Shown one piece after another: positions 1 through 64,000 of a DNA stretch of 64,000 bases. How positions within the stretch are numbered: position 1 is the stretch's first letter; each line of letters opens with the position of its first letter. The translations under genes were made by a program, and so were the position numbers. Location: positions 782,440,001 to 782,504,000 of the forward strand of contig NC_091283.1 of the NCBI RefSeq assembly GCF_032444005.1, in the 5' to 3' direction. The notes under the pieces are model-generated. The model was not told the DNA's origin and ran no database searches. It saw only the letters and a list, made by a program, of their open reading frames with translations. Source of the stretch: Ranitomeya imitator. Its lineage: Eukaryota.

Positions 1-2561
1 GAAACACAGTTTTCCATTCATCACCCTGCTTAATACGAACAAGATTATATGCCCCCCGAAAGCCAATCTTCGTAAACCAACTAGCCCCCTTAATCCTAGC
101 AAACAAATCGGTAAGCAAAGGTAAAGGGTATTGAAACTTGACCGTGATCTTATTCAAGAGGCGATAATCAATACAGGGTCTCAAGGAGATATCCTTCTTA
201 GCAACAACAAAAAAATCCCGCTCCCAACGGTGAAGAAGATGGCCGAATATGCCCTTTCTCCAAAGACTCCTTAACATAACTCCGCATAGCGGTATGTTCA
301 GGCACAGACAGATTGAAAAGTCAACCCTTAGGAAACTTACAGCCTGGAATCAAATCAATCGCACAATCGCAGTCCCTGTGCGGTGGAAGGGAACTGGACT
401 TGGGCTCATCGAATACATCCTGAAAATCAGACAAAAACTCTGGAATTTCAGAAGAGGAAGAAGAGGAGATTGACATCAAAGGAACATCATTATGAACCCC
501 CTGACAACCCCAACTAGTCACAGACATAGACTTCCAATCCAACACAGGATTATGTACCTGCAACCACGGAAAACCCAGCACGATAGCATCATGCAAATTA
601 TGCAACACCAGAAATCGACAATCTTCCTGATGGGCTGGTGCCATGCGCATGGTCACCTGTGTCCAAAACTGGGGCTTATTTTTAGCCAAGGGTGTAGCAT
701 CAATGCCCCTTAAAGGAATAGGGTTCTGCAAAGGCTGCAAGGGAAAACCACAATGCCTGGCAAACTCAAAGTCCATTAAGTTCAAGGCGGCACCTGAATC
801 CACAAACGCCATGACAGAAAATGATGACAATGAGCAGATCAAGGACACAGATAACAGAAATTTAGGTTGTACCGTACTGATGGTAAATGAACTAGCGATC
901 CTCTTTGTCCGCTTAGGGCAGACTGAAATGACATGAGAAGCGTCGTCACAATAATAACACAACCTATTCTTACATCTGAATCCTTGTCGTTCCGTTCTAG
1001 ACAGAATCCTATCACACTGCATTGGCTGTTGTGAATTCTGCTCTTGGGCTCCCTCCGGTAGTTATGAGTGGTAGTGCTGCTGTCTGTGGATCGCAGCATC
1101 TATCAGGTGTGTTAACTTTTGCAATTTAACTCAGCTATTTAGTCCTGCTTGATCCTTTAGTCAGTGCCAGTTGTCCATTTTTTTTGGAGGATTCAAATCC
1201 CTTTCTGGTCTCTCCTGTTTGCTGTGCTTTTCTTCAAAGATAAGTCCTGGCTTTGTTTCTGCTGTCCACATCCGGTGGGCCTTATAGTTCTGTGCATTTT
1301 CATGTATTATCTTGTCCAGCTTGTCTGTGAAAGGATTTTTTGCAGCCAAGCGGTATCTCTGGAGATGCAGATATATCCTCCATGTCTTTAGTCAGATGTG
1401 GAGTTTTGTATTTTCTGTGGTGGATATTTTCTAGTGTTTTAATACTGAACGCATAGTTCTCTGTACTATACTTTCTATTTAGCTAGTATGGCTTCCTCTG
1501 CTAAATTCTGATTTCAGTCTGCGTATGTCATTTTCCTCTCCTCTCACAGTCAATATTTGTGGGGGGCTGTCTTTCCTTTGGGGATTTTCTCTGAGGCAAG
1601 ATAGTTTTCCGTTTCTATCTTTAGGGGTATTTAGTCCTCAGGCTGTGTCGAGGTGTCTAGGGAGCGTTAGGTACATCCCACGGCTACATCTAGTTGTGTT
1701 GTTGAGTTCAGGGTCTGCGTTCAATACAGGTACCACCTTCTCCAGAGTACGTCTCATGCTGCTCCTAGGCCACCAGATTATAACAATTGGCTCAGGAATC
1801 TGCTCTGAGGACAACGCCACAGCGCGCACAGTTCTGCGCTCCCGCAAAGCGCGGGTCAATCTGAATGGCCAGAGACATAGAATCACTCAGACCGAAAGGC
1901 GTGGGAAACCCCACCATAATATCTTTAACGGATTCAGAAAGACCCTTTCTGAAAATTGCTGCCAAAGCATCATCATTCCATTTAGTCAACACAGACCATT
2001 TTCTAAATTTCTGACAATACAATTCTGCCGCCTCTTGACCCTGAGACAGGGCCAACAAGGTCTTCTTTGCTTGATCCACAGAATTCGGTTCATCATATAA
2101 TAATCCTAAAGCCTGAAAAAAGGAGTCTACATTAAGCAAAGCCGGATTCCCAGATTCCAGGGAAAATGCCCAATCCTGTGGATCACCACGCAGCAGGAAG
2201 ATGACGATTTTAACCTGCTGAATGAAATCACCAGAGGATCGAGGTCTCAGAGCAAAAAACAGTTTACAGTTGTTTTTAAAACTCAAAAATTTGGACCTGT
2301 CACCAAAAAACAAATCAGGAGTAGGAATCTTCGGCTCTAAAACAGGAGTCTGAACAATATAATCTGAAATACCCTGTACCCTAGCAGCAAGCTGGTCTAC
2401 ACGAGAAGCTAATTCCTGAACATCCATGCTAGCACAAGACTCCTCAGCCACCCAGAGAAAAAGAGGGAAGAGAAGATAAAGCAGACTGCAGAAAAAAAAT
2501 GGCCCAACACCTTTCTTCCCTTCTTCTGAGATGCATTTAACTCATTATTGGCCAGTTGTAC
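1..2561 (-). mobile_element. Ty3/Gypsy (Tf1/sushi, PEG10/RTL1-like) family 1 internal region: gag, protease, start of RT; continues beyond the window start
   Basis: ORF 1792-2451 is a Ty3 capsid gag (PDLFFGDRSKFLSFKNNC). ORF 321-1022 has a CYYC..H...C knuckle and protease motif AFVDSGA. It abuts the LTR at 2562 and is interrupted by a solo LTR at 1027-1785. Confidence 0.93.
1027..1785 (+). mobile_element. Family 1 solo LTR, inserted antisense into family 1 gag
   Basis: TGTTGTGAATTC...ATAACA ends; ATTGGC duplicated at 1021-1026 and 1786-1791; splits gag peptide EPM|QCDRIL. Confidence 0.93.
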
Positions 2562-3330
2562 TGTTATGATCCGGTGACCTTGGAGCTGCATGAAACTTTC
2601 TCTGGAGTAGGTGGTAACTGTACTGACCACAAATCCTGAACTAACACCGCTACTAGAAGTAGCCGTGGGATGTGCCTAACAAACCCTAGACACCTCGACA
2701 CAACCGGAGGACTAAATACCCCTATAGATGGAAATAGGAATTCTACCTTGCCTCAGAGCAGAACCCCAAAGGATAGGCAGCCCCCCATGAATATTGACTG
2801 TGAGTAGGAGAGGAAAGACACACGCAGGCAGAAAACAGGATTTAGCAAAAGAGGCTACTCTAGCTAGATAGGAAAGGATAGGACAGAATACTAAGCGGTC
2901 AGTATTAAAACCCTTCCAAAAATATCCACAGCAGATGATACAAAAAATTCCACCATCTAACTAAAGACATGGAACGTATATCTGCAACTCCTGAGAATCC
3001 AACTAGACTGAGAAAATGCTGACACAATCTAAGCTGGACAAGAAAAAACAAATGAATAGCACTGAATTATGAAGCACACAGCATGTGTGCCACAGAAACA
3101 AAACCAGACACTTATCTTTGCTGATTTGGCAGTAAGGCAGGAGGAACCAGACAGAGGTCCAACACCTCCAGCAACCATGGACAACTGGCAAGGACTAATG
3201 AATCCTGCACACCTAAATACCCCAGTCAGAACTGCAATCAGCAGATACACCTGACCAGGACTGCAACCCAGGGACAAATGCATTACCACCTACAACCACC
3301 GGAGGGAGCCCAAAAGCAGAATTCACAACA
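2562..3330 (-). mobile_element. Family 1 5' LTR
   Basis: Reverse complement of the same LTR family (TGTTATGATCC...GAATTCACAACA on +); primer-binding region at 2551-2561 lies next to it. Confidence 0.92.
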
Positions 3331-3802
3331 CACAACCTCAGCTGCGGATGTTACCGCAGTAGCTGTTCAGGCTGCTAGTGTGGCTCCAGCCACTTTGTCC
3401 ACTGCCACCCCTTTTCTGACCTTATCCCGCCGCCCTCTGCCAGATAAATTCTCTGGTGATAGCAAGCCTTGTAGGGGATTCGTGAACCAGTGTGCGATTC
3501 ACCTTGAGCTCCTGGCTGCACGTTTCCCCTCAGAGCATGCTAAAGTGGGATTCATTATTTCTCTTTTGTCAGACAGGACATTGAAGTGGGCTATGCCACT
3601 GTGGGAGCACGACAATCATATGGTGCAGAGTGCTCCGAGGTTTCTGAGCACTCTGAAACAGGTCTCTTAGGGAACCCAAGTCACCCTTGATACAGCGCTC
3701 AAACTGCTGGCATTGACACAAGATTTATCCGTCGTCAGTCATTTTTCTGTCCACTTCCAGACTTTAGCACCTGAGCTGGAGTGGCCAGATAAAGCCCTCA
3801 TC

Positions 3803-4542
3803 TGTTGTGAATTCTGCTTTTGAGCTCCCTCTGGTGTCTGGTGGTGGTAGATGATAATGCAGTTGTTCCTGGGCTGCAGTCTTGGACAGGTGTATCTGCT
3901 AATTGCAGTTCTGACTGGGGTATTTAGGCTTGCAGGACTCATTAGTCCTTGCCCGTTGTCAATGTTTTTTGGGATATGATGGATCTCTGTCTGGCTTCTC
4001 CTACTTGGCTGCCATTTCAGCAAAGATAATTGTCTGTTTCTTTTTCTGTGGCACACAGGCTGTGTGCTTGTTTTTGATTGTATTCCTGCTCTGAATGTAG
4101 GATTCGCTGGAGTTGCAGATATACGCTCCTACGTCTTTAGTTAGATGGAGGAAGTTTTTGTATATTCTGCTGTGGATATTTTTGAAGGGTTTTAATACTG
4201 ACCGCACAGAACCCTGTCCTATCCTGTCCTATTTTAGCTAGAGTGGCCTCCTGTACTAAATCTTGTTTTTCTGCCTGTGTATGTTTTTTCCTCTCCGACT
4301 CACCGCCAATATTTGCGGGGGGCTGTCTATCCTTTGGGGTTCTGCTCTGAGGCAAGATAGTATTCCTTTTCCATCTTTAGGGGTATTTAGTCCTCCGGCT
4401 GTGACGAGGTGTCTAGGATTGGTTAGGTATACTCCACGGCTACTTCTAGTTGCAGTGTTAAGATCAGGATTTGCGGTCAGTATAGTGACCACCTACTCCA
4501 GTGAAAGTTTTCATGCTGCTCCAAGGTCACCGGATCATAACA
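3803..4542 (+). mobile_element. Family 1 solo LTR inside family 2 gag
   Basis: TGTTGTGAATTC...CATAACA; TSD CTCATC at 3797-3802 and 4543-4548. Confidence 0.93.
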
Positions 4543-4869
4543 CTCATCCTTGTATTTTGGAGGGAGATGGCTGACCATGTGAAGGACACTTTGGCCACCA
4601 GGGAGATTCCCACCGCACTGGAGGAGCTGACTGTATCAACTCACATTGACCTCCGTTTTCACGAGCAGAGGTTAGAATGAGCCCAGTGTAGGCAGAGGTT
4701 TCAGCTGACTCCCAGATTTGCCAAACCTATAGGATCTCCGGTCCAGGCGGCCGAACCATATGAGAACGTTGAGATGTCATGAGCGGGGCCTAAGTCCCGG
4801 ACCTCTCGCACACTCAAGGTCTATCCGGTCTGCCAGCAGTTGGGACATTATGCCCGGAAATGTCCCCAG

Positions 4870-5645
4870 TAGTGTTGAGCGATACCGTCCGATATTTGAA
4901 AGTATCGGTATCGGATGGTATCGGCCGATATCCGAAAAATATCGGATATCGCCGATACCGATATCCGATACCAATACAAGTCAATGGGACACAAATATCA
5001 GAAGGTATCCGTAATGGTTCCCAGGGTCTGAAGGAGAGGAAACTCTCCTTCAGGTCCTGGGATCCATATTAATGTGTAAAATAAAGAATAAAAATAAAAA
5101 ATATTGATATACTTACCCTCGGACGGGCCCTGGTTGTCACCGCTGCAATCGCCATGCTTTTCTTCCTAAGAATGAGCGCTTTAATGACCTTTGATGACGT
5201 CGCGGCTTGTGATTGGTCGCTGAGCGGTCATGTGACCGCTCACATGACCAATCACAAGCCGTGACGTCATCGAAGGTCCTTAACGCGCTCATTCTTAGGA
5301 ATGAGCGCTTTAAAAATCTTCGATGACGTCAAGGCTTGTGATTGGTCGCGTGAGCGGTCACATGACCGCTCAGCGACCAATCACAAGCCGCGACGTCATC
5401 GAAGGTACTTAACAAGCTCATTCATAGGAAGGAAAACATGGCGATTGCAGCGGTGACAACCAGGTCCCGTCCGAGGGTAAGTATATCAATATTTTTATTT
5501 TTATTCTTTATTTTACACATTAATCTAAATCCCGATACCGATTCCCGATATATATAAAAAAAATATCGGAACTCGGTATCGGAATTCCGATACCGCAAAT
5601 ATCGGCCGATACCCGATACTTGCGGTATCGGAATGCTCAACACTA
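4870..5645. mobile_element. Non-autonomous hAT-type MITE
   Basis: TIRs TAGTGTTGAGC / GCTCAACACTA; 8-bp TSD GTCCCCAG (4862-4869, 5646-5653); long internal inverted repeats and CCGATA subterminal repeats. Confidence 0.9.
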
Positions 5646-6701
5646 GTCCCCAGCTGTCAGGAAAACGTCAGCATCTAGTGGTAGTAGGAGAAAGTACACT
5701 AGACACGGTGACTTTTTACTCCAAATTGTCCTTCAAGGTGACAATTGCCTTATACCCATCCACACAAACGGTAGAGCTTTGCATGGATTCTGGGGCGGAG
5801 GGCAATTTCATGTCTTCTGCATTCGCCCAACGGCACGCAATATCCCTGGTGATGCTCGCCAATCCAGTGACCATACGAGTGGTGAATGGGTCAACACTGC
5901 CCTCACAGATAACACAACAGACCATCCCATTTACTCTTTCTATGTTGCCATCCCATTAGGAGATTATCTCTTTATTCCTGAGGGAATTGATGAGGTGCTA
6001 TTAGGGATACCTTGGCTATGGTACCACTCCCCTCATATAGAGTGGTCCACAGGCAGAATTTTGGGATGGAGTGTATCTTGTGAGGGTAGATGTCAGAGGG
6101 AGTGGGTTCAGGTTGCTACTACTGAGCTACCCGCAGATCTTTCCTCTCTCCCAAGTACTATTGGCCCTATGCAGGTGTGTTCTCCAAGAGGGCTGCGGAG
6201 ACTTTTCCGCCTCACCACCCCTATAACTGTCCTATTGACCTCTTGCCTGGTGCTGAGCCTCCCCGGGGTCGAGTCTAACGTTATCTCTCCCGGAGACGGA
6301 GGCAATGTCTCAGTACATCCTGGAGAATGTAGCAAGAGGATTCATTAGGAAGTCAGTGTCATCCGCAGGAGTTGGGTTCTTCTGCGTGCAGTAGAAGAAT
6401 GGAGAGCTTCATCCATGCAGACTACAGGGGTCTTAACGCCATCACCGTTAAGAAAAAGTACCCACTGCCCCTGATATTTGAGCTCTTTGATAGGCTTCGG
6501 GGAGCAAGGGTATTTACTAAACTTGATCTGCGGGGTGCTTAGAACCTGATTCGCATCCGTGAGGGGGACGAATGGAAGACGGCTTTTAACACCAGGGATG
6601 GGCACGATGAATACCTGGTAATGCCCCAGCCGTTTTCCAAGACTTTGTGAATGATATCTTCCGGGATATGCTCTCCACCTCGGTTGTATTCTATCTAGAT
6701 G

Positions 6702-6926
6702 GCTGGACCATCATTGTAAATACATCATTGTAAATACACACCTGTACTATGTAGTTCCCCACCTCATTGTAGATTGTTAGCTCTCACGAGCAGGGTCGTC
6801 TTGTGTTGCTTTAATTATTGTATTGTTAACATTGTTACTTATGACTGTTTTGTTTGAAGCTGTTAAACTGTAAAGCGCTGCGGAATATGTTGGCGCCATA
6901 TAAATAAAGATTATTATTATTATTAT
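6702..6926 (+). mobile_element. L2 LINE 3' end fragment inserted in the Gypsy RT
   Basis: L2-type tail GTAAAGCGCTGCGGAATATGTTGGCGCCATATAAATAAAG(ATT)n; TSD TATCT(A/G)GATG at 6692-6701 and 6927-6936. Confidence 0.82.
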
Positions 6927-9104
6927 TATCTGGATGATATTCTCATCTACTCTCCAGATATAGACTCCCACCAGAGAGATGTTTGCAAAGTCTTCGACCT
7001 CCTATGGGCAAACTCCCTCCATGCCAAGTTGGAGAAGTGTGTGTTTGAGCAGGAGTCTTTGCCTTTCCTGGGCTATATCATCTCAGCCAAAGGATTGGCT
7101 ATGGATCCCGCCAAGCTACAAGCTGTGATGGACTGGCAGGAACCTCATTTTCTCAAAGTGGTGCAGCGCTTTATGGGGTTCATCAACTATTATTGCCTGT
7201 TCATTCGCCTCTTCTCAACTTTGGTAGCTCCCCTGGTTGCCCTCACCAAGAAGAGAGCTAATTCCAAATTGTGGTCGGAGGAGGTCTCTAAAGCCTTCCT
7301 CTCTATCAAGTCACAGTTTGCTGGCACTCCCATTTTACATTGCACCGATGTTGATAAACCATTTATCATGGAGGTGGATGCCTCTTCTGTCGGTACTGGA
7401 GCAGTCCTCTTCCAGAAGGATGCTCAAGGTCGGAAGCATCCTTGCTGCTTCTTCTTCTCCAAGACATTCACACCAGCAGAGAGGAATTATTCCATCAGGG
7501 ATAGGGAGTTGCTAGCCATGTAGTTGGCCTTTTCAGAGTGGAGACACCTCCTGGAGGGGGCTCGCTTTCCCAGCCAATTTTTCACCGACCACAAAAATTT
7601 GGTGTATTTGCAAACCACCCAGCGGCTAAACTCTCTCCAGGCCAGATGGTCCCTGTTTTTCTCCCGGTTCCACTTTACCCTCCATTTTCTCTCCAGGGAG
7701 AAGAACACACGTGCCAACGCTCTCTCCCGCTCCTTAGTGTCATCAGCGACGGAGGAGCCTCAGCTTATTTTCCCTTCAGAGAGCCTGAGAACTGTGGCTC
7801 CAGTTTCGCTAGAGTCTGTGCCCCCAGGCAAGACTTTCGTTCCATCTAATTTGCAACCGGAGGTTCTCTCTTGGGCTCACTCGTCCAGGGTGGGTGGACA
7901 TTTTGGGACCAAGAGGACATCTGAGCTTCTGGCGAGGATGTCCTGGTGGCCGCATATGGCCCGTGACATCGAGGACTATATTCGGGCGTGTGTCTCCTGT
8001 GCCAAGAATCGGTCTCCTCGGCAATGGCCTGCTAGACTACTTTACCCCCTGCTGGTGGCAGACAGGCCCTGGGAGATGGTCAGAATGGACTTCGTGATGA
8101 GCTTACCCAAGTCTCGCAGCTGCACCGTTATCTGGGTAGTCATCGACCATTTTTCTAAAATGGTGCACTTGGTTTCGCTTCAGCAGTTACCTTCTGTTCA
8201 TTAAACATGTTTTGCGTCTACATGGCATGCCTGACAAAATTGTCAGTGACCGGGGTCCCCAGTTTGCATCTCGGTTGTGGAGAGAGCTCTGTCGTTTACT
8301 TAGCATTGAGCTGAATCTCTCTTCTGCTTACCATCCCAAGACAAATGGGTTGGTAGAGAGGGCCACCTAGACTCTGGTCACATACCTGCGACATTTTGTC
8401 TCTGCCAAGCAGGATGACTGGGCATCTATGTTATCATGGGTAAAATTTGCTTTGAGCAACGCCGTAGCCGACTCCACCAGGCAGACCCCATTCCTCCTTA
8501 ATTACAGCCAGCATCCGAGTATCCCTGTGCCCATGCCCGCGTCATCCACCGACTTTAGGGGGCAGATTGGGCAGTGGAGGCATGCAACATTTGGGACTGC
8601 ACACAGGATGCCTTCCGGGCCTCCAAGGAGAGAATGAGAGTTTCTGCCGATGGACATCAGCGCCCCACTCCGACCTTTGCTCCTGGCGACTTTGTGTGGC
8701 TCTCCACCCGTAACATCAGGCTGCGAGTTGGGTCCACTAAGTTTGTGCCTCGCTACATAGGCCCTTTCAAGATTCAGGAACAGGTTAACCCTGTGGTCTA
8801 CCGTTTGGCTCTTCCTCCATGCTTAGTTATCACCAACACTTTTCATGTATCCTTCTTAGAGCCCATCTATATGTCCCGGTTTTCCATGTCATCTCCCGGG
8901 ACATCGGGTTCGTCCACAGACGAGTATGAGGTGAATTCTATCTTGGGGTGCAAGGTGGTACATGGCAAAAAATATTATCTGGTGGACTAGAAGGGTCATG
9001 GCCCAGAGGACAGAACCTGGGGAGCACATTCGGGCTCTGCTGCTCATTGCAGCCTTTGAACGTAGCGAGGCCCAAGGAGGAGGGGGCCATAAGAAGGGGA
9101 GTAA

Positions 9105-10072
9105 TGTTAGGTGTTGAGTTCCCACCGCTGCACAAGGGGAATCTTGAACCATGTCCGCTGCAGTCTCCCATTCTTCTCCAGCTGCAGTGGAACCTGCTCA
9201 GCGGAGACATCAATCCCAGCGTCTGGCTCAAGCTGATACTGTGCAAATGGTTACTGCTGCTTTTCCAGGCTCTGCCTTTGTAGCCAGCACTGATCAGCAG
9301 CAAGCAGGCCTTTCTGGGACTAAGTCCTGCTTTTCCCATACTGAGCATGCCCACGGGATGACCTCCCTTTGGAGGTCGGGGGTCACATGCTCAGGTCCTG
9401 TTGCGGCTCCTATTGGACCATCAGGAAGGTCCTGGAGCGCTACTGCTATAAAAGATTTGCATGGCCACTCGGCCATGCACTAGTGTAAACTGATTTACTT
9501 GTGTGTGTGTAGATGAATGCCTGTTGATGGATGAAAGCCCTGAATCATTCCCATCTCTAGTGTTGCTGCCTGCTCACGAATGGTGGAAGCTACCTAGCGC
9601 TACTCTGCACATCCTGCACACAATTCTGCATCTCTCAGCAGCGACCGCCAGTGCGGCGCCATGCGCTTAGTGCGCTTTCCGGGCCCAGGTTAGGGTGGTT
9701 AGTGGCATCCACCAGAGCGGCGTTGTACGCACTCTTGTGCTATAAATTATTATTATTAGTTCAGTTCTACCCCTGACACCACAGTAACTGTGTCAAGCAT
9801 AAGAGGTCTAGAGGAACTCTTTCCCCGTGTCTTGGGACAGAGTTCTGTGACCCTTTACTTGTGCTCTCTGTGCGGTATTGAGGCCTTGTGACAGAACAGG
9901 GTTTGCTTCCTTCATACTGGGTGAAACTAACCCGTGTGTGTATTTACATTATACCCCCATCTAGTCCTCCATTACTGAGCAGCAGGTGTCCTTTCTGCAC
10001 GGTGGGCCCCGGACTGCGAAGGCACCTCATATCCTCTCTAAATATTATTTGGTGCACTCAACCAGTCTAACA
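9105..10072 (+). mobile_element. Family 2 copy A 3' LTR
   Basis: Follows the PPT; TGTTAGG...GTCTAACA; TATAAAA at about 9447; homologous to LTR 32093-32938 in U3 and at the 3' end. Confidence 0.85.
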
Positions 10073-10199
10073 CATTGTCACAAAGTTTTAGACTGTTGTC
10101 ACACATGCAGGTGTTAAGAGAGGGTGGATTACTGCGATCGAGGGGAGTTGGTGATAACAGATAGACTGTTAAGTGAAGTGAAGGAGCAAAATCCAAGGA

Positions 10200-11880
10200 A
10201 CAAATGGAGGAGGAAGACGCGATGGGCAAGCAACTGTCAGGGGATGAAGAGTATAATGATCCTGTGATGTTCTTTGTTGGCTGGAGGGGATGGAGGAAAC
10301 AAGCATCAGTGTTACCCAGCCACCAGCATAGCATGGGCTTGTACCTCATGGAAGAGCCTTACGTATGAATGTCTTCTTGCTGCACTATCTGCAACATGAT
10401 CCCCTTATAGTTATGATTTGAAATAGTGCTGAATACTGGGTTGCCACTCTGTTAGATCCACATTATAAGACAAAATTTTGCCAGATGTTTCCCACCCTGG
10501 ATAGGGACCCGTGAATGCTGGAATTTCGAAACACACTTTTACACATCCTTAAGAAAGATTTTCCCCAAGACAGTAGCTAGGTAGACAGTGCGCATCACAG
10601 CTCTAGACTTCCAACCTCTGGCACATCAGTTCGTCAATGCCAAAACATTAGCAGCAGCAGCTGTAATGTAAGTGGCAGAAGCAATCTCTGTGAGTCCTTT
10701 GACATATTTTTTAGAACAGCTCGTGCAGCAGCACAACAAGATGAACAAGACATGGATCTCCAAATACTTTTGCACTCCAATCACAGACTGTACATACTTG
10801 CATACTTGGCAATGTTGAAGTTTTTTTAGTGTGCTGCATTGATCTTGCTTAATTTAATTTAGTGATATCTTTAGTGTGGCTTCTGTGCCTGCTGTTGCTG
10901 CTGCTGCAGATGTTAACACAAATTTGTGGAAATGTGGTCTCCATCTGGTGGGTTGGCTGCAGTGGAAGATGTATCTTTCCCTATTATACTATTTCTACTG
11001 TCGTGAAATTAATGCCGCTTTTGTGATGTCAAGCCCTCATTTTTGGAAATTTAAAGACTCCTGGTGGGGTGTCCATCTGCTGGGTTTGCTGCAGTGAAAG
11101 ATGTGTCAGTACCTATTACACCATTTCAACTCTCGTGAAATTGATGACACTTTGGTGTTGTCTGCCACTAATTTTTGGAAGTGTGAACAGTCCTGTTTGG
11201 GTTGCAATCTGCTGGGTTGGCTGTCATGGAAAAGATGTTGCTCCCCATTATACTATTTCTACTGTGCTGAAATTGATGCCACTTTGTTGGTGTCTGCCAC
11301 TAATGATTTGATATGTGAACAGTCCTGAATGTGTCTCTCCATCTGCTGGGCTGGCTGTAGTGAAAGAGGTGTTGGTCCTTATTATACTATTTCTACTGTG
11401 GTGAAATTGGTGCCACTATGTTGTTTTCTGCCAATAATATTTGGAGATGTGACCACTCCTGGTTTTATGTCTATTTGCTGGGTTGACTGTAGTGGAGGAT
11501 GTGCCGGTCCCTATTATACTATTTATACTGTAGCACAGCAGGCTTACACCGATCCCTCACCCACCCCATCTTAATTTGACGTTCAAATGCTGGCCCAGAC
11601 CCTGATACCTCATGCATGGCTGATTGCTGCCCTGTCATTCTAAAATGTTGTATTGGGACTCAATTAATGCCCTTTTTTTGGTGTCTACCCCTGATTTAAT
11701 TTATTTTGGTAGCTTTTGGGCCTGTTTTAAGGTGTGGTGTATGCATTTGCTTTTGACTCCTATTGATGACTCCAATGGCATTTGGCTATATTCAGTGAAT
11801 ATTCGACTTATAAATTGGCAAATACTGCAAATTCGGTGGTTGTAATCCAAACAGAACATTCAAATATTCTTTCATCTCTA
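10200..11880 (+). mobile_element. Degenerate hAT transposon right part (transposase relic, subterminal tandem array, TIR)
   Basis: Peptide EYWVATLLDPHYKTKFCQMF at about 10430-10490 resembles the hAT W.ATLLDPRYK motif; ends in a TCATCTCTA TIR-like sequence at 11880. Left boundary approximate. Confidence 0.62.
10900..11540. repeat. Tandem array, unit about 132 bp, about 5 diverged copies
   Basis: CCATCTGCTGGG-like anchors at 10941, 11073, 11205, 11339 and 11471. Confidence 0.85.
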
Positions 11881-11984
11881 CTCAGCACCTTTATCCACCA
11901 ACCTTTCCAATACAAGGTTTATATGCGAACTATGCCTGGTTTTCTATTCACTCACAGTTGAGGTGAGGCTGGTTTATCACATGT

Positions 11985-12390
11985 TTAACCCCTTAAAAAC
12001 AAGGGGTATTTCTGTTTTTGCTCTTCCATTTTTTGCTCCTCTTCTTTCCAAAGCCATAGCCATAACTTTTTTCTTCAATGTGGCCTTGTGAAGGGTTGTT
12101 TATTGTGGAAGGCATTTTACTTTGGAAGATACCATTGCTTTTACTACATTGTGTACTGGAAAATGGAAAAAAATTCTAATTGTGGTGAAATTGCAAATAA
12201 AACTAAACTACTTAACTAAGTGCTAAATCCGACCTGCCATTATGATTCTCCAGGTCATTACGAGTTCACAGACACCAGACATGTGTAAGTTCTTTTTTAT
12301 TTAAGTGGTGAAAAAAAAATCCTAAGTTTGTAAAAGATGGAGCTATTTTCCAAGGCCTATAGCGTCTCCATTTTTCGGGATCTGGGTCTG
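11985..12390. mobile_element. Possible piggyBac-type non-autonomous element end
   Basis: TTAACCCCTT start (TTAA followed by CCC terminus) then AT-rich subterminal sequence; other end not seen. Confidence 0.45.
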
Positions 12391-12391
12391 C

Positions 12392-13031
12392 AAAGGGGCC
12401 AGGACGACTGATCCGGGTACATGAAAGAATGAATGGGGCCATGTATCGTGAGATTTTGAGTGCAAACCTCCTTCCATCAGCAAGGCCATTGAAGATGAAA
12501 CGTGGCTGGGTCTTTCAACATGACAATGATCCAAAGCACACCGCCAGGGCAACGAAGGAGTGGCTTCGTAAGAAGCATTTCAAGGTCCTGGAGTGGCCTA
12601 GCCAGTCTCCAGATCTCAACCCTATAGAAAACCTTTGGAGGGAGTTGAAAGTCCGTGTTGCCAAGCGAAAAGCCAAAAACATCACTGCTCTAGAGGAGAT
12701 CTGCATGGAGGAATGGGCCAACATACCAACAACAGTGTGTGGCAACCTTGTGAAGACTTACAGAAAACGTTTGACCTCTGTCATTGCCAACAAAGGATAT
12801 ATTACAAAGTATTGAGATGAAATTTTGTTTCTGACCAAATACTTATTTTCCACCATAATATGCAAATAAATTGTTAAAAAAACAGACAATGTGATTTTCT
12901 GGATTTTTTTTTCTCAGTTTGTCTCCCATAGTTGAGGTCTACCTATGATGTAAATTACAGACGCCTCTCATCTTTTTAAGTGGTGGAACTTGCACTATTG
13001 CTGACTGACTAAATACTTTTTTGCCCCACTG
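12392..13031 (+). mobile_element. Tc1 transposon 3' half (DD34E transposase C-terminus and right TIR)
   Basis: ORF 12429-12815 [10 protein letters not shown]...[15 protein letters not shown]; TIR ends ...TTTGCCCCACTG followed by TA. Confidence 0.93.
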
Positions 13032-13789
13032 TATATGTTTGTATATTGACCATATAGTGTGTTTGTGCACCTGTAACTTAATTCAGTGCTAAAGGTGTGC
13101 AGAATCTATTTTTTCTATCTTGAACTGCAATATCTTTAGTCTGCTATGTGATTCCTATAAGTGTGTCCTAGAAGTGTGAAGATTAATTTTAGAATTAAAA
13201 CCGGAAGGATGTATACAGACTGTGCCCTGCTATCTGCCACCATCGCACTCTAACCAGCATGTCTATTCTTCCTACAGGTATGTTCATCCACCCAGCTCTC
13301 CTGCTGTGCTGCTGTCTGTCTATGAATTGCACATAGTACATCACCCAGCTTTGCACACAGACTTCCCTCTGCTCCTAGCTTTCACATGGTATGTTCATCC
13401 ACCCAGCTCTCCTGCTCTCCTGCTGTCTGTCTATGAAGTGCACATAGTACATTACCCAGCTTTGCACATAGACTTCCCTCTGCTCCTAGCTTTCACATGG
13501 TATGTTTTTCAGCTAACCTCAGCTTACCCTGTGTTATTTATGACCTTGTTTACTCAATGCTTGATTGTATGCATCTGGTCAACCCTTAATTCTCTGACCA
13601 AGATGAGCAGAGACCACTCCTATCTGCTTCACACCTGAATGCACTTAGTTGTACATATATTGCATAGCAAAAGTCTGCAATGACTTTAGCCTGCTGTGTG
13701 ATTCCTATAAGTGTGTCCTAGAAGTGTGAAGATTAATGTAGAATTAAAACCAGAATTGAACCAGAAGGGAACTGAAGGTAACTGGCCAG

Positions 13790-16700
13790 TCACTGTAAAC
13801 AATGTTTCTGTTTGTTTTCACTTTCAGCCCTATAATTCTTCACTTTCTGCAAACTCCCCTAATCCCTACTCCTAGTAAAGAACTGTTCATCTCTTCTTCA
13901 ATCCTCCCCATCCACCTCACCTCCTCCTCAAAACAGTTCCTTAATATACAATCCTCTGTCTCCAACACAGACAGACCCCTCTGTTGTGAATTCTGTGGCA
14001 GAGCTCCCTCCTGTGGTCACAAGTGGTACTTCGGCTGATTCTCTCTGTGAGCTTCCATTGGTGGAGGAAAGTGGTACTGCGGCTTCTGAGTTTCCTTCCT
14101 CAGGTGATGTGGTGAAGTCGTTAGGTGCTGCTCTATTTAACTCCACCTAGTGCTTTGATCCTGGCCTCCAGTCAATGTTCTAGTATTGGACCTGTTTCCT
14201 CCTGGATCATTCCTGTGGCCTGCTGCTCTGCATAGCTAAGTTCCTCTTTGCTATTTTGTTTGCTGTTTTTTCTGTCCAGCTTGGCTATTTGTTTTTTCCT
14301 GCTTGCTGGAAGCTCTGGGACGCAGAGGGTGTACCTCCGTGCCGTTAGTTCGGTACGGAGGGTCTTTTTGCCCCCTTTGCGTGGTTTTTGTAGGGTTTTG
14401 TGTTGACCACAAAGTTACCTTTCCTATCCTCGCTCTGTTCAGAAAGTCGGGCCTCACTTTGCTAAATCTATTTCATCTCTACGTTTGTCTTTTCATCTTA
14501 ACTCACAGTCATTATATGTGGGGGCTGCCTTTTCCTTTGGGGTATTTCTCTGAGGCAAGGTAGGCTTATTTTCTATCTTCAGGCTAGCTAGTTTCTCAGG
14601 CTGTGCCGAGTTGCATAGGGAGCGTTAGGCGCAATCCACGGCTGCCTCTAGTGTGGTTGGAGAGGATTAGGGATTGCGGTCAGCAGAGTTCCCACGTCTC
14701 AGAGCTCGTTCTATGTTTTTGGGTTATTGTCAGGTCACTGTATGTGCTCTGACCTCTATGTCCATTGTGGTACTGAATTACCTTATCATAACACCCCTCA
14801 TGCCCTCTCCTGCTTCCACCTGCTAACAGTTTCTCTGCTCCTTCTCACTGCTGGTGATATCTCTCCAAATCCTTGTCCTCCTCACCACATTCCCACAGTC
14901 ATTTCTACCTCCCATTCACGCTCTATCACAACCTTCCGTAACCTCTCTAACCTTATACCCATTCACCCAGCCCCCACTTCCCCAGTCCCACTAACAGGAG
15001 CTCTGTGGAACGCTCACTCTGTCTGCAACAAGCTTTCCTACATCCATGATCCTTTTGTTACTACCAAACTTTTCTTCCTGGCCATCACCGAAACCTGGCT
15101 CACCCCTTCTGACACAGCCTCTCCTGCTGCACTTTCGTATGGTGGCTTCCACCTTTCTCACACCCCACACCCCAGCAGCAAACGTGACGGAGGAGTTGGT
15201 TTTCTCTTGTCAGATACCTGCTCCTTCACCCCAATAACAGACAACTTCTGTTACCCTCCCTTCCTTTGAGGTGCACTCTGTGCGCATCTACTCCCCCTCC
15301 AACCTCCAACTGGCTGTCATCTATCGCCCCCCAGGGCCAGCAACCACCTTCTTTGACCACTTCACCACCTGGCTACTTCATTTCCTTTCCGCGGACATCC
15401 CTACTATCATCATGGGCGACTTCAACATCCCTATTGACACTTCCCTCTCAGCTGCCACTAAACTTCTATCTCTCACTTCCTCCTTCGGCCTCACTCAATG
15501 GTCTTCTACAGCCACCCACAAAGATGGCCACACACTGGACCTCATCTTCACCCGCCTCTGCTCCCTATCTAACCTCTCTAACTCACCTCTTCCTCTCTCT
15601 GACCACAACCTTCTCAGATTCTTCCCTTTGCACTCCATGCATACAATCCCCACCCCACAAACTTTCACACCCTCGCAGAAATCTTAAACACGTTGACCTA
15701 CACTCATTCTCTGAATCCATTCAACACCTTCAATTCTCTCCTCCGTCCCCCAGCACCTCCTCCCTCCCCACTCATCTCAGCTGAAGACTTTGCCTCATTT
15801 TTCAAGCAGAAGATTAATAACATCAGAGACAGTTTTGGTCATCAACCCCCAGAGCCCTTCCTCCTGACTTCCCAGCCCTCCACCTCCAAAACCAACTTCT
15901 TCACCATTACAGAAGTTCGACTCTCCACTCTACTCTCCAGATCACATCTCACCACCTGTGCACTTGACCCGATCCCATCCCACTTCATCCCAAACCTCAC
16001 CACAATCTTCATCCCAACCCTAACACATCTCTTCAACCTATCACTAACAACTGGTGTTTTCCCCTCAAGCTTTAAACATGCCTCCATCACACCTATCCTC
16101 AAAAAGCCCTCTCTTGACCCATCCTCTGTATCTAGCTATCGCCCTATATCACTTCTCCCTTATGCCTCCAAGCTACTGGAACAACACGTCTACCTTGAAC
16201 TGTCCTCCCATCTCTCTTCTTGCTCCCTCTTTGACCGCTTACCATCTGGCTTCCGGTCACACCACTCCACTGAAATTGCCCTAACTAAGGTCACCAATGA
16301 CCTCTTAACCGCTAAGAGCAAGCGACACTACTCTGTCCTCCTCCTCCTGGACCTGTCGGCTGCCTTTGACACAGTGGACCATTCTCTATTATTACAGACC
16401 CTCTCATCCCTTGGCATCACAGACTTGGCCCTATCCTGGATCTCATCATACGTAACAGACTGGACATTCAGCGTCTCCCACTCACACACCACCTCCTCAC
16501 CTCGCCCCCTATCTGTCAGAGTCCCACAAGGTTCAGTCCTAGGGCCCCTGCTCTTCTCCATTTACACGTTTGGCCTGGGACAGCTCATAGAATCTCAAGG
16601 CTTTCAGTATCATCTCTATGCTGATGACACACAGATCTACATCTCTGGACCAGATATCACCTCCCTACTAACCAGAATCCCTCAATGTCTGTCCATTGTT

Positions 16701-17710
16701 TCATCCTTCTTCTCCGCTAGGTTTCTGAAACTTAACATGGACAAAACAGAATTCATCATCTTTCCCCCATCTCATGTGACCCCCCCCCAATGAACCTATC
16801 CATTACAGTGTCCAATAAAACAACATTACAGTAAATGGCTATCCACTCTCCCCAGTCCCACAAGCTCGCTGCCTCGGTGTAATCCTTGACGCTGATCTCT
16901 CCTTCAAACCACATATCCAAGCCCTTTCTACTTCCTGCTGACTTCAACTCAAAAATATTTCACAAATCCGTTCATTCCTCAACCAATAATCTGCAAAAAC
17001 CCTAGTCCATGCCCTCATCATCTCTCGCCTTGACTACTGCAACCTCCTGCTCTGTGGCCTCCCCTCGAACACTCTTGCACCCCTCCAATCTATTGTAAAC
17101 TCTGCTGCCCGACTAATCCACCTGTCCCCCGCTATTCCCCAGCTTCTCCCCTCTGTCAATCCCTTCACTGGCTCCCCATTGCCAAGAGACTCCAGTACAA
17201 AACCCTAACCATGACATACAAATCCATCCACAACCTGTCTCCTCCATACATCTGTGACCTCGTCTCCCGGTACTTTCCTGCATACAACCTCCGATCCTCA
17301 CAAGATCTCCTTCTCTATTCCCCTCTTATCTTCTCTTCCCACAATCGCATACAAGATTTCTCTCCCGCATCACCCCTACTCTGGAACTCTCTGCCACAAC
17401 ATATCAGACTCTCACCTATCATCGAAACCTTCAAAAAGAGCCTGAAGACCCACCTCTTCCGACAAGCCTATAACCTGCAGTAACCGTCGATCGACCAAAC
17501 TGCTGCATGACCAGCTCGACCCTCGCCTACTGTATTCTCACCCATCCCTTGTAGATTGTGAGCCTTCGTGGGCAGGGTCCCCTCTCCTCCTGTACCAGTT
17601 ATGACTTGTATTGTTTAAGATTATTGTACTTGTTTTTATTATGTACACCCCTCCTTACATGTAAAGCGCCATGGAATAAATGGCGCTATAACAATAAATA
17701 ATAATAATAA
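13790..17710 (+). mobile_element. L2 LINE, near full ORF2 (APE endonuclease and RT), frameshifted, with an internal deletion near 15720
   Basis: LAITETWL, IIMGDFN, LDLIFT (APE); [30 protein letters not shown] (RT); 3' stem-loop AGCGCCAT-GGAATAA-ATGGCGCT (17665-17687) and (AAT)n tail. Confidence 0.93.
13982..14793 (+). mobile_element. Family 1-related solo LTR inside the L2 ORF2 N-terminus
   Basis: TGTTGTGAATTC...CATAACA; TSD CCCCTC at 13976-13981 and 14794-14799. Confidence 0.92.
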
Positions 17711-18945
17711 CTGCCAAGTGCCTTGCCAGTAACAGTACCTCCATTTTGATGCCCCATAGTAACAGTATCCACAAAAAGTATAATATCCAATAGCAGTGAT
17801 CTCTAGCTTTGTGAATTTTTCACAGTTAAAATCTGTGGCCTTCATACAATATTAATGCAAATGTCCCCTTTGTAGCCCTAGTGCAATACTAAAATTCTTT
17901 TTTGTGCTCCCATATAGTAGTTATGTCTGTCTTAGTGCTCAAATACAAGTTTAATGCAACATTACCAGTGGCAACAATACACCATTTGCCCCATACCGAA
18001 ATACCATTCACCTTTTATGCCTTGTGGGAGGTAGTGACGGGTATTATATGCAAGGGACGCTATGTATCTCCCGGGATGTGCATAGAAGCATATTGAGGCT
18101 GCTGGTGTGCACTGCAGTCACAGGAATAGCTGCGGTTGCATTGCAGAATAAAAGTAAGTGTGGTTTTGGACGAGCTATTTGCCCAAGGCAGATTTAAGAA
18201 AACCTGGCATAAGCTTTTATTTTGATGTGAACTACAGGATAGTAGTGGGGGAGTATGCTCCCTCCTGGCCGAGTCTTACAAATGTCACAGATTCCATTTT
18301 GGTAGTAAATTGTTTGCGTGTGTCAGTGTTTTTTGCAAGCAGTAGAGCAGGTGGCTCCTCAACGTCCAGCTTGCGTGCAGTAACACAGAGCCAAGAGCAG
18401 TGAACACCTGATACACCGCAGCGTCATATGGTGGTGCAGTCACCTCGGCAACCAGTCTTGGATACGGACTGTTGTCAGGCTCCGGCTGCGATCTGGAGGA
18501 TACCGTGTGCTGTTCATTTTGTCAGTTGTTTGGACATTAAATATGTTTGGTGTGAACTTTCCTGGCCACTTCCTTACTACTGCACGGTGTGAACACCGCA
18601 GCACTGCAATTGCTTAGAAAATGCGGGCAGTGTGAATTGAGGCATGCCCCAACATCAGCTGCTTGTCTATGCCACACTACTGCAACCAAGACCTGCGGAC
18701 AAGATGGAGGAAATCCTGAGGCAGCTGGTCCTCCCACAACAACAACAGCAACAGACAAATAACCTGTTGCTGCAGCAAATTGCAGCCCTCTGTGAGACAC
18801 CTCCAGCACTGATCCTGGAATGTCGTGAGGCCCAGCACAAGGTACGCTCCACTTTGAGGAATATGAGTCAGTAAGATGACATGGAAGCTTTCTTCACATC
18901 TATGAGCGCACCGCAGAGCGGGAGAACCTCCCAACTTCCCAGCAG

Positions 18946-19323
18946 GTGGATCCACTCATGAAAGGTGATGTGCTAAAGGCTTACTTTGACCTAAGTTGGG
19001 GGGATGCCCAAGACTATGCCAAGCTAAAAGGTGAGATCCTTATCCTACTGGGGGTTAATACCTATGTAAGAGCCCAACGGGTATTTTCATGGACTTTTGT
19101 GGAGGCCCAGCCCACCCAGTCTCAGGTTTATGACTTATTGCAGCTTGTGAAAAGGTGGCTCCAACCTGAGACCTTGTATCCAGCCGAAATGGTGGAGAGG
19201 GTGGTGGTCAACTGGCTGGTGAGAGCTCTGCCAACAGGCATACAGCATTGGGTGGGGCAAGGGGACCCAGGCACTTTAGACCAGGTGGTCAGACTGAGTG
19301 GTCGAGTGGTGCACAGCTGCTAA
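18946..19323 (+). pseudogene. SCAN-domain-containing gag segment
   Basis: LLQLVKRWLQPETLYPAEMVERVVVNWLVRALPTGIQHWVGQGDPGTLDQVVRL aligns by eye to the SCAN consensus (LRELCRQWLRPE...EQILELLVLEQFLTILP..LQAWV....P....EAV.L). Confidence 0.8.
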
Positions 19324-21851
19324 GGACTTTATACAGGACTCTGTATGCTGTCATGCCAGACCCTGCAAGCCTCAGAGCTGGGGGAAAGGGTTGCTTTTCT
19401 TGCTAATGACAGTCAGACCCGAGTCCATACTGATGGGGAGTGAGAATGGCAGGAGACAAGTTTCTCCCAAAGCGGTCTCAAAGACTAACAGTGCCTTGAT
19501 TATGAGGTGCTGACGATGCCAGGGACCCGGACATGTGGCTGCCAACTGCCATTTGATGACTCAACCCATGGACTGCAGGTTTATACACAGAGTTTCTATG
19601 TATGTCTAGTCAGTCTGCACCATATCTACAGGAACTGCATACAGTGAACCCTAACTGTGCCAGGTTTTTGGCAATGGATACCAGACAGAGGTTCTCCTGG
19701 ACTCAGGAAACTTAGTTACTCTGTTCCTTGGGTCACTAGTTGCCAGGGACAACCCCACCAGTTGGAAAGTGGGAGTGGTGTGTATGCATGGGGAATTCCG
19801 AAAGTGCCCGACTGAGGAGGTTACATTTTCCACTGCGTGTGGAGAAATAAAGCATGTGGTGAGAGTGCTAAAGACCCTTCCATCTGGGACTGTGTTGGGA
19901 AGAGACTTGCTCCTGTTCTGGTTCTGTGGGAGTACAGGGTTAACCCTCCCAGGGTAGAGGTTATTCTGGGCACTGAACCCAAAGATACCAAGTCAGGGAT
20001 ACCTGCTTAGGGTTTGCCAGCCTAGGGACAGAGTGTGACTCTGATAGGTTTCCCCTAGAGGTATTGGCAGGAGAAGTCGAGGAGACTCCATTGATCCCCA
20101 AACTAGAAGTGTCCCCTGGTACGTTTGGGACCACTCAGCTACAGGATCCCGCCCTGGCCCAGGGCACGAGAGAAGGTAGTGGAAATAAATGGGGTGGCTC
20201 AGCACCTGGGTGCAGAAATGTTTTTTCCCCGCATGGCTTTCAACCAAGAGTTATTGTATAGGATTGATAAAATCCAAGATGAAGTAGTAGAACAGCTGGT
20301 GGTGCCTCAGTCGTACCGTTGGGCCATGCTAGAGATGACACACACATGCTAGGAGGACACTTAGCTGTAAAGAAAACCCAAGGATGTTTACTGCAGTGGT
20401 TGTTTTGGCCCAGGGTGTATGCGGAAGTACAACGGTATTGTGAGTCATGTCCTGAGTGCCAACTGTCCACACCCATTGCAAGTCCATTTGTGTCTCTACC
20501 CAACATAGCAATACCCTTTGAGCAAATAGCAGTGGATGTGGTGGCCCCTATAGTGAAATCCACCTGTGGCCATCAACATATTCTGGTCATAGTGGATTGT
20601 GCCATGTGGTACCCAGAGGCGATTTCACTTCGCCATACCTAGGCAAAAGTAATCACCCGAGAGTTGTTTGCAATGTTTTGTCTCCTTGGGCTACCAAAGG
20701 AGACTATTACCGATCAGGGGACTCCTTTTATGTTCTAAGTGACCAGGGAGCTATGTAAGCTGCTGCAGATTAAACAGCTATGCATTTCCGTGTACCACCC
20801 ACAAACTGACGGGTTGGTTGAGAGGTTTAATAAGACCCTCAAGCCTATGCTCAAAAAGGTGGTCTCCAAGAACGGGAGAGATTGGGACATGTTATTGCCA
20901 TACATAATGTTCGCCATCCATGAGGTACCACAGGCGTCCACGGGCTTCTTACCTTTTGAGCTATTGCATTGCAGGCATCTAAGGGGGTTGCTGGATGTAG
21001 CCAAGGAGACATGGGAGCAGAACCAACTCCACATCGATGTGTAATAGATCACGTGGCAAGCATGCAGGACAGGATTGCAGCAGAGCCACACGTATAATTA
21101 AAGAGCCACTGTCAAGACCTTTAAAGAAGGGGAACGAGTGTGCCCTAGTGCCCACCACAGAGACTGAACTCATGGCCAAGTGGCAAGGGCCATAGAGATA
21201 CAGGGGAAGGTGGGAGAAGTGAATTCCAGAGTGTACCAGCCCGGAAAGAGAAAACCCAAACAACTGTACCTTGTAAACCTGTTAAAAACCTGGAATGACC
21301 AGAAATGTTTGATCACAGAGGCGACTCCAGTCGTACAAATAGGGAACCCTCTGTCACTGGCCAAGGACGTGGCAGGGGGTGAGGTTAAGATAAATGATAG
21401 TCTCACAAAACAGCAGCGACGGGAGGCTCGGTTATTGGTGCAACAGAATATGGACGTATTGTCAGAACTGCCAGGTCGGACCTCGGTGATCCAGCATGAT
21501 ATAGTCACTGAGCTCCGGATAAGGATACAGATAAAACCAGACTCAGTGCCAGAAGCCCGGAGGTAAGCCATCATGAAGCAGATGCTTCAGTTGGGAATCA
21601 TAGAGGAATCCCTAAGTGAAATGGCTAGCCCTATTGTACTGATTCCAAAGTCAGATGGGTCATTACGATTCTGTAACGACTTTAGGAAGTTGAAAGAAGG
21701 GTCAAAGTTTGACCTTTATCCATTGCCCCAGGTGGATGAGCTAACTTAGAGACTGGGGAAGGTCCAGTACTTCACCATGCTCAAGCTCACCAAATGTTGC
21801 TGGCCGGTACCACTGACAGAATAGGCAAAATAAAAGACCGCCTTTATCACA

Positions 21852-22521
21852 ACCCCTTTCCACTTCCTGCCGACATCAACTCAAAAATATTTCATGGATC
21901 CGTACATTCTTCAACCATGAATCTGCAAAAACTCTAGTCCATGTCCTCATCATCTTCCACCATGACTATTGCAACCTCCTCCTGCTCTGTGGCCGCCCCT
22001 CTAACACTCTCGTACACCTCCAATCTATTCTAAACTCTGCTGCCCGACTAATCCACCTGTCCCCCGCTATTCATTGACCTCTCCCCTCTGTCAATCCTAG
22101 CACTGGCTCCCCATTTCCCAAAGACTCCAGTTAAAAACCCTAACCATGGCATACAAAGTCATCCACAAGCTTTGCCCTCCTTACATCTGTGACCTTGTCT
22201 CCCAGTACTTACCTGCACGCAACCTCTGATCCTCACAAGACCTCCTTCTCTACTCCCCTCTTTTCTCCCCAAAATCGCATGCAAGATTTCTCCCACGCAT
22301 CACCCCTACTTTGGAACACTCTACCACATCATACCCTCGCCTACTCTATCCTCACCCATCCCTTGTAGATTGTGAGCCCTTGCGGGCAGGGTCTTCACTT
22401 CTCCTGTACCAGTTGTGACTTGTATTGTTTAAGATTACTGTACTTGTTTTTATTATGTATACCCCTCTTCACATGAAAAAGCGCCATGTAATAAATGGCG
22501 CTATCTTAATAGATAATAATA
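21852..22521 (+). mobile_element. 5'-truncated L2 fragment in the Gmr1 RT
   Basis: Homologous to 16925-17710; (AAT) tail; TSD ATCACA at 21846-21851 and 22522-22527; RT resumes TPEGLYHY. Confidence 0.88.
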
Positions 22522-22588
22522 ATCACACCAGAAGGTCTCTATCACTATGTAGTCTTGTCTTTGGATTACATGGGGCTCCAGCAACATT

Positions 22589-23141
22589 CAAAACCACAAA
22601 AAGAGGACTTGAAAATCCTCCAAAAATCTAAAAAAAACAAGAAAAAGGCAGAGATGCTTACCTGCCCAGGCCTCAAAACAAATGCACTAACAGGGCACAG
22701 TGGCCTTAATTAAAGATGGCGGCTACACAAGTGCAGTAATACCAATGAGACAGCCAGCCTACAATCAAGTATTGGCTGTTTGGTACACAAGTGCACAAAA
22801 AGATACAGTCTGTGTGCGGCAATATTCACACACAGTAAATGCAAAGCATCTGGCTCACAGCCTATTTGATGCCCATACTCTTAGATCATGCGAGCCGCCC
22901 AGTGCTAACTAAAATGCAACCTGTGTGACAGAGGCCACAGTTTACAGAGCCATCCGGGCCCAACTGCACCCTGAAAAGATATAAAGTGCAAAAAACACAT
23001 AGCAATATATGTCAGGTGTTAGTTGATATTCTGGCCAAAATACAGAAGCTCACAACTCACGTCACGGGTCCTCACGCTTGTGAGTCCTACTCTAACATCA
23101 AAAACCACAAAAAGAGGACTTGAAAATCCTCCAAAAATCTA
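22589..23141. repeat. Unclassified insertion of about 550 bp with about 42-bp terminal direct repeats
   Basis: CAAAACCACAAAAAGAGGACTTGAAAATCCTCCAAAAATCTA at 22589-22630 and 23099-23141; host RT sequence GC(A/T)ACATTC duplicated on both sides. Confidence 0.75.
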
Positions 23142-23466
23142 TGGCTACATTCCAGAGGCTGATGGACAAAGTGTTAGATCCTCACCAGAAGTACGCATAA
23201 GCATATTTAGATGATATCACATGGTGTGATCATTGCGGCACTACACTTGATATAGCTGGAGCATCCCAATTGTGCTCCATAAATTAATAATGTATGGGCC
23301 ACAATGGGGAATATTAATAATGCCCCCACTGGGGAGTAATAATATCCCCCTTCTGGATTCATACAGTAATGTCCTCTAACTGGTCCTGTAATGATGTCCC
23401 CCGCTTGCTACCGTAAGCTAATAACTTGCGTTCCTTATTCTGGCCCCCATCCCAAAATAATTTCCC

Positions 23467-25275
23467 TTCATATTATAAACTCAATTTGACTAAATCCACA
23501 ATTTTTCCCCTTTTTCTCCCAACCCCCCTTCAAATCCAAATTCAATCTCAATATGCGTTCATTTGGGCTCCCCTGGGTTTTACGTACCTAGGTATCAGGA
23601 TAACTAGGTTAGACAATATAGTTCGTGCAAATTGTGAGGAAACCCTTGCGGAGGTCAGGAAGGGCATGGATCACTTATCGAGTGCCTCGCTCTCATGGAT
23701 GGCCCGCATACAAACCGCTAAAATGCTATTCCTACCTAAAATTATGTACCTTTTCCGGTGCCTCCCCCTTTTTATCCCCTCGAAATGTATTTTAGCTTTT
23801 CAGTCGCTTATAGATCGGTTTATTTGGAATAAGAAACCTCACAGGATCAGGCGTCGGATTATGTCTCTACCGTATTCTGTGGGTGGGCTAGGCGCTCCTG
23901 CGGTGCAGTCTTACTATAGAGCGGCGATCCTTGAGCCCCTTAAAATATGGTGGGAGGGGAACTCATGTTTGCCCTGGTTTATTATCGAATCTCACTTTGC
24001 CCCCAAAAATTCGCTTAAATTGCTCTTAGAGCTTCAGCTGCTTCGGGTTCCTCTTGTGGGCCCTTGTCTCCGTTCTATCAGGAATGCTTCTAAACTTTGG
24101 GCGCTGCTTAGCTCCTCTCATCTGGTGTTTATGTATGATTATGTATCTTTGCAGGCTTTGGAGTATGCTATCGGGCACATTTCTCTTTCCTCCTGGAGAG
24201 GTCGCGGGGTGCTCCGGGTGGCTGACCTATTCGGCTCAGATGGCCTTCTGTCGTTTGAGGACCTTTCAGGGAGATTCTTCCTTACTAATACTGACTTTTT
24301 CCAATACCTTCAGCTCCGTAGCTTCCTCAGGTCACGTCGGTCGTTCGGGGCACCCCCGCCTTTGACAGAAGACCCGGCTCATAGGTTCTTCAGACGAGCC
24401 ACTATATTGCCCCATGGCATCTCCATTATCTATAAAGCCCTCATATCTTATGGTACTACTGACAGGTTTCCGTTTATGACTTCCTGGGAGTCCTCGCTGG
24501 GTTTTGAGGCCTCCCTGGAAGATTGGCAGTTTGCAATGGTACATCCCTCCAAGTTCTCCTCATGTCTTGGCCACTTGGAACAGGTGAAAAAGATTCAGCT
24601 GCATTGGTATCTTACCCCTGTCCACTTGGCGAAGTTCTCCCCGTCTTCCTCTCCTCTTTGCTGGAAGGGGTGTGGCGCCATGGGGTCCTCCTCCCATGTC
24701 TGGTTGGCATTCCCCGAGGTTCAGGCTTTTTGGCGCTGGGTGGAGGCATTGATTGCTGATCTGACTCGTCTCCCCCTTGCGCTGAGTGGTCAGCTCGCTG
24801 TCCTGGGCATTTCCCTTATTGATCTCCCCTCTCCGGCCCATAGTCTCTAATGTCCTAGTTGCTGCCAGACAATGTATTGCGAAGTACTGGAAGTCCCCGG
24901 ATCTCCCTTCCAGAGCTGAACTGATCTCCAAAATTGATCTACACTTCTGCTATGAGGTTATTATGGCTCAGGGTTTATCAAGGAAAACTAAGGTCCTCTC
25001 ATGGTGGGACCCCTGGGTATCCTCGACCTACATCTCTCAGTCTGCTCTTACCCTCATTTAAATGCATGCTTCTTTGACTTTTTGTTGTATCTGGCACTGT
25101 GATTGTGTATTTTATATTTTGTACTGATTATGCTGTGGTCTTCAAGTATTATGTACTGGGTTTTTCCCTTTGTCCCCCTTCCCTCCCCTATTTCCCTTCT
25201 CTCCCTTCCTTTTTCTGAAGTTTTCTGATGTGTTGTTTGACATGCAATATCTCAATAAAAATTTATTGGTTAAAA
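23467..25275 (+). mobile_element. 5'-truncated L1-clade LINE (ORF2 C-terminus, 3' UTR, polyA)
   Basis: ORF 23426-24850 YKLNLTKS, YLGIRIT, KMLFLPKIMYLF, GGLGAP, CWKGCG..H zinc-knuckle relic; AATAAA and polyA; 13-bp TSD AAAATAATTTCCC (23454-23466, 25276-25288). Confidence 0.92.
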
Positions 25276-25589
25276 AAAATAATTTCCCCTGCCCTGTAAT
25301 GTCCCTCATCCTGGGCCCCTTTCTGTAATAATGTCACCTTCCTAGATCGTAACTGTAGAAGAAATGAGTGCACATAGGGTCTTATCCGATGGAAAAATAA
25401 GCGATCTACTAAAATTGCACTAACCTGATAGATCTAAGGTAATGACATATAGAGAATTTGAGAATATCAGCTGCAGCAGATGTGCGGGTCCGTAGGTGAC
25501 CACATCAAATGTGAAGAGATAGAACATTTGTTGATGTAATCCGCACTGCTGATTAAAAGGCAGGACCAAAGATATCCAAATGAAGGAAA

Positions 25590-25650
25590 GTGTTTTTTAT
25601 TTCAACGCATTTTGAAGTTCAAGTGACTTGTTCCTCAGGAACATAACCAC
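25590..25650 (-). ncRNA. Degenerate type I hammerhead ribozyme motif
   Basis: Minus strand GTGGTTATGTTC-CTGAGGA-ACAAGT...ACTTC-AAAATGCGTT-GAAA; GAAA and ACGCGT altered by CpG-type changes. Confidence 0.6.
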
Positions 25651-27799
25651 ATATATACAGGAACAGGTAAAAATGGCTATACAAATAGAAAAAAAATTCA
25701 AATCTGGCGCCAATAAAAATCACATGACAAATGGTGTCAGGGTTCATAGTATTTACATATGGTATAACACATGATCTGTATATAAATTTAATATAAACAA
25801 AATAAATAGAATTCACATTGGTATTCCCATGAATAGGCAATAATACAATATATATATTGTTTCACAGATGTGTGAAAAAAGAAGGAAAAAAGACGAAAGA
25901 AAAAAATTAAAAAATTAAAGGCTCGGTTGAAAACTCACACCAAACAATAGGTGATGACACCCTCAGCCATCACCCTACGGATGTGCCACAACTACAGACA
26001 CAAGAGGAAAAAGGAGAAATACCATTACCACCTTCCGATATTCAGTGTATCAAAATAAATTTTTGAAAAAATTAAAACATACTGTATATATGTTTATTGA
26101 AAAAATAAAAAATATTAAAAATGTAATAAAAATATTGAGTCTACTGTAATGTAAAGAAATTTTGTTTTAGTATGTCACATTGATAAATGTTAAAAAAGAA
26201 AAAAAAATGTTTTATTTATTATAAAACCTGCTGAGTTGAAAAAGATTTATAAAATTATTTCAAAACGATTAATAAAACATTTCAATGAAAAAGCTTCTTT
26301 CTTATGTTGTGTATATTACCTTTCAATTTTATCGGGTAGCAATGAGCCGCAAACCTATGTGCACACAGCTATTGTACAGATAGTAATTTAGTTATGATTA
26401 AAGTAGCTACCCTGAAATCAGAGTAGCTCACCTGGAGTTAATGCAAATTAAGGAGAAAAGAATGATTATCACAAGTGGTTAAAAGTAAGAAGACCTGCGG
26501 CTTCTAATTTCGATGAGGAGCACTGTATCTATTTCTTTGGGGCTCCTCATCGATATTAGAAGCCACAGGTCTTCTTACTTTTAACTACTTGTGATCTAAG
26601 AAAGAAGCTTTTTTCATTGGAATGTTTTATTAATCGTTTTTAATTAATTTTACAAATCTTTTTTAACTTATCAGTTTTTATAATAAAATATTTTTTTCTT
26701 TTTTAACATGTAACATTGTGATATGCTTACATTTTTTTTACAATACAGTACAATCAATATTTTTATTACATTTTTAATATTTTTTATTTTTTCGATAAAC
26801 ATATATATGTTTTAATGTTTTCAAAAACTTATTTTGATACTCTAAATATCCGTAGGTGGTAATGTCATTTCTCCTATTTCGTTGTTTATGGAGTTGTGGC
26901 ACATCAGTAGTGTGACAGCTGAGGGTATCATCACCTATTGTTTGATCTTTTGGTGCGAGTTCTCAATCGAGCCTTTCGTTTTTTTATTTTTTTTTTAATT
27001 CTTTTTTCCTTCTTCCTTTTTAATATATCAGTGAAACAATATATTTTATTATTGCCTAATCATGTGAATACCTTTTAGGGGTCGAGTTCCCGCCTCTGCA
27101 CAGGGGGAATCTCGGGCCATCTTCGCTGCGGTCTCCCATTCTTCTCCTCCCGCAGTGGAGATGTCGATCCCAGTGTCTCGCTCAGTCTTACTCTGTGCAA
27201 AGGGTTACTGCTGTTTTTCCAGCTTCTGCCATTGAAGCCAGTGCTGGGCAGCGGCGAGCAGACGCTTTTTGGGACTAAGTCCAGCTTTTTCCCTTCTGAC
27301 CCTGCCCAGGGTAAGATCTCTCATTGGAGATCGAGGGTCACATGCTTAGATACTGCAGCAAAACCCATTGGTTATGTGCTTTGCGCCAGTGTGGTTACGT
27401 TTGTATGTGTTCAGGGACCCGGCTGAAATAAGCCCCTAGAATACCGGCACCCCAGTGAGGAGATTGTGTGTATGGATTCAAGGCCCCACATGAAATAAGC
27501 CCCTAGAATACTGGCTCCTCTGGTGAGGAGATTGCATGTTTGCGTAACCACCAACTGCTATCTGCTCGGCAGTCTCTGTGTACTCTTGTGAGGTTAACAG
27601 GGCACAGTGCTTTCTTTAGGTGACTCTGTAAAGTAACAGAGTTCGCTTATACCGCCATATAGGGCCGCCATTTGCCAGCAGCAGGTTCTCTCCTGCACGG
27701 TGGACCCCGGGCTGTAAATGCACCAAATAATATCTCTCTATTTACTCGGTGCGTTCCGCCAGCCCTAACAGAATATTAGCACCAGGGTCTGGCTAGTAA

Positions 27800-28886
27800 A
27801 TGGTGGATGATCAGCGTTTACAGCGGTACATCCAGCAGCTGGAGGGTAGGTTGGTGGCTCTTGAGCGCACAACCTCAGCTGTGGATGTTACCGCAGTCAC
27901 TGTTCAGGCTGCAAGTGTAGCTGCAGCCAGTTTGTCCTCTGCCACCCATGCTCTTACTTTATCCCATCTCCCGCTTCCAGACAAGTTTGCTGGTGACAGT
28001 AAGCTATGTCGGGGATTCGTGAGTCAGTGCTCCATACATCTAGAGCTCCTGGCTGCACGTTTTCCTACGGAACGGGTGAAAGTGGGATTTATTTTATCCC
28101 TTTTATCGGGCAGGGCGTTGGAGTGGGCAATGCCTCTATGGGAGCGTAATGATCGTGTGGTGCAGAGTGCTCCTCTCTTCCTGGACGCTCTGAAACAGGT
28201 TTTTTTGGGACCTCGTGTCACCCACGATATCGCGCTCCACCTGTTGGCAATAACACAGGGTTTGTCCATGGTCAGCCAGTTCACCGTCCAATTCCGGACT
28301 CTGGTCTCTGAGTTGGAGTGGCCGGAAAAAGTCCTTATTCCGGTGTACTGGAAAGGACTGGCAGACCATGTGAAGGACGCCTTGGCCACCAGGGAGATTC
28401 CCGCCACACTGGAGGAGCTCATTTCTATATCTACCCACATCGACTTCCACTTTAATGAGTGGAGGTTAGAGCGGACACAATGTAGTCAGAGGTTTCAGCT
28501 GGCTCCCACCTTCGCCAGACCTCTAGAATCTTCCGTTCAGGCGTCCGACTCCCATGAGGCCATGGAGGTTTCTCGAGCGGGACCTAAGTCTCGGACCGCT
28601 CGAGTACCCGTGGTTTGTAGAAATTGCCAATTACAAGTACATTATGCAAATAAATGTCCACGGCGGTCAGGTAAACGATCGCGTCTAGTAACCATTGGAG
28701 GAGGTTCACTAGACACAGCGGCGTTTTCCTCCAAGCTGTCCTTCAAAGGGACAATCATGTTAGACTCATCCTCTCTAACAGTCGAGCTATGTGTGGATTC
28801 TGGAGCAGAGATGAATTTCATGTCCCCTGCTTTTGCTCTGCGCCATGCAATACCTCTGGTGATGCTCGCCAAACCAGTGACTGTTA
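27800..28886 (+). pseudogene. gag (Ty3 capsid, CCHC) fused in frame to the protease N-terminus
   Basis: PDKFAGDSKLCRGF; CRNCQLQVHYANKC; LCVDSGAEMNF; the ORF is ended by the MITE inserted at 28887. Confidence 0.88.
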
Positions 28887-29081
28887 GGCTGCCATCACAC
28901 AAGCAGTATTTGGTCAGTATTTTACCTCAGTATTTGTAAGCCAAAATCAGGAGTGGAACAATTAGAGGAAAAGTATAATAGAAACATATGTACCACTTCT
29001 GCATTTATCACCCACTCCTGGTTTTGGCTTACAAATAGTGATGTAAAATACTGACCAAATACTGCTAGTGTGACGGCAGCC
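28887..29081. mobile_element. PIF/Harbinger-type MITE
   Basis: TIRs GGCTGCC(A/G)TCACAC; TTA target duplication; almost fully palindromic. Confidence 0.85.
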
Positions 29082-32000
29082 TTAGAGTTGTGAATGGGTC
29101 GACACTTCCTTCACAAATCACACACCAGACTGTCCCTTTTACATTATCCATGTCCCCTTCCCACCAGGAGATTATTTCCCTTCTTGTCCTTCCCGAGGGA
29201 ATGGACGAGATTCTGCTGGGAATACCCTGGCTCCGTTTTCACTCCCCACATATTGAGTGAACCTCTGGGAGGATATTGGGTTGGAGTGAATCATGTAAGG
29301 GCAGATGTGTGAGAGAGTGCGTTCAGGTTTCCACCACCGAGATACCCACAGATCTTTCTTCCCTTCCCAAATGCTATTGGTCCTATGCAGACGTCTTCTC
29401 CAAAAAGGCTGCGGAGACCCTTCCGCTTCACCATCCCTATAACTGTCCTATTGATCTCTTGCCTGGAGCAAAACCTCCTCGGGGATGGGTCTATCCCCTC
29501 TCTCTCCCGGAAACAGACGCTATGTCCCAATACATCCAGTAAAATTTGGCAAGAGTGTTCATTAGGAAGTCACTGTCACCTGCAGGTGTGGGGTTCTTCT
29601 TCGTGCAGAAGAAGAATGGAGAATTACATCCTTGCATAGATTACAGGGGTCTTAACGTCATCACAGTTAAAAATAAGTACCCGCTGCCCCTGATTTCTGA
29701 GCTCTTTGATACGTGAAGCAAGGGTATTTACCAAATTAGATCTGCGGGGTGCTTATAACCTGATTCGCATCCGTGAGGGGGATGAATGGAAGACAGCCTT
29801 TAATACCAGGGATGGGCACTATGAGTATCTGGTGATGCCCTTCGGGCTCTGTAATGCTCCAGCCGTTTTCCAAGACTTTGTCAGTGACATCTTCCAGGAT
29901 ATGCTCTCCACCTCGGTCGTAGTCTATCTGGATGATATTCTCATCTTCTCTCCAGATATTGACTCCCACCGGAGAGATGTTTACAGAGTCTTCGACCTCT
30001 TACGGCAAATTCCCTCTATGCAAAGTTGGAGAAGTGTATGTTTGAGCAGGAGTCTTTACCTTTCCTGGGCTATATCATCTCCGCCCAGGGATTGACTATG
30101 GATCCTGCCAAACTACAGGCTGTGATGGACTGGCAAGAACCCCATTCTCTTAAAGCAGTGCAGTGCTTTATGGGGTTCACTAACCACTATTGCCAGTTCA
30201 TTCCCCACTTCTCAACTTTGGTAGCTCCCTTGGTAGTCCTCACCAAGAAGGGAGCAAATCCCAAATTGTAGTCTGAAGAGGTCTCCAGGGCCTTCTCTTC
30301 TATTACATCTCATTTTGCTAGCGCTCCCATCCTACATCATCCCGATGTTGATAAGCCATTTATAATGGAGGTGGATGCCTCATCCGTTGGTGCAGGAGCA
30401 GTCCTCTTCCAAAAGGATGCTCAAGGTCGGAAGAATCCTTGCTTCTTCTTCTCCAAGACTTTCACACCAGCGGAGAGGAATTATTCCATCGGAGACAGGG
30501 AGTTGCTAGCAATGAAGTTGGCTTTCTCGGAGTGGAGACATCTTTTGTAAGGGTCTCGCTTTCCCTTTCAAGTCTTCACGGACCACAAAAATTTGGTATA
30601 TTTATAAACAGCCCAGCGGCTAAATTCTCTTCATTCCAGATGGTCCTTGTTCTTCTCCTGGTTCCACTTCACCCTCCTTTATCTTGCTGGGGAGAAGAAC
30701 ATTCGTGCTGATGCCCTCTCTCGCTCCGTTGTGTCATCTGAGGAGGTGGAAGGGGAGCCTCAGCTTATTGTCCATACTGAGAGCCTGAGAACCGTAACTC
30801 CGGTTTCGCTAGAGTCTGTGCCTCCGGGCAAGACTTTTGTACCCATTAATTTGCAACCTGAGGTTCTCTCTTGGGCTCATTCATCCAGGGTGGGTGGACA
30901 CTTTGGGACAAGGAGGACATCTGAGCTGCTGGTGAGGACGTACTGGTGGCTACATATGGTCTGTGACATTGGAGATTATATTCAGGTGTGTGTCTCCTGT
31001 GCCAAAAATAAGTCTCCTCGACAACGGCCAGCTGGGTTACTCTATCCCTTGCTGGTGGCAGACAGGCCCTGGGATGGTCGGGATGGACTTTGTGGTGGGT
31101 TTGCCCAAATCTTGTGGCTGTACCATCATTTGGGTTATCACCAATCATTTTTCTAAAATGGTGCATTTGGTGCCGCTTCCACTGCTACCTTCTGCACGGG
31201 CCTTGGCAGTGTTGTTCATAAAACACATCTTCTGCCTGCACGGTATGCCGGACAAAATTGTCAGTGACCGGGGTCCCCAGTTTGCGTCTCGGTTCTGGAG
31301 AGAGCTTTGTCATCTACTCAGCATTGAGTTAAATCTCTCTTTCGCATATCATTCCGAGACGAATGGCTTGGTAGAAAGGGCAAACCAGACCTTGGTCACA
31401 TATCTGCAACATTTTGTCTCAGCCAGGCAGGATGACTGGGCATCCTTGCTATCGTGGGCGGAGTTTGCACTGAACAACGCTGTAGCTGACTCCACTAGAC
31501 AAACCCCATTCCTCCTTAACTATGGTCAGCATCCGCGGGTACCTGTGCCTATGCCAGTGTCTTCCGCCAACTCCAGGGTGGCAGACTGGGCTGTGGAGGT
31601 ACGGGATACTTGGGACCACACTCAGGATGCCATTCGGGCCTCCAAGGAGGCACCCGCTCCGACTTTTGCTCCTGGCGACTTGGTGTGGCTCTCCGCCTGT
31701 AACATCAGGCTGCGAGTTGAGTCCTCTAAGTTTGCACCTCGCTACTTGGGCCCTTTCAAGGTCCTCGAACAGGTTAACCCTATGATCTACCATTTAGCCC
31801 TTCCGCCACGCCTGGGTATCACCGACTCCTTTCATGTGTCCCTCTTGAAACACGTATACATGTCCCGGTTTTCCGAGTCATTTGCCGGGACATCGGGTTC
31901 ATCTACGGACGATTACGAGGTGAACGCTATTTTGGGGTACAAGGTGGTACATGGCAAAAAATTTTATTTGGTGGAATTGAAGGGTTATGGTCCTGAGGAC

Positions 32001-33109
32001 AGGTCCTGGGAGCCTGCTTAGAACATTCAGGCACCGTAGCTCATTGCTGCCTTCGAGCGTAGAGAGGTCCAGGGGGGGCTGTGGGGGGGTGATGTTAGGG
32101 GTTGAGTTCCCACCTCTGCACAGGGGGAATCTCGGGCCATCTCCGCTGTGGTCTCCCATTCTTCTCCTGCCGCAGTGGAGCCTGCTCAGCGGAGACGTCG
32201 ATCCCAGCATCTCGCTCAGTCTGACTCTGTGCAAAGGGTTACTGCTGCTTTTCCAGCTTCTGCCATTGAAGCCAGTGCTGGGCAGCAGCGAGCAGACACT
32301 TTTGGGACTAAGTCCTGCTTTTTCCCTTCTGAGCATGCCCAGGATGAGATCTCTCATTGGAGATCGAGGGTCAAATGCTTAGATACTGCAGCAAAATCCA
32401 TTGGTTCTCCAGGAACGTCCTGAAGTTCCTCAGGCTCTGTGGCAGCCTCTCATTGGTCCTTCTAGGAAGGTCCTGTACTTGCAGCAGCTATAAAAGGTTC
32501 ACATGGCCGCATGGCCATGCGCTAGTATCAAATCTAAGTTATGTGCTTTGCGCCAGTGTGGTTACGTTTGTATGTGTTCAGGGACCTGGCTGAAATAAGC
32601 CCCTAGAATACTGGCACCTCCGGTGAGGAGATTGTGTGTATGGATTCAGGGCCCCAGCTGAAATAAGCCCCTAGAATATCGGCTCCTCTGGTAAGGAGGT
32701 TGTATGTTTGCGTAACCACCAACTGCTATCTGTTCGGCAGTCTCTGTGTACTCCTGTGAGGTTAACAGGACACAGTGCTTTCTTTAGGCGACTCTGTGCA
32801 GTAACAGAGTTCACTTCTACCGCCATATAGGGCTGCCATTTGCCAGCAGCAGGTTCTCACCTGCATGGTGGACCCTGGGATGCGAACGCACCAAATAACA
32901 TCTCTCTATTTAATCGGTGCGTTCCGCAAGCCCTAACAATACCAATGTGAATTATATTTATTTTGTTTATATTCAATTTATATACAGATCATATGTTATA
33001 TCATATGTAAATACTATGAACCCTGACACCATCTGTCATGTGATTTTTTTTGGCGCCAGATTTGAAAATGTTTTCTATTTGTATAGACATTTCTACCTGT
33101 TCTTGTATA

Positions 33110-33172
33110 TATGTGGTTGTGTTCCTGAGGAAGAAGTCACTTGAACTTTGAAACGCGTTGAAGTACAAACCA
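33110..33172 (+). ncRNA. Type I minimal hammerhead ribozyme motif (Penelope-like)
   Basis: CTGAGGA 33125-33131; stem II GAAGT/ACTTT; GAAA 33150-33153; palindromic helix III ACGCGT; helix I GTGGTT..TTC pairs with GAA..AACCAC. Confidence 0.72.
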
Positions 33173-33419
33173 CTTTCTTTCATTGGGATATCTTTGGTCC
33201 TGCATTTTAATCGGCAGTGCGGATTACATCCACCAACCTTCTACCTCTTCGAAATGTCAACTTCCTGGGACTTTTCCGGCAATTATTATATATGCACCCT
33301 CCATCCTAGTATATATGGCCGTAATCCTGGCTCCATGCTGGTATATATATTGCCCTATCCTGATATATATATGTCCTCTGTTCTACCACTGTTCTTTAAT
33401 GTTTAGAAGAAAATAAACC

Positions 33420-33745
33420 ATTATACTCACCAGGGGCGTACATAGAAGTCATGGGGTTCCATTGAAGAAGTATCATGCACCCCCCATAATTCTTCTACAG
33501 TATAATGCATCCCATGGTCTTCCTTATAATGCACATCTCATAATCATCCATAAAGTAAAATGCACACCATAGTCATCCAAAAAGTATAATGCACCCCCAT
33601 AGTGCTCCTGCTCCATAGTAGTATAATGCACCCCTATAGTCATCCTATAAACTATAATGCACCCGCTATAGTCATCCATAAAGTATAATGCACCCCACAG
33701 TCCTCCTATAAAGTGTAATGCACCCCCATAATCATCCATAAAGTT
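33420..33745. repeat. Degenerate minisatellite (ATAAAGTATAATGCACCCC-like units)
   Basis: Repeated TATAATGCACCCC units of about 30-35 bp. Confidence 0.75.
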
Positions 33746-33753
33746 TAATGTTA

Positions 33754-34020
33754 CGGTGTCTCAGTGGTTGGTGTTGCAGTCTTGAGTGCTGGGGTCCTTG
33801 GTTCAAATCCCACCAAGGCCAACCAAGGCCAACATCTGTAGGGAGATTGTATGTGGTTCACATGGGTTTCCTTTTGGAACTCCGGTTTCCACCTACACAC
33901 CGAAGACATACTTAAAAGGAATTTAGATTATTAGCTCCATTGGGGAAACCGATGATAATCTGTGCAAGGCACTGTGGAATAAGATAGTGCTATGTAAGCA
34001 AAGCATAATAGATAAATAAA
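33754..34020 (+). mobile_element. tRNA-derived V-SINE-like element
   Basis: A box-like GTGTCTCAGTGG; B box GGTTCAAATCC; V-domain-like GGGTTTCC..CTCCGGTTTCC; L2-like 3' tail and ATAAAT repeats. Confidence 0.75.
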
Positions 34021-34085
34021 TATGACGCACAACTCACAGTCACCCAAAAGTATAATGAACCCCCAGAAAATCACCAAATCAGAAG

Positions 34086-34223
34086 GGATTTTCTGGATTT
34101 GTTTTCTCATTTTGACTCTCATAGTTGTTGTCTTTCTATGATGTCAATTACAGGCCTCTCTCATCTTTTTAAGTGGGAGAGTTTGCACAATTGGTGGCTG
34201 ACTAAATACTTTTTTCCCCACTG
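34086..34223 (+). mobile_element. Tc1 right TIR fragment (same family as 12392-13031)
   Basis: Homologous to 12895-13031; ends CCCCACTG followed by TA. Confidence 0.85.
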
Positions 34224-34329
34224 TATACAACTGTAGAGAGAAAAGGAAAAGTACAATTTTCATTGCAGTTAAAGGGCGTTGACACCTTTTTAAATCCTGC
34301 AGTGCTAGACATAAAATAAAAACAGATGG

Positions 34330-34500
34330 AAAACAACTTGAACTCTGTTGCCACTTATTGAAAGTAGCAATCCTACAAGTCATTATCGACATTTAACCAG
34401 CCTTGCCATATGACAAAAGCCAAACCAGAATCATAATTTGCAGACAGGTGTCTCAGCATGTTGCTTCTCTTTGTGAGGATTCACAAGTCTGTGGGGTCTG
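34330..34500 (-). mobile_element. Degenerate copy of the hammerhead-bearing short element seen at 51312-52018
   Basis: Reverse complement matches 51850-51990 (GAGACACCTGTCTGCAAATT..GATTCTGGTTTGGCT; GTAGGATTGCTACTTTCAATAAGTGGCAAC). Confidence 0.7.
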
Positions 34501-34762
34501 CAGTCACATAGAGTGATTGCTGTCATGTACCCTTAGGCCAGATAACCACTTTATGGTTGAACCAGGACTAAGAAAGCATGTTGCATTTAAATGCATTGGC
34601 TTTTTAACATTTTTGCATAACCATATTATGAATTTTAACTAAGATTAAATAAACATATCTTATATTTTGGATGAAAGTGGACACTTTCGCTTTTTCCTGC
34701 CATCAAACTATTCATCACCATACCCAAGTGAACGTGCGAGCTCACCATCTATCACATAAGTA

Positions 34763-36377
34763 CAGTGGGTATGGAAAGTATTCAGACTCCTTTAAATTTG
34801 TCACTCTTTGTTTAATTGGTAAATGTGGTAAATTCAAAAAAGTAATTTTTTTTCTCATTAATTTACACTCTGCACCCCATCTTGCCTGAAAAAACAGAAA
34901 TGTAGAAATGTTTGCAAATTTATTAAAAAAGAAAAGCTGAAATATCATATGGTCATAAGTATTCAGACCCTTTGCTCAGAAACCCATATTTAAGACACAT
35001 GCTGTCCATTTACTTGTGATCCTCCTTGAGATGGTTCTACTCCTTCCTTGGAGTCCAGCTGTGTTTAATTAAACTGATAAGACTTGAGTTGGAAAGGCAC
35101 ACACCTGTATAATTAAGACCTCACAGCTCACAGTGCATGTCAGAGCAAATGAGACTCATGAGGTCAAAGGAACTGGCCAAGGAGCTCAGAGACAAAATTG
35201 TGGTAAGGCACTGATCTGGCCAAGGTTACAAAAGCATTTCTGCAGTTCTCAAGGTTCCTAAGAGAACAGTGGCGTCCATAATCCTTAAATGTAAGATGTT
35301 TGGGACCACCAGAAGTCTTCCTGGATCTGGCCATATAGCCAAACTGAGCAAGCAAGGGAGAAGAGCATTGGTGAAAGAATTAAATAAGAACCCCAAGATC
35401 ACTGTGGCTGAGCTCCATAGATGTAGTAGAGAGATGGGAGAAAGTTCCACAAAGTAAACTGTCACTGCAGCCCTTCACCAGTCGGGCCTTTATGGTAGAG
35501 TGGCCTGACGGAAGCCTCTCCTCAGAGGAAGACATATGAAAGCTCATATGAAAAACACTTGCAGGACTCCCAGACTATGAGATTCGAGATTCTCTGGTCT
35601 GGAGAAATGGAGATAGACATTTTTGGTGATAATTCTAAGTGGTATGTGTGGAGAAAACCAGGCACTGCCCATTATCTGCCCAATACAATCCCAAAAGTGA
35701 AACATGGTGGTGGCAGCATCATGCTATGGAGGTGTTTTTCAGCTGCAGGGACAGGACAACTGGTTGTCATTGAAAGAAATATGAATGCAGCCAAGTACAG
35801 AGATATCCTGGATGAAAACCTCGTCCAGAGTGCTCTGGACCTCAGACTTGGCCAAAGGTTCAGCTTCCAACAAGACATTGGCCCTAAGCAAACAGCTAAA
35901 ATAACAAAGGAGTGGCTTCAGAATAACTCTGTGACCATTCTTGACTCGCCCAGCCAGAGTCCTGACCTAAACACAATTGAGCATCTCTGGAGAGACCTGA
36001 AAATGGCTTTCCACCAACGTTCATCATCCAACCTGACCGAACTGCAGAGGATCTGCAAGGAAGAATGGCAGAGGATCCCCCAATCCAGGTGTGAAAAACT
36101 TGTTGCATCATTCCCAAGAAGACTCATGGCTGTACTATCTCAAAAGGATTCTTCTACTCAAAACTGAGCAAAGTGTCTGAATGCTTATGACCATCTGATA
36201 TTTCAGTTTTTCTTTTTTAATAAATTTCCAAAAATTGCTACATTTATGTTTTTTCAGTCAAGATGGAGAGCAGCGTGTACATTAATGAGAAAAAAACTTT
36301 TTTGAATTTAGCAAATGGCTGCAATGAAACATAAGGTGATAAATTTAAAGAGGTCTGAATACTTTCCAAACCTACTG
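34763..36377 (+). mobile_element. Full-length Tc1 transposon with long IR/DR-type TIRs and a broken transposase
   Basis: TA-CAGTGGGTATGGAAAGTATTCAGAC ... GTCTGAATACTTTCCAAACCTACTG-TA; MRSKELAKELRDKIV at about 35158; ORF 35559-36167 with KHGGGSIMLW and SQSPDLNTIE. Confidence 0.93.
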
Positions 36378-37539
36378 TAAGTAAGTGAGTTGCTTTCTTA
36401 TATCTATATTTGCTTTAAATTATACTTTATGAGAAAAAAACATGCACTCACAGATAAGAAAAAAACATTTTTGTAGACCCCAACTTCCTTACATTTTATC
36501 AATATTATGATGTCAGATTTCTATATTATAATAAGCTGAGGCTATTACCCATTAGGACGTTAATCTCTCACCAGAGAACTGTTTACTTAACAGTGTAACA
36601 TGTGTAAGAAGTTTATAGACATTTTTATGGCTCTCTAGAAGGTCCTCTACAAATTCATGTTGGCATGTCATGCAGCGACTATAAACTTTAACTGGATTGA
36701 AAACACCATATGTTGGGAACTGTTGGAAGACAAAGTCTGAATGTGCTTGGGACGAGTAAATCTGTTCATAAGTGGCTTTTGTCTCTTCAATTTAAACTAA
36801 TGAATCACAGATTTCTTATTTTAATTCACCTGAAGGAAGCAAAAGCAAGATAGACATTCGAGAATTTATAGCTGCAACATCAACCTAAGATTAAACTAAG
36901 CTTTGATATTTCGTCTTTAATGAGCGTTGTCATTCTTGATGAATGTTCGGTAATCAAACATGCAGAAATGCTTGTCAAATTTTATAGATGTTCCCCTTAG
37001 GTTAAGAGCAATCTGTTTATTTGTTTTCTGTTGATTTCCCCTTTGAGCTTAAGTAGGGACTTAAATAATGGAATGGCCATACAACAGAACAACTTTAAAA
37101 GTATATGCTGAGAGATGTTTACGTCTATTTAGTATTTTTTATTCTGAAGAAGATACATTGTGCATACAGTAGCTATAAATGATGCATCTCAATACAACTT
37201 CTGGAACTTACTAAGACTTTATTCTTCTGACATACACCAGACGTTACCATTGTTCTTACCGACAGCAAAAACACATTACTATTAATTATTTATACAAGAT
37301 TTCCATTGAACTGCTGCGATTACTTTTAGAAAATCAGAATTGAGATTTGTAAACTTTTAGAAAGTTCAGTGTAAAATCTATAATTACACATGTGGTCAAA
37401 ATTGTTGGTGACCCTCATTTAACCCATTACTTGCCAAATTAAAATTTTTACAAGTACGGATTTTTCAGAAAAGGGCGTCCCAATATTCAATTAACAGATT
37501 TTGATTTTTGCCATCGAGTACGGTGGTCTGGTGATGTCC

Positions 37540-37953
37540 GTCCATCTAAATTGCGATCTCAACACTTGCGGAATGTAGTTTAAAAGCGTTTCAATGTAGG
37601 TGCAGTAACTATAAAGGTTATCAGATTGTGAAATCAAACAGTCCCCCAGAGTAATGTCCACTTGATTGAAAAGTGTGGCTATTGGCTAATTAATAAAGCC
37701 CACACACGTGCTGGCCGTGAAAGCCGCACCATCCTGTTTCAGGATGCGGCACTGGACGTTCAAGAGTGTATTATTCAAGTCGTAATAATATTTCCCCGCT
37801 TCCCGATATGAAAAATTCCAAGAATGCGTTATCGGCTATCGGTTGCACCTCGACAAAAAATGATTTTTCGATGCTAGTCTGCGTGGGAGGCATGGTAAAG
37901 ATATCCAGTTTGCTTTTAGCGCACTCTATTGACGCATCATGAATAAATGTCAT
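37540..37953 (-). pseudogene. Polinton major capsid protein (PY/hexon-like) N-terminus
   Basis: MTFIHDASIECAKSKLDIFTMPPTQTSIE...LEFFISGSGE, continuing with IATLFNQVDITLGDCLISQSDNLYSY after a frameshift. Confidence 0.82.
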
Positions 37954-38119
37954 GATCGGTTATTAGAAGATGTCACTCGTGAGGCGTCTTGCGGGTTTCT
38001 GACAAAAGCTCGATTTACATTAAGCGGTTTTATTCATGAGGCACAGTGGGAATCGCGATGAGCAGGGTCTTTTCGCTCACGGTAAAGTGTTTCTCTTTTT
38101 CTTTTATGCGATTTTGTGG

Positions 38120-38428
38120 TTAGATTAGACCGTTGTCCTCTTGATTGTCTTTAGCATTGCGATTCAATCTGTCCACTACGGCCGTAGACATACTAGTGGC
38201 AGCGTCTTTAGCTATGTTTCTTACGGCCGTTTTTACACGCGGTTTGACTAGTTCTAGGCCTTTTCTGAAAAGCCAGATGGCTCTTCTAAAAAGACTTCTA
38301 AACAGCCTGCCAAAGCCGGCGCCATACATGTATTCATCACCGCAGAACCCCTCTAATCCGTGACCTGCTTGAGCTACATAGTAACATGCGTTCAAGGCGA
38401 GATCGCCATAAACTCTTTGAGACATCAT
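38120..38428 (-). pseudogene. Small Polinton ORF with QxGxG and GxGFGxLFRSLFR motifs
   Basis: YVAQAGHGL...YGAGFGRLFRSLFRRAIWLFRKGLELVKP, lying between the minor and major capsid genes. Confidence 0.7.
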
Positions 38429-38429
38429 T

Positions 38430-39201
38430 TTACCGTGGCACCATCTTGCGAGGCCTAAAATGTAATCGCACTATACACTTTCCATGTTTGAATTTAACCA
38501 GCGCATCCTGTCTGACATGACTGTAACGTTTATGGAGTCAAAGTGTTGTCTGCACAGCAGTATGTAATCGGGACGCGAGCAGCGCACCATGACAATATCG
38601 TTATCATCGCTGCTAACTTCTACGGTTCGTAACAGTTGAACGTAGCTTTCGCCCACAAGCTGATGTTGAATTATATCAGTGTATACAAAAAACGAATAAA
38701 GCGAATAAAAACCAGCCTTTGAATCGGGGTAAAAGTGACGTTTCCACGACATTAAAGCAACAGGGAATCATCGATGGTCTGTAGTCCGAAAATAAATTTT
38801 AGCTTAGTGCCCAGAGCAAACTGTATAGGGGCTGGGTCGGGTAGGATTACCTCTCGACGTAGATCATCATACCGTATCCTATAGGCAGGTGTGGATAAAT
38901 TCACCGCTTCTATTCAGGCATTGACTGCGCCAACCAGCTTCTGAATGTTTGGGTAAATGCCTGATTTTACGTGATAATGTTCTAACGGTTCATTGTGTTT
39001 AGTGGCGTAGAAGTTCCTTTCAAAAGTTTCAAACGTGTTCAACGTATGGGGGTACTTTATTTCCATTAACGCCAGTTCATAAGCGCCTGAAAGATGAACG
39101 GCCTTTGCTAACTTGGTGTTGTAGATCGAAATGGTATTTTTGGGGTAGGTTTTGATTGATGAATTGCTGGGTAAGGTGACAAAAAAATAATCACCTTCCA
39201 T
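38430..39201 (-). pseudogene. Polinton minor capsid protein (PX/penton-like), frameshifted
   Basis: FFVTLPSNSS..YP.NT...LSGAYELALMEIKYP; VYTDIIQHQLVGESYVQLLRTV...RPDYILL. Confidence 0.82.
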
Positions 39202-39214
39202 GCTTTATACAGAC

Positions 39215-40065
39215 GTTAATTGATTTTCTTCTATCCAACTGTTGAATTTATCGGGATAGCCTAGCCACTTCACAAATTAAAGAGTTGTACTGTGATGCCT
39301 GCGTTTTTTCACCACTTTTTCAACTTTGTAGATCCTATTAGCGTCCTGCGGTACCTTTTGTAGTTCGTCTTCATAAAAATGATCCTTCTATGCTTTCACC
39401 GCTCAAATCCCTTAATGTGTAGAGAGGTTTTCTGAATCGTGTATTTACGGCTGAGGCCATGAAAATTTCACGCCTGTAGGTTTGCTTGTAGCCTTTTGAA
39501 AAGATATGCTTATACCGTACAATCTGGACGTGATCAGCTGGTTTTAATAGAGGTTTAAATCTTTTCACGGTGGAGACGTCTTGATAAGCGCGGCACCATA
39601 TGGTCATGGAGTTAGCTTTCATGACGGTGGCAGGAAGACATTTTATAGTGCGATGATAAGCGTTATTGTAAGAGTGAACTATATCAGCTAATACATCTAT
39701 ATATCTAAACGTTTTATTAGCCGTTAAATAGCTCCACATACGCTCTTTCAACGCGCGATTTAATCTTTCCACGACCGCAGCTTTCACCGCATTATTTGTA
39801 AAGAACTGATGTACGTTATACTCTTTAAAAAGTGTAGCGATGCGTTTATTCATAAATTCTTTCCCGCAATCTGTTTGTAGTGTTTGCCAGATACGGCGCT
39901 CGCTTTTAAAAATAATCTCAAAAGCTTTTGCAAGCTCCTTGCCCGTTTTGGTCCACAGGCCGATGACCCAGAGATATTTGGATAGCATGTCTATGACCGT
40001 TAAAATATATTTTAAACCGTCGTTATCGCTTGTGTAGTCATTCATGCAGACGAGATCAGCACGCG
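39215..40065 (-). pseudogene. Polinton retroviral-like (rve) integrase with C-terminal chromodomain
   Basis: ILTVIDMLSKY, LQTDCGKEF, KAAVVERLNRALK (DDE core); VKWLGYPDKFNSWIEE at about 39225-39275. Confidence 0.88.
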
Positions 40066-40069
40066 TGTG

Positions 40070-40250
40070 GACCTTATTAATTACCCCATAGCCACACTTT
40101 TCAAACAAGTGGACATTACTCTGGGGGACCGTTTGATTTCACAATCTTATAACCTTTATAGTTACCGTGCCTACATTGAAAAGCTTTTAAACTGCAGTCC
40201 GCAAGCGTTGAGATCGCAATTTACAGCGGGGTTATTCTATAAAGACTTGA
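40070..40250 (+). pseudogene. Second, inverted major capsid fragment
   Basis: INYPIATLFKQVDITLGDRLISQSYNLYSYRAYIEKLLN..LRSQFTAGLFYKD; reverse-complement homology to about 37545-37700. Confidence 0.82.
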
Positions 40251-40269
40251 GCGTGGGAAAATATTCAGA

Positions 40270-41360
40270 AAAGTTCCCAGGCTCGAGTTCATATGAGGAC
40301 ATCCAGCAGAGGGCGCATCACCGCGAATGAAGGTAACTACAGGTCATTGACCTAGTTTCCATTCATTCGCTGGGGTTTTACAGCCATGAGCACAGCTGCA
40401 TTATCAGAGCTCCAGCCTGTAAAATATTTTAACCCCTCCAGATGGATTTACATTGTGGGACGTTACAGATCTATGAAAGGTATGAGATACTGTTGGTTTA
40501 TTATTTTTAATTTGTTACAGGTTGAGGGTCTTCAGGTGGATTGAGAGTGCAATAAAATATTACAACAACCTGTGTGTTTATTTCATTAAAATACTTTGCA
40601 ATATTGTGTGTGTGTTTTTTTAACCATTTCATACAATTGGATTAATAATGGATAGGTGTCATAATTGACGCCTCTCCATTATTAATCTGGCTTAATGTCA
40701 CCTTACAATAGCAAGGTGACATTAACCCTTCATTACCCCATATCCCACCGCTACACGGGAGTGGGAAGAGAGTGGCCAAGTGCCAGAATAGGCGCATCTT
40801 CCAGATGTGCCTTTTCTGGGGTGGCTGGGGGTAGATGTTTTTAGCTCGGGGGGCCAATAACCATGGACCCTGTCCAGGCTATTAATATCTGGCTTTACAA
40901 CTCTGGCGGAGAAAATTGCGCGGGAGCCCACGCCAATTTTTTCCGCGATTTAACCCTTAAATTTAATAGCTACAGTGCCGAAATTTTGCACATACAAACT
41001 ACTAACATTAGTAGTGTGGAATATGCAAAAAAAAACAGGATATGACATGGTTTACTGTATGTAAACCATGTCTCATATCATGTCGGGTTTGTGAAGGAGA
41101 AATGAAAAGCCGGCAATTGAATTACCGGCTTTTCAGCTATATCGCGCTGAAGTAAATATAAATATATATATATACAGTATATATATATATATGTGTCTCA
41201 ATGACATATATATATATAAAAAACGAAACCCGACTTTGGAGCGAAGATCGCCGACCGCTGACCCGATCCCACAGTGGGTTCGGGTCGGGTTTCACGAAAC
41301 CCGACTTTGCCAAAAGTCGGCGACTTTTGAAATTGGCCGATCCGTTTCGCTCAACCCTAG
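40270..41360. mobile_element. hAT-type MITE, right portion
   Basis: Ends CGCTCAACCCTAG at 41360 with CCCGA subterminal repeats; left TIR not found. Confidence 0.7.
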
Positions 41361-42732
41361 TGTCAGCCTCTCATTACAGTTGTCCTCCGCTGAACAAAGC
41401 TATGCCGCCTGTGTACTCCTCTTACCAATTTTGAACTGCATTTAGCCTACTTTTTTTATTTTAGGCCTACTAAGTCTGTCTGAGCCACTTATTACAGTTG
41501 TCTTCCACTGAACAAAGCAATGCCGCCTGTGTACTCCTCTTACCAATTTTGAACTGCATTTAGCCTACTTTTTTATTTTAGGCCTACTAAGTCTATCTTA
41601 GCCACTTATTACAGTTGTCCTCCACTGAACAAAGCACTGCCGCCTGTGTACTCCTGTTACCAATTTTGAACTGCATTTAGCCTACTTTTTTATTTTAGGC
41701 CTACTAAGTCTGTCTTAGCCACTTATTACAGTTGTCCTCCACTGAACAAAGCAATGCCGCCTGTGTACTCCTGTTACCAATTTTGAACTGCATTTAGCCT
41801 ACTTTTTTATTTTAGGCCTACTAAGTCTGTCTGAGCCACTTATTACAGTTGTCCTCCACTGAACAAAGCAATGCCGCCTGTGTACTCCTGTTACCAATTT
41901 TGAACTGCTTTTTGCCTACTTTTTTTATTTTGGGCCTATATCTGTGTTTCCTCCTTATCCTGCCCATTGCCCAGCCACTGATAGATGAGTCTGCTGGTAC
42001 ATTGAATCAGACCACTAGATTCCGCTTGCACTCTACACAGCCACAATCTGACCCTGCTGAAAGTCAGATTTCCCTTCCCGCATACTATACCACCTTACAC
42101 AGTGGTGTAGAGCAAGGTGCAGATGAAGAGGAAGGTGCAGATGAAAGTGCAGGTTCCTTCATCAGGTAGGGGGTATACTCATTGTCACTGGCACAGGGCC
42201 CCTCATATGCAATATGCAAAAGTGTCTCTGGCAGTGGGAGGTGCCGCCCGCCGTCAAACACGCCATCGTACTATGAGGGGCCCTGTGCCAGTGCCAACTA
42301 GTGCCCCCCCCGCTTGCTCAGGATCACAGCACTTGCAAAGTTGAAATACTTACCTCCCCTTGCTCCACCGCCGTGACGTATTCCGCGTTTCCTGGGCCCA
42401 CGAAAATCTTGAGCCAGCCCTACCCCCCCACAACTTAAGCCAAATGACCCACTGTTTTTAATGCCTAACTATTATTATAAAGTAAATTAAGATTGACAAG
42501 CTTCAGTATTATGAATTGATGTTTTTGGCATTAAAATGGACACTGTAGGTGTTTTCCTGGCCTCCACTCACTGTCGACTTTGATTCCCCTTTGACTTGCA
42601 TTGGGTTTCGTGTTTCGGTCAGCCCCCGACTTTTCGCAATAATCAGCCGATTTCACCCGACCCGACTTTTGACAAAGTTGGGTTTCGCGAAACCCGACTC
42701 GATCCTAAAAAAGTAAAAGTCACTCAACTCTC
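41361..42732. mobile_element. Right end of a long non-autonomous hAT element
   Basis: Ends ...CACTCAACTCT at about 42732; homologous, in inverted orientation, to 62961-64000. Confidence 0.75.
41370..41915. repeat. 117-bp tandem array, about 4.7 copies
   Basis: TTATTACAGTTGTCCTCC anchors at about 41372, 41489, 41606, 41723 and 41840. Confidence 0.92.
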
Positions 42733-42785
42733 GTGACCACCTCTCCATATAGGGTACCAATCATTTATTATTACATTGTACATAC

Positions 42786-43160
42786 TGTAGAGATTGGCTC
42801 AGGTGAGCAGTGGTAGGGCCGCAGTAATGAGGCAACACACAGGCTTCCAGTCCAAACTTCAGTGGTTTATTGACATTTTAATCAGTCCATGACAGAAAGT
42901 AAGAGAAAAAAAACAAACATACTCCAGCTTGGAGAACCACTGGTCTCAGACTCACCCTTACACGGGATGGGCTTAACTAAGTGGCTGCCAGTCAGCGGCT
43001 TCCGCCAGGTGCCATTCCCAAGGTTGCTAACAGTCATGTCACCAACCTTTGTGACATGTGTGGCAGAGAAAACAGTTCAGGCTCATTCCAGCCTAGCTCC
43101 AAACCCAAAATAGCATGTGCCAAACAAAAGAAATTCCATTAAATAGTCTATAGCCACACC
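42786..43160 (-). mobile_element. Probable LTR remnant
   Basis: On the minus strand AATAAA is followed about 80 nt later by ...AATCTCTACA; the other end is undefined. Confidence 0.4.
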
Positions 43161-45034
43161 CACAGGTGAGGTACCATCACATGGGCTGATCACGTGATTG
43201 TGACATCACTGCAGGTCCTCAAACTTAGGAAAATAACAGGCCAAAACTTATCCTGCTGGGAGAAATATATCTTCCGACCAGCACTACACCTTTTACTGCA
43301 CCACAGTACTATTTCACTCTTTACATATTTAGTACAATTGAACTTTGATTTCTAGATTAGCCTCATGCTGTATATACACAATCCCTTTGGTCCTCAAGCA
43401 CCTTTTGGACATTTTTTAATTCAATCTTTTCATATTTGACAACAGGTGGTACTTGTCCACCAAACTTGACAGCTTGGACTAGGTTTCAGGGTGTCTAGCG
43501 CAAATGGCATTGGTATTGTTTTCTTTAGTGTAAAAGAGCTCTTGCCTCAACTTCAGCAATCACCCTTGTGATAAACTACAATGGGGATTTCAAACCAGGC
43601 CACCTTATTCAACATCAATTTCTTAATACTCAAATTCTCTTCAGAATGCATGGGCAAAAATTCCACAGTGCTCTCCAAAATATTGTAGAAAACTATCCCA
43701 GTACAGTGGAAGTACTTTTAGCTGCAAAGAGGGGAAGAGGACCCCATATAAATGTCTATGGATTTAGAATGAGAGGTCATACAGGGTTCTGTAGGTTTAA
43801 TGTGTATGTGACCCAATAATTTTCATCATATAGCGTATAAAGAATAAAACATAAAGAGTACATATAAAGAAGTTTTCTCTTTGTATGCATTTCACAGATG
43901 GATACTTATTTATATCCGCATGGTTAGTTACCGGCACAGTAAGAAATAAACCGTTTTCTCAGATATTTCAAGGTTTTTTTTTCAAACGGAGAAATAAAAT
44001 CTGTAAAAAATGATTTATAGGGTATTAAACTGACATAACTTGAATTCTGCAGTACAATCACATAGCAGCCACCCAGAGGGTTCGCCTCTCTTACACATCC
44101 AGGATTTGTGCACTACAATCTGTACTATTAAAATGCTGCAATGCTTGAATCTAATGTAATGCAGGATTGTGGCAACGGGAAGATAAAATGATGATGATGC
44201 AGTAATGATTCATGGCTCTAAGCCTGAGGTGTCTCTTTCATCTCCGTGCCAAGTAATCAATTACTTTTGCTGGCATAGTACAGACTGAGTGATAGCGTAC
44301 TACACTTTTCTAGAGGAGTATGCTATTGTACAATTAGAAACATCATCTGGGACAATAAAATCATGAAGCTCCAACGCTCAATTCATAGAACAGTGATTAA
44401 AAAGATTACCGATATTACATTTCCTCTTTCCTCCAATAAAAATGTTAAAGGTCATGTGCTTATTATTTTATGCTGTTATCCAACAAAATAAAGAAAGCTA
44501 TGCAGCTTCCAACATAATTGTCACTTATTTTAAGGCTTCTAAGAGATATACAGCATTTATTTCAATCATAGATTCATTACTACAGAAAATACGCCTTGTC
44601 TGCAAAGCATTATAATGAAAGACGAAGGCTCTTGGATAATATCAATGGATTTATCAAATAAACTGCTAATGATATCAAATTAAAAAAACAATCTGAGCTA
44701 TATGAGTTTATCTACTAGCTTCGTTGCTTTAGGAAATGGATAAGAAAAGATAGTACGCTGTAATGAAATGAGACTCTATGGAGGATTTGGTTGTGAATAT
44801 AAAACCTATAGATTTAGTATAGATTTAGTCGTTCATGGAATTTTAAGGTAGGAATTTAAGAATTAATTAGGTTAATATGCAAAGACTATGAAAATTATAA
44901 TTACTGTACTTAGGCTGTATTATGAACATAAAAATCCAACATTTGGAAGATATGCAAAAACTAAAGTTACAAAGCAGCTAATGTAGAAATATCGAGAAAG
45001 GGCATTTTTCGTTATTTCTTCCTGTTAAAGTATA

Positions 45035-45066
<32 letters not shown>

Positions 45067-45067
<1 letters not shown>

Positions 45068-47365
45068 CATCGTATATACTTGAGTGTAAGCCGACCCGAG
45101 TATAAGCCGACCCCCTTAATTTTGCCACATAAAACTGGGAAAACTTATTGACTCGAGTATAAGCCTAGGGTAGAAAATGCAGCAGCTACCGGTAAATGTC
45201 AAAAATAACAATAGATTATTATTATTTATTTATATAGCACCATTGAGTCCATGGTACTTTACATGAGAAGGGGTTACATACAAGTTACAGATATCACTTA
45301 CAGTAAACAAACTAACAATGACAAACTGATACAGAGGGGCGAGGACCCTGCCCTTGCGGGCTTACATTCTACAGGATTATGGGGAAGGAGACAATAGGTT
45401 GAGGGTTGCAGGAGCTCCGGTGTTGGTGAGGCGGTAGCTTCGGTAGTGATGAGGTGGCAGCAGGGTCAGTGCAAGCTGTAGGCTTTCCTGAAGAGATGGG
45501 TTTTCAGGTTCCGTCTAAAGGATCCGAATGTGGTTGATAGTCGTCCGTGTTGGGGCAAAGAATTCCAGAGGATGGGGATATTCGGGAGAAGTCTTGGAGG
45601 CGGTTGGATGAGGAGCGAATAAGTGTGGAGGAGAGAAGGAGGTCTTGGGAGGACCGGAGATCACATGAGGGAAAATATCGGGAGATTAGTTCAGAGATGT
45701 ATGGAGGAGACAGGTTGTGGATGGTTTTTTAGGTCAGTATTAGTAATTTCAACTGGATACGCTGAGGAAATGGGAGCCAGTGAATAGATTTGCAGAGGGG
45801 GGAAGCAGAGGAGTAACTAGGAGAGAGATGAATTAGTCGGGCAGCAGAGTTAAGAATGGACTGGAGAGGTGCAAGGGTGTTAGCAGGGAGGCCGCAGAAA
45901 AGGATGTTGCAGTAGTCAAGGCGGGAGATGATGAGGGCGTGCACAAGCATTTTAGTAGATTGACAGTTGAGGAAAGGACGGATTCTGGAGATATTTTTGG
46001 GCTGGTGGGGACAGGAGGTGGAAAGAGCTTGGATGTGCGGTTTGAAGGACAGGGCAGAGTCGAAGGTTACTCCGAGGCAGCGGACTTCCCTCGGTACGAG
46101 GGAAAGCATGATGTCATTGATTGCGATAGATAGGTCAGGTAAGGAAGATCTATGGGATGAAGGAAAGATGATGAGTTCAGATTTGTCCACACTGAGTTTG
46201 AGGAAGCGAGAGGAGAAGAAGGAGGATATAGCTGATAGGCACTCTGGGATTCTGGACAGCAGAGCGGTGACGTCTGGGCCAGAGAGGTAGATCTGAGTGT
46301 CATCAGCATAGAGGTGGTACTGGAATCCATGGGACTTTATGAGTTGTCCCAAGCCAAGTGTATAGATTGAGAAGAGTAGGGGTTCTAGAACAGAGCCTTG
46401 GGGGACTCCAACAGAGAGAGGGTGGGATGAGGAGGTAGTGTGGGAGTGGGAGACACTGAATGTGCGGTTGGAAAGGTATGAGGAGATCCAGGATAGGGCG
46501 AGGTCTTTGATGCAAAAGGAGGAGAGGATCTGTAGTAAGAGGCAGTGGTCAAACGTGTCGAAAGCAGAGGACAGGTCTAGAAGGAGGAGTACAGAGTATT
46601 GTCCATTAGCTTTTGCGGTAATTAGGTCGTTAGTGATTTTGGTCAGGGCTGTCTCAGTTAAGTGATGGGGGCGGAAACCAGATTGTGGATTGTCAAAGAG
46701 CAAGTTAGATGAGAGGTGGGAGGAAAGTTCAGAGTGGACGTGCTGCTCCAGGAGTTTGGAAGCGACTGTGAGCAGTGATATTGGGCGATAGCTGGACTTA
46801 GCAGTTGGATCGAGGGTTGGCTTTTTAAGGATAGGCATGATTGTGGCATGTTTGAAAGCAGAAAGGAAGATACAAATAAAAGTAAAATTAATTGAGACAT
46901 CAGTAGGTTAAGTGTTTTTGAATATCCATATTGAATCAGGAGCCCAATATAATGCTCCATAGAGTTCATTATGGCCCCATAAGATGCTCCATACAAAATA
47001 CACTCCATATAATGCTCCATATTAAAATATGCCCCATCTAATGCTGCACAAAGGTTAATAATGGCTCCATAAGTGCTCCATAGAAACATTTGCCACATAC
47101 AATGCTGCATAAAGGTTGATGCCCCATAAGATGCTCCATAAATTATGGCCCAATAAGATGCTCCACACATTATGCCCCATAAGATGCTCCACACATTATG
47201 CCCCATAAGATACTCCACACATTATGCCCCATAAGATGCTCCACACATTATGTCCCATAAGATGCTCCACACATTATGCCCCATAAGATGCTCCACACAT
47301 TATTCACCATAAGATGCTCCACACATTATTCTCCATAAGATGTTCCATACCTTATTCCCCATAAG
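45067..47365. mobile_element. pogo/Tc2-type MITE with internal 26-bp minisatellite, split by an L2
   Basis: CGTATATACT(C/T)GAGTATAAGCCGAC subterminal repeats; CCCATAAGATGCTCCACACATTATG units at about 47090-47365. Confidence 0.65.
45215..46862 (-). mobile_element. 5'-truncated L2 LINE (RT)
   Basis: ORF 45729-46838 [27 protein letters not shown]; 3' stem-loop and (AAT) tail at 45215. Confidence 0.92.
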
Positions 47366-47369
47366 ATAG

Positions 47370-48150
47370 TAATAATAATAATAATAATAACAATAATATT
47401 ATTTATATAGTGCCAACACATTCCGCAGCGCTTTACAATTTATAGAGGGGACTTGTACAGACAATAGACATTACAGCATAACAGAAATCACAGTTCAAAA
47501 TAGATACCAAGAGGAATGAGGGCCCTGCTCGCAAGCTTTCAAACTATGAGGAAAAGGGGAGACACGAGAGGAGGATGGTAACAATTGCTTTAGTTATTCG
47601 GACCAGCCATAGTGTAAGGCTCAGGTGTCCATGTAAAGCTGCATGAACCAGTTAACTGCCTAAGTATGTAGCAGTACAGACACAGAGGCTATTAACTGCA
47701 TGAAGTGTTTGAGAACATGATCCAAGGAACCTGATTATGTTTTTTTTTTTTTTTGAATGGGCCACACAGGGATAGTTAGGTTAATGCATTGTGGCGGTAG
47801 GCCAATCTGAACAAATGAGTTTTTAGGGCGCGCTTAAAATTGTGGGGATTGGGAATTAATGATATTAACCTGGGTAGTGCATTCCAAAGAGTCAGCGCAG
47901 CATGTATAAAATCTTGGAGACGGGAGTGGGAGGTTCTGGTTATTGAGGATACTAACCTGAGGTCATTAGCGGAGTGGAGGGCACGGGTAGGGTGGTAGAC
48001 TGAGACCAGAGAGGAGATGTAGGGTGGTGCTGAGCCATGGAGCGCTTTGTGGATGAGGGTAATAGTTTTGTACTGGATTCTGGAGTGGATGGGTAGCCAG
48101 TGTAATGACCGGCACAAGGTAGAGGCATCGGTGTAACGGTTGGTGAGGAA
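47370..48150 (-). mobile_element. L2 3' fragment (second subfamily)
   Basis: LCRSLHWLPIHSRIQYK...FKRALKTHLF (47776-48201); L2 tail and (TTA)n at about 47370. Confidence 0.88.
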
Positions 48151-48151
48151 T

Positions 48152-49097
48152 ATATTAATGTTAATGTTGATGATTATAGCAAACAGCAAATGAAAACCCA
48201 AAAGTCATTATCACAGTAAAGTAGAATAATTAACAAAAAATACATGCAAAGGCTTCCTAAGCATTTAAAAACATCTCTTAGTCTGTTTCAGTAGGCTCCA
48301 CAAAATGTCACTGCTAAAGAAGCTGGCTGTTCACAGAGTGCTGTATCAAAGCATATTAATGGAGAGTTGAGTGGAAGGAAAAAGTGTGGTAGAAAAAGGT
48401 GCAAAAGCAACCGAGATAACCGCAGCCTTGAAAAGGATTAAGGATTCAAAAATTGAGGGGAAATTCACAAGGAGTAGACTGCTGCTGAAGTAATTGCTAT
48501 TGTGTCAACTAGTCACTCATGAATACTACACAATGCCAGAAACATCTTAACTGGGCCAAGGAGAAAAATAACTGGACTGTTGCTCAGTGGTCCAAGGTGT
48601 TATTTTCAGATGGAGAAGCAAATCTCATTCTCCAGCAGAACCTGACACCTGTCAACACTGCCAAAAGTACAAGTACTGCCTGGTATAAAAACAACAGTAT
48701 CACTATGCTTGATTGGGCAGCAAACTCGCTTGACCTTAACCCCATGCAGAACCTATGGCGTATTGTCAAAAGGAAGATGAGAGACAACAGACCCAACAAT
48801 GCAGATGAGCTGAAGGCTGCTATCAACGAAATCTGGGCCTCCATAACACCTCAGTAGTGCCACAGGCTAATCACCTCCATGCCACCCAACATTGATGCAG
48901 TAATTGATACAAAAGGAGCCCCAACCATGTATTGAGTGCATATACTGAACATACATTTCAGTAGGACTACATTTCAAATGTTAAAATCATTTTTCAACAA
49001 GGTGTTATAAAGTATTCTAATTTACTGACATAATGACTTTTGGGTTTTCATTGGCCGTAAGCCCTAATAATCATTAACAGAAATAATCACTTGAAGT
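48152..49097 (+). mobile_element. Internally deleted Tc1 element
   Basis: WTVAQWSKVLFSD, LDWAANSLDLNPMQNLW; TIR-like ends. Confidence 0.85.
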
Positions 49098-49560
49098 ACA
49101 GGGTGGGCCATATATATGGATACACCTAAATAAAATGGGAATGGTTGGTGATATCAACTTCCTGTTTGTGGCACATTAGTATATGGGAGGGGAAAAACTT
49201 TTCAAGATGGTTGTGACCATGGCGGCCATTTTGAAGTCAGCCATTTTGGATCCAACTTTATTTTTCCAATGGGAAGAGGGTCCTGTGACACATCAAACCT
49301 CTTGAGAATTTCACAAGAAAAACAATGGTGTGCTTGTTTTTAATGTAACTTTATTCTTCATGAGTTATTTGCAAGTTTCTCTTTGTTTACAGCCATTGAC
49401 ATGTCGCAGAGGTTAACACATGAGGAGCGGATAGAAATTGTGTTGTCCGGTGAACGCAGTACCTGAGTCATCGCAGCAGATTTCAATGCAAGACACCCTA
49501 TGCAATAAAACTTTCACCATTCCCATGTTATTTAGGTGTATCCATATAAATGGCCCACCA
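49098..49560. mobile_element. Tc1/mariner-derived MITE
   Basis: TA-CAGGGTGGGCCATATATATGGATACACCTAAATAA ... TTATTTAGGTGTATCCATATAAATGGCCCACC. Confidence 0.78.
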
Positions 49561-50809
49561 GCTAAATTAGACTTAAATTAAAATCTCTAAATGCTGGACC
49601 AGACACTGGTAGCCCATGCATTGCCCACAGCTGACTGCTGCTGTGCCATTATCATGGGTCAATTGATGCCACTTTTTCTTGGGTCTGCACTTAATTTTTG
49701 AAAACATTTGTACTCCAAGTTGTGTGTCCTTCATGTGTGTTGCTGCAGGCCTCTCAGAGCACCAGACCTACACCCGTCACTCATCCACCTGTTACCAATC
49801 AATGTTTAAGCTACAAATGCTGGTCCAAGTCCTGTCCCATTCGTCCATGCTGCACAATTATACCATATGTACTCTGAGTCCATTGATGACACTTTTCCTG
49901 GTGTCTGCCCCACATTTGAGCTGTTTGGGAAGATTTTTGCCCCCTTAAGGTGTGGTGTATGCATTTGGTTTTGCCTCCCATTGAATTCAATGGGGTTTGA
50001 TCATCCTTAAAAGATTCTCTCATTTTTAGTTGCGATTAGTCTTTTTGGAAAAATTCTCCAAAATTGGCAAATTTTAATTTCCAAAGATTTTATAATCTTG
50101 GATGAATAAATAAACTTAAAAGCTTTATCTAATTAAAAAAAATGCTTAAAATCTTGCACATTATTTTACACAATGAACTATGTTATAATATGCTAATTTT
50201 ATGTAAAGTAACTTTGGCTGTTGGCTACAATCTAGAACAAATTGTTTCTTAATATGAATAGTCTTTCACAAGCAAATGTCAAACCAAATATTCTGCTCAA
50301 TATCATTATTTTCTGAAAGAAAGAAATCTTAATATTATATACAATTATATGTAAGAGTGACATTTGAAAATCCAGTACTGGCGACTTTATCATTTATCTA
50401 AGAATTATTTAAAATTATTGAAATCAAAAGTCCCAGAATCCACATGTAAAACAAATTAGAATACTATTACTGTTCAATCACATGAAGTATCATTTCATGT
50501 GAATCAACATAATTTAACATAATAAATCCTTCATTATTGGAAAAAAATGTTTCCTGGACATGAGACATAATTCTCATTTTTTGGAAAACAGTAATCCTCA
50601 ATGGAGCAGACAGGTTGGTGTCTCATCAAAGACATCTTACTTTTATCACTATCTATACAAAGGCGTGATCTAGGAGACAGACCATTTTGACATTTTATTA
50701 TCCCAGTGTTATTTCATTGGGTAAGGATCATGTCTTAGAATACTAATAGTACAGTGAATTAGAAATACAGGAATATATAGAACATTCATTAACATAACAT
50801 AATTTGAGG

Positions 50810-51310
50810 CCAGTTTAACTCTGTCCTGGATACGTTCATGTCTGGTGTCTCTTGAAGCAATGACTCCAGCAGCAGTCCACTCCTTATGAATCTCCCCCAA
50901 ATTTTTGAATGGCATTTTATTAACAATCCTTTTAAGGATTCGGTTATCTCAGTTGCTTGTGTACCTTTTTCTACCATGCTTTTTTCTTCCACTCATCATT
51001 CCATTAATATGCTTGGATATTGCACTCTGTGAACAGCCAGTTTCTTTAGCAGTGACCTTTTGTGCCTTACCCTCCTTGTGGAGTGTGTCAATGACTACCT
51101 TCTGGACATCTGTCAAGTCAGCAGTCTTCCCCATGATTGTGGAGCCTACTGAAACAGAGAAAGGGACCTTTTTAAATGCTTAGGAAGCCTATGCATGTGT
51201 TTTTTGTTAATTATTCTAATTTACTGAAATAATGACTTTTGGGTTTTCATAGGGTGTAAGCCATAATCATCAACATTAACAGAAATAAACATTTGAAATA
51301 GATCACTCTA
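50810..51310 (-). mobile_element. Tc1 5' half (same family as 48152-49097)
   Basis: MGKTADLTDVQKVVIDTLHKEG (50949-51134); TIR homologous to 48152-48270. Confidence 0.87.
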
Positions 51311-51311
51311 G

Positions 51312-52018
51312 TATGTCACTCTCCATAAGGAGAAACGTTAAACCTTAGATACCAGTCCAGAGCCTCTCACTTAGCCAAATCAGTTCTCAATGCGATTTTT
51401 CATTCGCACCATCCGTTTTACATTCGTATGACATCCGTATGCAATCCGTTTTTTTTCTCTGCAACTATTTTTATACAGTCATTTACAGGACTATTTACAG
51501 TGTTCTATGCCACAGAATGGTAAGGTATCCGTAATAAACGGATAGAATACGGATGGTCCGTATTCCATGCGGTTTTTTTCTCGCACCCATTGACTTGCAT
51601 TGGCGAGTCTCGTCCGAGACTCGCAGCAAATCGCAGCATGCTGCGATTTTTTTCTCAGCCCGATTTCAGCTGAGAAAAAAATCGCAAATGAGATGTCACC
51701 TATTGAATAACATTGGTCCGAGTGCAATCTGAATTTTTATCGGATTGCACTCGTCCGTTTTTCTCGCAAGTGGAAAAGAGGCCTTAGACCCCAGTCCAGA
51801 GCCTCTCACTTAGCCAAATCAGTTCTCATGCTTCGCACTGACGAGGGCCAACAGCCCGAAACACCGTGTCTGCGAATTGAGATACTGATTTGGCTCTTAT
51901 CCTATGTCATATTGCACGACTCGTTAAAGGGTTAATTCTGACTTGTAGGATGGCTACTTCCAACAGGTGGCGCTATAGAGTTTAAGTCCTCGTTTTCTCA
52001 GAAGAGGCAATTTGCATG
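51312..52018 (+). mobile_element. Short hammerhead-bearing non-autonomous element (Penelope-like or retrozyme-like) with an internal MITE fragment
   Basis: Contains an intact hammerhead core; 47-bp duplication at 51343-51389 and 51782-51828 around a truncated palindromic MITE; a degenerate homolog lies at 34330-34500. Confidence 0.72.
51812..51895 (+). ncRNA. Type I hammerhead ribozyme, canonical core
   Basis: CTGACGA 51838-51844; stem II GGGC-CAACA-GCCC; GAAA 51858-51861; helix III ACA-CCG-TGT; GUC cleavage triplet ending at 51870; helix I TTCGCA/TGCGAA extended by AGCCAAATCAGT..TCTCA / TGAGA.ACTGATTTGGCT. Confidence 0.9.
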
Positions 52019-52681
52019 GTTAGCAATATATTTTGTTTGACTTTAAAACAGTTTGATAAAAAAAAGGAATAGTATAGTGTAAAAATATTCATATAAAAGT
52101 TTAAAATTTTTGTAAATCCCAGCGGCTTAATGAGAATAGTCATTTACATTTTGACGCATGAAAGTATTTCAAGTTTATTCTTTTGCTGTTTGAATGTCTT
52201 CAAGGGGGAACAAAATATTAATGAAATGCGGTACAAAGAAATCATAAGTCTTTATATCAAGCTATTTTAAAGATTAATTTACATAACTACCCCAATACAA
52301 AAAATCTTTACATTTTTCACAAAGGTTTTATCTGCAGTTCAGCACATAAATGATACAAATATTTCCATATTCTTATTCCATATTTTTTGTTTCCACACAA
52401 GATGAGAAATTCAGTGTAAAGTTACAAACTTCAGTTGTTTTCACCCAGGATTTCCATTCAGTATTATATGATAGTTACATTTTACATCGTTTTGTGTATT
52501 TTTATTATTTGAGCTTTCTATATTTTATTAAACATTATAAACATTTTACTAGTGGAAACAGGTATATGTGTGTATGAGTAAGGAATAGCATACCAGCTTA
52601 CCCAGATCTTGGAGAGAGCTGAACATTGCCATTGTTAGTCTTTTATAGAAACTGAAAAAATAAGGGTTTATCCACCAGGCG

Positions 52682-53075
52682 TGTTGTAGCTGTTTGCGTT
52701 CTGACCCAATGTCAGACATGCCAGATCACCAGTGAGGCCAAATCAGGAGGTTACACCCTTCATTTACAAGCACTTGGAGAAAAAAGAAAATTGCACACGT
52801 TCTGTGAGCAAAGTCACTTTTATCTGATGCAATGCAGCAAGAGGCAGTATTTTATACCATTTACAAGAAATATAACTCAATGTATCTCATGTAGCCCCCC
52901 ACCATTACCCAGGGTCATACTTTATTTACCACGCACCCAGAACATGTTGTGGCTGACTAATGAAAACATACATGATAAGAAGTATAAAATCCTTGAAGCG
53001 GAGCCTACCAGACTACTGCATCATGACTGAACACATTCTAGCAATTAAAGGCAAAAGACAATTACAGGCAAAACA
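52682..53075 (-). mobile_element. Probable 3' LTR of the endogenous retrovirus
   Basis: TGTT...AACA termini; purine tract AAAAGGGGAAATTGGTATAGAAGGGTTAA immediately upstream on the minus strand. Confidence 0.6.
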
Positions 53076-53236
53076 TTAACCCTTCTATACCAATTTCCCC
53101 CTTTTGTAAATGGTATAACCCCTACCACAGGGTCAGCTGATGTCCACAAAGGACCTACTGTCTCATGGGTCTAGTACCCATGAGGGGGCTTTCTACCTGC
53201 TTCGCCCATCCACCCTCAGTGTGGACACTCACTTCC

Positions 53237-53823
53237 CTAGTCAGCAGTGGTTATCCAGGGTCTATTATACACTATGGATGGCACAACCTTAGATTCCTTC
53301 CTTAAACATACACTCTTCAATAACTTATGTAATGCATATATTAGCGCTTTTTCAGCTACATAAAGCAATAAACAAAATAAAACAATTAAAAATTGCATGA
53401 AAGTCTGTAAAATACCAAAAATAATCCATCCCGCTAGGCCACTAAGCCAATTGGCTGGATTTAAGAAGGAACCTAGTCTCATTAAGAGCCTTAAGGAACT
53501 TAGAAAATCTGAGTCCACGTCTCATTGTGCATGCAGTGTGGTGTTAATACCTTCCTTGGCTCCAGGGGTAAGGCTAAGCATAGCATAGTCCTTGCCCATA
53601 CTGGCCTGTGGGTACAGATCCAACAATCCAGCAGTTCTTGTCCCTCTGTGTCTTTTATAAGAAAAGCATGATGTTGAATAAGTTTGTTGTCCCTGTCAAC
53701 ATTTAAAAGTTTATCCAGTGTCTCTGTAGGGTGCAAAAATCCTACCACTGCCAGCAAGGTGATTAGGAGAACAGTCATTCTGCTGGTGAAAAAATCTTTT
53801 TGCAGTGACTGGCATGCATCCAA
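53237..53823 (-). pseudogene. env: Retroviral env, internally deleted (signal peptide and SU start with CWIC; TM C-terminus)
   Basis: MTVLLITLLAVVGFLHP signal peptide; LLDCWICTH CxxC motif; SFLNPANWLSGLAGWI..LIVLFCLLLYV membrane-proximal and TM segment. Confidence 0.8.
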
Positions 53824-55859
53824 GTGGGCTTTCCCTCAATTTTCACTGAGGTGAATGTGGTCAGCTGGACTTTAAAATGGGCCGTCAAACCGTGGATGTA
53901 GGCTCCTTCTCACCTGTCTGGTATATCCACCCAATCACCCGGATTTAGCTGATGTACGTCTGCACTAGCATTAGGTTCTGGAATGGATGAAAACATGTTT
54001 ATGCACCACATTAAGTCTTTCCTGCAAGGCCTGGACATAGGCTGTCATAGCACCGGGTTGCATTTGTAGCATCTGTGGGAAGTGCAGACCAGTCTTTGGC
54101 GCACCACCAAACAGGACTTCAAAAGGAGACAAGCCTGTCTTTCTATTTGGAGTGTGTCTGACTGAAAAGAGTGCAAGAGGCAAGCACTGTACCCAGTTCT
54201 TTCCTGTGTCTGCCATGGCCTTTGAATTTTCAGTTTAAGTGTCCCGTTTAGTCTCTCCACTTTCCCACTACTTTGTGGTCTATATGGTGCATGATAAGCT
54301 TGTTGTACTCTCAGGGCCTGCATGACTTCCCTCATTATTTCTCCCATGAAGTGTGTACCTCTATCGCTTTCTATGGTTTCTGGGACACCATACCTGCAGA
54401 TGAGTTCTTTCATCAGTTTGTCTGCAGTCGATTTAGCATTTGCACATTTTACCGGATAGGCTTCCAGCCAACCAGAGAAGAGATCTACACATACTAGGAC
54501 ATTTTTCACACACTCCTACCTTGGGTAGCTGTATGTAGTCAGTCTGCAGTATCTGAAACGAGTAGAGAGGCCTTGGTGTCACTTTCTTAGGGATTTTTAC
54601 TGTTTTACCTGGGTTGTGCTGTACACAGATGAGGCATGACTGTACGAGTTTCACTGCTGCATAAGAGAAACCAGGAATGACCCAGAAGGCATTTACCATG
54701 GACACATGTGACATTTTGAGGTGTGAGTGGGGCCATGTGTTGTTTGCGCAATAATTAAGAACAGGGACCTTGGTATATACAATTTATCCTTATTCTCCCA
54801 TACTTCTTCTGAGTTCAGCTCAGCTCCCATTCTTCCCCAGTGTACCTTCTCTGTTTGGGCAGCTGGAGGAATTTCAGGATATCTAGGCTCAGTGTGGCTG
54901 GAATACGCTGACTCCCCGCCACCGCCCACTGCTCCCTAGGCCACCTTGCTGCTACTTTAGCAGCCTCATCCGCCCTTCTGTTGCCCTCTACCTCCACAGA
55001 GTCACCGTTCATGTGTGCTTTTACCTTGACGATGCCATCCTAGACTGTTAACATTAATGCCTCCATTAATTGTTTCACCAGCTCTGTATTTTTAATGGGC
55101 TTACCGGCTGATGTAAGAAACGCTTTGCTTCTCCAGATAGGGCCATAATCATCGGATTTTCCACATGCATGATTCAAATCTGTGTAACTGTTAGCGACTT
55201 TACCTGCAGCAGCTCTACACGCCTCAGTGAGTGCCTTCAACTCTGTCTCCTGCACTGACATGTGAGGAGCGAGTGGTTCAGCTCGGATTACCTCATGTGA
55301 GGATACTACTGCATATCCAGTGTAGAATTGCCCATCCTGGTGATATCTGGAGCCATCTACAAAAATAAAAAACTCAGAATATGCATTGGTAACAGGTTTT
55401 TTCCATGAACATATGTAAAACCCACTGTCTCCTGACTCATCAGTTCCTATGCAGTCATGTTCATGCGTCATGTCAAATTACCAAAGTACTCTTTTTCACC
55501 TGCCAACGCTGTCACCAATTCCCCCTTTTCTGAATCCACAGACAGATGAGTGGCTGGATTCAGAACATTATATCTTTTGAGGGTGATGTATACAGGAATT
55601 AGTATTAGAGCACATTCAAGTCTAAGCTGTTTAGTCATAGTCAGGTGTTTTAGTTGAACTTGTGTGAGTATGGCATTAATGTCATGTGGGGTGTAAATTG
55701 TCAAAGAAAAAGTTAGTGTGAGCTCATATGCCTAGCAGTAATACAGCAGCTCTTACAGCATGAACACACGTAGGAGACCCTCTGATCACGGGGTCTAATT
55801 GTGCTGAGCAGTAAGCTATCGGTCTCTGTTTTCCTCCATGCTTTTGTGTCAACACTGCC

Positions 55860-57630
55860 TATTTTCTTCTTTAATCAGGAGTATTTCAATAGATTTGAGT
55901 ATTTCAATAGATTTAGTAGTACATGTGTACTGCCAACTGATAGTGGATGGGAATTGGGTGCAAATTCTGCAACATCGATATTGGAGGATGAGCAGACTAA
56001 TTTTAGAGTATCCGAAAATGATGTGAGGAGGCAGTTTAAGTCACTTAACATTGGTAAAGCAGCAGGACCAGATGGACTCAGCTCACGTGTTCTTAAAGTG
56101 TGTGCAAACCAGCTGTGTACTGTCTTTACGCGCCTATTTAATGGAAGTATACAAACACAGAGGGTACCTGTGTTATGGAAAACTTCCTGTCTGGTGCCGG
56201 TACCCAAGACTTCTTCTCCTGCAACCCTAAATGACTATCGTTCTGTAGCCTTAACATCTCACGCTATGAAGGCCTTGGAAAGATTAGTGCTTGCTCACTT
56301 AAGACCAAGGGTCATTGCTTTTATCGATCCCCTTCAGTTTGCTTACCGACATAGATTGGGGGTGGATGATGCTATTCTTTCTCTGTTACATAGGGTACAT
56401 TCATTTCTGGAGATGGACGGAACCACGGTGCGAGCGATGTTCTTCGATTTCTCGAGTGCATTTAACTCCCTGCAGCCACTTTTACTTTTACTTTTACTAC
56501 ACAAAAAGATGACTGATATGAAGGTTGAGGAGGGGATGAGAAATTGGATAACTGACTACCTATCAGATCGGCCACAGTTTGTACAGATGGGAGCAGTGGT
56601 GTCAAGCAGATTACTGAGCAGTGTAGGTGCCCCCCAGGGAACGGTGCTTGCGCCCTTCCTATTCACACTGTATACTTCAGACTTTCAGTATAAATCTGAA
56701 CTTTGCCACCTTCAAAAATTTTCGGATGACTCTGTGGTTGTGGGATGCATTAGGGGAGATCAGGGGGATGAGGAATATAGAAGGGTGGTGTCGAATTTCG
56801 TGGATTGGTGCAATGGTAACTATCTACAACTAAATGTTAAGAAAACCAAGGAGTTGGTGGCCAACTATAGCAGGATTAAGTTGGAATGCTTACCGATCAC
56901 TATTGCTGGTCAGGAGGTAGAGCAGGTGGAGAGTTACAAATATTTGGGGGTCCATTTGGATAGCAAACTGGACTGGAGATGCCACACAGAGACTGTCTGC
57001 AAGAAGGGGATGAGCAGATTGTATTTCCTAAGGAAACTGAGGTCTTTTAATGTGTGCAGCAAAATGTTAGAAATGTTCTACCAGTCGGTGGTGGCAAGTG
57101 CCATCTTTTTTGCAATCACATGCTGGGGTAGTAGTGTGCGGGCCTCTGATGCTAATAGGCTGAATAAGCTTATTAAGAAGGCAAGTTCTGCTGTCGGCTG
57201 CAATCTGGACTCTTTTGGGGAGGTAGTGGAGAAAAGAACTCTGAAAAAGTGTATGGCAATTATGAACAATAATGCACATCCATTATATGAGCTATTCATG
57301 AGACAGAAGAGCACCTTCAGTAACCGGCTAATACTTCTGAGGTGTAAGAAGGAAAAATATAGGAAATCGTTTGTGCCAACTGCCATGGGAATGTAAAACA
57401 ATAACATTAGGGTTAAACCACCAAGGTGAATGTCTACATATTCTCTACATTTCAGTTCACTCGTTGTGTATGTCCTATTCTAATGTATAATGTATAATGT
57501 TCTTCTGTCATCTCTACTGTCATGTCAACTATGTAATTCCTTTATGATTTTTATGATTTAAGTTGTGCTGCTGTGATACCATAATTTCCCACGGGATCAA
57601 TAAAGTGTATCGTATCGTATCATATCGTAT
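55860..57630 (+). mobile_element. Rex1/Babar-type non-LTR retrotransposon, 5'-truncated, with an open RT frame
   Basis: ORF to 57396: GKAAGPDG, DYRSVALTS, MFFDFSSAFN, GAPQGTVLAPFLF, LQKFSDDS, SRLYFLRKLRSF; 3' end GGGATCAATAAAG followed by (TATCG)n. Confidence 0.88.
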
Positions 57631-58429
57631 ACTTTTAGCAACATTGTGGCCTAAAAATGTCACCTTTTGTTTGCAATACTGTAGTTTGTCACATGAGACT
57701 TTGCAACCCTCTCCTGCCAAAAACCACAGCAAGGACATCTGGTCCGGGCAGCAGAGCAGGAGGTCATCCACATACTGTAATACTACAATCTGTGGATGAG
57801 GTGAAGAATGCATTTGCCAAATTAGTGATTGTGAAACATTTTGACGTCGCTGGGATCTGTGACAGTACGGTGTGTGTATTAGGGACTATTGAGGTCACAC
57901 TCACTGTAACATCATTAATAGCCCGTAAGTCATGAACTATTCTGTAAGTGTCAGGGGAACCCTTGTGTCTTTTTTTCTTAATGGGATACAAAGGGGTGTT
58001 GCAGGGGGAAGATCTCTGCACTAGAACCCCTGCATTAGCATACTCTTTAATATCTCTGCTCAGAGCCATTGATTTGACTAGGCTAAAAGGGGTATTGCTT
58101 TAACCAAAGAGGAGTGGATCCTTCTTTTAAGTTATCATGACAGGAGGAATGGGCAGCCGACCCATATCAGATTTTTCCCTTGCCCAAACGGTGTCTGGTA
58201 CCTGACTCATTTCCCTATCCTCAGACATTCTGGTGTCTGGTGTTACTTTCCCTACTCTTGCCATATCCACCATTTCTGCAATATTACACAAGTGTTTATA
58301 TAAGTCACACATTAATGTCCAAATATTATTTATACCCGTATTAGATCGGGTAGAGTACCCCTTAAAGAACTAAATTTGATTCACAAAATATGTTACCAAA
58401 AGAAAATTATATATTAAAATATATAATTA

Positions 58430-59570
58430 GGAAAGGTGCTGCTGAGTCATAAAATGGCCTCCCCTGGTGCTGCATAGCTGTTTTCATTCCTGCTGCCTTA
58501 CTATCTGCTTCTCAGCAACCCTATGCTCAACTCCCTGCATACTGGAAATTGCACAGCTGGGTGAAGCTCAATGCAGTTCATGACACAGATGGTGGTACAC
58601 CATCACTGCGGTAAGTGTCAAATCACATATGACTGTGTGAATCTAATTGCAGCAACCCCTTAATGAGCATGTTGGGTCGGCCTTAATAGCCAGAATCAGA
58701 AGATATACTTATTCTAAGGGTTCCTACTAAGATCATTGTACTATCAAGGGGCAACTTGCTTCCATGTGTTTTGCATACATTCAGCAATACGCATATTGTT
58801 TAGGATACAACACCCAGCTTCATCAATTCAGATTATGATGAGGTGACTAGTATTATCTGTCAATTTGCTACATTGACACCTCTGGCCATTTTCCCTTAAA
58901 CGTGATATTATATACTGTAGCTATCTATACACCTTTAGCCCGTGTCATTGTTCTTCCACCGAAGCCGCATCACATCACACGTGGAGATGGACCTGAAACT
59001 AAGAAAGTACCTGTGGACTTGAGCGATTCCCTGGGGCCCACATGTTATAAGGAATGGTAACGTGACACATACAGCTATCTGCAATCCCATACCTGCACCT
59101 TACCTTTATCTGTATGTCTGGCTGTAATATCTGTATCTAACTCTGTATATATTTGTATTATTAGTGCTCCCTTCGGCAACTAAAATATCAATTAATTTTG
59201 GACTGCGCTTTTATCTCGAATCTTGTTTTTCCATGTCCGTGAGTCAGTTGGTTTCTGACCTTATATAAGCTTGTTAATGGACCAGGCTTATATATAAAGG
59301 GGAAATGGTGGCAGCATACCATTCTGGTGTTATTGGGGGATCCTGGCAGTGAAAGAAAGGATGTTTATATATATATTCCCAGCCTAGGAATGGTGATATT
59401 TATACCTCCCTCACTGCAGAGTGCCTCGCTAACCAGTACCTTAGAGGGTAGCCTCTCCGGCGACTACATATCCTAGGTGCAGTTCCCTGACTGACTTGAG
59501 GGTAAGGGAGGTGCCAGAGAGCTGGGATTGTTTAAGCTCCATCACAGATTGGTGATGGCGGGGGGATATC
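58430..59570 (+). mobile_element. Probable LTR with a degenerate tRNA-Leu-like PBS, internal region lost
   Basis: Ends ...CTCCATCACA (about 59547) followed by GATTGGTGATGGCGGGGGGAT, resembling TGGTGGCAGCGGTGGGAT. Left boundary uncertain. Confidence 0.5.
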
Positions 59571-59622
59571 TGTATCCCTCGCCTCTCATTTCATCACAAT
59601 GATGTTTTCCCATGTTGTGGCA

Positions 59623-61260
<1,638 letters not shown>

Positions 61261-61346
61261 TATCAGATAACTAATAAAGAAAAAACTTCATGACTTTGTG
61301 ATTGGAAGCTTAGAAATCACTACAACTCTTTAAGATATTGTATTAA

Positions 61347-61747
61347 TCTATACATATAATTGTCTAAGGGTTTTTCCGTCTGTCTGTCTGTCTGTCTTTC
61401 TGTCTGTCTGTCTGTCTGTCTGTCCTGGAAATCCCGTGTCTCTGATTGGTCGAGGCCGCCAGGCCTCGACCAATCAGCGACGGACACAGCGACAGTGATG
61501 TCATAAAGGACGTAGACATCCCGCGTCTCTGATTGGTCGAGGCCGCCAGGCCTCGACCAATCAGCGACAGGCACAGTATCGACGTAGATGTCATAATGGT
61601 TGCCATGGCGACGATGATGTCATAAAGGTTGCCTTGACCAGCGACGGGCACAGTCTGCCGCGAATTCTGGAATCATCATTGTCCATATATTACAGGGACA
61701 TGCATATTCTAGAATACTCGATGTGTTAGAATCGGGCCACAATCTAG
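61347..61747 (+). mobile_element. Non-autonomous Helitron-like element, copy 1
   Basis: A|TC start; (GTCT)n; 36-nt hairpin units; subterminal hairpin; CTAG|T end; no TSD. Confidence 0.78.
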
Positions 61748-62067
61748 TTATTAATAATTATTTGTTTGTAAAAAATTACAGAAGTTGAGAGAAGTTATAC
61801 AAAAGTAGCATATTATTTATGTGCATAATCTACTTTAAGTGGTATCAAAGTAATATCACTACAGGCATTGGTTCCTTGCAGATTTTATAAATTCTGTTTT
61901 CTCCCTATGGTGATTTTAAGGCATAGATTAGCGAAATATCTCATTAGCAAACACAGTCTTCATTATCTGAGAGTAGAAATTAGAATTGTATACCATAACA
62001 AAAAATATTTAATTCCTTTAATACAAAGACAAGAAAAAAACTGATATATATATACAGTATATCTATA

Positions 62068-62625
62068 TCTATATATATAATTGTCTAAGGGTTTTTCCGT
62101 CTGTCTGTCTGTCTTTCTGTCTGTCTGTCTGTCTTTCTGTCTGTCTGTCTGTCCTGGAAATCCCGGCTCTCTGATTGGTCGAGACCGCCAGGCCTCGACC
62201 AATCAGAGACCGGCACAGCATCGACGTAGAAATCCCGCGTCTCTGATTGGTCGAGGCCGCCAGGCCTCGACCAATCAGCAACGGGCACAGCGACGATGAT
62301 GTCATAAAGGACGTAGAATTCCCGCGTCCGATTGGTCGAGGCCGCCAGGCCTCGACCAATCAGCAACGGGCACAGCGACGATGATGTCATAATGGTTGCC
62401 ATGGCGACAATGATGTCATAAAGGTTGCTTCGACCAATCAGCGACGGGCACAGCGACGATTATGTCATAATGGTTGCCATGGCGACGATGATGTCATAAA
62501 GGTTGCCTCGACCAATCAGCGACGGGCACAGTCTGCCGCGAATTCTGGAATCATCGTTGTCCATATACTACGGGGACATGCATATTCTAGAATACCCGAT
62601 GCGTTAGAATCGGGCCACAATCTAG
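62068..62625 (+). mobile_element. Non-autonomous Helitron-like element, copy 2
   Basis: Same termini as copy 1; hairpin CCCGAT-GCGTTAGA-ATCGGG before CTAG|T; more internal units. Confidence 0.8.
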
Positions 62626-62659
<34 letters not shown>

Positions 62660-62960
62660 TACTGTATGCATTGAAAACTTGTAATTCAAATAAGTAGTAA
62701 TCTCATCTTCAATCAGCGGGAAAGTTATCATTACTTTCATACCATAAAACACTTGCTCCTAGAAAAAGCACAAGCTAATAAAACTGCATATGTTTAACTC
62801 CTTCCAACCTTGTATACACTCAGTACATCATGGAAGGAAATTACTTCCTGATCTTGAACGTACCGGGAATGTCATGGTGATTTTACACACACAGGAGCGC
62901 AAAGTAGCTGACACCCATCTCTCACTACCCAGAACAGTACCCGCTCGCACTGCTCCCAGC

Positions 62961-64000
62961 TAGGGTTGAGTGACCTTGACCTTTTTAGAGTCGAGCCGTG
63001 TTTCGCGAAACCCAACTATCTTAGAAGTCGAGTCGAGTGGAATCGGCCGATTATCGCGAAAAGTCGGGTATCGCCCGAAACACGAAACCCAATGCAAGTC
63101 AATGGGGGAGCATAGTCGGCAGTGAGTGGAGGCCAGGAAACACCTACACTGCCCATTTTAATGGCAAAAACATCCATTCTTGTTAAAGAAGCTTGTCAAG
63201 CGTAATTTACCTTATAATAATTGGAAGGCATTTGAAATTGGGGGTCATTTGGCTAAAGTTGTGGGGGGTAGGGCTGGTTCAAGTAATTAGTGGGCCCAGT
63301 AAATCTGGACCACGTCATGGCAATGGAGCAGGGAGAGGTAAGTATTTCAACTTTGCAAGTGCTGTGATCCTGAGCAAGCAGGGGGGGCCCACTCGTTGGC
63401 ATTGGCACTGGCACAGGGCCCCTCAAAGTACAGCGGTGTGTTTGCATGGCGGGGGCGCCTCCCACCGGCAGCAACACTTTTGCGTACTATGAGAGGCCCT
63501 GTGCCAGTGACGTCGCCAACTAGTATTCCTCCCCCCACCTGATGAAGGAACCTGCACTTTCATCTGCACCTTCCTCTTTGTCCCCGTGTAAGGTGGTATG
63601 GTATGCGGGAAGAGGAACCTGACTTTCAGCAGGGTCACAATCTTGCTGTGTAGCGTGCACGGGGAATTTTGCGTTATGGGTCAATGTACCAGCAGACTCA
63701 TCTATCACTGGCTGGGCAATGGGCAGGATGAGGAGGAAACACAGATATAGGCCCAAAGAATAAAGTGGGCTAAATGCAGTTCAAAATTGGTAACACAGGA
63801 CTAACCAGGGGGCATTGCAGTGGAGGACAACTGGAATGAGAGGCTGACACAGAGAGTAGGCCCAAATCAGTAAGTAGTCGACATGCAGTTCAAAATTGGC
63901 AACCGTAGTAAACAGGCGGCCCAGCTTTGTTCAGTTGAGGAGAACAGCAAGGAGTGGCAGACACCGATAGTAGGCCCCAACCCAACTAGTAGGCCAAATG
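62961..64000. mobile_element. End of a long non-autonomous hAT element, running out of the window
   Basis: Starts TAGGGTTGAGTGAC; inverted homology to 41900-42732. Confidence 0.78.

What the first reader, a model, noticed from the sequence alone, without database searches (positions are those of the whole stretch)
27771..32529. Family 2 also shows a self-priming signature, with a different sequence
Seen: the PBS GAATATTAGCAC (27771-27782) pairs with GCGCTAGTAT (32519-32528) at 9 of 10 positions (one G-U wobble; the mismatch fits CpG decay). That sequence starts exactly 30 nt after TATAAAA (32489). LTR 9105 has GCACTAGTGT at the same offset from its TATA. Two families with unrelated primer sequences but identical geometry amount to natural covariation supporting tRNA-independent priming.
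Basis: partly seen in the sequence, partly recalled or inferred. Interest (0 to 1): 0.7.

Follow-up and report, generated by a model that had tools for sequence, protein, structure and literature searches.

The report
Self-priming frog chromovirus, decayed copy
A dead copy of a frog jumping gene has, where a tRNA primer site would normally sit, a short stretch that pairs with the predicted start of its own RNA; this self-priming is already known for this group, so the find is an ordinary new example.

Summary
Ten bases two positions after the 5' LTR (27773-27782) pair with 32519-32528 in the 3' LTR: 8 Watson-Crick pairs, 1 G-U and 1 mismatch. That stretch starts exactly 30 nt after the first T of TATAAAA (32489). 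The sister LTR at 9105 has a similar 10-mer at the same offset (9447 to 9477).

The element (27073-32938, target duplication ATACC) is a decayed Ty3/gypsy chromovirus. It has a sushi/RTL-type gag and an integrase chromodomain. This is the Tf1/sushi type, for which self-priming is published as a common feature, vertebrates included.

"Family 1" in the same window has the same geometry (TATA+30, LTR+3) with 9 perfect pairs, and its natural RNA folds that way with probability near 1.

Family 2 alone is weaker:
- Chance is about 1e-4 (fixed geometry) to 1.5e-3 (relaxed) by pair count, but 0.03 by duplex energy.
- The present sequence prefers other folds.
- The 5' LTR has lost about 134 nt that include the TATA box and the primer.
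- The sister element's primer-binding site lies outside the window, so true covariation could not be tested.
- No other copies could be obtained.

The scan has already noted and followed up this mechanism elsewhere in this genome. Verdict: real, and a new member of a known kind.

The parts
27068..27072 (+). Target-site duplication ATACC, left copy
   Evidence: Same 5-mer at 32939-32943. It occurs once in the unfilled target in the other arm of the inverted duplication (25820-25825, minus)..
27073..27770 (+). 5' LTR of Family 2 (698 nt), ending CCCTAACA. It carries a private deletion of about 134 nt between 27373 and 27374 that removes the TATA box and the predicted primer.
   Evidence: Self-BLAST: 27075-27373 matches 32095-32406 and 27371-27770 matches 32538-32938, 89-92% identity, with a 3-nt GTT overlap at the junction. 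Contigs from other copies run on past 27360 into TATA-region-like sequence (tables 5 and 7).
27771..27772 (+). 2-nt spacer (GA) between the LTR and the primer-binding site
   Evidence: Sequence. Family 1 has a 2-nt spacer (GT) at the same place.
27773..27782 (+). Primer-binding site (self-primer type), ATATTAGCAC
   Evidence: Pairs at 9 of 10 positions (8 WC + 1 GU) with 32519-32528. No TGG within 19 nt of the LTR end, so it is not a tRNA 3'-end site. It is unpaired, in a loop closed by U5:leader stems, in the fold of the natural 27640-27840 RNA (z = -2.0).
27785..27804 (+). Leader stretch just after the PBS that pairs with U5 (27702-27707 and 27667-27679), bracketing the PBS
   Evidence: MFE and centroid of the natural U5+leader. 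The same pairing forms with the 3' LTR copy of U5 (32870-32878, 32835-32847) in the two-strand fold.
27800..28884 (+). gag (and the start of protease), open frame
   Evidence: ORF 27800-28939. Pfam DUF4939 1e-11, Ty3_capsid 2.6e-9, Retrotrans_gag 5e-7, weak RVP_2. Closest proteins are unnamed products of Ranitomeya imitator, 70% identity.
28885..29084 (.). Insertion of about 200 nt of a very abundant short repeat, breaking gag/protease
   Evidence: Many contigs of other copies skip 28881/28885 to 29082/29085, and depth in 28893-29069 is several-fold above its neighbours. The sister element aligns 5871|5877 to 28881|29085.
29712..30008 (+). Reverse transcriptase fragment (frame broken around it)
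   Evidence: Pfam RVT_1 1.7e-21 on ORF 29706-30092.
30365..30547 (+). RNase H fragment
   Evidence: Pfam RT_RNaseH_2 1e-19 and RT_RNaseH 3e-18.
30839..32018 (+). Integrase: H2C2 zinc domain, catalytic core, SH3_Tf2-1 domain and C-terminal chromodomain (31914-32018)
   Evidence: Pfam Integrase_H2C2 1e-16, rve 4e-7, SH3_Tf2-1 4.5e-19, Chromo 2.4e-5 (24.6 bits, cut-off 25.1). Chromodomain motif is readable in the translation and in the sister element.
32071..32092 (+). Polypurine tract, G-rich, abutting the 3' LTR
   Evidence: Sequence.
32093..32938 (+). 3' LTR of Family 2 (846 nt), TGTTAGGG...CCCTAACA
   Evidence: It has an 8-nt terminal inverted repeat.
32489..32495 (+). TATA box (TATAAAA)
   Evidence: Sequence. 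Conserved in the sister LTR at 9447-9453.
32502..32519 (+). Perfect 7-bp inverted repeat with a 4-nt loop between the TATA box and the predicted start. Its last G is the first base of the primer.
   Evidence: Sequence. The same arms with a different loop occur in the sister LTR at 9460-9477. Function unknown.
32519..32528 (+). Predicted self-primer, the first 10 nt of the transcript (GCGCTAGTAT)
   Evidence: Starts 30 nt after the first T of the TATA box. Best complement of the PBS in the LTR. Decoy tests. The start site is predicted, not mapped.
32939..32943 (+). Target-site duplication ATACC, right copy
9105..10072 (+). 3' LTR of the sister element (internal part 3331-9104, about 80% identical to Family 2). 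TATA at 9447, primer-like 10-mer at 9477-9486. Its R/U5 middle is unlike Family 2 but its last 100 nt or so are alike.
   Evidence: The element's own 5' LTR and PBS are not in the window.
2551..3330 (-). Family 1 comparison case: 5' LTR 3330 to 2562, TATTTAG at 3219, primer 3189-3181, spacer GT, PBS 2559-2551
   Evidence: Nine perfect Watson-Crick pairs, with the primer 30 nt after the TATA-like box. In the natural 660-nt RNA the MFE pairs nt 1-9 with the PBS, P = 0.92-1.00. The primer is kept in two other LTR copies amid 20% divergence. gag and protease lie downstream on the minus strand.

Best explanation
Family 2 is a decayed LTR retrotransposon of a poison-frog genome. It belongs to the chromodomain-bearing Ty3/gypsy elements of the Tf1/sushi type. 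Its active progenitor most likely started reverse transcription without a tRNA.

Proposed steps, all inferred rather than shown:
1. Transcription begins about 30 nt after the TATA box of the 5' LTR.
2. The first 10 or so nucleotides of the RNA fold back over about 420 nt of R-U5 and pair with the 10-nt site two bases after the LTR.
3. The element's RNase H cuts behind the paired stretch.
4. The freed 3' end primes minus-strand DNA.
5. Because plus-strand synthesis copies the primer back into the new PBS, the two sites match perfectly at insertion and drift apart afterwards.

Shown here: element anatomy, domain content, the complementarity and its position, and the same geometry in a second family.

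This particular copy is dead. It has broken pol frames, a 200-nt insertion in gag/protease, and a 5' LTR that has lost its TATA box and primer.
For: Anatomy and family:
- TG..CA LTRs with a 5-bp TSD confirmed by an empty site.
- gag with DUF4939/Ty3_capsid, then RT, RNase H, and integrase with SH3_Tf2-1 and a chromodomain.

Complementarity:
- 8 WC + 1 GU of 10 at exactly TATA+30 versus LTR+3, the best 10-mer in the LTR.
- Decoy rate 1.2e-4 with fixed geometry and 1.5e-3 with 25 geometries.
- No TGG within 19 nt after the LTR.
- At both imperfect positions the primer base (C32520, G32525) is the same in the sister LTR. This fits decay on the PBS side, and A27781 is the CpG-to-CpA type of change.

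Context:
- The PBS lies unpaired in a loop closed by U5:leader stems.
- Family 1 in the same window has identical geometry with 9 perfect pairs, folding probability near 1 and a conserved primer.
- Literature: self-priming is a common feature of Tf1/sushi elements, with the primer at the RNA's 5' end and the start site at the primer's first base (10.1101/2022.12.06.519325; PMC4600332; PMC6317226).
Against: - The duplex is weak (-8.1 kcal/mol) and the energy-based decoy p is only 0.03. The Family 2 start region pairs about as well with Family 1's PBS.
- In two-strand folds of the present sequences the primer prefers a local hairpin (32543-32553) or U5 (27743-27752). Enforcing the claimed duplex costs +7.4 kcal/mol.
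- The transcription start is only predicted.
- Primer and PBS are never seen together in one LTR-leader unit, because of the 5' LTR deletion.
- No second copy with both sites could be obtained. The reads table gave no rows at either site.
- The chromodomain hit is just under Pfam's cut-off.
- Placement in the Tf1/sushi clade rests on domains, not on a tree.
Confidence: 0.75

Rival explanations
1. The complementarity in Family 2 is a chance match. The element is primed by something else, such as a tRNA fragment or another small RNA that pairs with the post-LTR stretch.
For: - A 9/10 match including G-U is expected about 0.8 times per LTR of this length.
- Energy-based decoy p is only 0.03, and a foreign PBS pairs equally well with the start region.
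- Folding does not select the duplex.
Against: - The match sits at exactly the position and register seen in Family 1. The fixed-geometry decoy rate is 1.2e-4.
- There is no TGG for a tRNA CCA end within 19 nt of the LTR.
- The element's clade is documented as self-priming (10.1101/2022.12.06.519325; PMC6317226).
Confidence: 0.15
2. The PBS pairs with a different part of the element's own RNA. The candidate is the GCTAGTA repeat of the primer core in the leader (27793-27799), which gives a local hairpin that sequesters the PBS or itself primes.
For: Seven pairs (one G-U) between 27774-27780 and 27793-27799. This is the MFE of the isolated 48-nt stretch and appears in a two-strand fold.
Against: - The hairpin is no better than shuffles (z = -0.39, 67 of 200 shuffles as good).
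- It disappears in the longer natural context, where the leader pairs with U5 instead.
- Family 1 has no such leader repeat.
- Priming from a site downstream of the PBS would cut the genome in two.
Confidence: 0.05

Closest known systems
Tf1 and Tf2 of Schizosaccharomyces pombe (also Tj1, Tosmo1-3, Tcry1): self-primed chromoviruses
   Same: - Ty3/gypsy order of genes and an integrase chromodomain.
- No tRNA-type PBS.
- A PBS just after the 5' LTR that is complementary to the first bases of the RNA.
- A start site placed by the TATA box at the primer's first base.
- PBS-adjacent sequence that pairs with LTR sequence downstream of the primer (10.1101/2022.12.06.519325; PMC4600332).
   Different: - The host is a frog.
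- The duplex is 10 nt (9 in Family 1), against 11 nt for Tf1 by my recollection of Levin's papers.
- About 420 nt (Family 2) or 630 nt (Family 1) lie between primer and PBS.
- The full three-duplex 'pretzel' was not demonstrated here.
- Nothing was tested experimentally.
Vertebrate Tf1/sushi group (sushi-ichi of pufferfish and relatives; Butler et al. 2001, J Mol Evol 52:260, cited in PMC4600332 and PMC6317226; paper itself not held)
   Same: Vertebrate chromoviruses whose gag is of the type that gave rise to the mammalian PEG10/RTL genes. The DUF4939 hit supports this. Self-priming has been proposed for them on the same sequence grounds.
   Different: This is a family of a poison-frog genome. 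Its nearest proteins in the databases are unnamed Ranitomeya imitator products. I could not check whether this exact family has been described.
Ty3 and other tRNA-primed Ty3/gypsy elements and retroviruses
   Same: LTR structure, PPT, a U5:leader stem bracketing the PBS, and the overall reverse-transcription scheme.
   Different: Those have a PBS that begins with TGG and is complementary to a tRNA 3' end. Here the first TGG is 20 nt after the LTR.

Membership tests
Chromovirus of the Tf1/sushi group (Ty3/gypsy, Metaviridae) | LTR retrotransposon with TG...CA LTRs, a short target duplication and a PPT | tested here: met
   3' LTR reads TGTTAGGG...CCCTAACA. The 5-bp TSD ATACC is confirmed by an empty site. 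A G-rich PPT lies at 32071-32092.
Chromovirus of the Tf1/sushi group (Ty3/gypsy, Metaviridae) | Gene order gag-PR-RT-RNase H-IN | tested here: met
   Pfam hits lie in that order along 27800-32018, on broken frames.
Chromovirus of the Tf1/sushi group (Ty3/gypsy, Metaviridae) | Chromodomain at the C-terminus of integrase | tested here: met
   Pfam Chromo E = 2.4e-5, 24.6 bits against a cut-off of 25.1, truncated by a stop. The motif is readable.
Chromovirus of the Tf1/sushi group (Ty3/gypsy, Metaviridae) | RT/IN phylogeny inside the Tf1/sushi clade | not tested
   No reference sequences were at hand. The only hints are the gag DUF4939 (RTL/sushi-type) and SH3_Tf2-1 domains.
Tf1-type self-priming | No tRNA-complementary PBS next to the 5' LTR | tested here: met
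   No TGG within 19 nt after the LTR end. Comparison with frog tRNA sequences was not possible, and the window holds no tRNA genes.
Tf1-type self-priming | PBS just after the 5' LTR complementary to the first 9-11 nt of the element's RNA | tested here: met
   8 WC + 1 GU of 10 between 27773-27782 and 32519-32528, with decoy rates 1.2e-4 to 1.5e-3. The match is imperfect and energetically weak.
Tf1-type self-priming | Transcription starts at the first base of the primer | not testable with these tools
   It is only predicted from TATA+30.
Tf1-type self-priming | Three-duplex 'pretzel' structure around the primer:PBS duplex | tested here: inconclusive
   U5:leader duplexes bracket an unpaired PBS. 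However, the central duplex is not chosen by folding of the decayed sequences (ddG +7.4). In Family 1 the central duplex forms, plus one 9-bp U5:R duplex.
Tf1-type self-priming | RNase H cut behind the primer; RNA primer attached to minus-strand strong-stop DNA | not testable with these tools
   This needs experiments.
Tf1-type self-priming | Compensatory change of primer and PBS between related copies | not testable with these tools
   The sister element's 5' end is outside the window.

The most novel reading that the evidence does not exclude
Family 2 may regulate its own priming. The perfect 7-bp palindrome that ends on the primer's first base (32502-32519, kept with a different loop in the sister LTR) and the repeat of the primer core in the leader (27793-27799) could be parts of a switch. 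Such a switch would decide where transcription starts, or whether the PBS is free. That layer has not been described for self-priming elements.
Probability: 0.07. Interest if true: 0.5.

Novelty: new member of a known kind. Interest (0 to 1): 0.2.

Why it matters
It adds a frog family to the list of vertebrate chromoviruses that appear to prime reverse transcription with the 5' end of their own RNA. It also shows that the TATA+30 / LTR+3 rule can be used to annotate such elements in this genome. It does not open a new question, because the mechanism was shown in Tf1 and has been proposed for vertebrate relatives since 2001. Its main practical value is for annotation. These elements lack a tRNA-type PBS, so LTR-finding tools that demand one will miss or misjudge them.

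Tried and rejected
Searches for other copies:
- Reads. Only Logan contigs were on offer. Laying four frog runs on 27300-32600 showed a very abundant family, but the variant table is cut to 40 of 1345 rows and has none at the PBS or the primer. It says nothing about those sites.
- Scans of metagenome, viral and genome contigs with gag, and of metagenome contigs with an LTR-end/leader pattern, found nothing.
- The search of earlier findings by sequence was blank.

In-window checks that led nowhere:
- A third 'LTR pair' (16914-17711 / 21845-22526) would have been an independent test. It is the repeated 3' end of a non-LTR-like repeat with an AAT-rich tail, not an LTR element.
- The leader hairpin as a PBS partner is not better than shuffles.
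- Rfam gave no family at gathering score in 25000-33600.
- The window holds no tRNA genes.

Steps deliberately not done:
I folded the two natural pieces as two strands instead. This adds an initiation penalty and may understate the duplex.
- I built no consensus of the element or of its PBS.

Papers: Butler et al. 2001 and Lin & Levin 1997 (RNA) are not held.
Full report
**What is at the coordinates**

Self-comparison of the window shows direct repeats 27075-27770 and 32095-32938 at 89-92% identity. The exact ends follow from the flanks. The element sits in one arm of a local inverted duplication, and the other arm (25790-25860, minus strand) keeps the unfilled target. The target 5-mer ATACC occurs once there and twice around the element, at 27068-27072 and 32939-32943. 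The LTRs are therefore 27073-27770 and 32093-32938. The 3' LTR reads TGTTAGGG...CCCTAACA, and a G-rich polypurine tract lies at 32071-32092.

**What kind of element it is**

Pfam scans of the open pieces gave the following:
- gag with DUF4939, Ty3_capsid and Retrotrans_gag
- a weak protease hit
- RVT_1
- RT_RNaseH
- Integrase_H2C2, rve and SH3_Tf2-1
- a C-terminal chromodomain at 24.6 bits, just under the 25.1 cut-off; the motif is readable

The pol frames are broken. About 200 nt of a very abundant short repeat interrupt gag/protease at 28885-29084. The closest proteins in the large database are three unnamed products of Ranitomeya imitator at 70% identity. Earlier notes of this scan also call the genome a poison-frog-like one. 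So this is a decayed chromovirus with a sushi/RTL-type gag. I did not make a tree, so its place inside the Tf1/sushi clade rests on domain content only.

**The observation**

It is correct in every stated detail:
- Bases 27773-27782 pair antiparallel with 32519-32528. There are eight Watson-Crick pairs, one G-U (32525/27776) and one C-A mismatch (32520/27781).
- This is the best 10-mer complement in the whole 3' LTR.
- TATAAAA starts at 32489 and the 10-mer starts at 32519.
- In the LTR beginning at 9105, TATAAAA starts at 9447 and the related 10-mer starts at 9477.
- At both imperfect positions the primer-side base is the same in the sister LTR. This fits change on the PBS side, and A27781 is of the CpG-to-CpA type. 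That is an inference from two sequences, not a reconstruction.

**Is it more than chance?**

A 9-of-10 match with G-U allowed is expected about 0.8 times somewhere in an 846-nt LTR, so the match alone means nothing. The position carries the weight.
- With 60,000 decoy post-LTR strings from the window, 7 reach the observed quality at the fixed geometry (primer at TATA+30, site at LTR+3).
- 88 reach it when five starts and five offsets are allowed. The rates are 1.2e-4 and 1.5e-3.
- By duplex energy the case is weaker: -8.9 kcal/mol with decoy p = 0.03. Family 1's PBS pairs with the Family 2 start region just as well.

**The second family**

- 5' LTR runs 3330 to 2562.
- gag (2451-1792) and protease (1022-321) follow on the minus strand.
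- Its LTR ends in ...ATAACA.
- After a 2-nt spacer, nine bases (2559-2551) are perfectly complementary to 3189-3181.
- That primer starts exactly 30 nt after the T of TATTTAG at 3219.

The natural, uninterrupted 660-nt RNA from that start folds with nucleotides 1-9 paired to the site across 630 nt, at probabilities of 0.92-1.00. The 9-mer and the TATA-like box are kept in two other LTR copies that differ by about 20% elsewhere.

So the same geometry at both ends (TATA+30 and LTR+3) recurs with an unrelated sequence. That is good support for a shared design. It is not covariation in the strict sense.

**Limits for Family 2**

- The 5' LTR of this copy lacks about 134 nt, equivalent to 32407-32540, with a 3-nt GTT overlap at the junction. 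The missing stretch contains the TATA box and the primer. Contigs from other copies continue through this point (tables 5 and 7), so the deletion is private to this copy.
- The sister element (3331-10072) is cut at 3330/3331 by the Family 1 element, and its 5' LTR and PBS are outside the window. The only possible compensatory test is therefore unavailable.
- Folding of the present sequences does not select the claimed duplex. The primer prefers U5 (27743-27752) or a local hairpin (32543-32553), and enforcing the duplex costs 7.4 kcal/mol. They are therefore somewhat biased against the duplex, and the sequences are decayed.
- On the supportive side, the natural U5+leader RNA (27640-27840) folds with the PBS unpaired in a loop closed by U5:leader stems (z = -2.0). 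This is the kind of PBS-adjacent pairing described for Tf1.

**Comparison with what is known**

[quoted passage not shown] It describes the primer at the RNA's 5' end, the PBS downstream of the 5' LTR and two further duplexes (the 'pretzel'). It places the transcription start at the 5' end of the self-primer.
- PMC4600332 says the mechanism has been implicated from fungi to vertebrates.
- PMC6317226 says self-primers were described in the Tf1/Sushi group from yeast and vertebrates, citing Butler et al. 2001.
- The scan's own notebook holds 45 notes on self-priming and PBS in this genome. One follow-up (s1-288117) reached the same verdict on other DNA.

**Verdict**

The most likely mechanism is Tf1-type self-priming in the progenitor of this dead copy (about 0.75). 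The main rival is a chance match with an unknown primer (about 0.15). It is a new member of a known kind, and interest is low.

**Tools and steps not used**

Noticed in passing
window 32502-32519 and 9460-9477: A perfect 7-bp inverted repeat (CATGGCC / GGCCATG) with a 4-nt loop lies between the TATA box and the predicted start. Its last G is the first primer base. The arms are identical in the two sister LTRs while the loops differ (GCAT vs ACTC). It could be a promoter element. Its function is unknown.
   Followed up: partly
window 27373/27374 (5' LTR) versus 32407-32540 (3' LTR): The 5' LTR has lost about 134 nt at a 3-nt GTT microhomology, which removes the TATA box and the primer. Contigs of other copies run through this point.
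   Followed up: yes
window 28885-29084: An insertion of about 200 nt of an extremely abundant short repeat lies inside gag/protease. Loose ends on its two sides read as reverse complements of each other, as for a small inverted-repeat element. Many other copies of the family lack it.
   Followed up: partly
window 25513-27072 and 32938-33250: The element sits in one arm of an inverted duplication (25513-25825 vs 33250-32938 at 91%; 25820-26304 vs 27072-26597 at 82%). This gave the empty-site proof of the TSD.
   Followed up: partly
window 1027-1785, 2562-3330, 3803-4542: There are three full Family 1 LTR copies at 77-81% identity: one minus-sense and two plus-sense. The plus-sense copy at 1027-1785 lies between gag and protease of the minus-strand Family 1 element. 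The one at 3803-4542 interrupts gag of the sister element only 470 nt from the Family 1 5' LTR. This is nested insertion or rearrangement, and it is not resolved.
   Followed up: partly
window 27793-27799: The leader repeats the core of the primer (GCTAGTA) 11 nt after the PBS and can pair with the PBS in a small hairpin. It is not better than shuffled sequence and is lost in the longer fold.
   Followed up: yes
window 16914-17711, 21845-22526, 45214-46859 (minus): Three copies of a repeat of about 800 nt end in an AAT-rich tail. They look like 3' ends of a non-LTR retroelement, not LTRs.
   Followed up: partly

What the first reader, a model, noticed from the sequence alone, without database searches (positions are those of the whole stretch)
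51812..51895. Apparently intact hammerhead ribozyme in a short (about 270-bp) non-coding mobile element
Seen: every core nucleotide is canonical (CUGACGA, GAAA, GUC), stems II and III pair perfectly, and helix I extends about 25 bp with small bulges. There is no ORF and no adjacent autonomous element. Known: type I hammerheads mark Penelope-like elements and retrozymes, including amphibian satellite transcripts. Inference: a dispersed, SINE-sized, ribozyme-processed retroelement family. It could cleave any transcript crossing this site on the plus strand or generate circular RNAs. Best candidate in the window for an undescribed system.
Basis: partly seen in the sequence, partly recalled or inferred. 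Interest (0 to 1): 0.82.

Follow-up and report, generated by a model that had tools for sequence, protein, structure and literature searches.

The report
Solo hammerhead retrozyme copy in frog
This is a real, intact-looking self-cutting hammerhead RNA motif inside one 267-base copy of a very abundant non-coding frog retroelement. This kind of element, a non-LTR retrozyme related to Penelope-like elements, is already described, so the find is a clean example and not a new system.

Summary
At 51812-51895 (+) there is a complete type I hammerhead:
- core CUGACGA / GAAA / GUC
- a 4-bp helix II
- a 3-bp helix III with a 3-nt loop
- a 23-bp helix I in three segments (6+5+12 bp)

A scan requiring core plus helices found 1 hit in the window and 0 in 150 simulated windows. 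Rfam Hammerhead_1 matches end to end, but at 30.6 bits (cut-off 34), and only when the motif is given alone.

The motif sits in a 267-bp, ORF-free, 45% GC repeat. That repeat is split here by a 392-bp foreign repeat flanked by a 47-bp duplication, and the duplication happens to keep the ribozyme whole.

Public contigs of this frog and a related species show a very high-copy family. Other copies normally lack the 392-bp insert, and some lie head to tail. A second, decayed copy is at 34336-34530 (-). No Penelope-type gene is in the window.

Architecture, size and composition fit the non-LTR retrozymes and Penelope-derived hammerhead repeats already described in amphibians, including dispersed monomers. 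The short, near-palindromic helix III predicts weak cleavage unless two copies pair, so this solo copy is probably inert. The scan has already noted this kind many times in this same genome. Interest is low.

The parts
51312..51342 (+). First 31 nt of the hammerhead element. They are now separated from the rest by the insert and abut a truncated Tc1-like transposon that ends at 51309.
   Evidence: In other family copies the sequence just upstream of the 51782 equivalent reads ATTGCACTCTCCACAAGGAGAAACGTTACC (44 contigs). That is window 51313-51342 with a few changes (table 7). Go-back joints resume at 51312 (table 5c).
51343..51389 (+). Left copy of the 47-bp duplication (element positions 32-78). 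It carries an orphan copy of the distal 5' strand of helix I (51373-51389).
   Evidence: It matches 51782-51828 at 45 of 47 positions. Inverted repeat I11 pairs 51373-51384 with 51884-51895.
51390..51781 (.). Foreign 392-bp insert ('B'): a hairpin-rich, unclassified composite repeat with no hammerhead. Its 3' half, 51573-51769, is a separate high-copy family bracketed by the direct repeat GTTTTT(TT)CTCGCA.
   Evidence: Family copies skip it (joints 51335->51782 and 51340->51782). 304 contigs begin to match at 51573 (table 7). There is no other copy in the window.
51782..51828 (+). Right copy of the 47-bp duplication. It supplies the distal and middle 5' strand of helix I, so the ribozyme stays complete.
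   Evidence: read directly.
51812..51895 (+). Type I hammerhead ribozyme motif. The predicted self-cleavage is between C51870 and U51871, which is element position 120/121.
51896..52017 (+). 3' part of the element, ending at 52017. Single-copy DNA follows from about 52018-52032.
   Evidence: 178 (X1) and 165 (X3) contigs stop matching at 52017. Depth falls from about 750,000 to about 10 after 52031 (tables 2 and 7). An X1 contig spans 51988-52710 with 2 differences (table 8).
34336..34530 (-). Old, decayed copy of the same family. It is 73% identical over 139 nt, contiguous without the 392-bp insert, and its hammerhead core is destroyed.

Best explanation
This is a single (monomeric) genomic copy of a hammerhead-bearing, non-coding, non-autonomous retroelement: a non-LTR retrozyme, the class now thought to derive from the terminal repeats of Penelope-like elements.

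Life cycle of the family, inferred from the literature and not shown here:
1. Head-to-tail copies are transcribed.
2. Hammerheads of neighbouring units pair through their short, near-palindromic helix III (ACACCGUGU) into an active dimer and cut after C17.
3. The unit-length RNA, with a 5'-OH and a 2',3'-cyclic phosphate, is circularised by a tRNA ligase (RtcB-type).
4. A Penelope-type reverse transcriptase and endonuclease encoded elsewhere copies it back into DNA.

This locus holds only one unit and one ribozyme. At most it can make one inefficient cut in a plus-strand transcript. It cannot release a circle on its own. It is most likely a dead-on-arrival copy.

After insertion it was hit at the boundary between the middle stem and the internal loop of helix I by a 392-bp unrelated repeat. 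The 47-bp target duplication made by that event regenerated the 5' strand of helix I, which is why the motif still looks intact.
For: Shown here:
- A complete canonical core and three helices, well beyond chance.
- The architecture is 6-bp proximal helix I, then an internal loop, 4-bp helix II and a very short helix III. This is the 'canonical metazoan type I' design that PMC4209133 describes as needing dimerisation.
- Element properties match the class definition in PMC7229834: 267 bp, GC 0.449, no ORF, no LTR. The class has units of 150-450 bp, GC below 50% and no LTR, PBS or PPT.
- Very high-copy family in two frog species. About 30,000 contigs lay on the 2.2-kb stretch, and word depth over the element is about 10^5 times that of the unique flank.
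- Head-to-tail junction contigs elsewhere in the genomes: 52017->51312 with 23 nt between in X1, and 52006->51312 in X3 (table 5c).
- Other copies lack the 392-bp insert (44 loose ends at 51782, and joints 51335/51340->51782). The old copy at 34.4 kb also lacks it.
- Among the best-supported majority differences listed between this copy and the family (51810, 51905, 51934, 51992), none lies in the catalytic core, helix II or helix III (table 3). The motif therefore appears to be the family's majority sequence and not an accident of this copy. This is an inference, because 159 rows were not shown.
- Family members occur in contigs of small runs guessed to be RNA, from at least three studies.

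From the literature:
- Axolotl monomer constructs cleave only 6-22% in an hour, and dimers cleave far better (PMC7229834).
- Dispersed monomers and a Penelope origin are reported in Xenopus (bioRxiv 10.64898/2026.07.22.740005).
Against: - Rfam Hammerhead_1 scores 30.6 bits, under the curated 34.
- There is no tandem partner at this locus and no target-site duplication of 6 nt or more at 51312/52017.
- The 5' end abuts a truncated Tc1-like element, so the insertion mechanism cannot be read from the flanks.
- The head-to-tail evidence rests on one contig per species.
- The RNA label of runs X8 and X17 is a guess, and contigs cannot show RNA ends or circles. Neither cleavage nor circular RNA is shown.
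- Many copies lose similarity to this one exactly at 52017. In one species the head-to-tail joint coincides with this copy's ends. That hints at defined termini, which fits a linear, SINE-like or Penelope-terminal template better than rolling-circle copying of a circle.
- No Penelope library was available to test homology to a terminal repeat.
Confidence: 0.78

Rival explanations
1. It is simply the terminal repeat (pLTR) of a heavily 5'-truncated autonomous Penelope-like element. It would not be an independently amplifying non-autonomous family.
For: - Most Penelope insertions are 5'-truncated and keep one terminal repeat. Retrozyme consensus sequences in Xenopus match Penelope termini (bioRxiv 10.64898/2026.07.22.740005).
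- Many copies stop matching at the same 3' position, 52017.
- Two contigs of run X17 continue about 233 nt upstream of 51316 with a shared sequence (agreement 0.75, table 7). That could be internal Penelope sequence.
Against: - Head-to-tail joints return from 52017 to 51312 with 0-23 nt between. This gives a unit of about 267-290 bp, not several kb.
- No TERT-like RT or GIY-YIG ORF was found in the window.
- The canonical 6/4-bp hammerhead with a helix III is the retrozyme type. PMC4209133 reports mostly 'minimal' variants with a long helix II and a short helix I in vertebrate Penelope repeats.
Confidence: 0.15
2. It is a SINE-like family with defined ends, amplified as linear monomers. The mid-element hammerhead would then serve something other than unit excision, such as trimming read-through transcripts or making a 147-nt 5'-OH RNA.
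For: - This copy's ends coincide with a head-to-tail joint in species B. Many copies lose similarity at 52017.
- The cut site is at position 120 of 267, not at an element end.
- The 3' ends of this element and of the inserted repeat share a loose motif: TTTTCTC..AAGAGG (18 nt, 78%, D8).
Against: - Loose ends mark where this copy ends, not necessarily where the family ends. The sequences that follow 52017 in other copies share a start (ATTAAATTTC...) that resembles the 23-nt spacer in the tandem joint. This suggests the family unit runs on past this copy's end.
- The shared 3' motif is short enough to be chance.
Confidence: 0.05
3. It is a chance match, or a host-domesticated single-copy ribozyme like the amniote HH9/HH10 intronic hammerheads.
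For: The bare core pattern is expected 0.8 times per window. Rfam is below threshold.
Against: - Core plus helices gave 0 hits in 150 simulated windows.
- The motif lies in a repeat with depth about 10^5 times the unique depth, not in single-copy conserved DNA.
- Probable RNA runs have no contigs over the unique flank.
Confidence: 0.02

Closest known systems
Non-LTR retrozymes of amphibians (axolotl Rtz331/Rtz353, newt satellite 2; Cervera & de la Pena 2020, PMC7229834)
   Same: - Type I hammerhead with 6-bp helix I, 4-bp helix II and a short helix III, predicted to act as a dimer.
- Non-coding unit of a few hundred bp, GC below 50%, no LTR, PBS or PPT.
- Very high copy number.
- Head-to-tail copies exist in the family.
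   Different: - This locus holds a single unit and not an array.
- The unit is about 267-290 bp, against 330-350 bp.
- Helix III is 3 bp with a triloop, slightly longer than the 1-2 bp with a tetraloop of the axolotl motifs.
- Helix II and loop 2 read GGGC-CAACA-GCCC, against the Hammerhead_1 model consensus GUCC-CAAAUA-GGAC.
- Helix I continues to 23 bp.
- Expression as circular RNA is not shown here.
Monomeric retrozyme derivatives and Penelope terminal repeats in Xenopus (Li, Clavereau & Pollet 2026, bioRxiv 10.64898/2026.07.22.740005; Cervera & de la Pena 2014, PMC4209133)
   Same: - Dispersed single units spread along chromosomes.
- Regarded as non-transposing offspring of active arrays or as remnants of Penelope ends.
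- Occur in frogs, which carry Penelope-like elements.
   Different: - Homology of this family to a Penelope terminal repeat could not be tested.
- The hammerhead is of the canonical type and not the minimal type reported for most vertebrate Penelope repeats.
Rfam Hammerhead_1 (RF00163) and HH9 (RF02275)
   Same: Full-length alignment to Hammerhead_1 with every core position matched. The layout of 6-bp helix I, internal loop and distal stem is the same as in HH9.
   Different: - It scores 30.6 bits, below the gathering score of 34.
- It is not single-copy or conserved in an intron, as HH9 is.

Membership tests
Hammerhead ribozyme, type I | Conserved core: C3 U4 G5 A6 N7 G8 A9, G12 A13 A14, the A15.1-U16.1 pair, and H17 not G | tested here: met
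   CUGACGA at 51838-51844, GAA at 51858-51860, A51861 paired with U51869, C51870.
Hammerhead ribozyme, type I | Three helices around the core, with helix I open-ended and helices II and III closed by loops | tested here: met
   Helix I 6+5+12 bp, helix II 4 bp with a 5-nt loop, helix III 3 bp with a 3-nt loop. There were 0 such motifs in 150 simulated windows.
Hammerhead ribozyme, type I | Rfam RF00163 gathering score (34 bits) | tested here: not met
   30.6 bits, E = 1.2e-6, model positions 1-45 of 45, when 51832-51882 is searched alone. Not reported at all in the whole-window scan or the 500-bp scan.
Hammerhead ribozyme, type I | [quoted passage not shown] | not testable with these tools
   All available runs are contigs, which cannot show RNA ends.
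Non-LTR retrozyme | Non-coding unit of about 150-450 bp, GC below 50%, no LTR, PBS or PPT, carrying a type I hammerhead | tested here: met
   267 bp, GC 0.449. No ORF over 78 aa. No terminal repeats apart from the insert-induced 47-bp duplication.
Non-LTR retrozyme | Head-to-tail tandem arrangement of units | tested here: inconclusive
   Not met at this locus, which has one unit. In the family there are go-back joints 52017->51312 (X1, 23 nt between) and 52006->51312 (X3), one contig each (table 5c).
Non-LTR retrozyme | Expressed as unit-length linear and circular RNA | tested here: inconclusive
   Diverged family members are present in contigs of runs guessed to be RNA (X8, X17 and others). 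No ends or circular junctions at 51870/51871 could be seen.
Non-LTR retrozyme | Insertion flanked by a target-site duplication (when present) | tested here: not met
   No shared word of 6 nt or more between the 40-nt flanks of 51312 and 52017.
Penelope-like element (autonomous) or its terminal repeat | Adjacent ORF with a telomerase-like RT and a GIY-YIG endonuclease | tested here: not met
   ORFs of 130 aa or more in the window give Ty3-type gag, integrase and RNase H, DDE_3, and three RVT_1 ORFs. The best solved relatives of those three are LINE-1 ORF2p or R2. No GIY-YIG was found.
Penelope-like element (autonomous) or its terminal repeat | Sequence homology of the unit to the terminal repeat of a Penelope consensus from the same genome | not testable with these tools
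   No repeat library and no further genome sequence of this frog was available.

The most novel reading that the evidence does not exclude
The family may be a discrete-ended, SINE-like retroelement that spreads mainly as linear monomers, with the hammerhead in mid-element at position 120 of 267. It may share a 3' recognition tail (TTTTCTC..AAGAGG) with the unrelated 392-bp repeat that inserted into it with an unusually long 47-bp target duplication. If so, one reverse transcriptase that makes long staggered cuts would mobilise both, and the ribozyme's role would not be unit excision for circular-RNA formation.
Probability: 0.07. Interest if true: 0.45.

Novelty: new member of a known kind. Interest (0 to 1): 0.18.

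Why it matters
It matters little as a discovery. Hammerhead-bearing non-coding retroelements are established in amphibians, and this scan has already flagged and followed up many in this same poison-frog genome.

Three points are useful:
- It is a clean example of a monomer copy whose ribozyme survived a later insertion only because that insertion's 47-bp target duplication rebuilt helix I.
- It is a caution on method. Rfam and Infernal with default filters missed a textbook-looking hammerhead in 64-kb and 500-bp scans, so Rfam-based censuses will undercount this family.
- The helix III design predicts that solo copies like this one cleave poorly. That tempers any idea that such copies routinely cut host transcripts.

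Tried and rejected
- Rfam at gathering on the whole window found no hammerhead. A 500-bp E-value scan gave only weak miRNA-like hits on the hairpins of the 392-bp insert, all far below threshold. I do not read those as miRNAs.
- MFE folding of the 45-nt core, and of two copies together, did not reproduce the hammerhead helix III or the dimeric helix III. Nearest-neighbour energies do not model the hammerhead core, so this says nothing either way.
- Folding the rebuilt 267-nt unit gave only a modest z of about -2.9 on the plus strand and -2.3 on the minus strand, with an imperfect shuffle. This is no evidence for a viroid-like rod.
- My first shuffle script timed out.
- RNAalifold on this motif plus the metagenome motif misaligned the 3' halves and was uninformative.
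- The search of earlier findings by sequence returned nothing.
- I searched for a target-site duplication around 51312/52017 and found none.
- I searched the window for more copies of the 392-bp insert and found none.
- I looked for a Penelope RT/GIY-YIG in the window and found none.
- I considered that 51343-51781 is a 439-bp tandem unit. I rejected this because the two 47-bp copies are followed by unrelated sequence and other family copies lack the insert.

Full report
**1. Is the motif there?**

Yes. Reading 51812-51895 on the plus strand gives a complete type I hammerhead.
- The 5' strand of helix I is AGCCAAAUCAGU-UCUCA-[UGC]-UUCGCA.
- The core is CUGACGA (51838-51844).
- Helix II is GGGC/GCCC, closed by CAACA (51845-51857).
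- GAA lies at 51858-51860.
- Helix III is ACA/UGU, closed by CCG (51861-51869).
- C17 is at 51870.
- The 3' strand of helix I is UGCGAA-[U]-UGAGA-[U]-ACUGAUUUGGCU (51871-51895).

Helix I therefore has 6 + 5 + 12 = 23 bp. The distal 12 bp are perfectly complementary (I12).

**2. Is it more than chance?**

- The bare pattern CTGANGA...GAAA...GTC is not significant: 1 match against 0.8 expected.
- A scan that also demands helix I >=6, helix II >=4 and helix III >=3 bp found exactly this site, and none in 150 simulated windows with the same dinucleotide statistics.
- The 96-nt stretch folds at -38.4 kcal/mol, z = -6.5.
- Rfam needs a caveat. cmscan reported nothing at gathering on the whole window, and no hammerhead even at E <= 10 on 500 bp.
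- Given only 51832-51882, Hammerhead_1 aligned over its full 45 positions at 30.6 bits, E = 1.2e-6. That is still under the curated 34 bits.
- The motif therefore meets the structural definition but not Rfam's score cut-off.

**3. What does it sit in?**

A self-comparison showed two things.
- 51782-51828 repeats 51343-51389 at 45 of 47 positions, 439 bp upstream.
- 51849-51987 matches 34463-34336 on the other strand at 73%.

I laid Logan contigs on 50700-52900 at 80% likeness or better. The runs were two DNA runs, X1 of the same species and X3 of a related species, plus two small runs guessed to be RNA, X8 and X17. The stretch breaks down as follows.
- Single-copy DNA runs from about 52032 to 52623 (depth about 10). 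Everything from 50774 to 52031 is highly repeated.
- 178 (X1) and 165 (X3) contigs stop matching at 52017, which is this copy's 3' end. An X1 contig spans 51988-52710 with 2 differences.
- 44 X1 contigs that match from 51782 rightwards carry ATTGCACTCTCCACAAGGAGAAACGTTACC upstream. That is not what lies upstream of 51782 here. It is window 51313-51342, just upstream of the first 47-bp copy.
- Joints 51335->51782 (X3) and 51340->51782 (X17) say the same: normal family members run 51312-51342, then one 47-mer, then 51829-52017.

The element is therefore 267 bp with GC 0.449. It has been split by a 392-bp insert (51390-51781) flanked by a 47-bp duplication of the target.

The decayed copy at 34.4 kb is also contiguous without the insert.

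The insertion point, 51389|51390 and equivalently 51828|51829, lies between the middle stem and the internal loop of helix I. The duplicated 47-mer contains the distal and middle 5' strand of helix I, so the downstream copy reconstitutes a full ribozyme. An orphan half-helix remains at 51373-51389 (I11).

**4. Family properties**

- Copy number is very high in both species. About 30,000 contigs per DNA run lay on the 2.2-kb stretch, and word depth over the element is about 10^5 times the unique depth. The tool warns that this is not a copy number.
- Two go-back joints show head-to-tail copies elsewhere: 52017->51312 with 23 nt between (X1), and 52006->51312 with a 10-nt variant of this copy's own last bases between (X3). 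The unit is therefore about 267-290 bp.
- Positions where nearly all family contigs differ from this copy are 51810, 51905, 51934 and 51992. No listed one lies in the core, helix II or helix III. I infer that the hammerhead is the family's majority sequence, but 159 lower-ranked rows were not shown.
- Small runs guessed to be RNA, from several studies, hold 29-38% of the element's sampled words and give contigs over it (for example X8 record 31, 51800-51975, 33 differences). They give none over the unique flank.
- That is compatible with family transcription. It proves neither transcription nor processing, because contigs carry no ends or strand.

**5. Coding capacity and neighbours**

- No ORF longer than 78 aa overlaps 51312-52017, and that one lies in the insert.
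- The upstream neighbour is the N-terminal part of a Tc1-like transposase on the minus strand (50949-51134). Its terminal sequence is cut off at 51309.
- The window's large ORFs are Ty3-type gag, integrase and RNase H, a DDE_3 transposase, and three RVT_1 reverse transcriptases. The best solved relatives of those three are LINE-1 ORF2p or R2.
- No GIY-YIG or telomerase-like RT was seen among the ORFs I scanned with Pfam.
- No target-site duplication of 6 nt or more flanks 51312/52017.

**6. Comparison with what is known**

- PMC4209133 describes the canonical metazoan type I hammerhead as helix I 6 bp, helix II 4 bp, and a short helix III with a small palindromic loop. It is inactive as a monomer and active when two copies pair.
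- This motif has exactly that design. Its helix III segment ACACCGUGU is a palindrome but for the central C, so two copies could form an 8-bp extended helix III (direct reading).
- PMC7229834 defines non-LTR retrozymes as 150-450-bp, low-GC, non-coding tandem repeats with such hammerheads. [quoted passage not shown]
- For the axolotl, that paper shows 6-22% cleavage per hour for monomer constructs against efficient cleavage for dimers, and circularisation by RtcB.
- The 2026 preprint 10.64898/2026.07.22.740005 finds these elements in all seven amphibians sampled. It reports that monomer copies are evenly dispersed, with a monomer share per family from 0 to 1. It relates retrozyme consensus sequences to Penelope terminal repeats.
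- Penelope elements are widespread in anurans (PMC12822217).
- This scan's own notes name the genome as a poison frog. They list 284 hammerhead notes, several followed up as ordinary non-LTR retrozymes.

**7. Mechanism and verdict**

The best reading (about 0.78) is a monomeric, probably inert copy of a non-LTR retrozyme family, later interrupted by an unrelated short repeat.
- Shown: the motif, the element limits, the insert and its duplication, the family's abundance, and the existence of head-to-tail copies.
- Inferred from the literature: dimer-dependent cleavage, circularisation by a tRNA ligase, and reverse transcription by a Penelope enzyme.

The main rival (about 0.15) is that the family is nothing more than truncated Penelope termini. 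The two readings are evolutionarily continuous, and separating them needs a genome-wide census and a Penelope library.

A more novel reading (about 0.05-0.07) is a defined-end, SINE-like mode of spread. It draws on the coincidence of this copy's ends with a head-to-tail joint and on a loose 3' motif shared with the insert. The same loose-end data, however, suggest that other copies run on past 52017 with a shared ATTAAATTTC... start.

Chance or host domestication is effectively excluded.

The kind is known and this family is a new member. Interest is low.

Noticed in passing
window 51390-51781: A 392-bp hairpin-rich unclassified repeat is inserted into the hammerhead element, with an unusually long 47-bp flanking duplication (45 of 47 identical). 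It looks composite. Its part 51573-51769 is a separate high-copy family (304 contigs begin matching at 51573), bracketed by the direct repeat GTTTTT(TT)CTCGCA. It contains perfect hairpins at 51642-51686 and 51628-51649, which give sub-threshold miRNA-like Rfam hits.
   Followed up: partly
window 51759-51776 and 51993-52010: The 3' ends of the inserted repeat and of the hammerhead element share a loose motif (TTTTCTC..AAG.GG; 18 nt, 78%). This could be chance, or a shared 3' tail for one reverse transcriptase.
   Followed up: no
window 50774-51309: A Tc1-like transposon fragment lies on the minus strand. The transposase N-terminus MGKTADLTDVQK... is at 50949-51134. Its terminal sequence is cut off at 51309, exactly where the hammerhead element begins. 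In other copies it continues GTTTGTAATGACTC....
   Followed up: partly
window 34336-34530 (-): An old copy of the same hammerhead family, 73% identical. Its catalytic core is mutated away (…AGAGAAGCAACATGCTGAGACACC-TGTC…), which shows the family has been in the genome for a long time.
   Followed up: partly
L001:783-850 (-), metagenome contig Ga0307474_10214395: An unrelated 1.5-kb metagenome contig carries the identical 27-nt core plus helix II (CTGACGAGGGCCAACAGCCCGAAACAC). Its helix I is different but complementary, its helix III is a perfect palindrome ACACGUGU, and its cleavage triplet is GUA (Rfam HH9 23.7 bits, below threshold). It lies just downstream of a tRNA-like segment that ARAGORN does not call, and near CCCTAA-like telomeric repeats and a roughly 190-bp tandem repeat. 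It probably comes from a soil eukaryote's hammerhead repeat.
   Followed up: partly
whole window: A point of method: cmscan with Rfam's filters missed this hammerhead on 64 kb (gathering) and on 501 bp (E <= 10), and found it only when 51 nt were given alone. Rfam-based counts of hammerheads in this genome will be too low.
   Followed up: yes
window 33125-33159 (+): This is the only other hit of a relaxed hammerhead scan (helices 3/3/2 bp, CTGAGGA...GAAA...TT). About 0.13 such hits are expected per window by chance. It lies at the edge of the 25520-33260 'fold-back with hammerheads' noted by another reader. No sequence similarity links that region to the element studied here.
   Followed up: partly
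window 321-1022, 7524-8204, 15693-16793, 27800-32021, 39371-40108, 45729-46838, 54045-57396: The window is dominated by transposon remains: Ty3-type gag, protease, integrase and chromodomain ORFs, three LINE-like reverse transcriptases, a DDE_3 transposase and RNase H. No host gene was recognised.
   Followed up: partly
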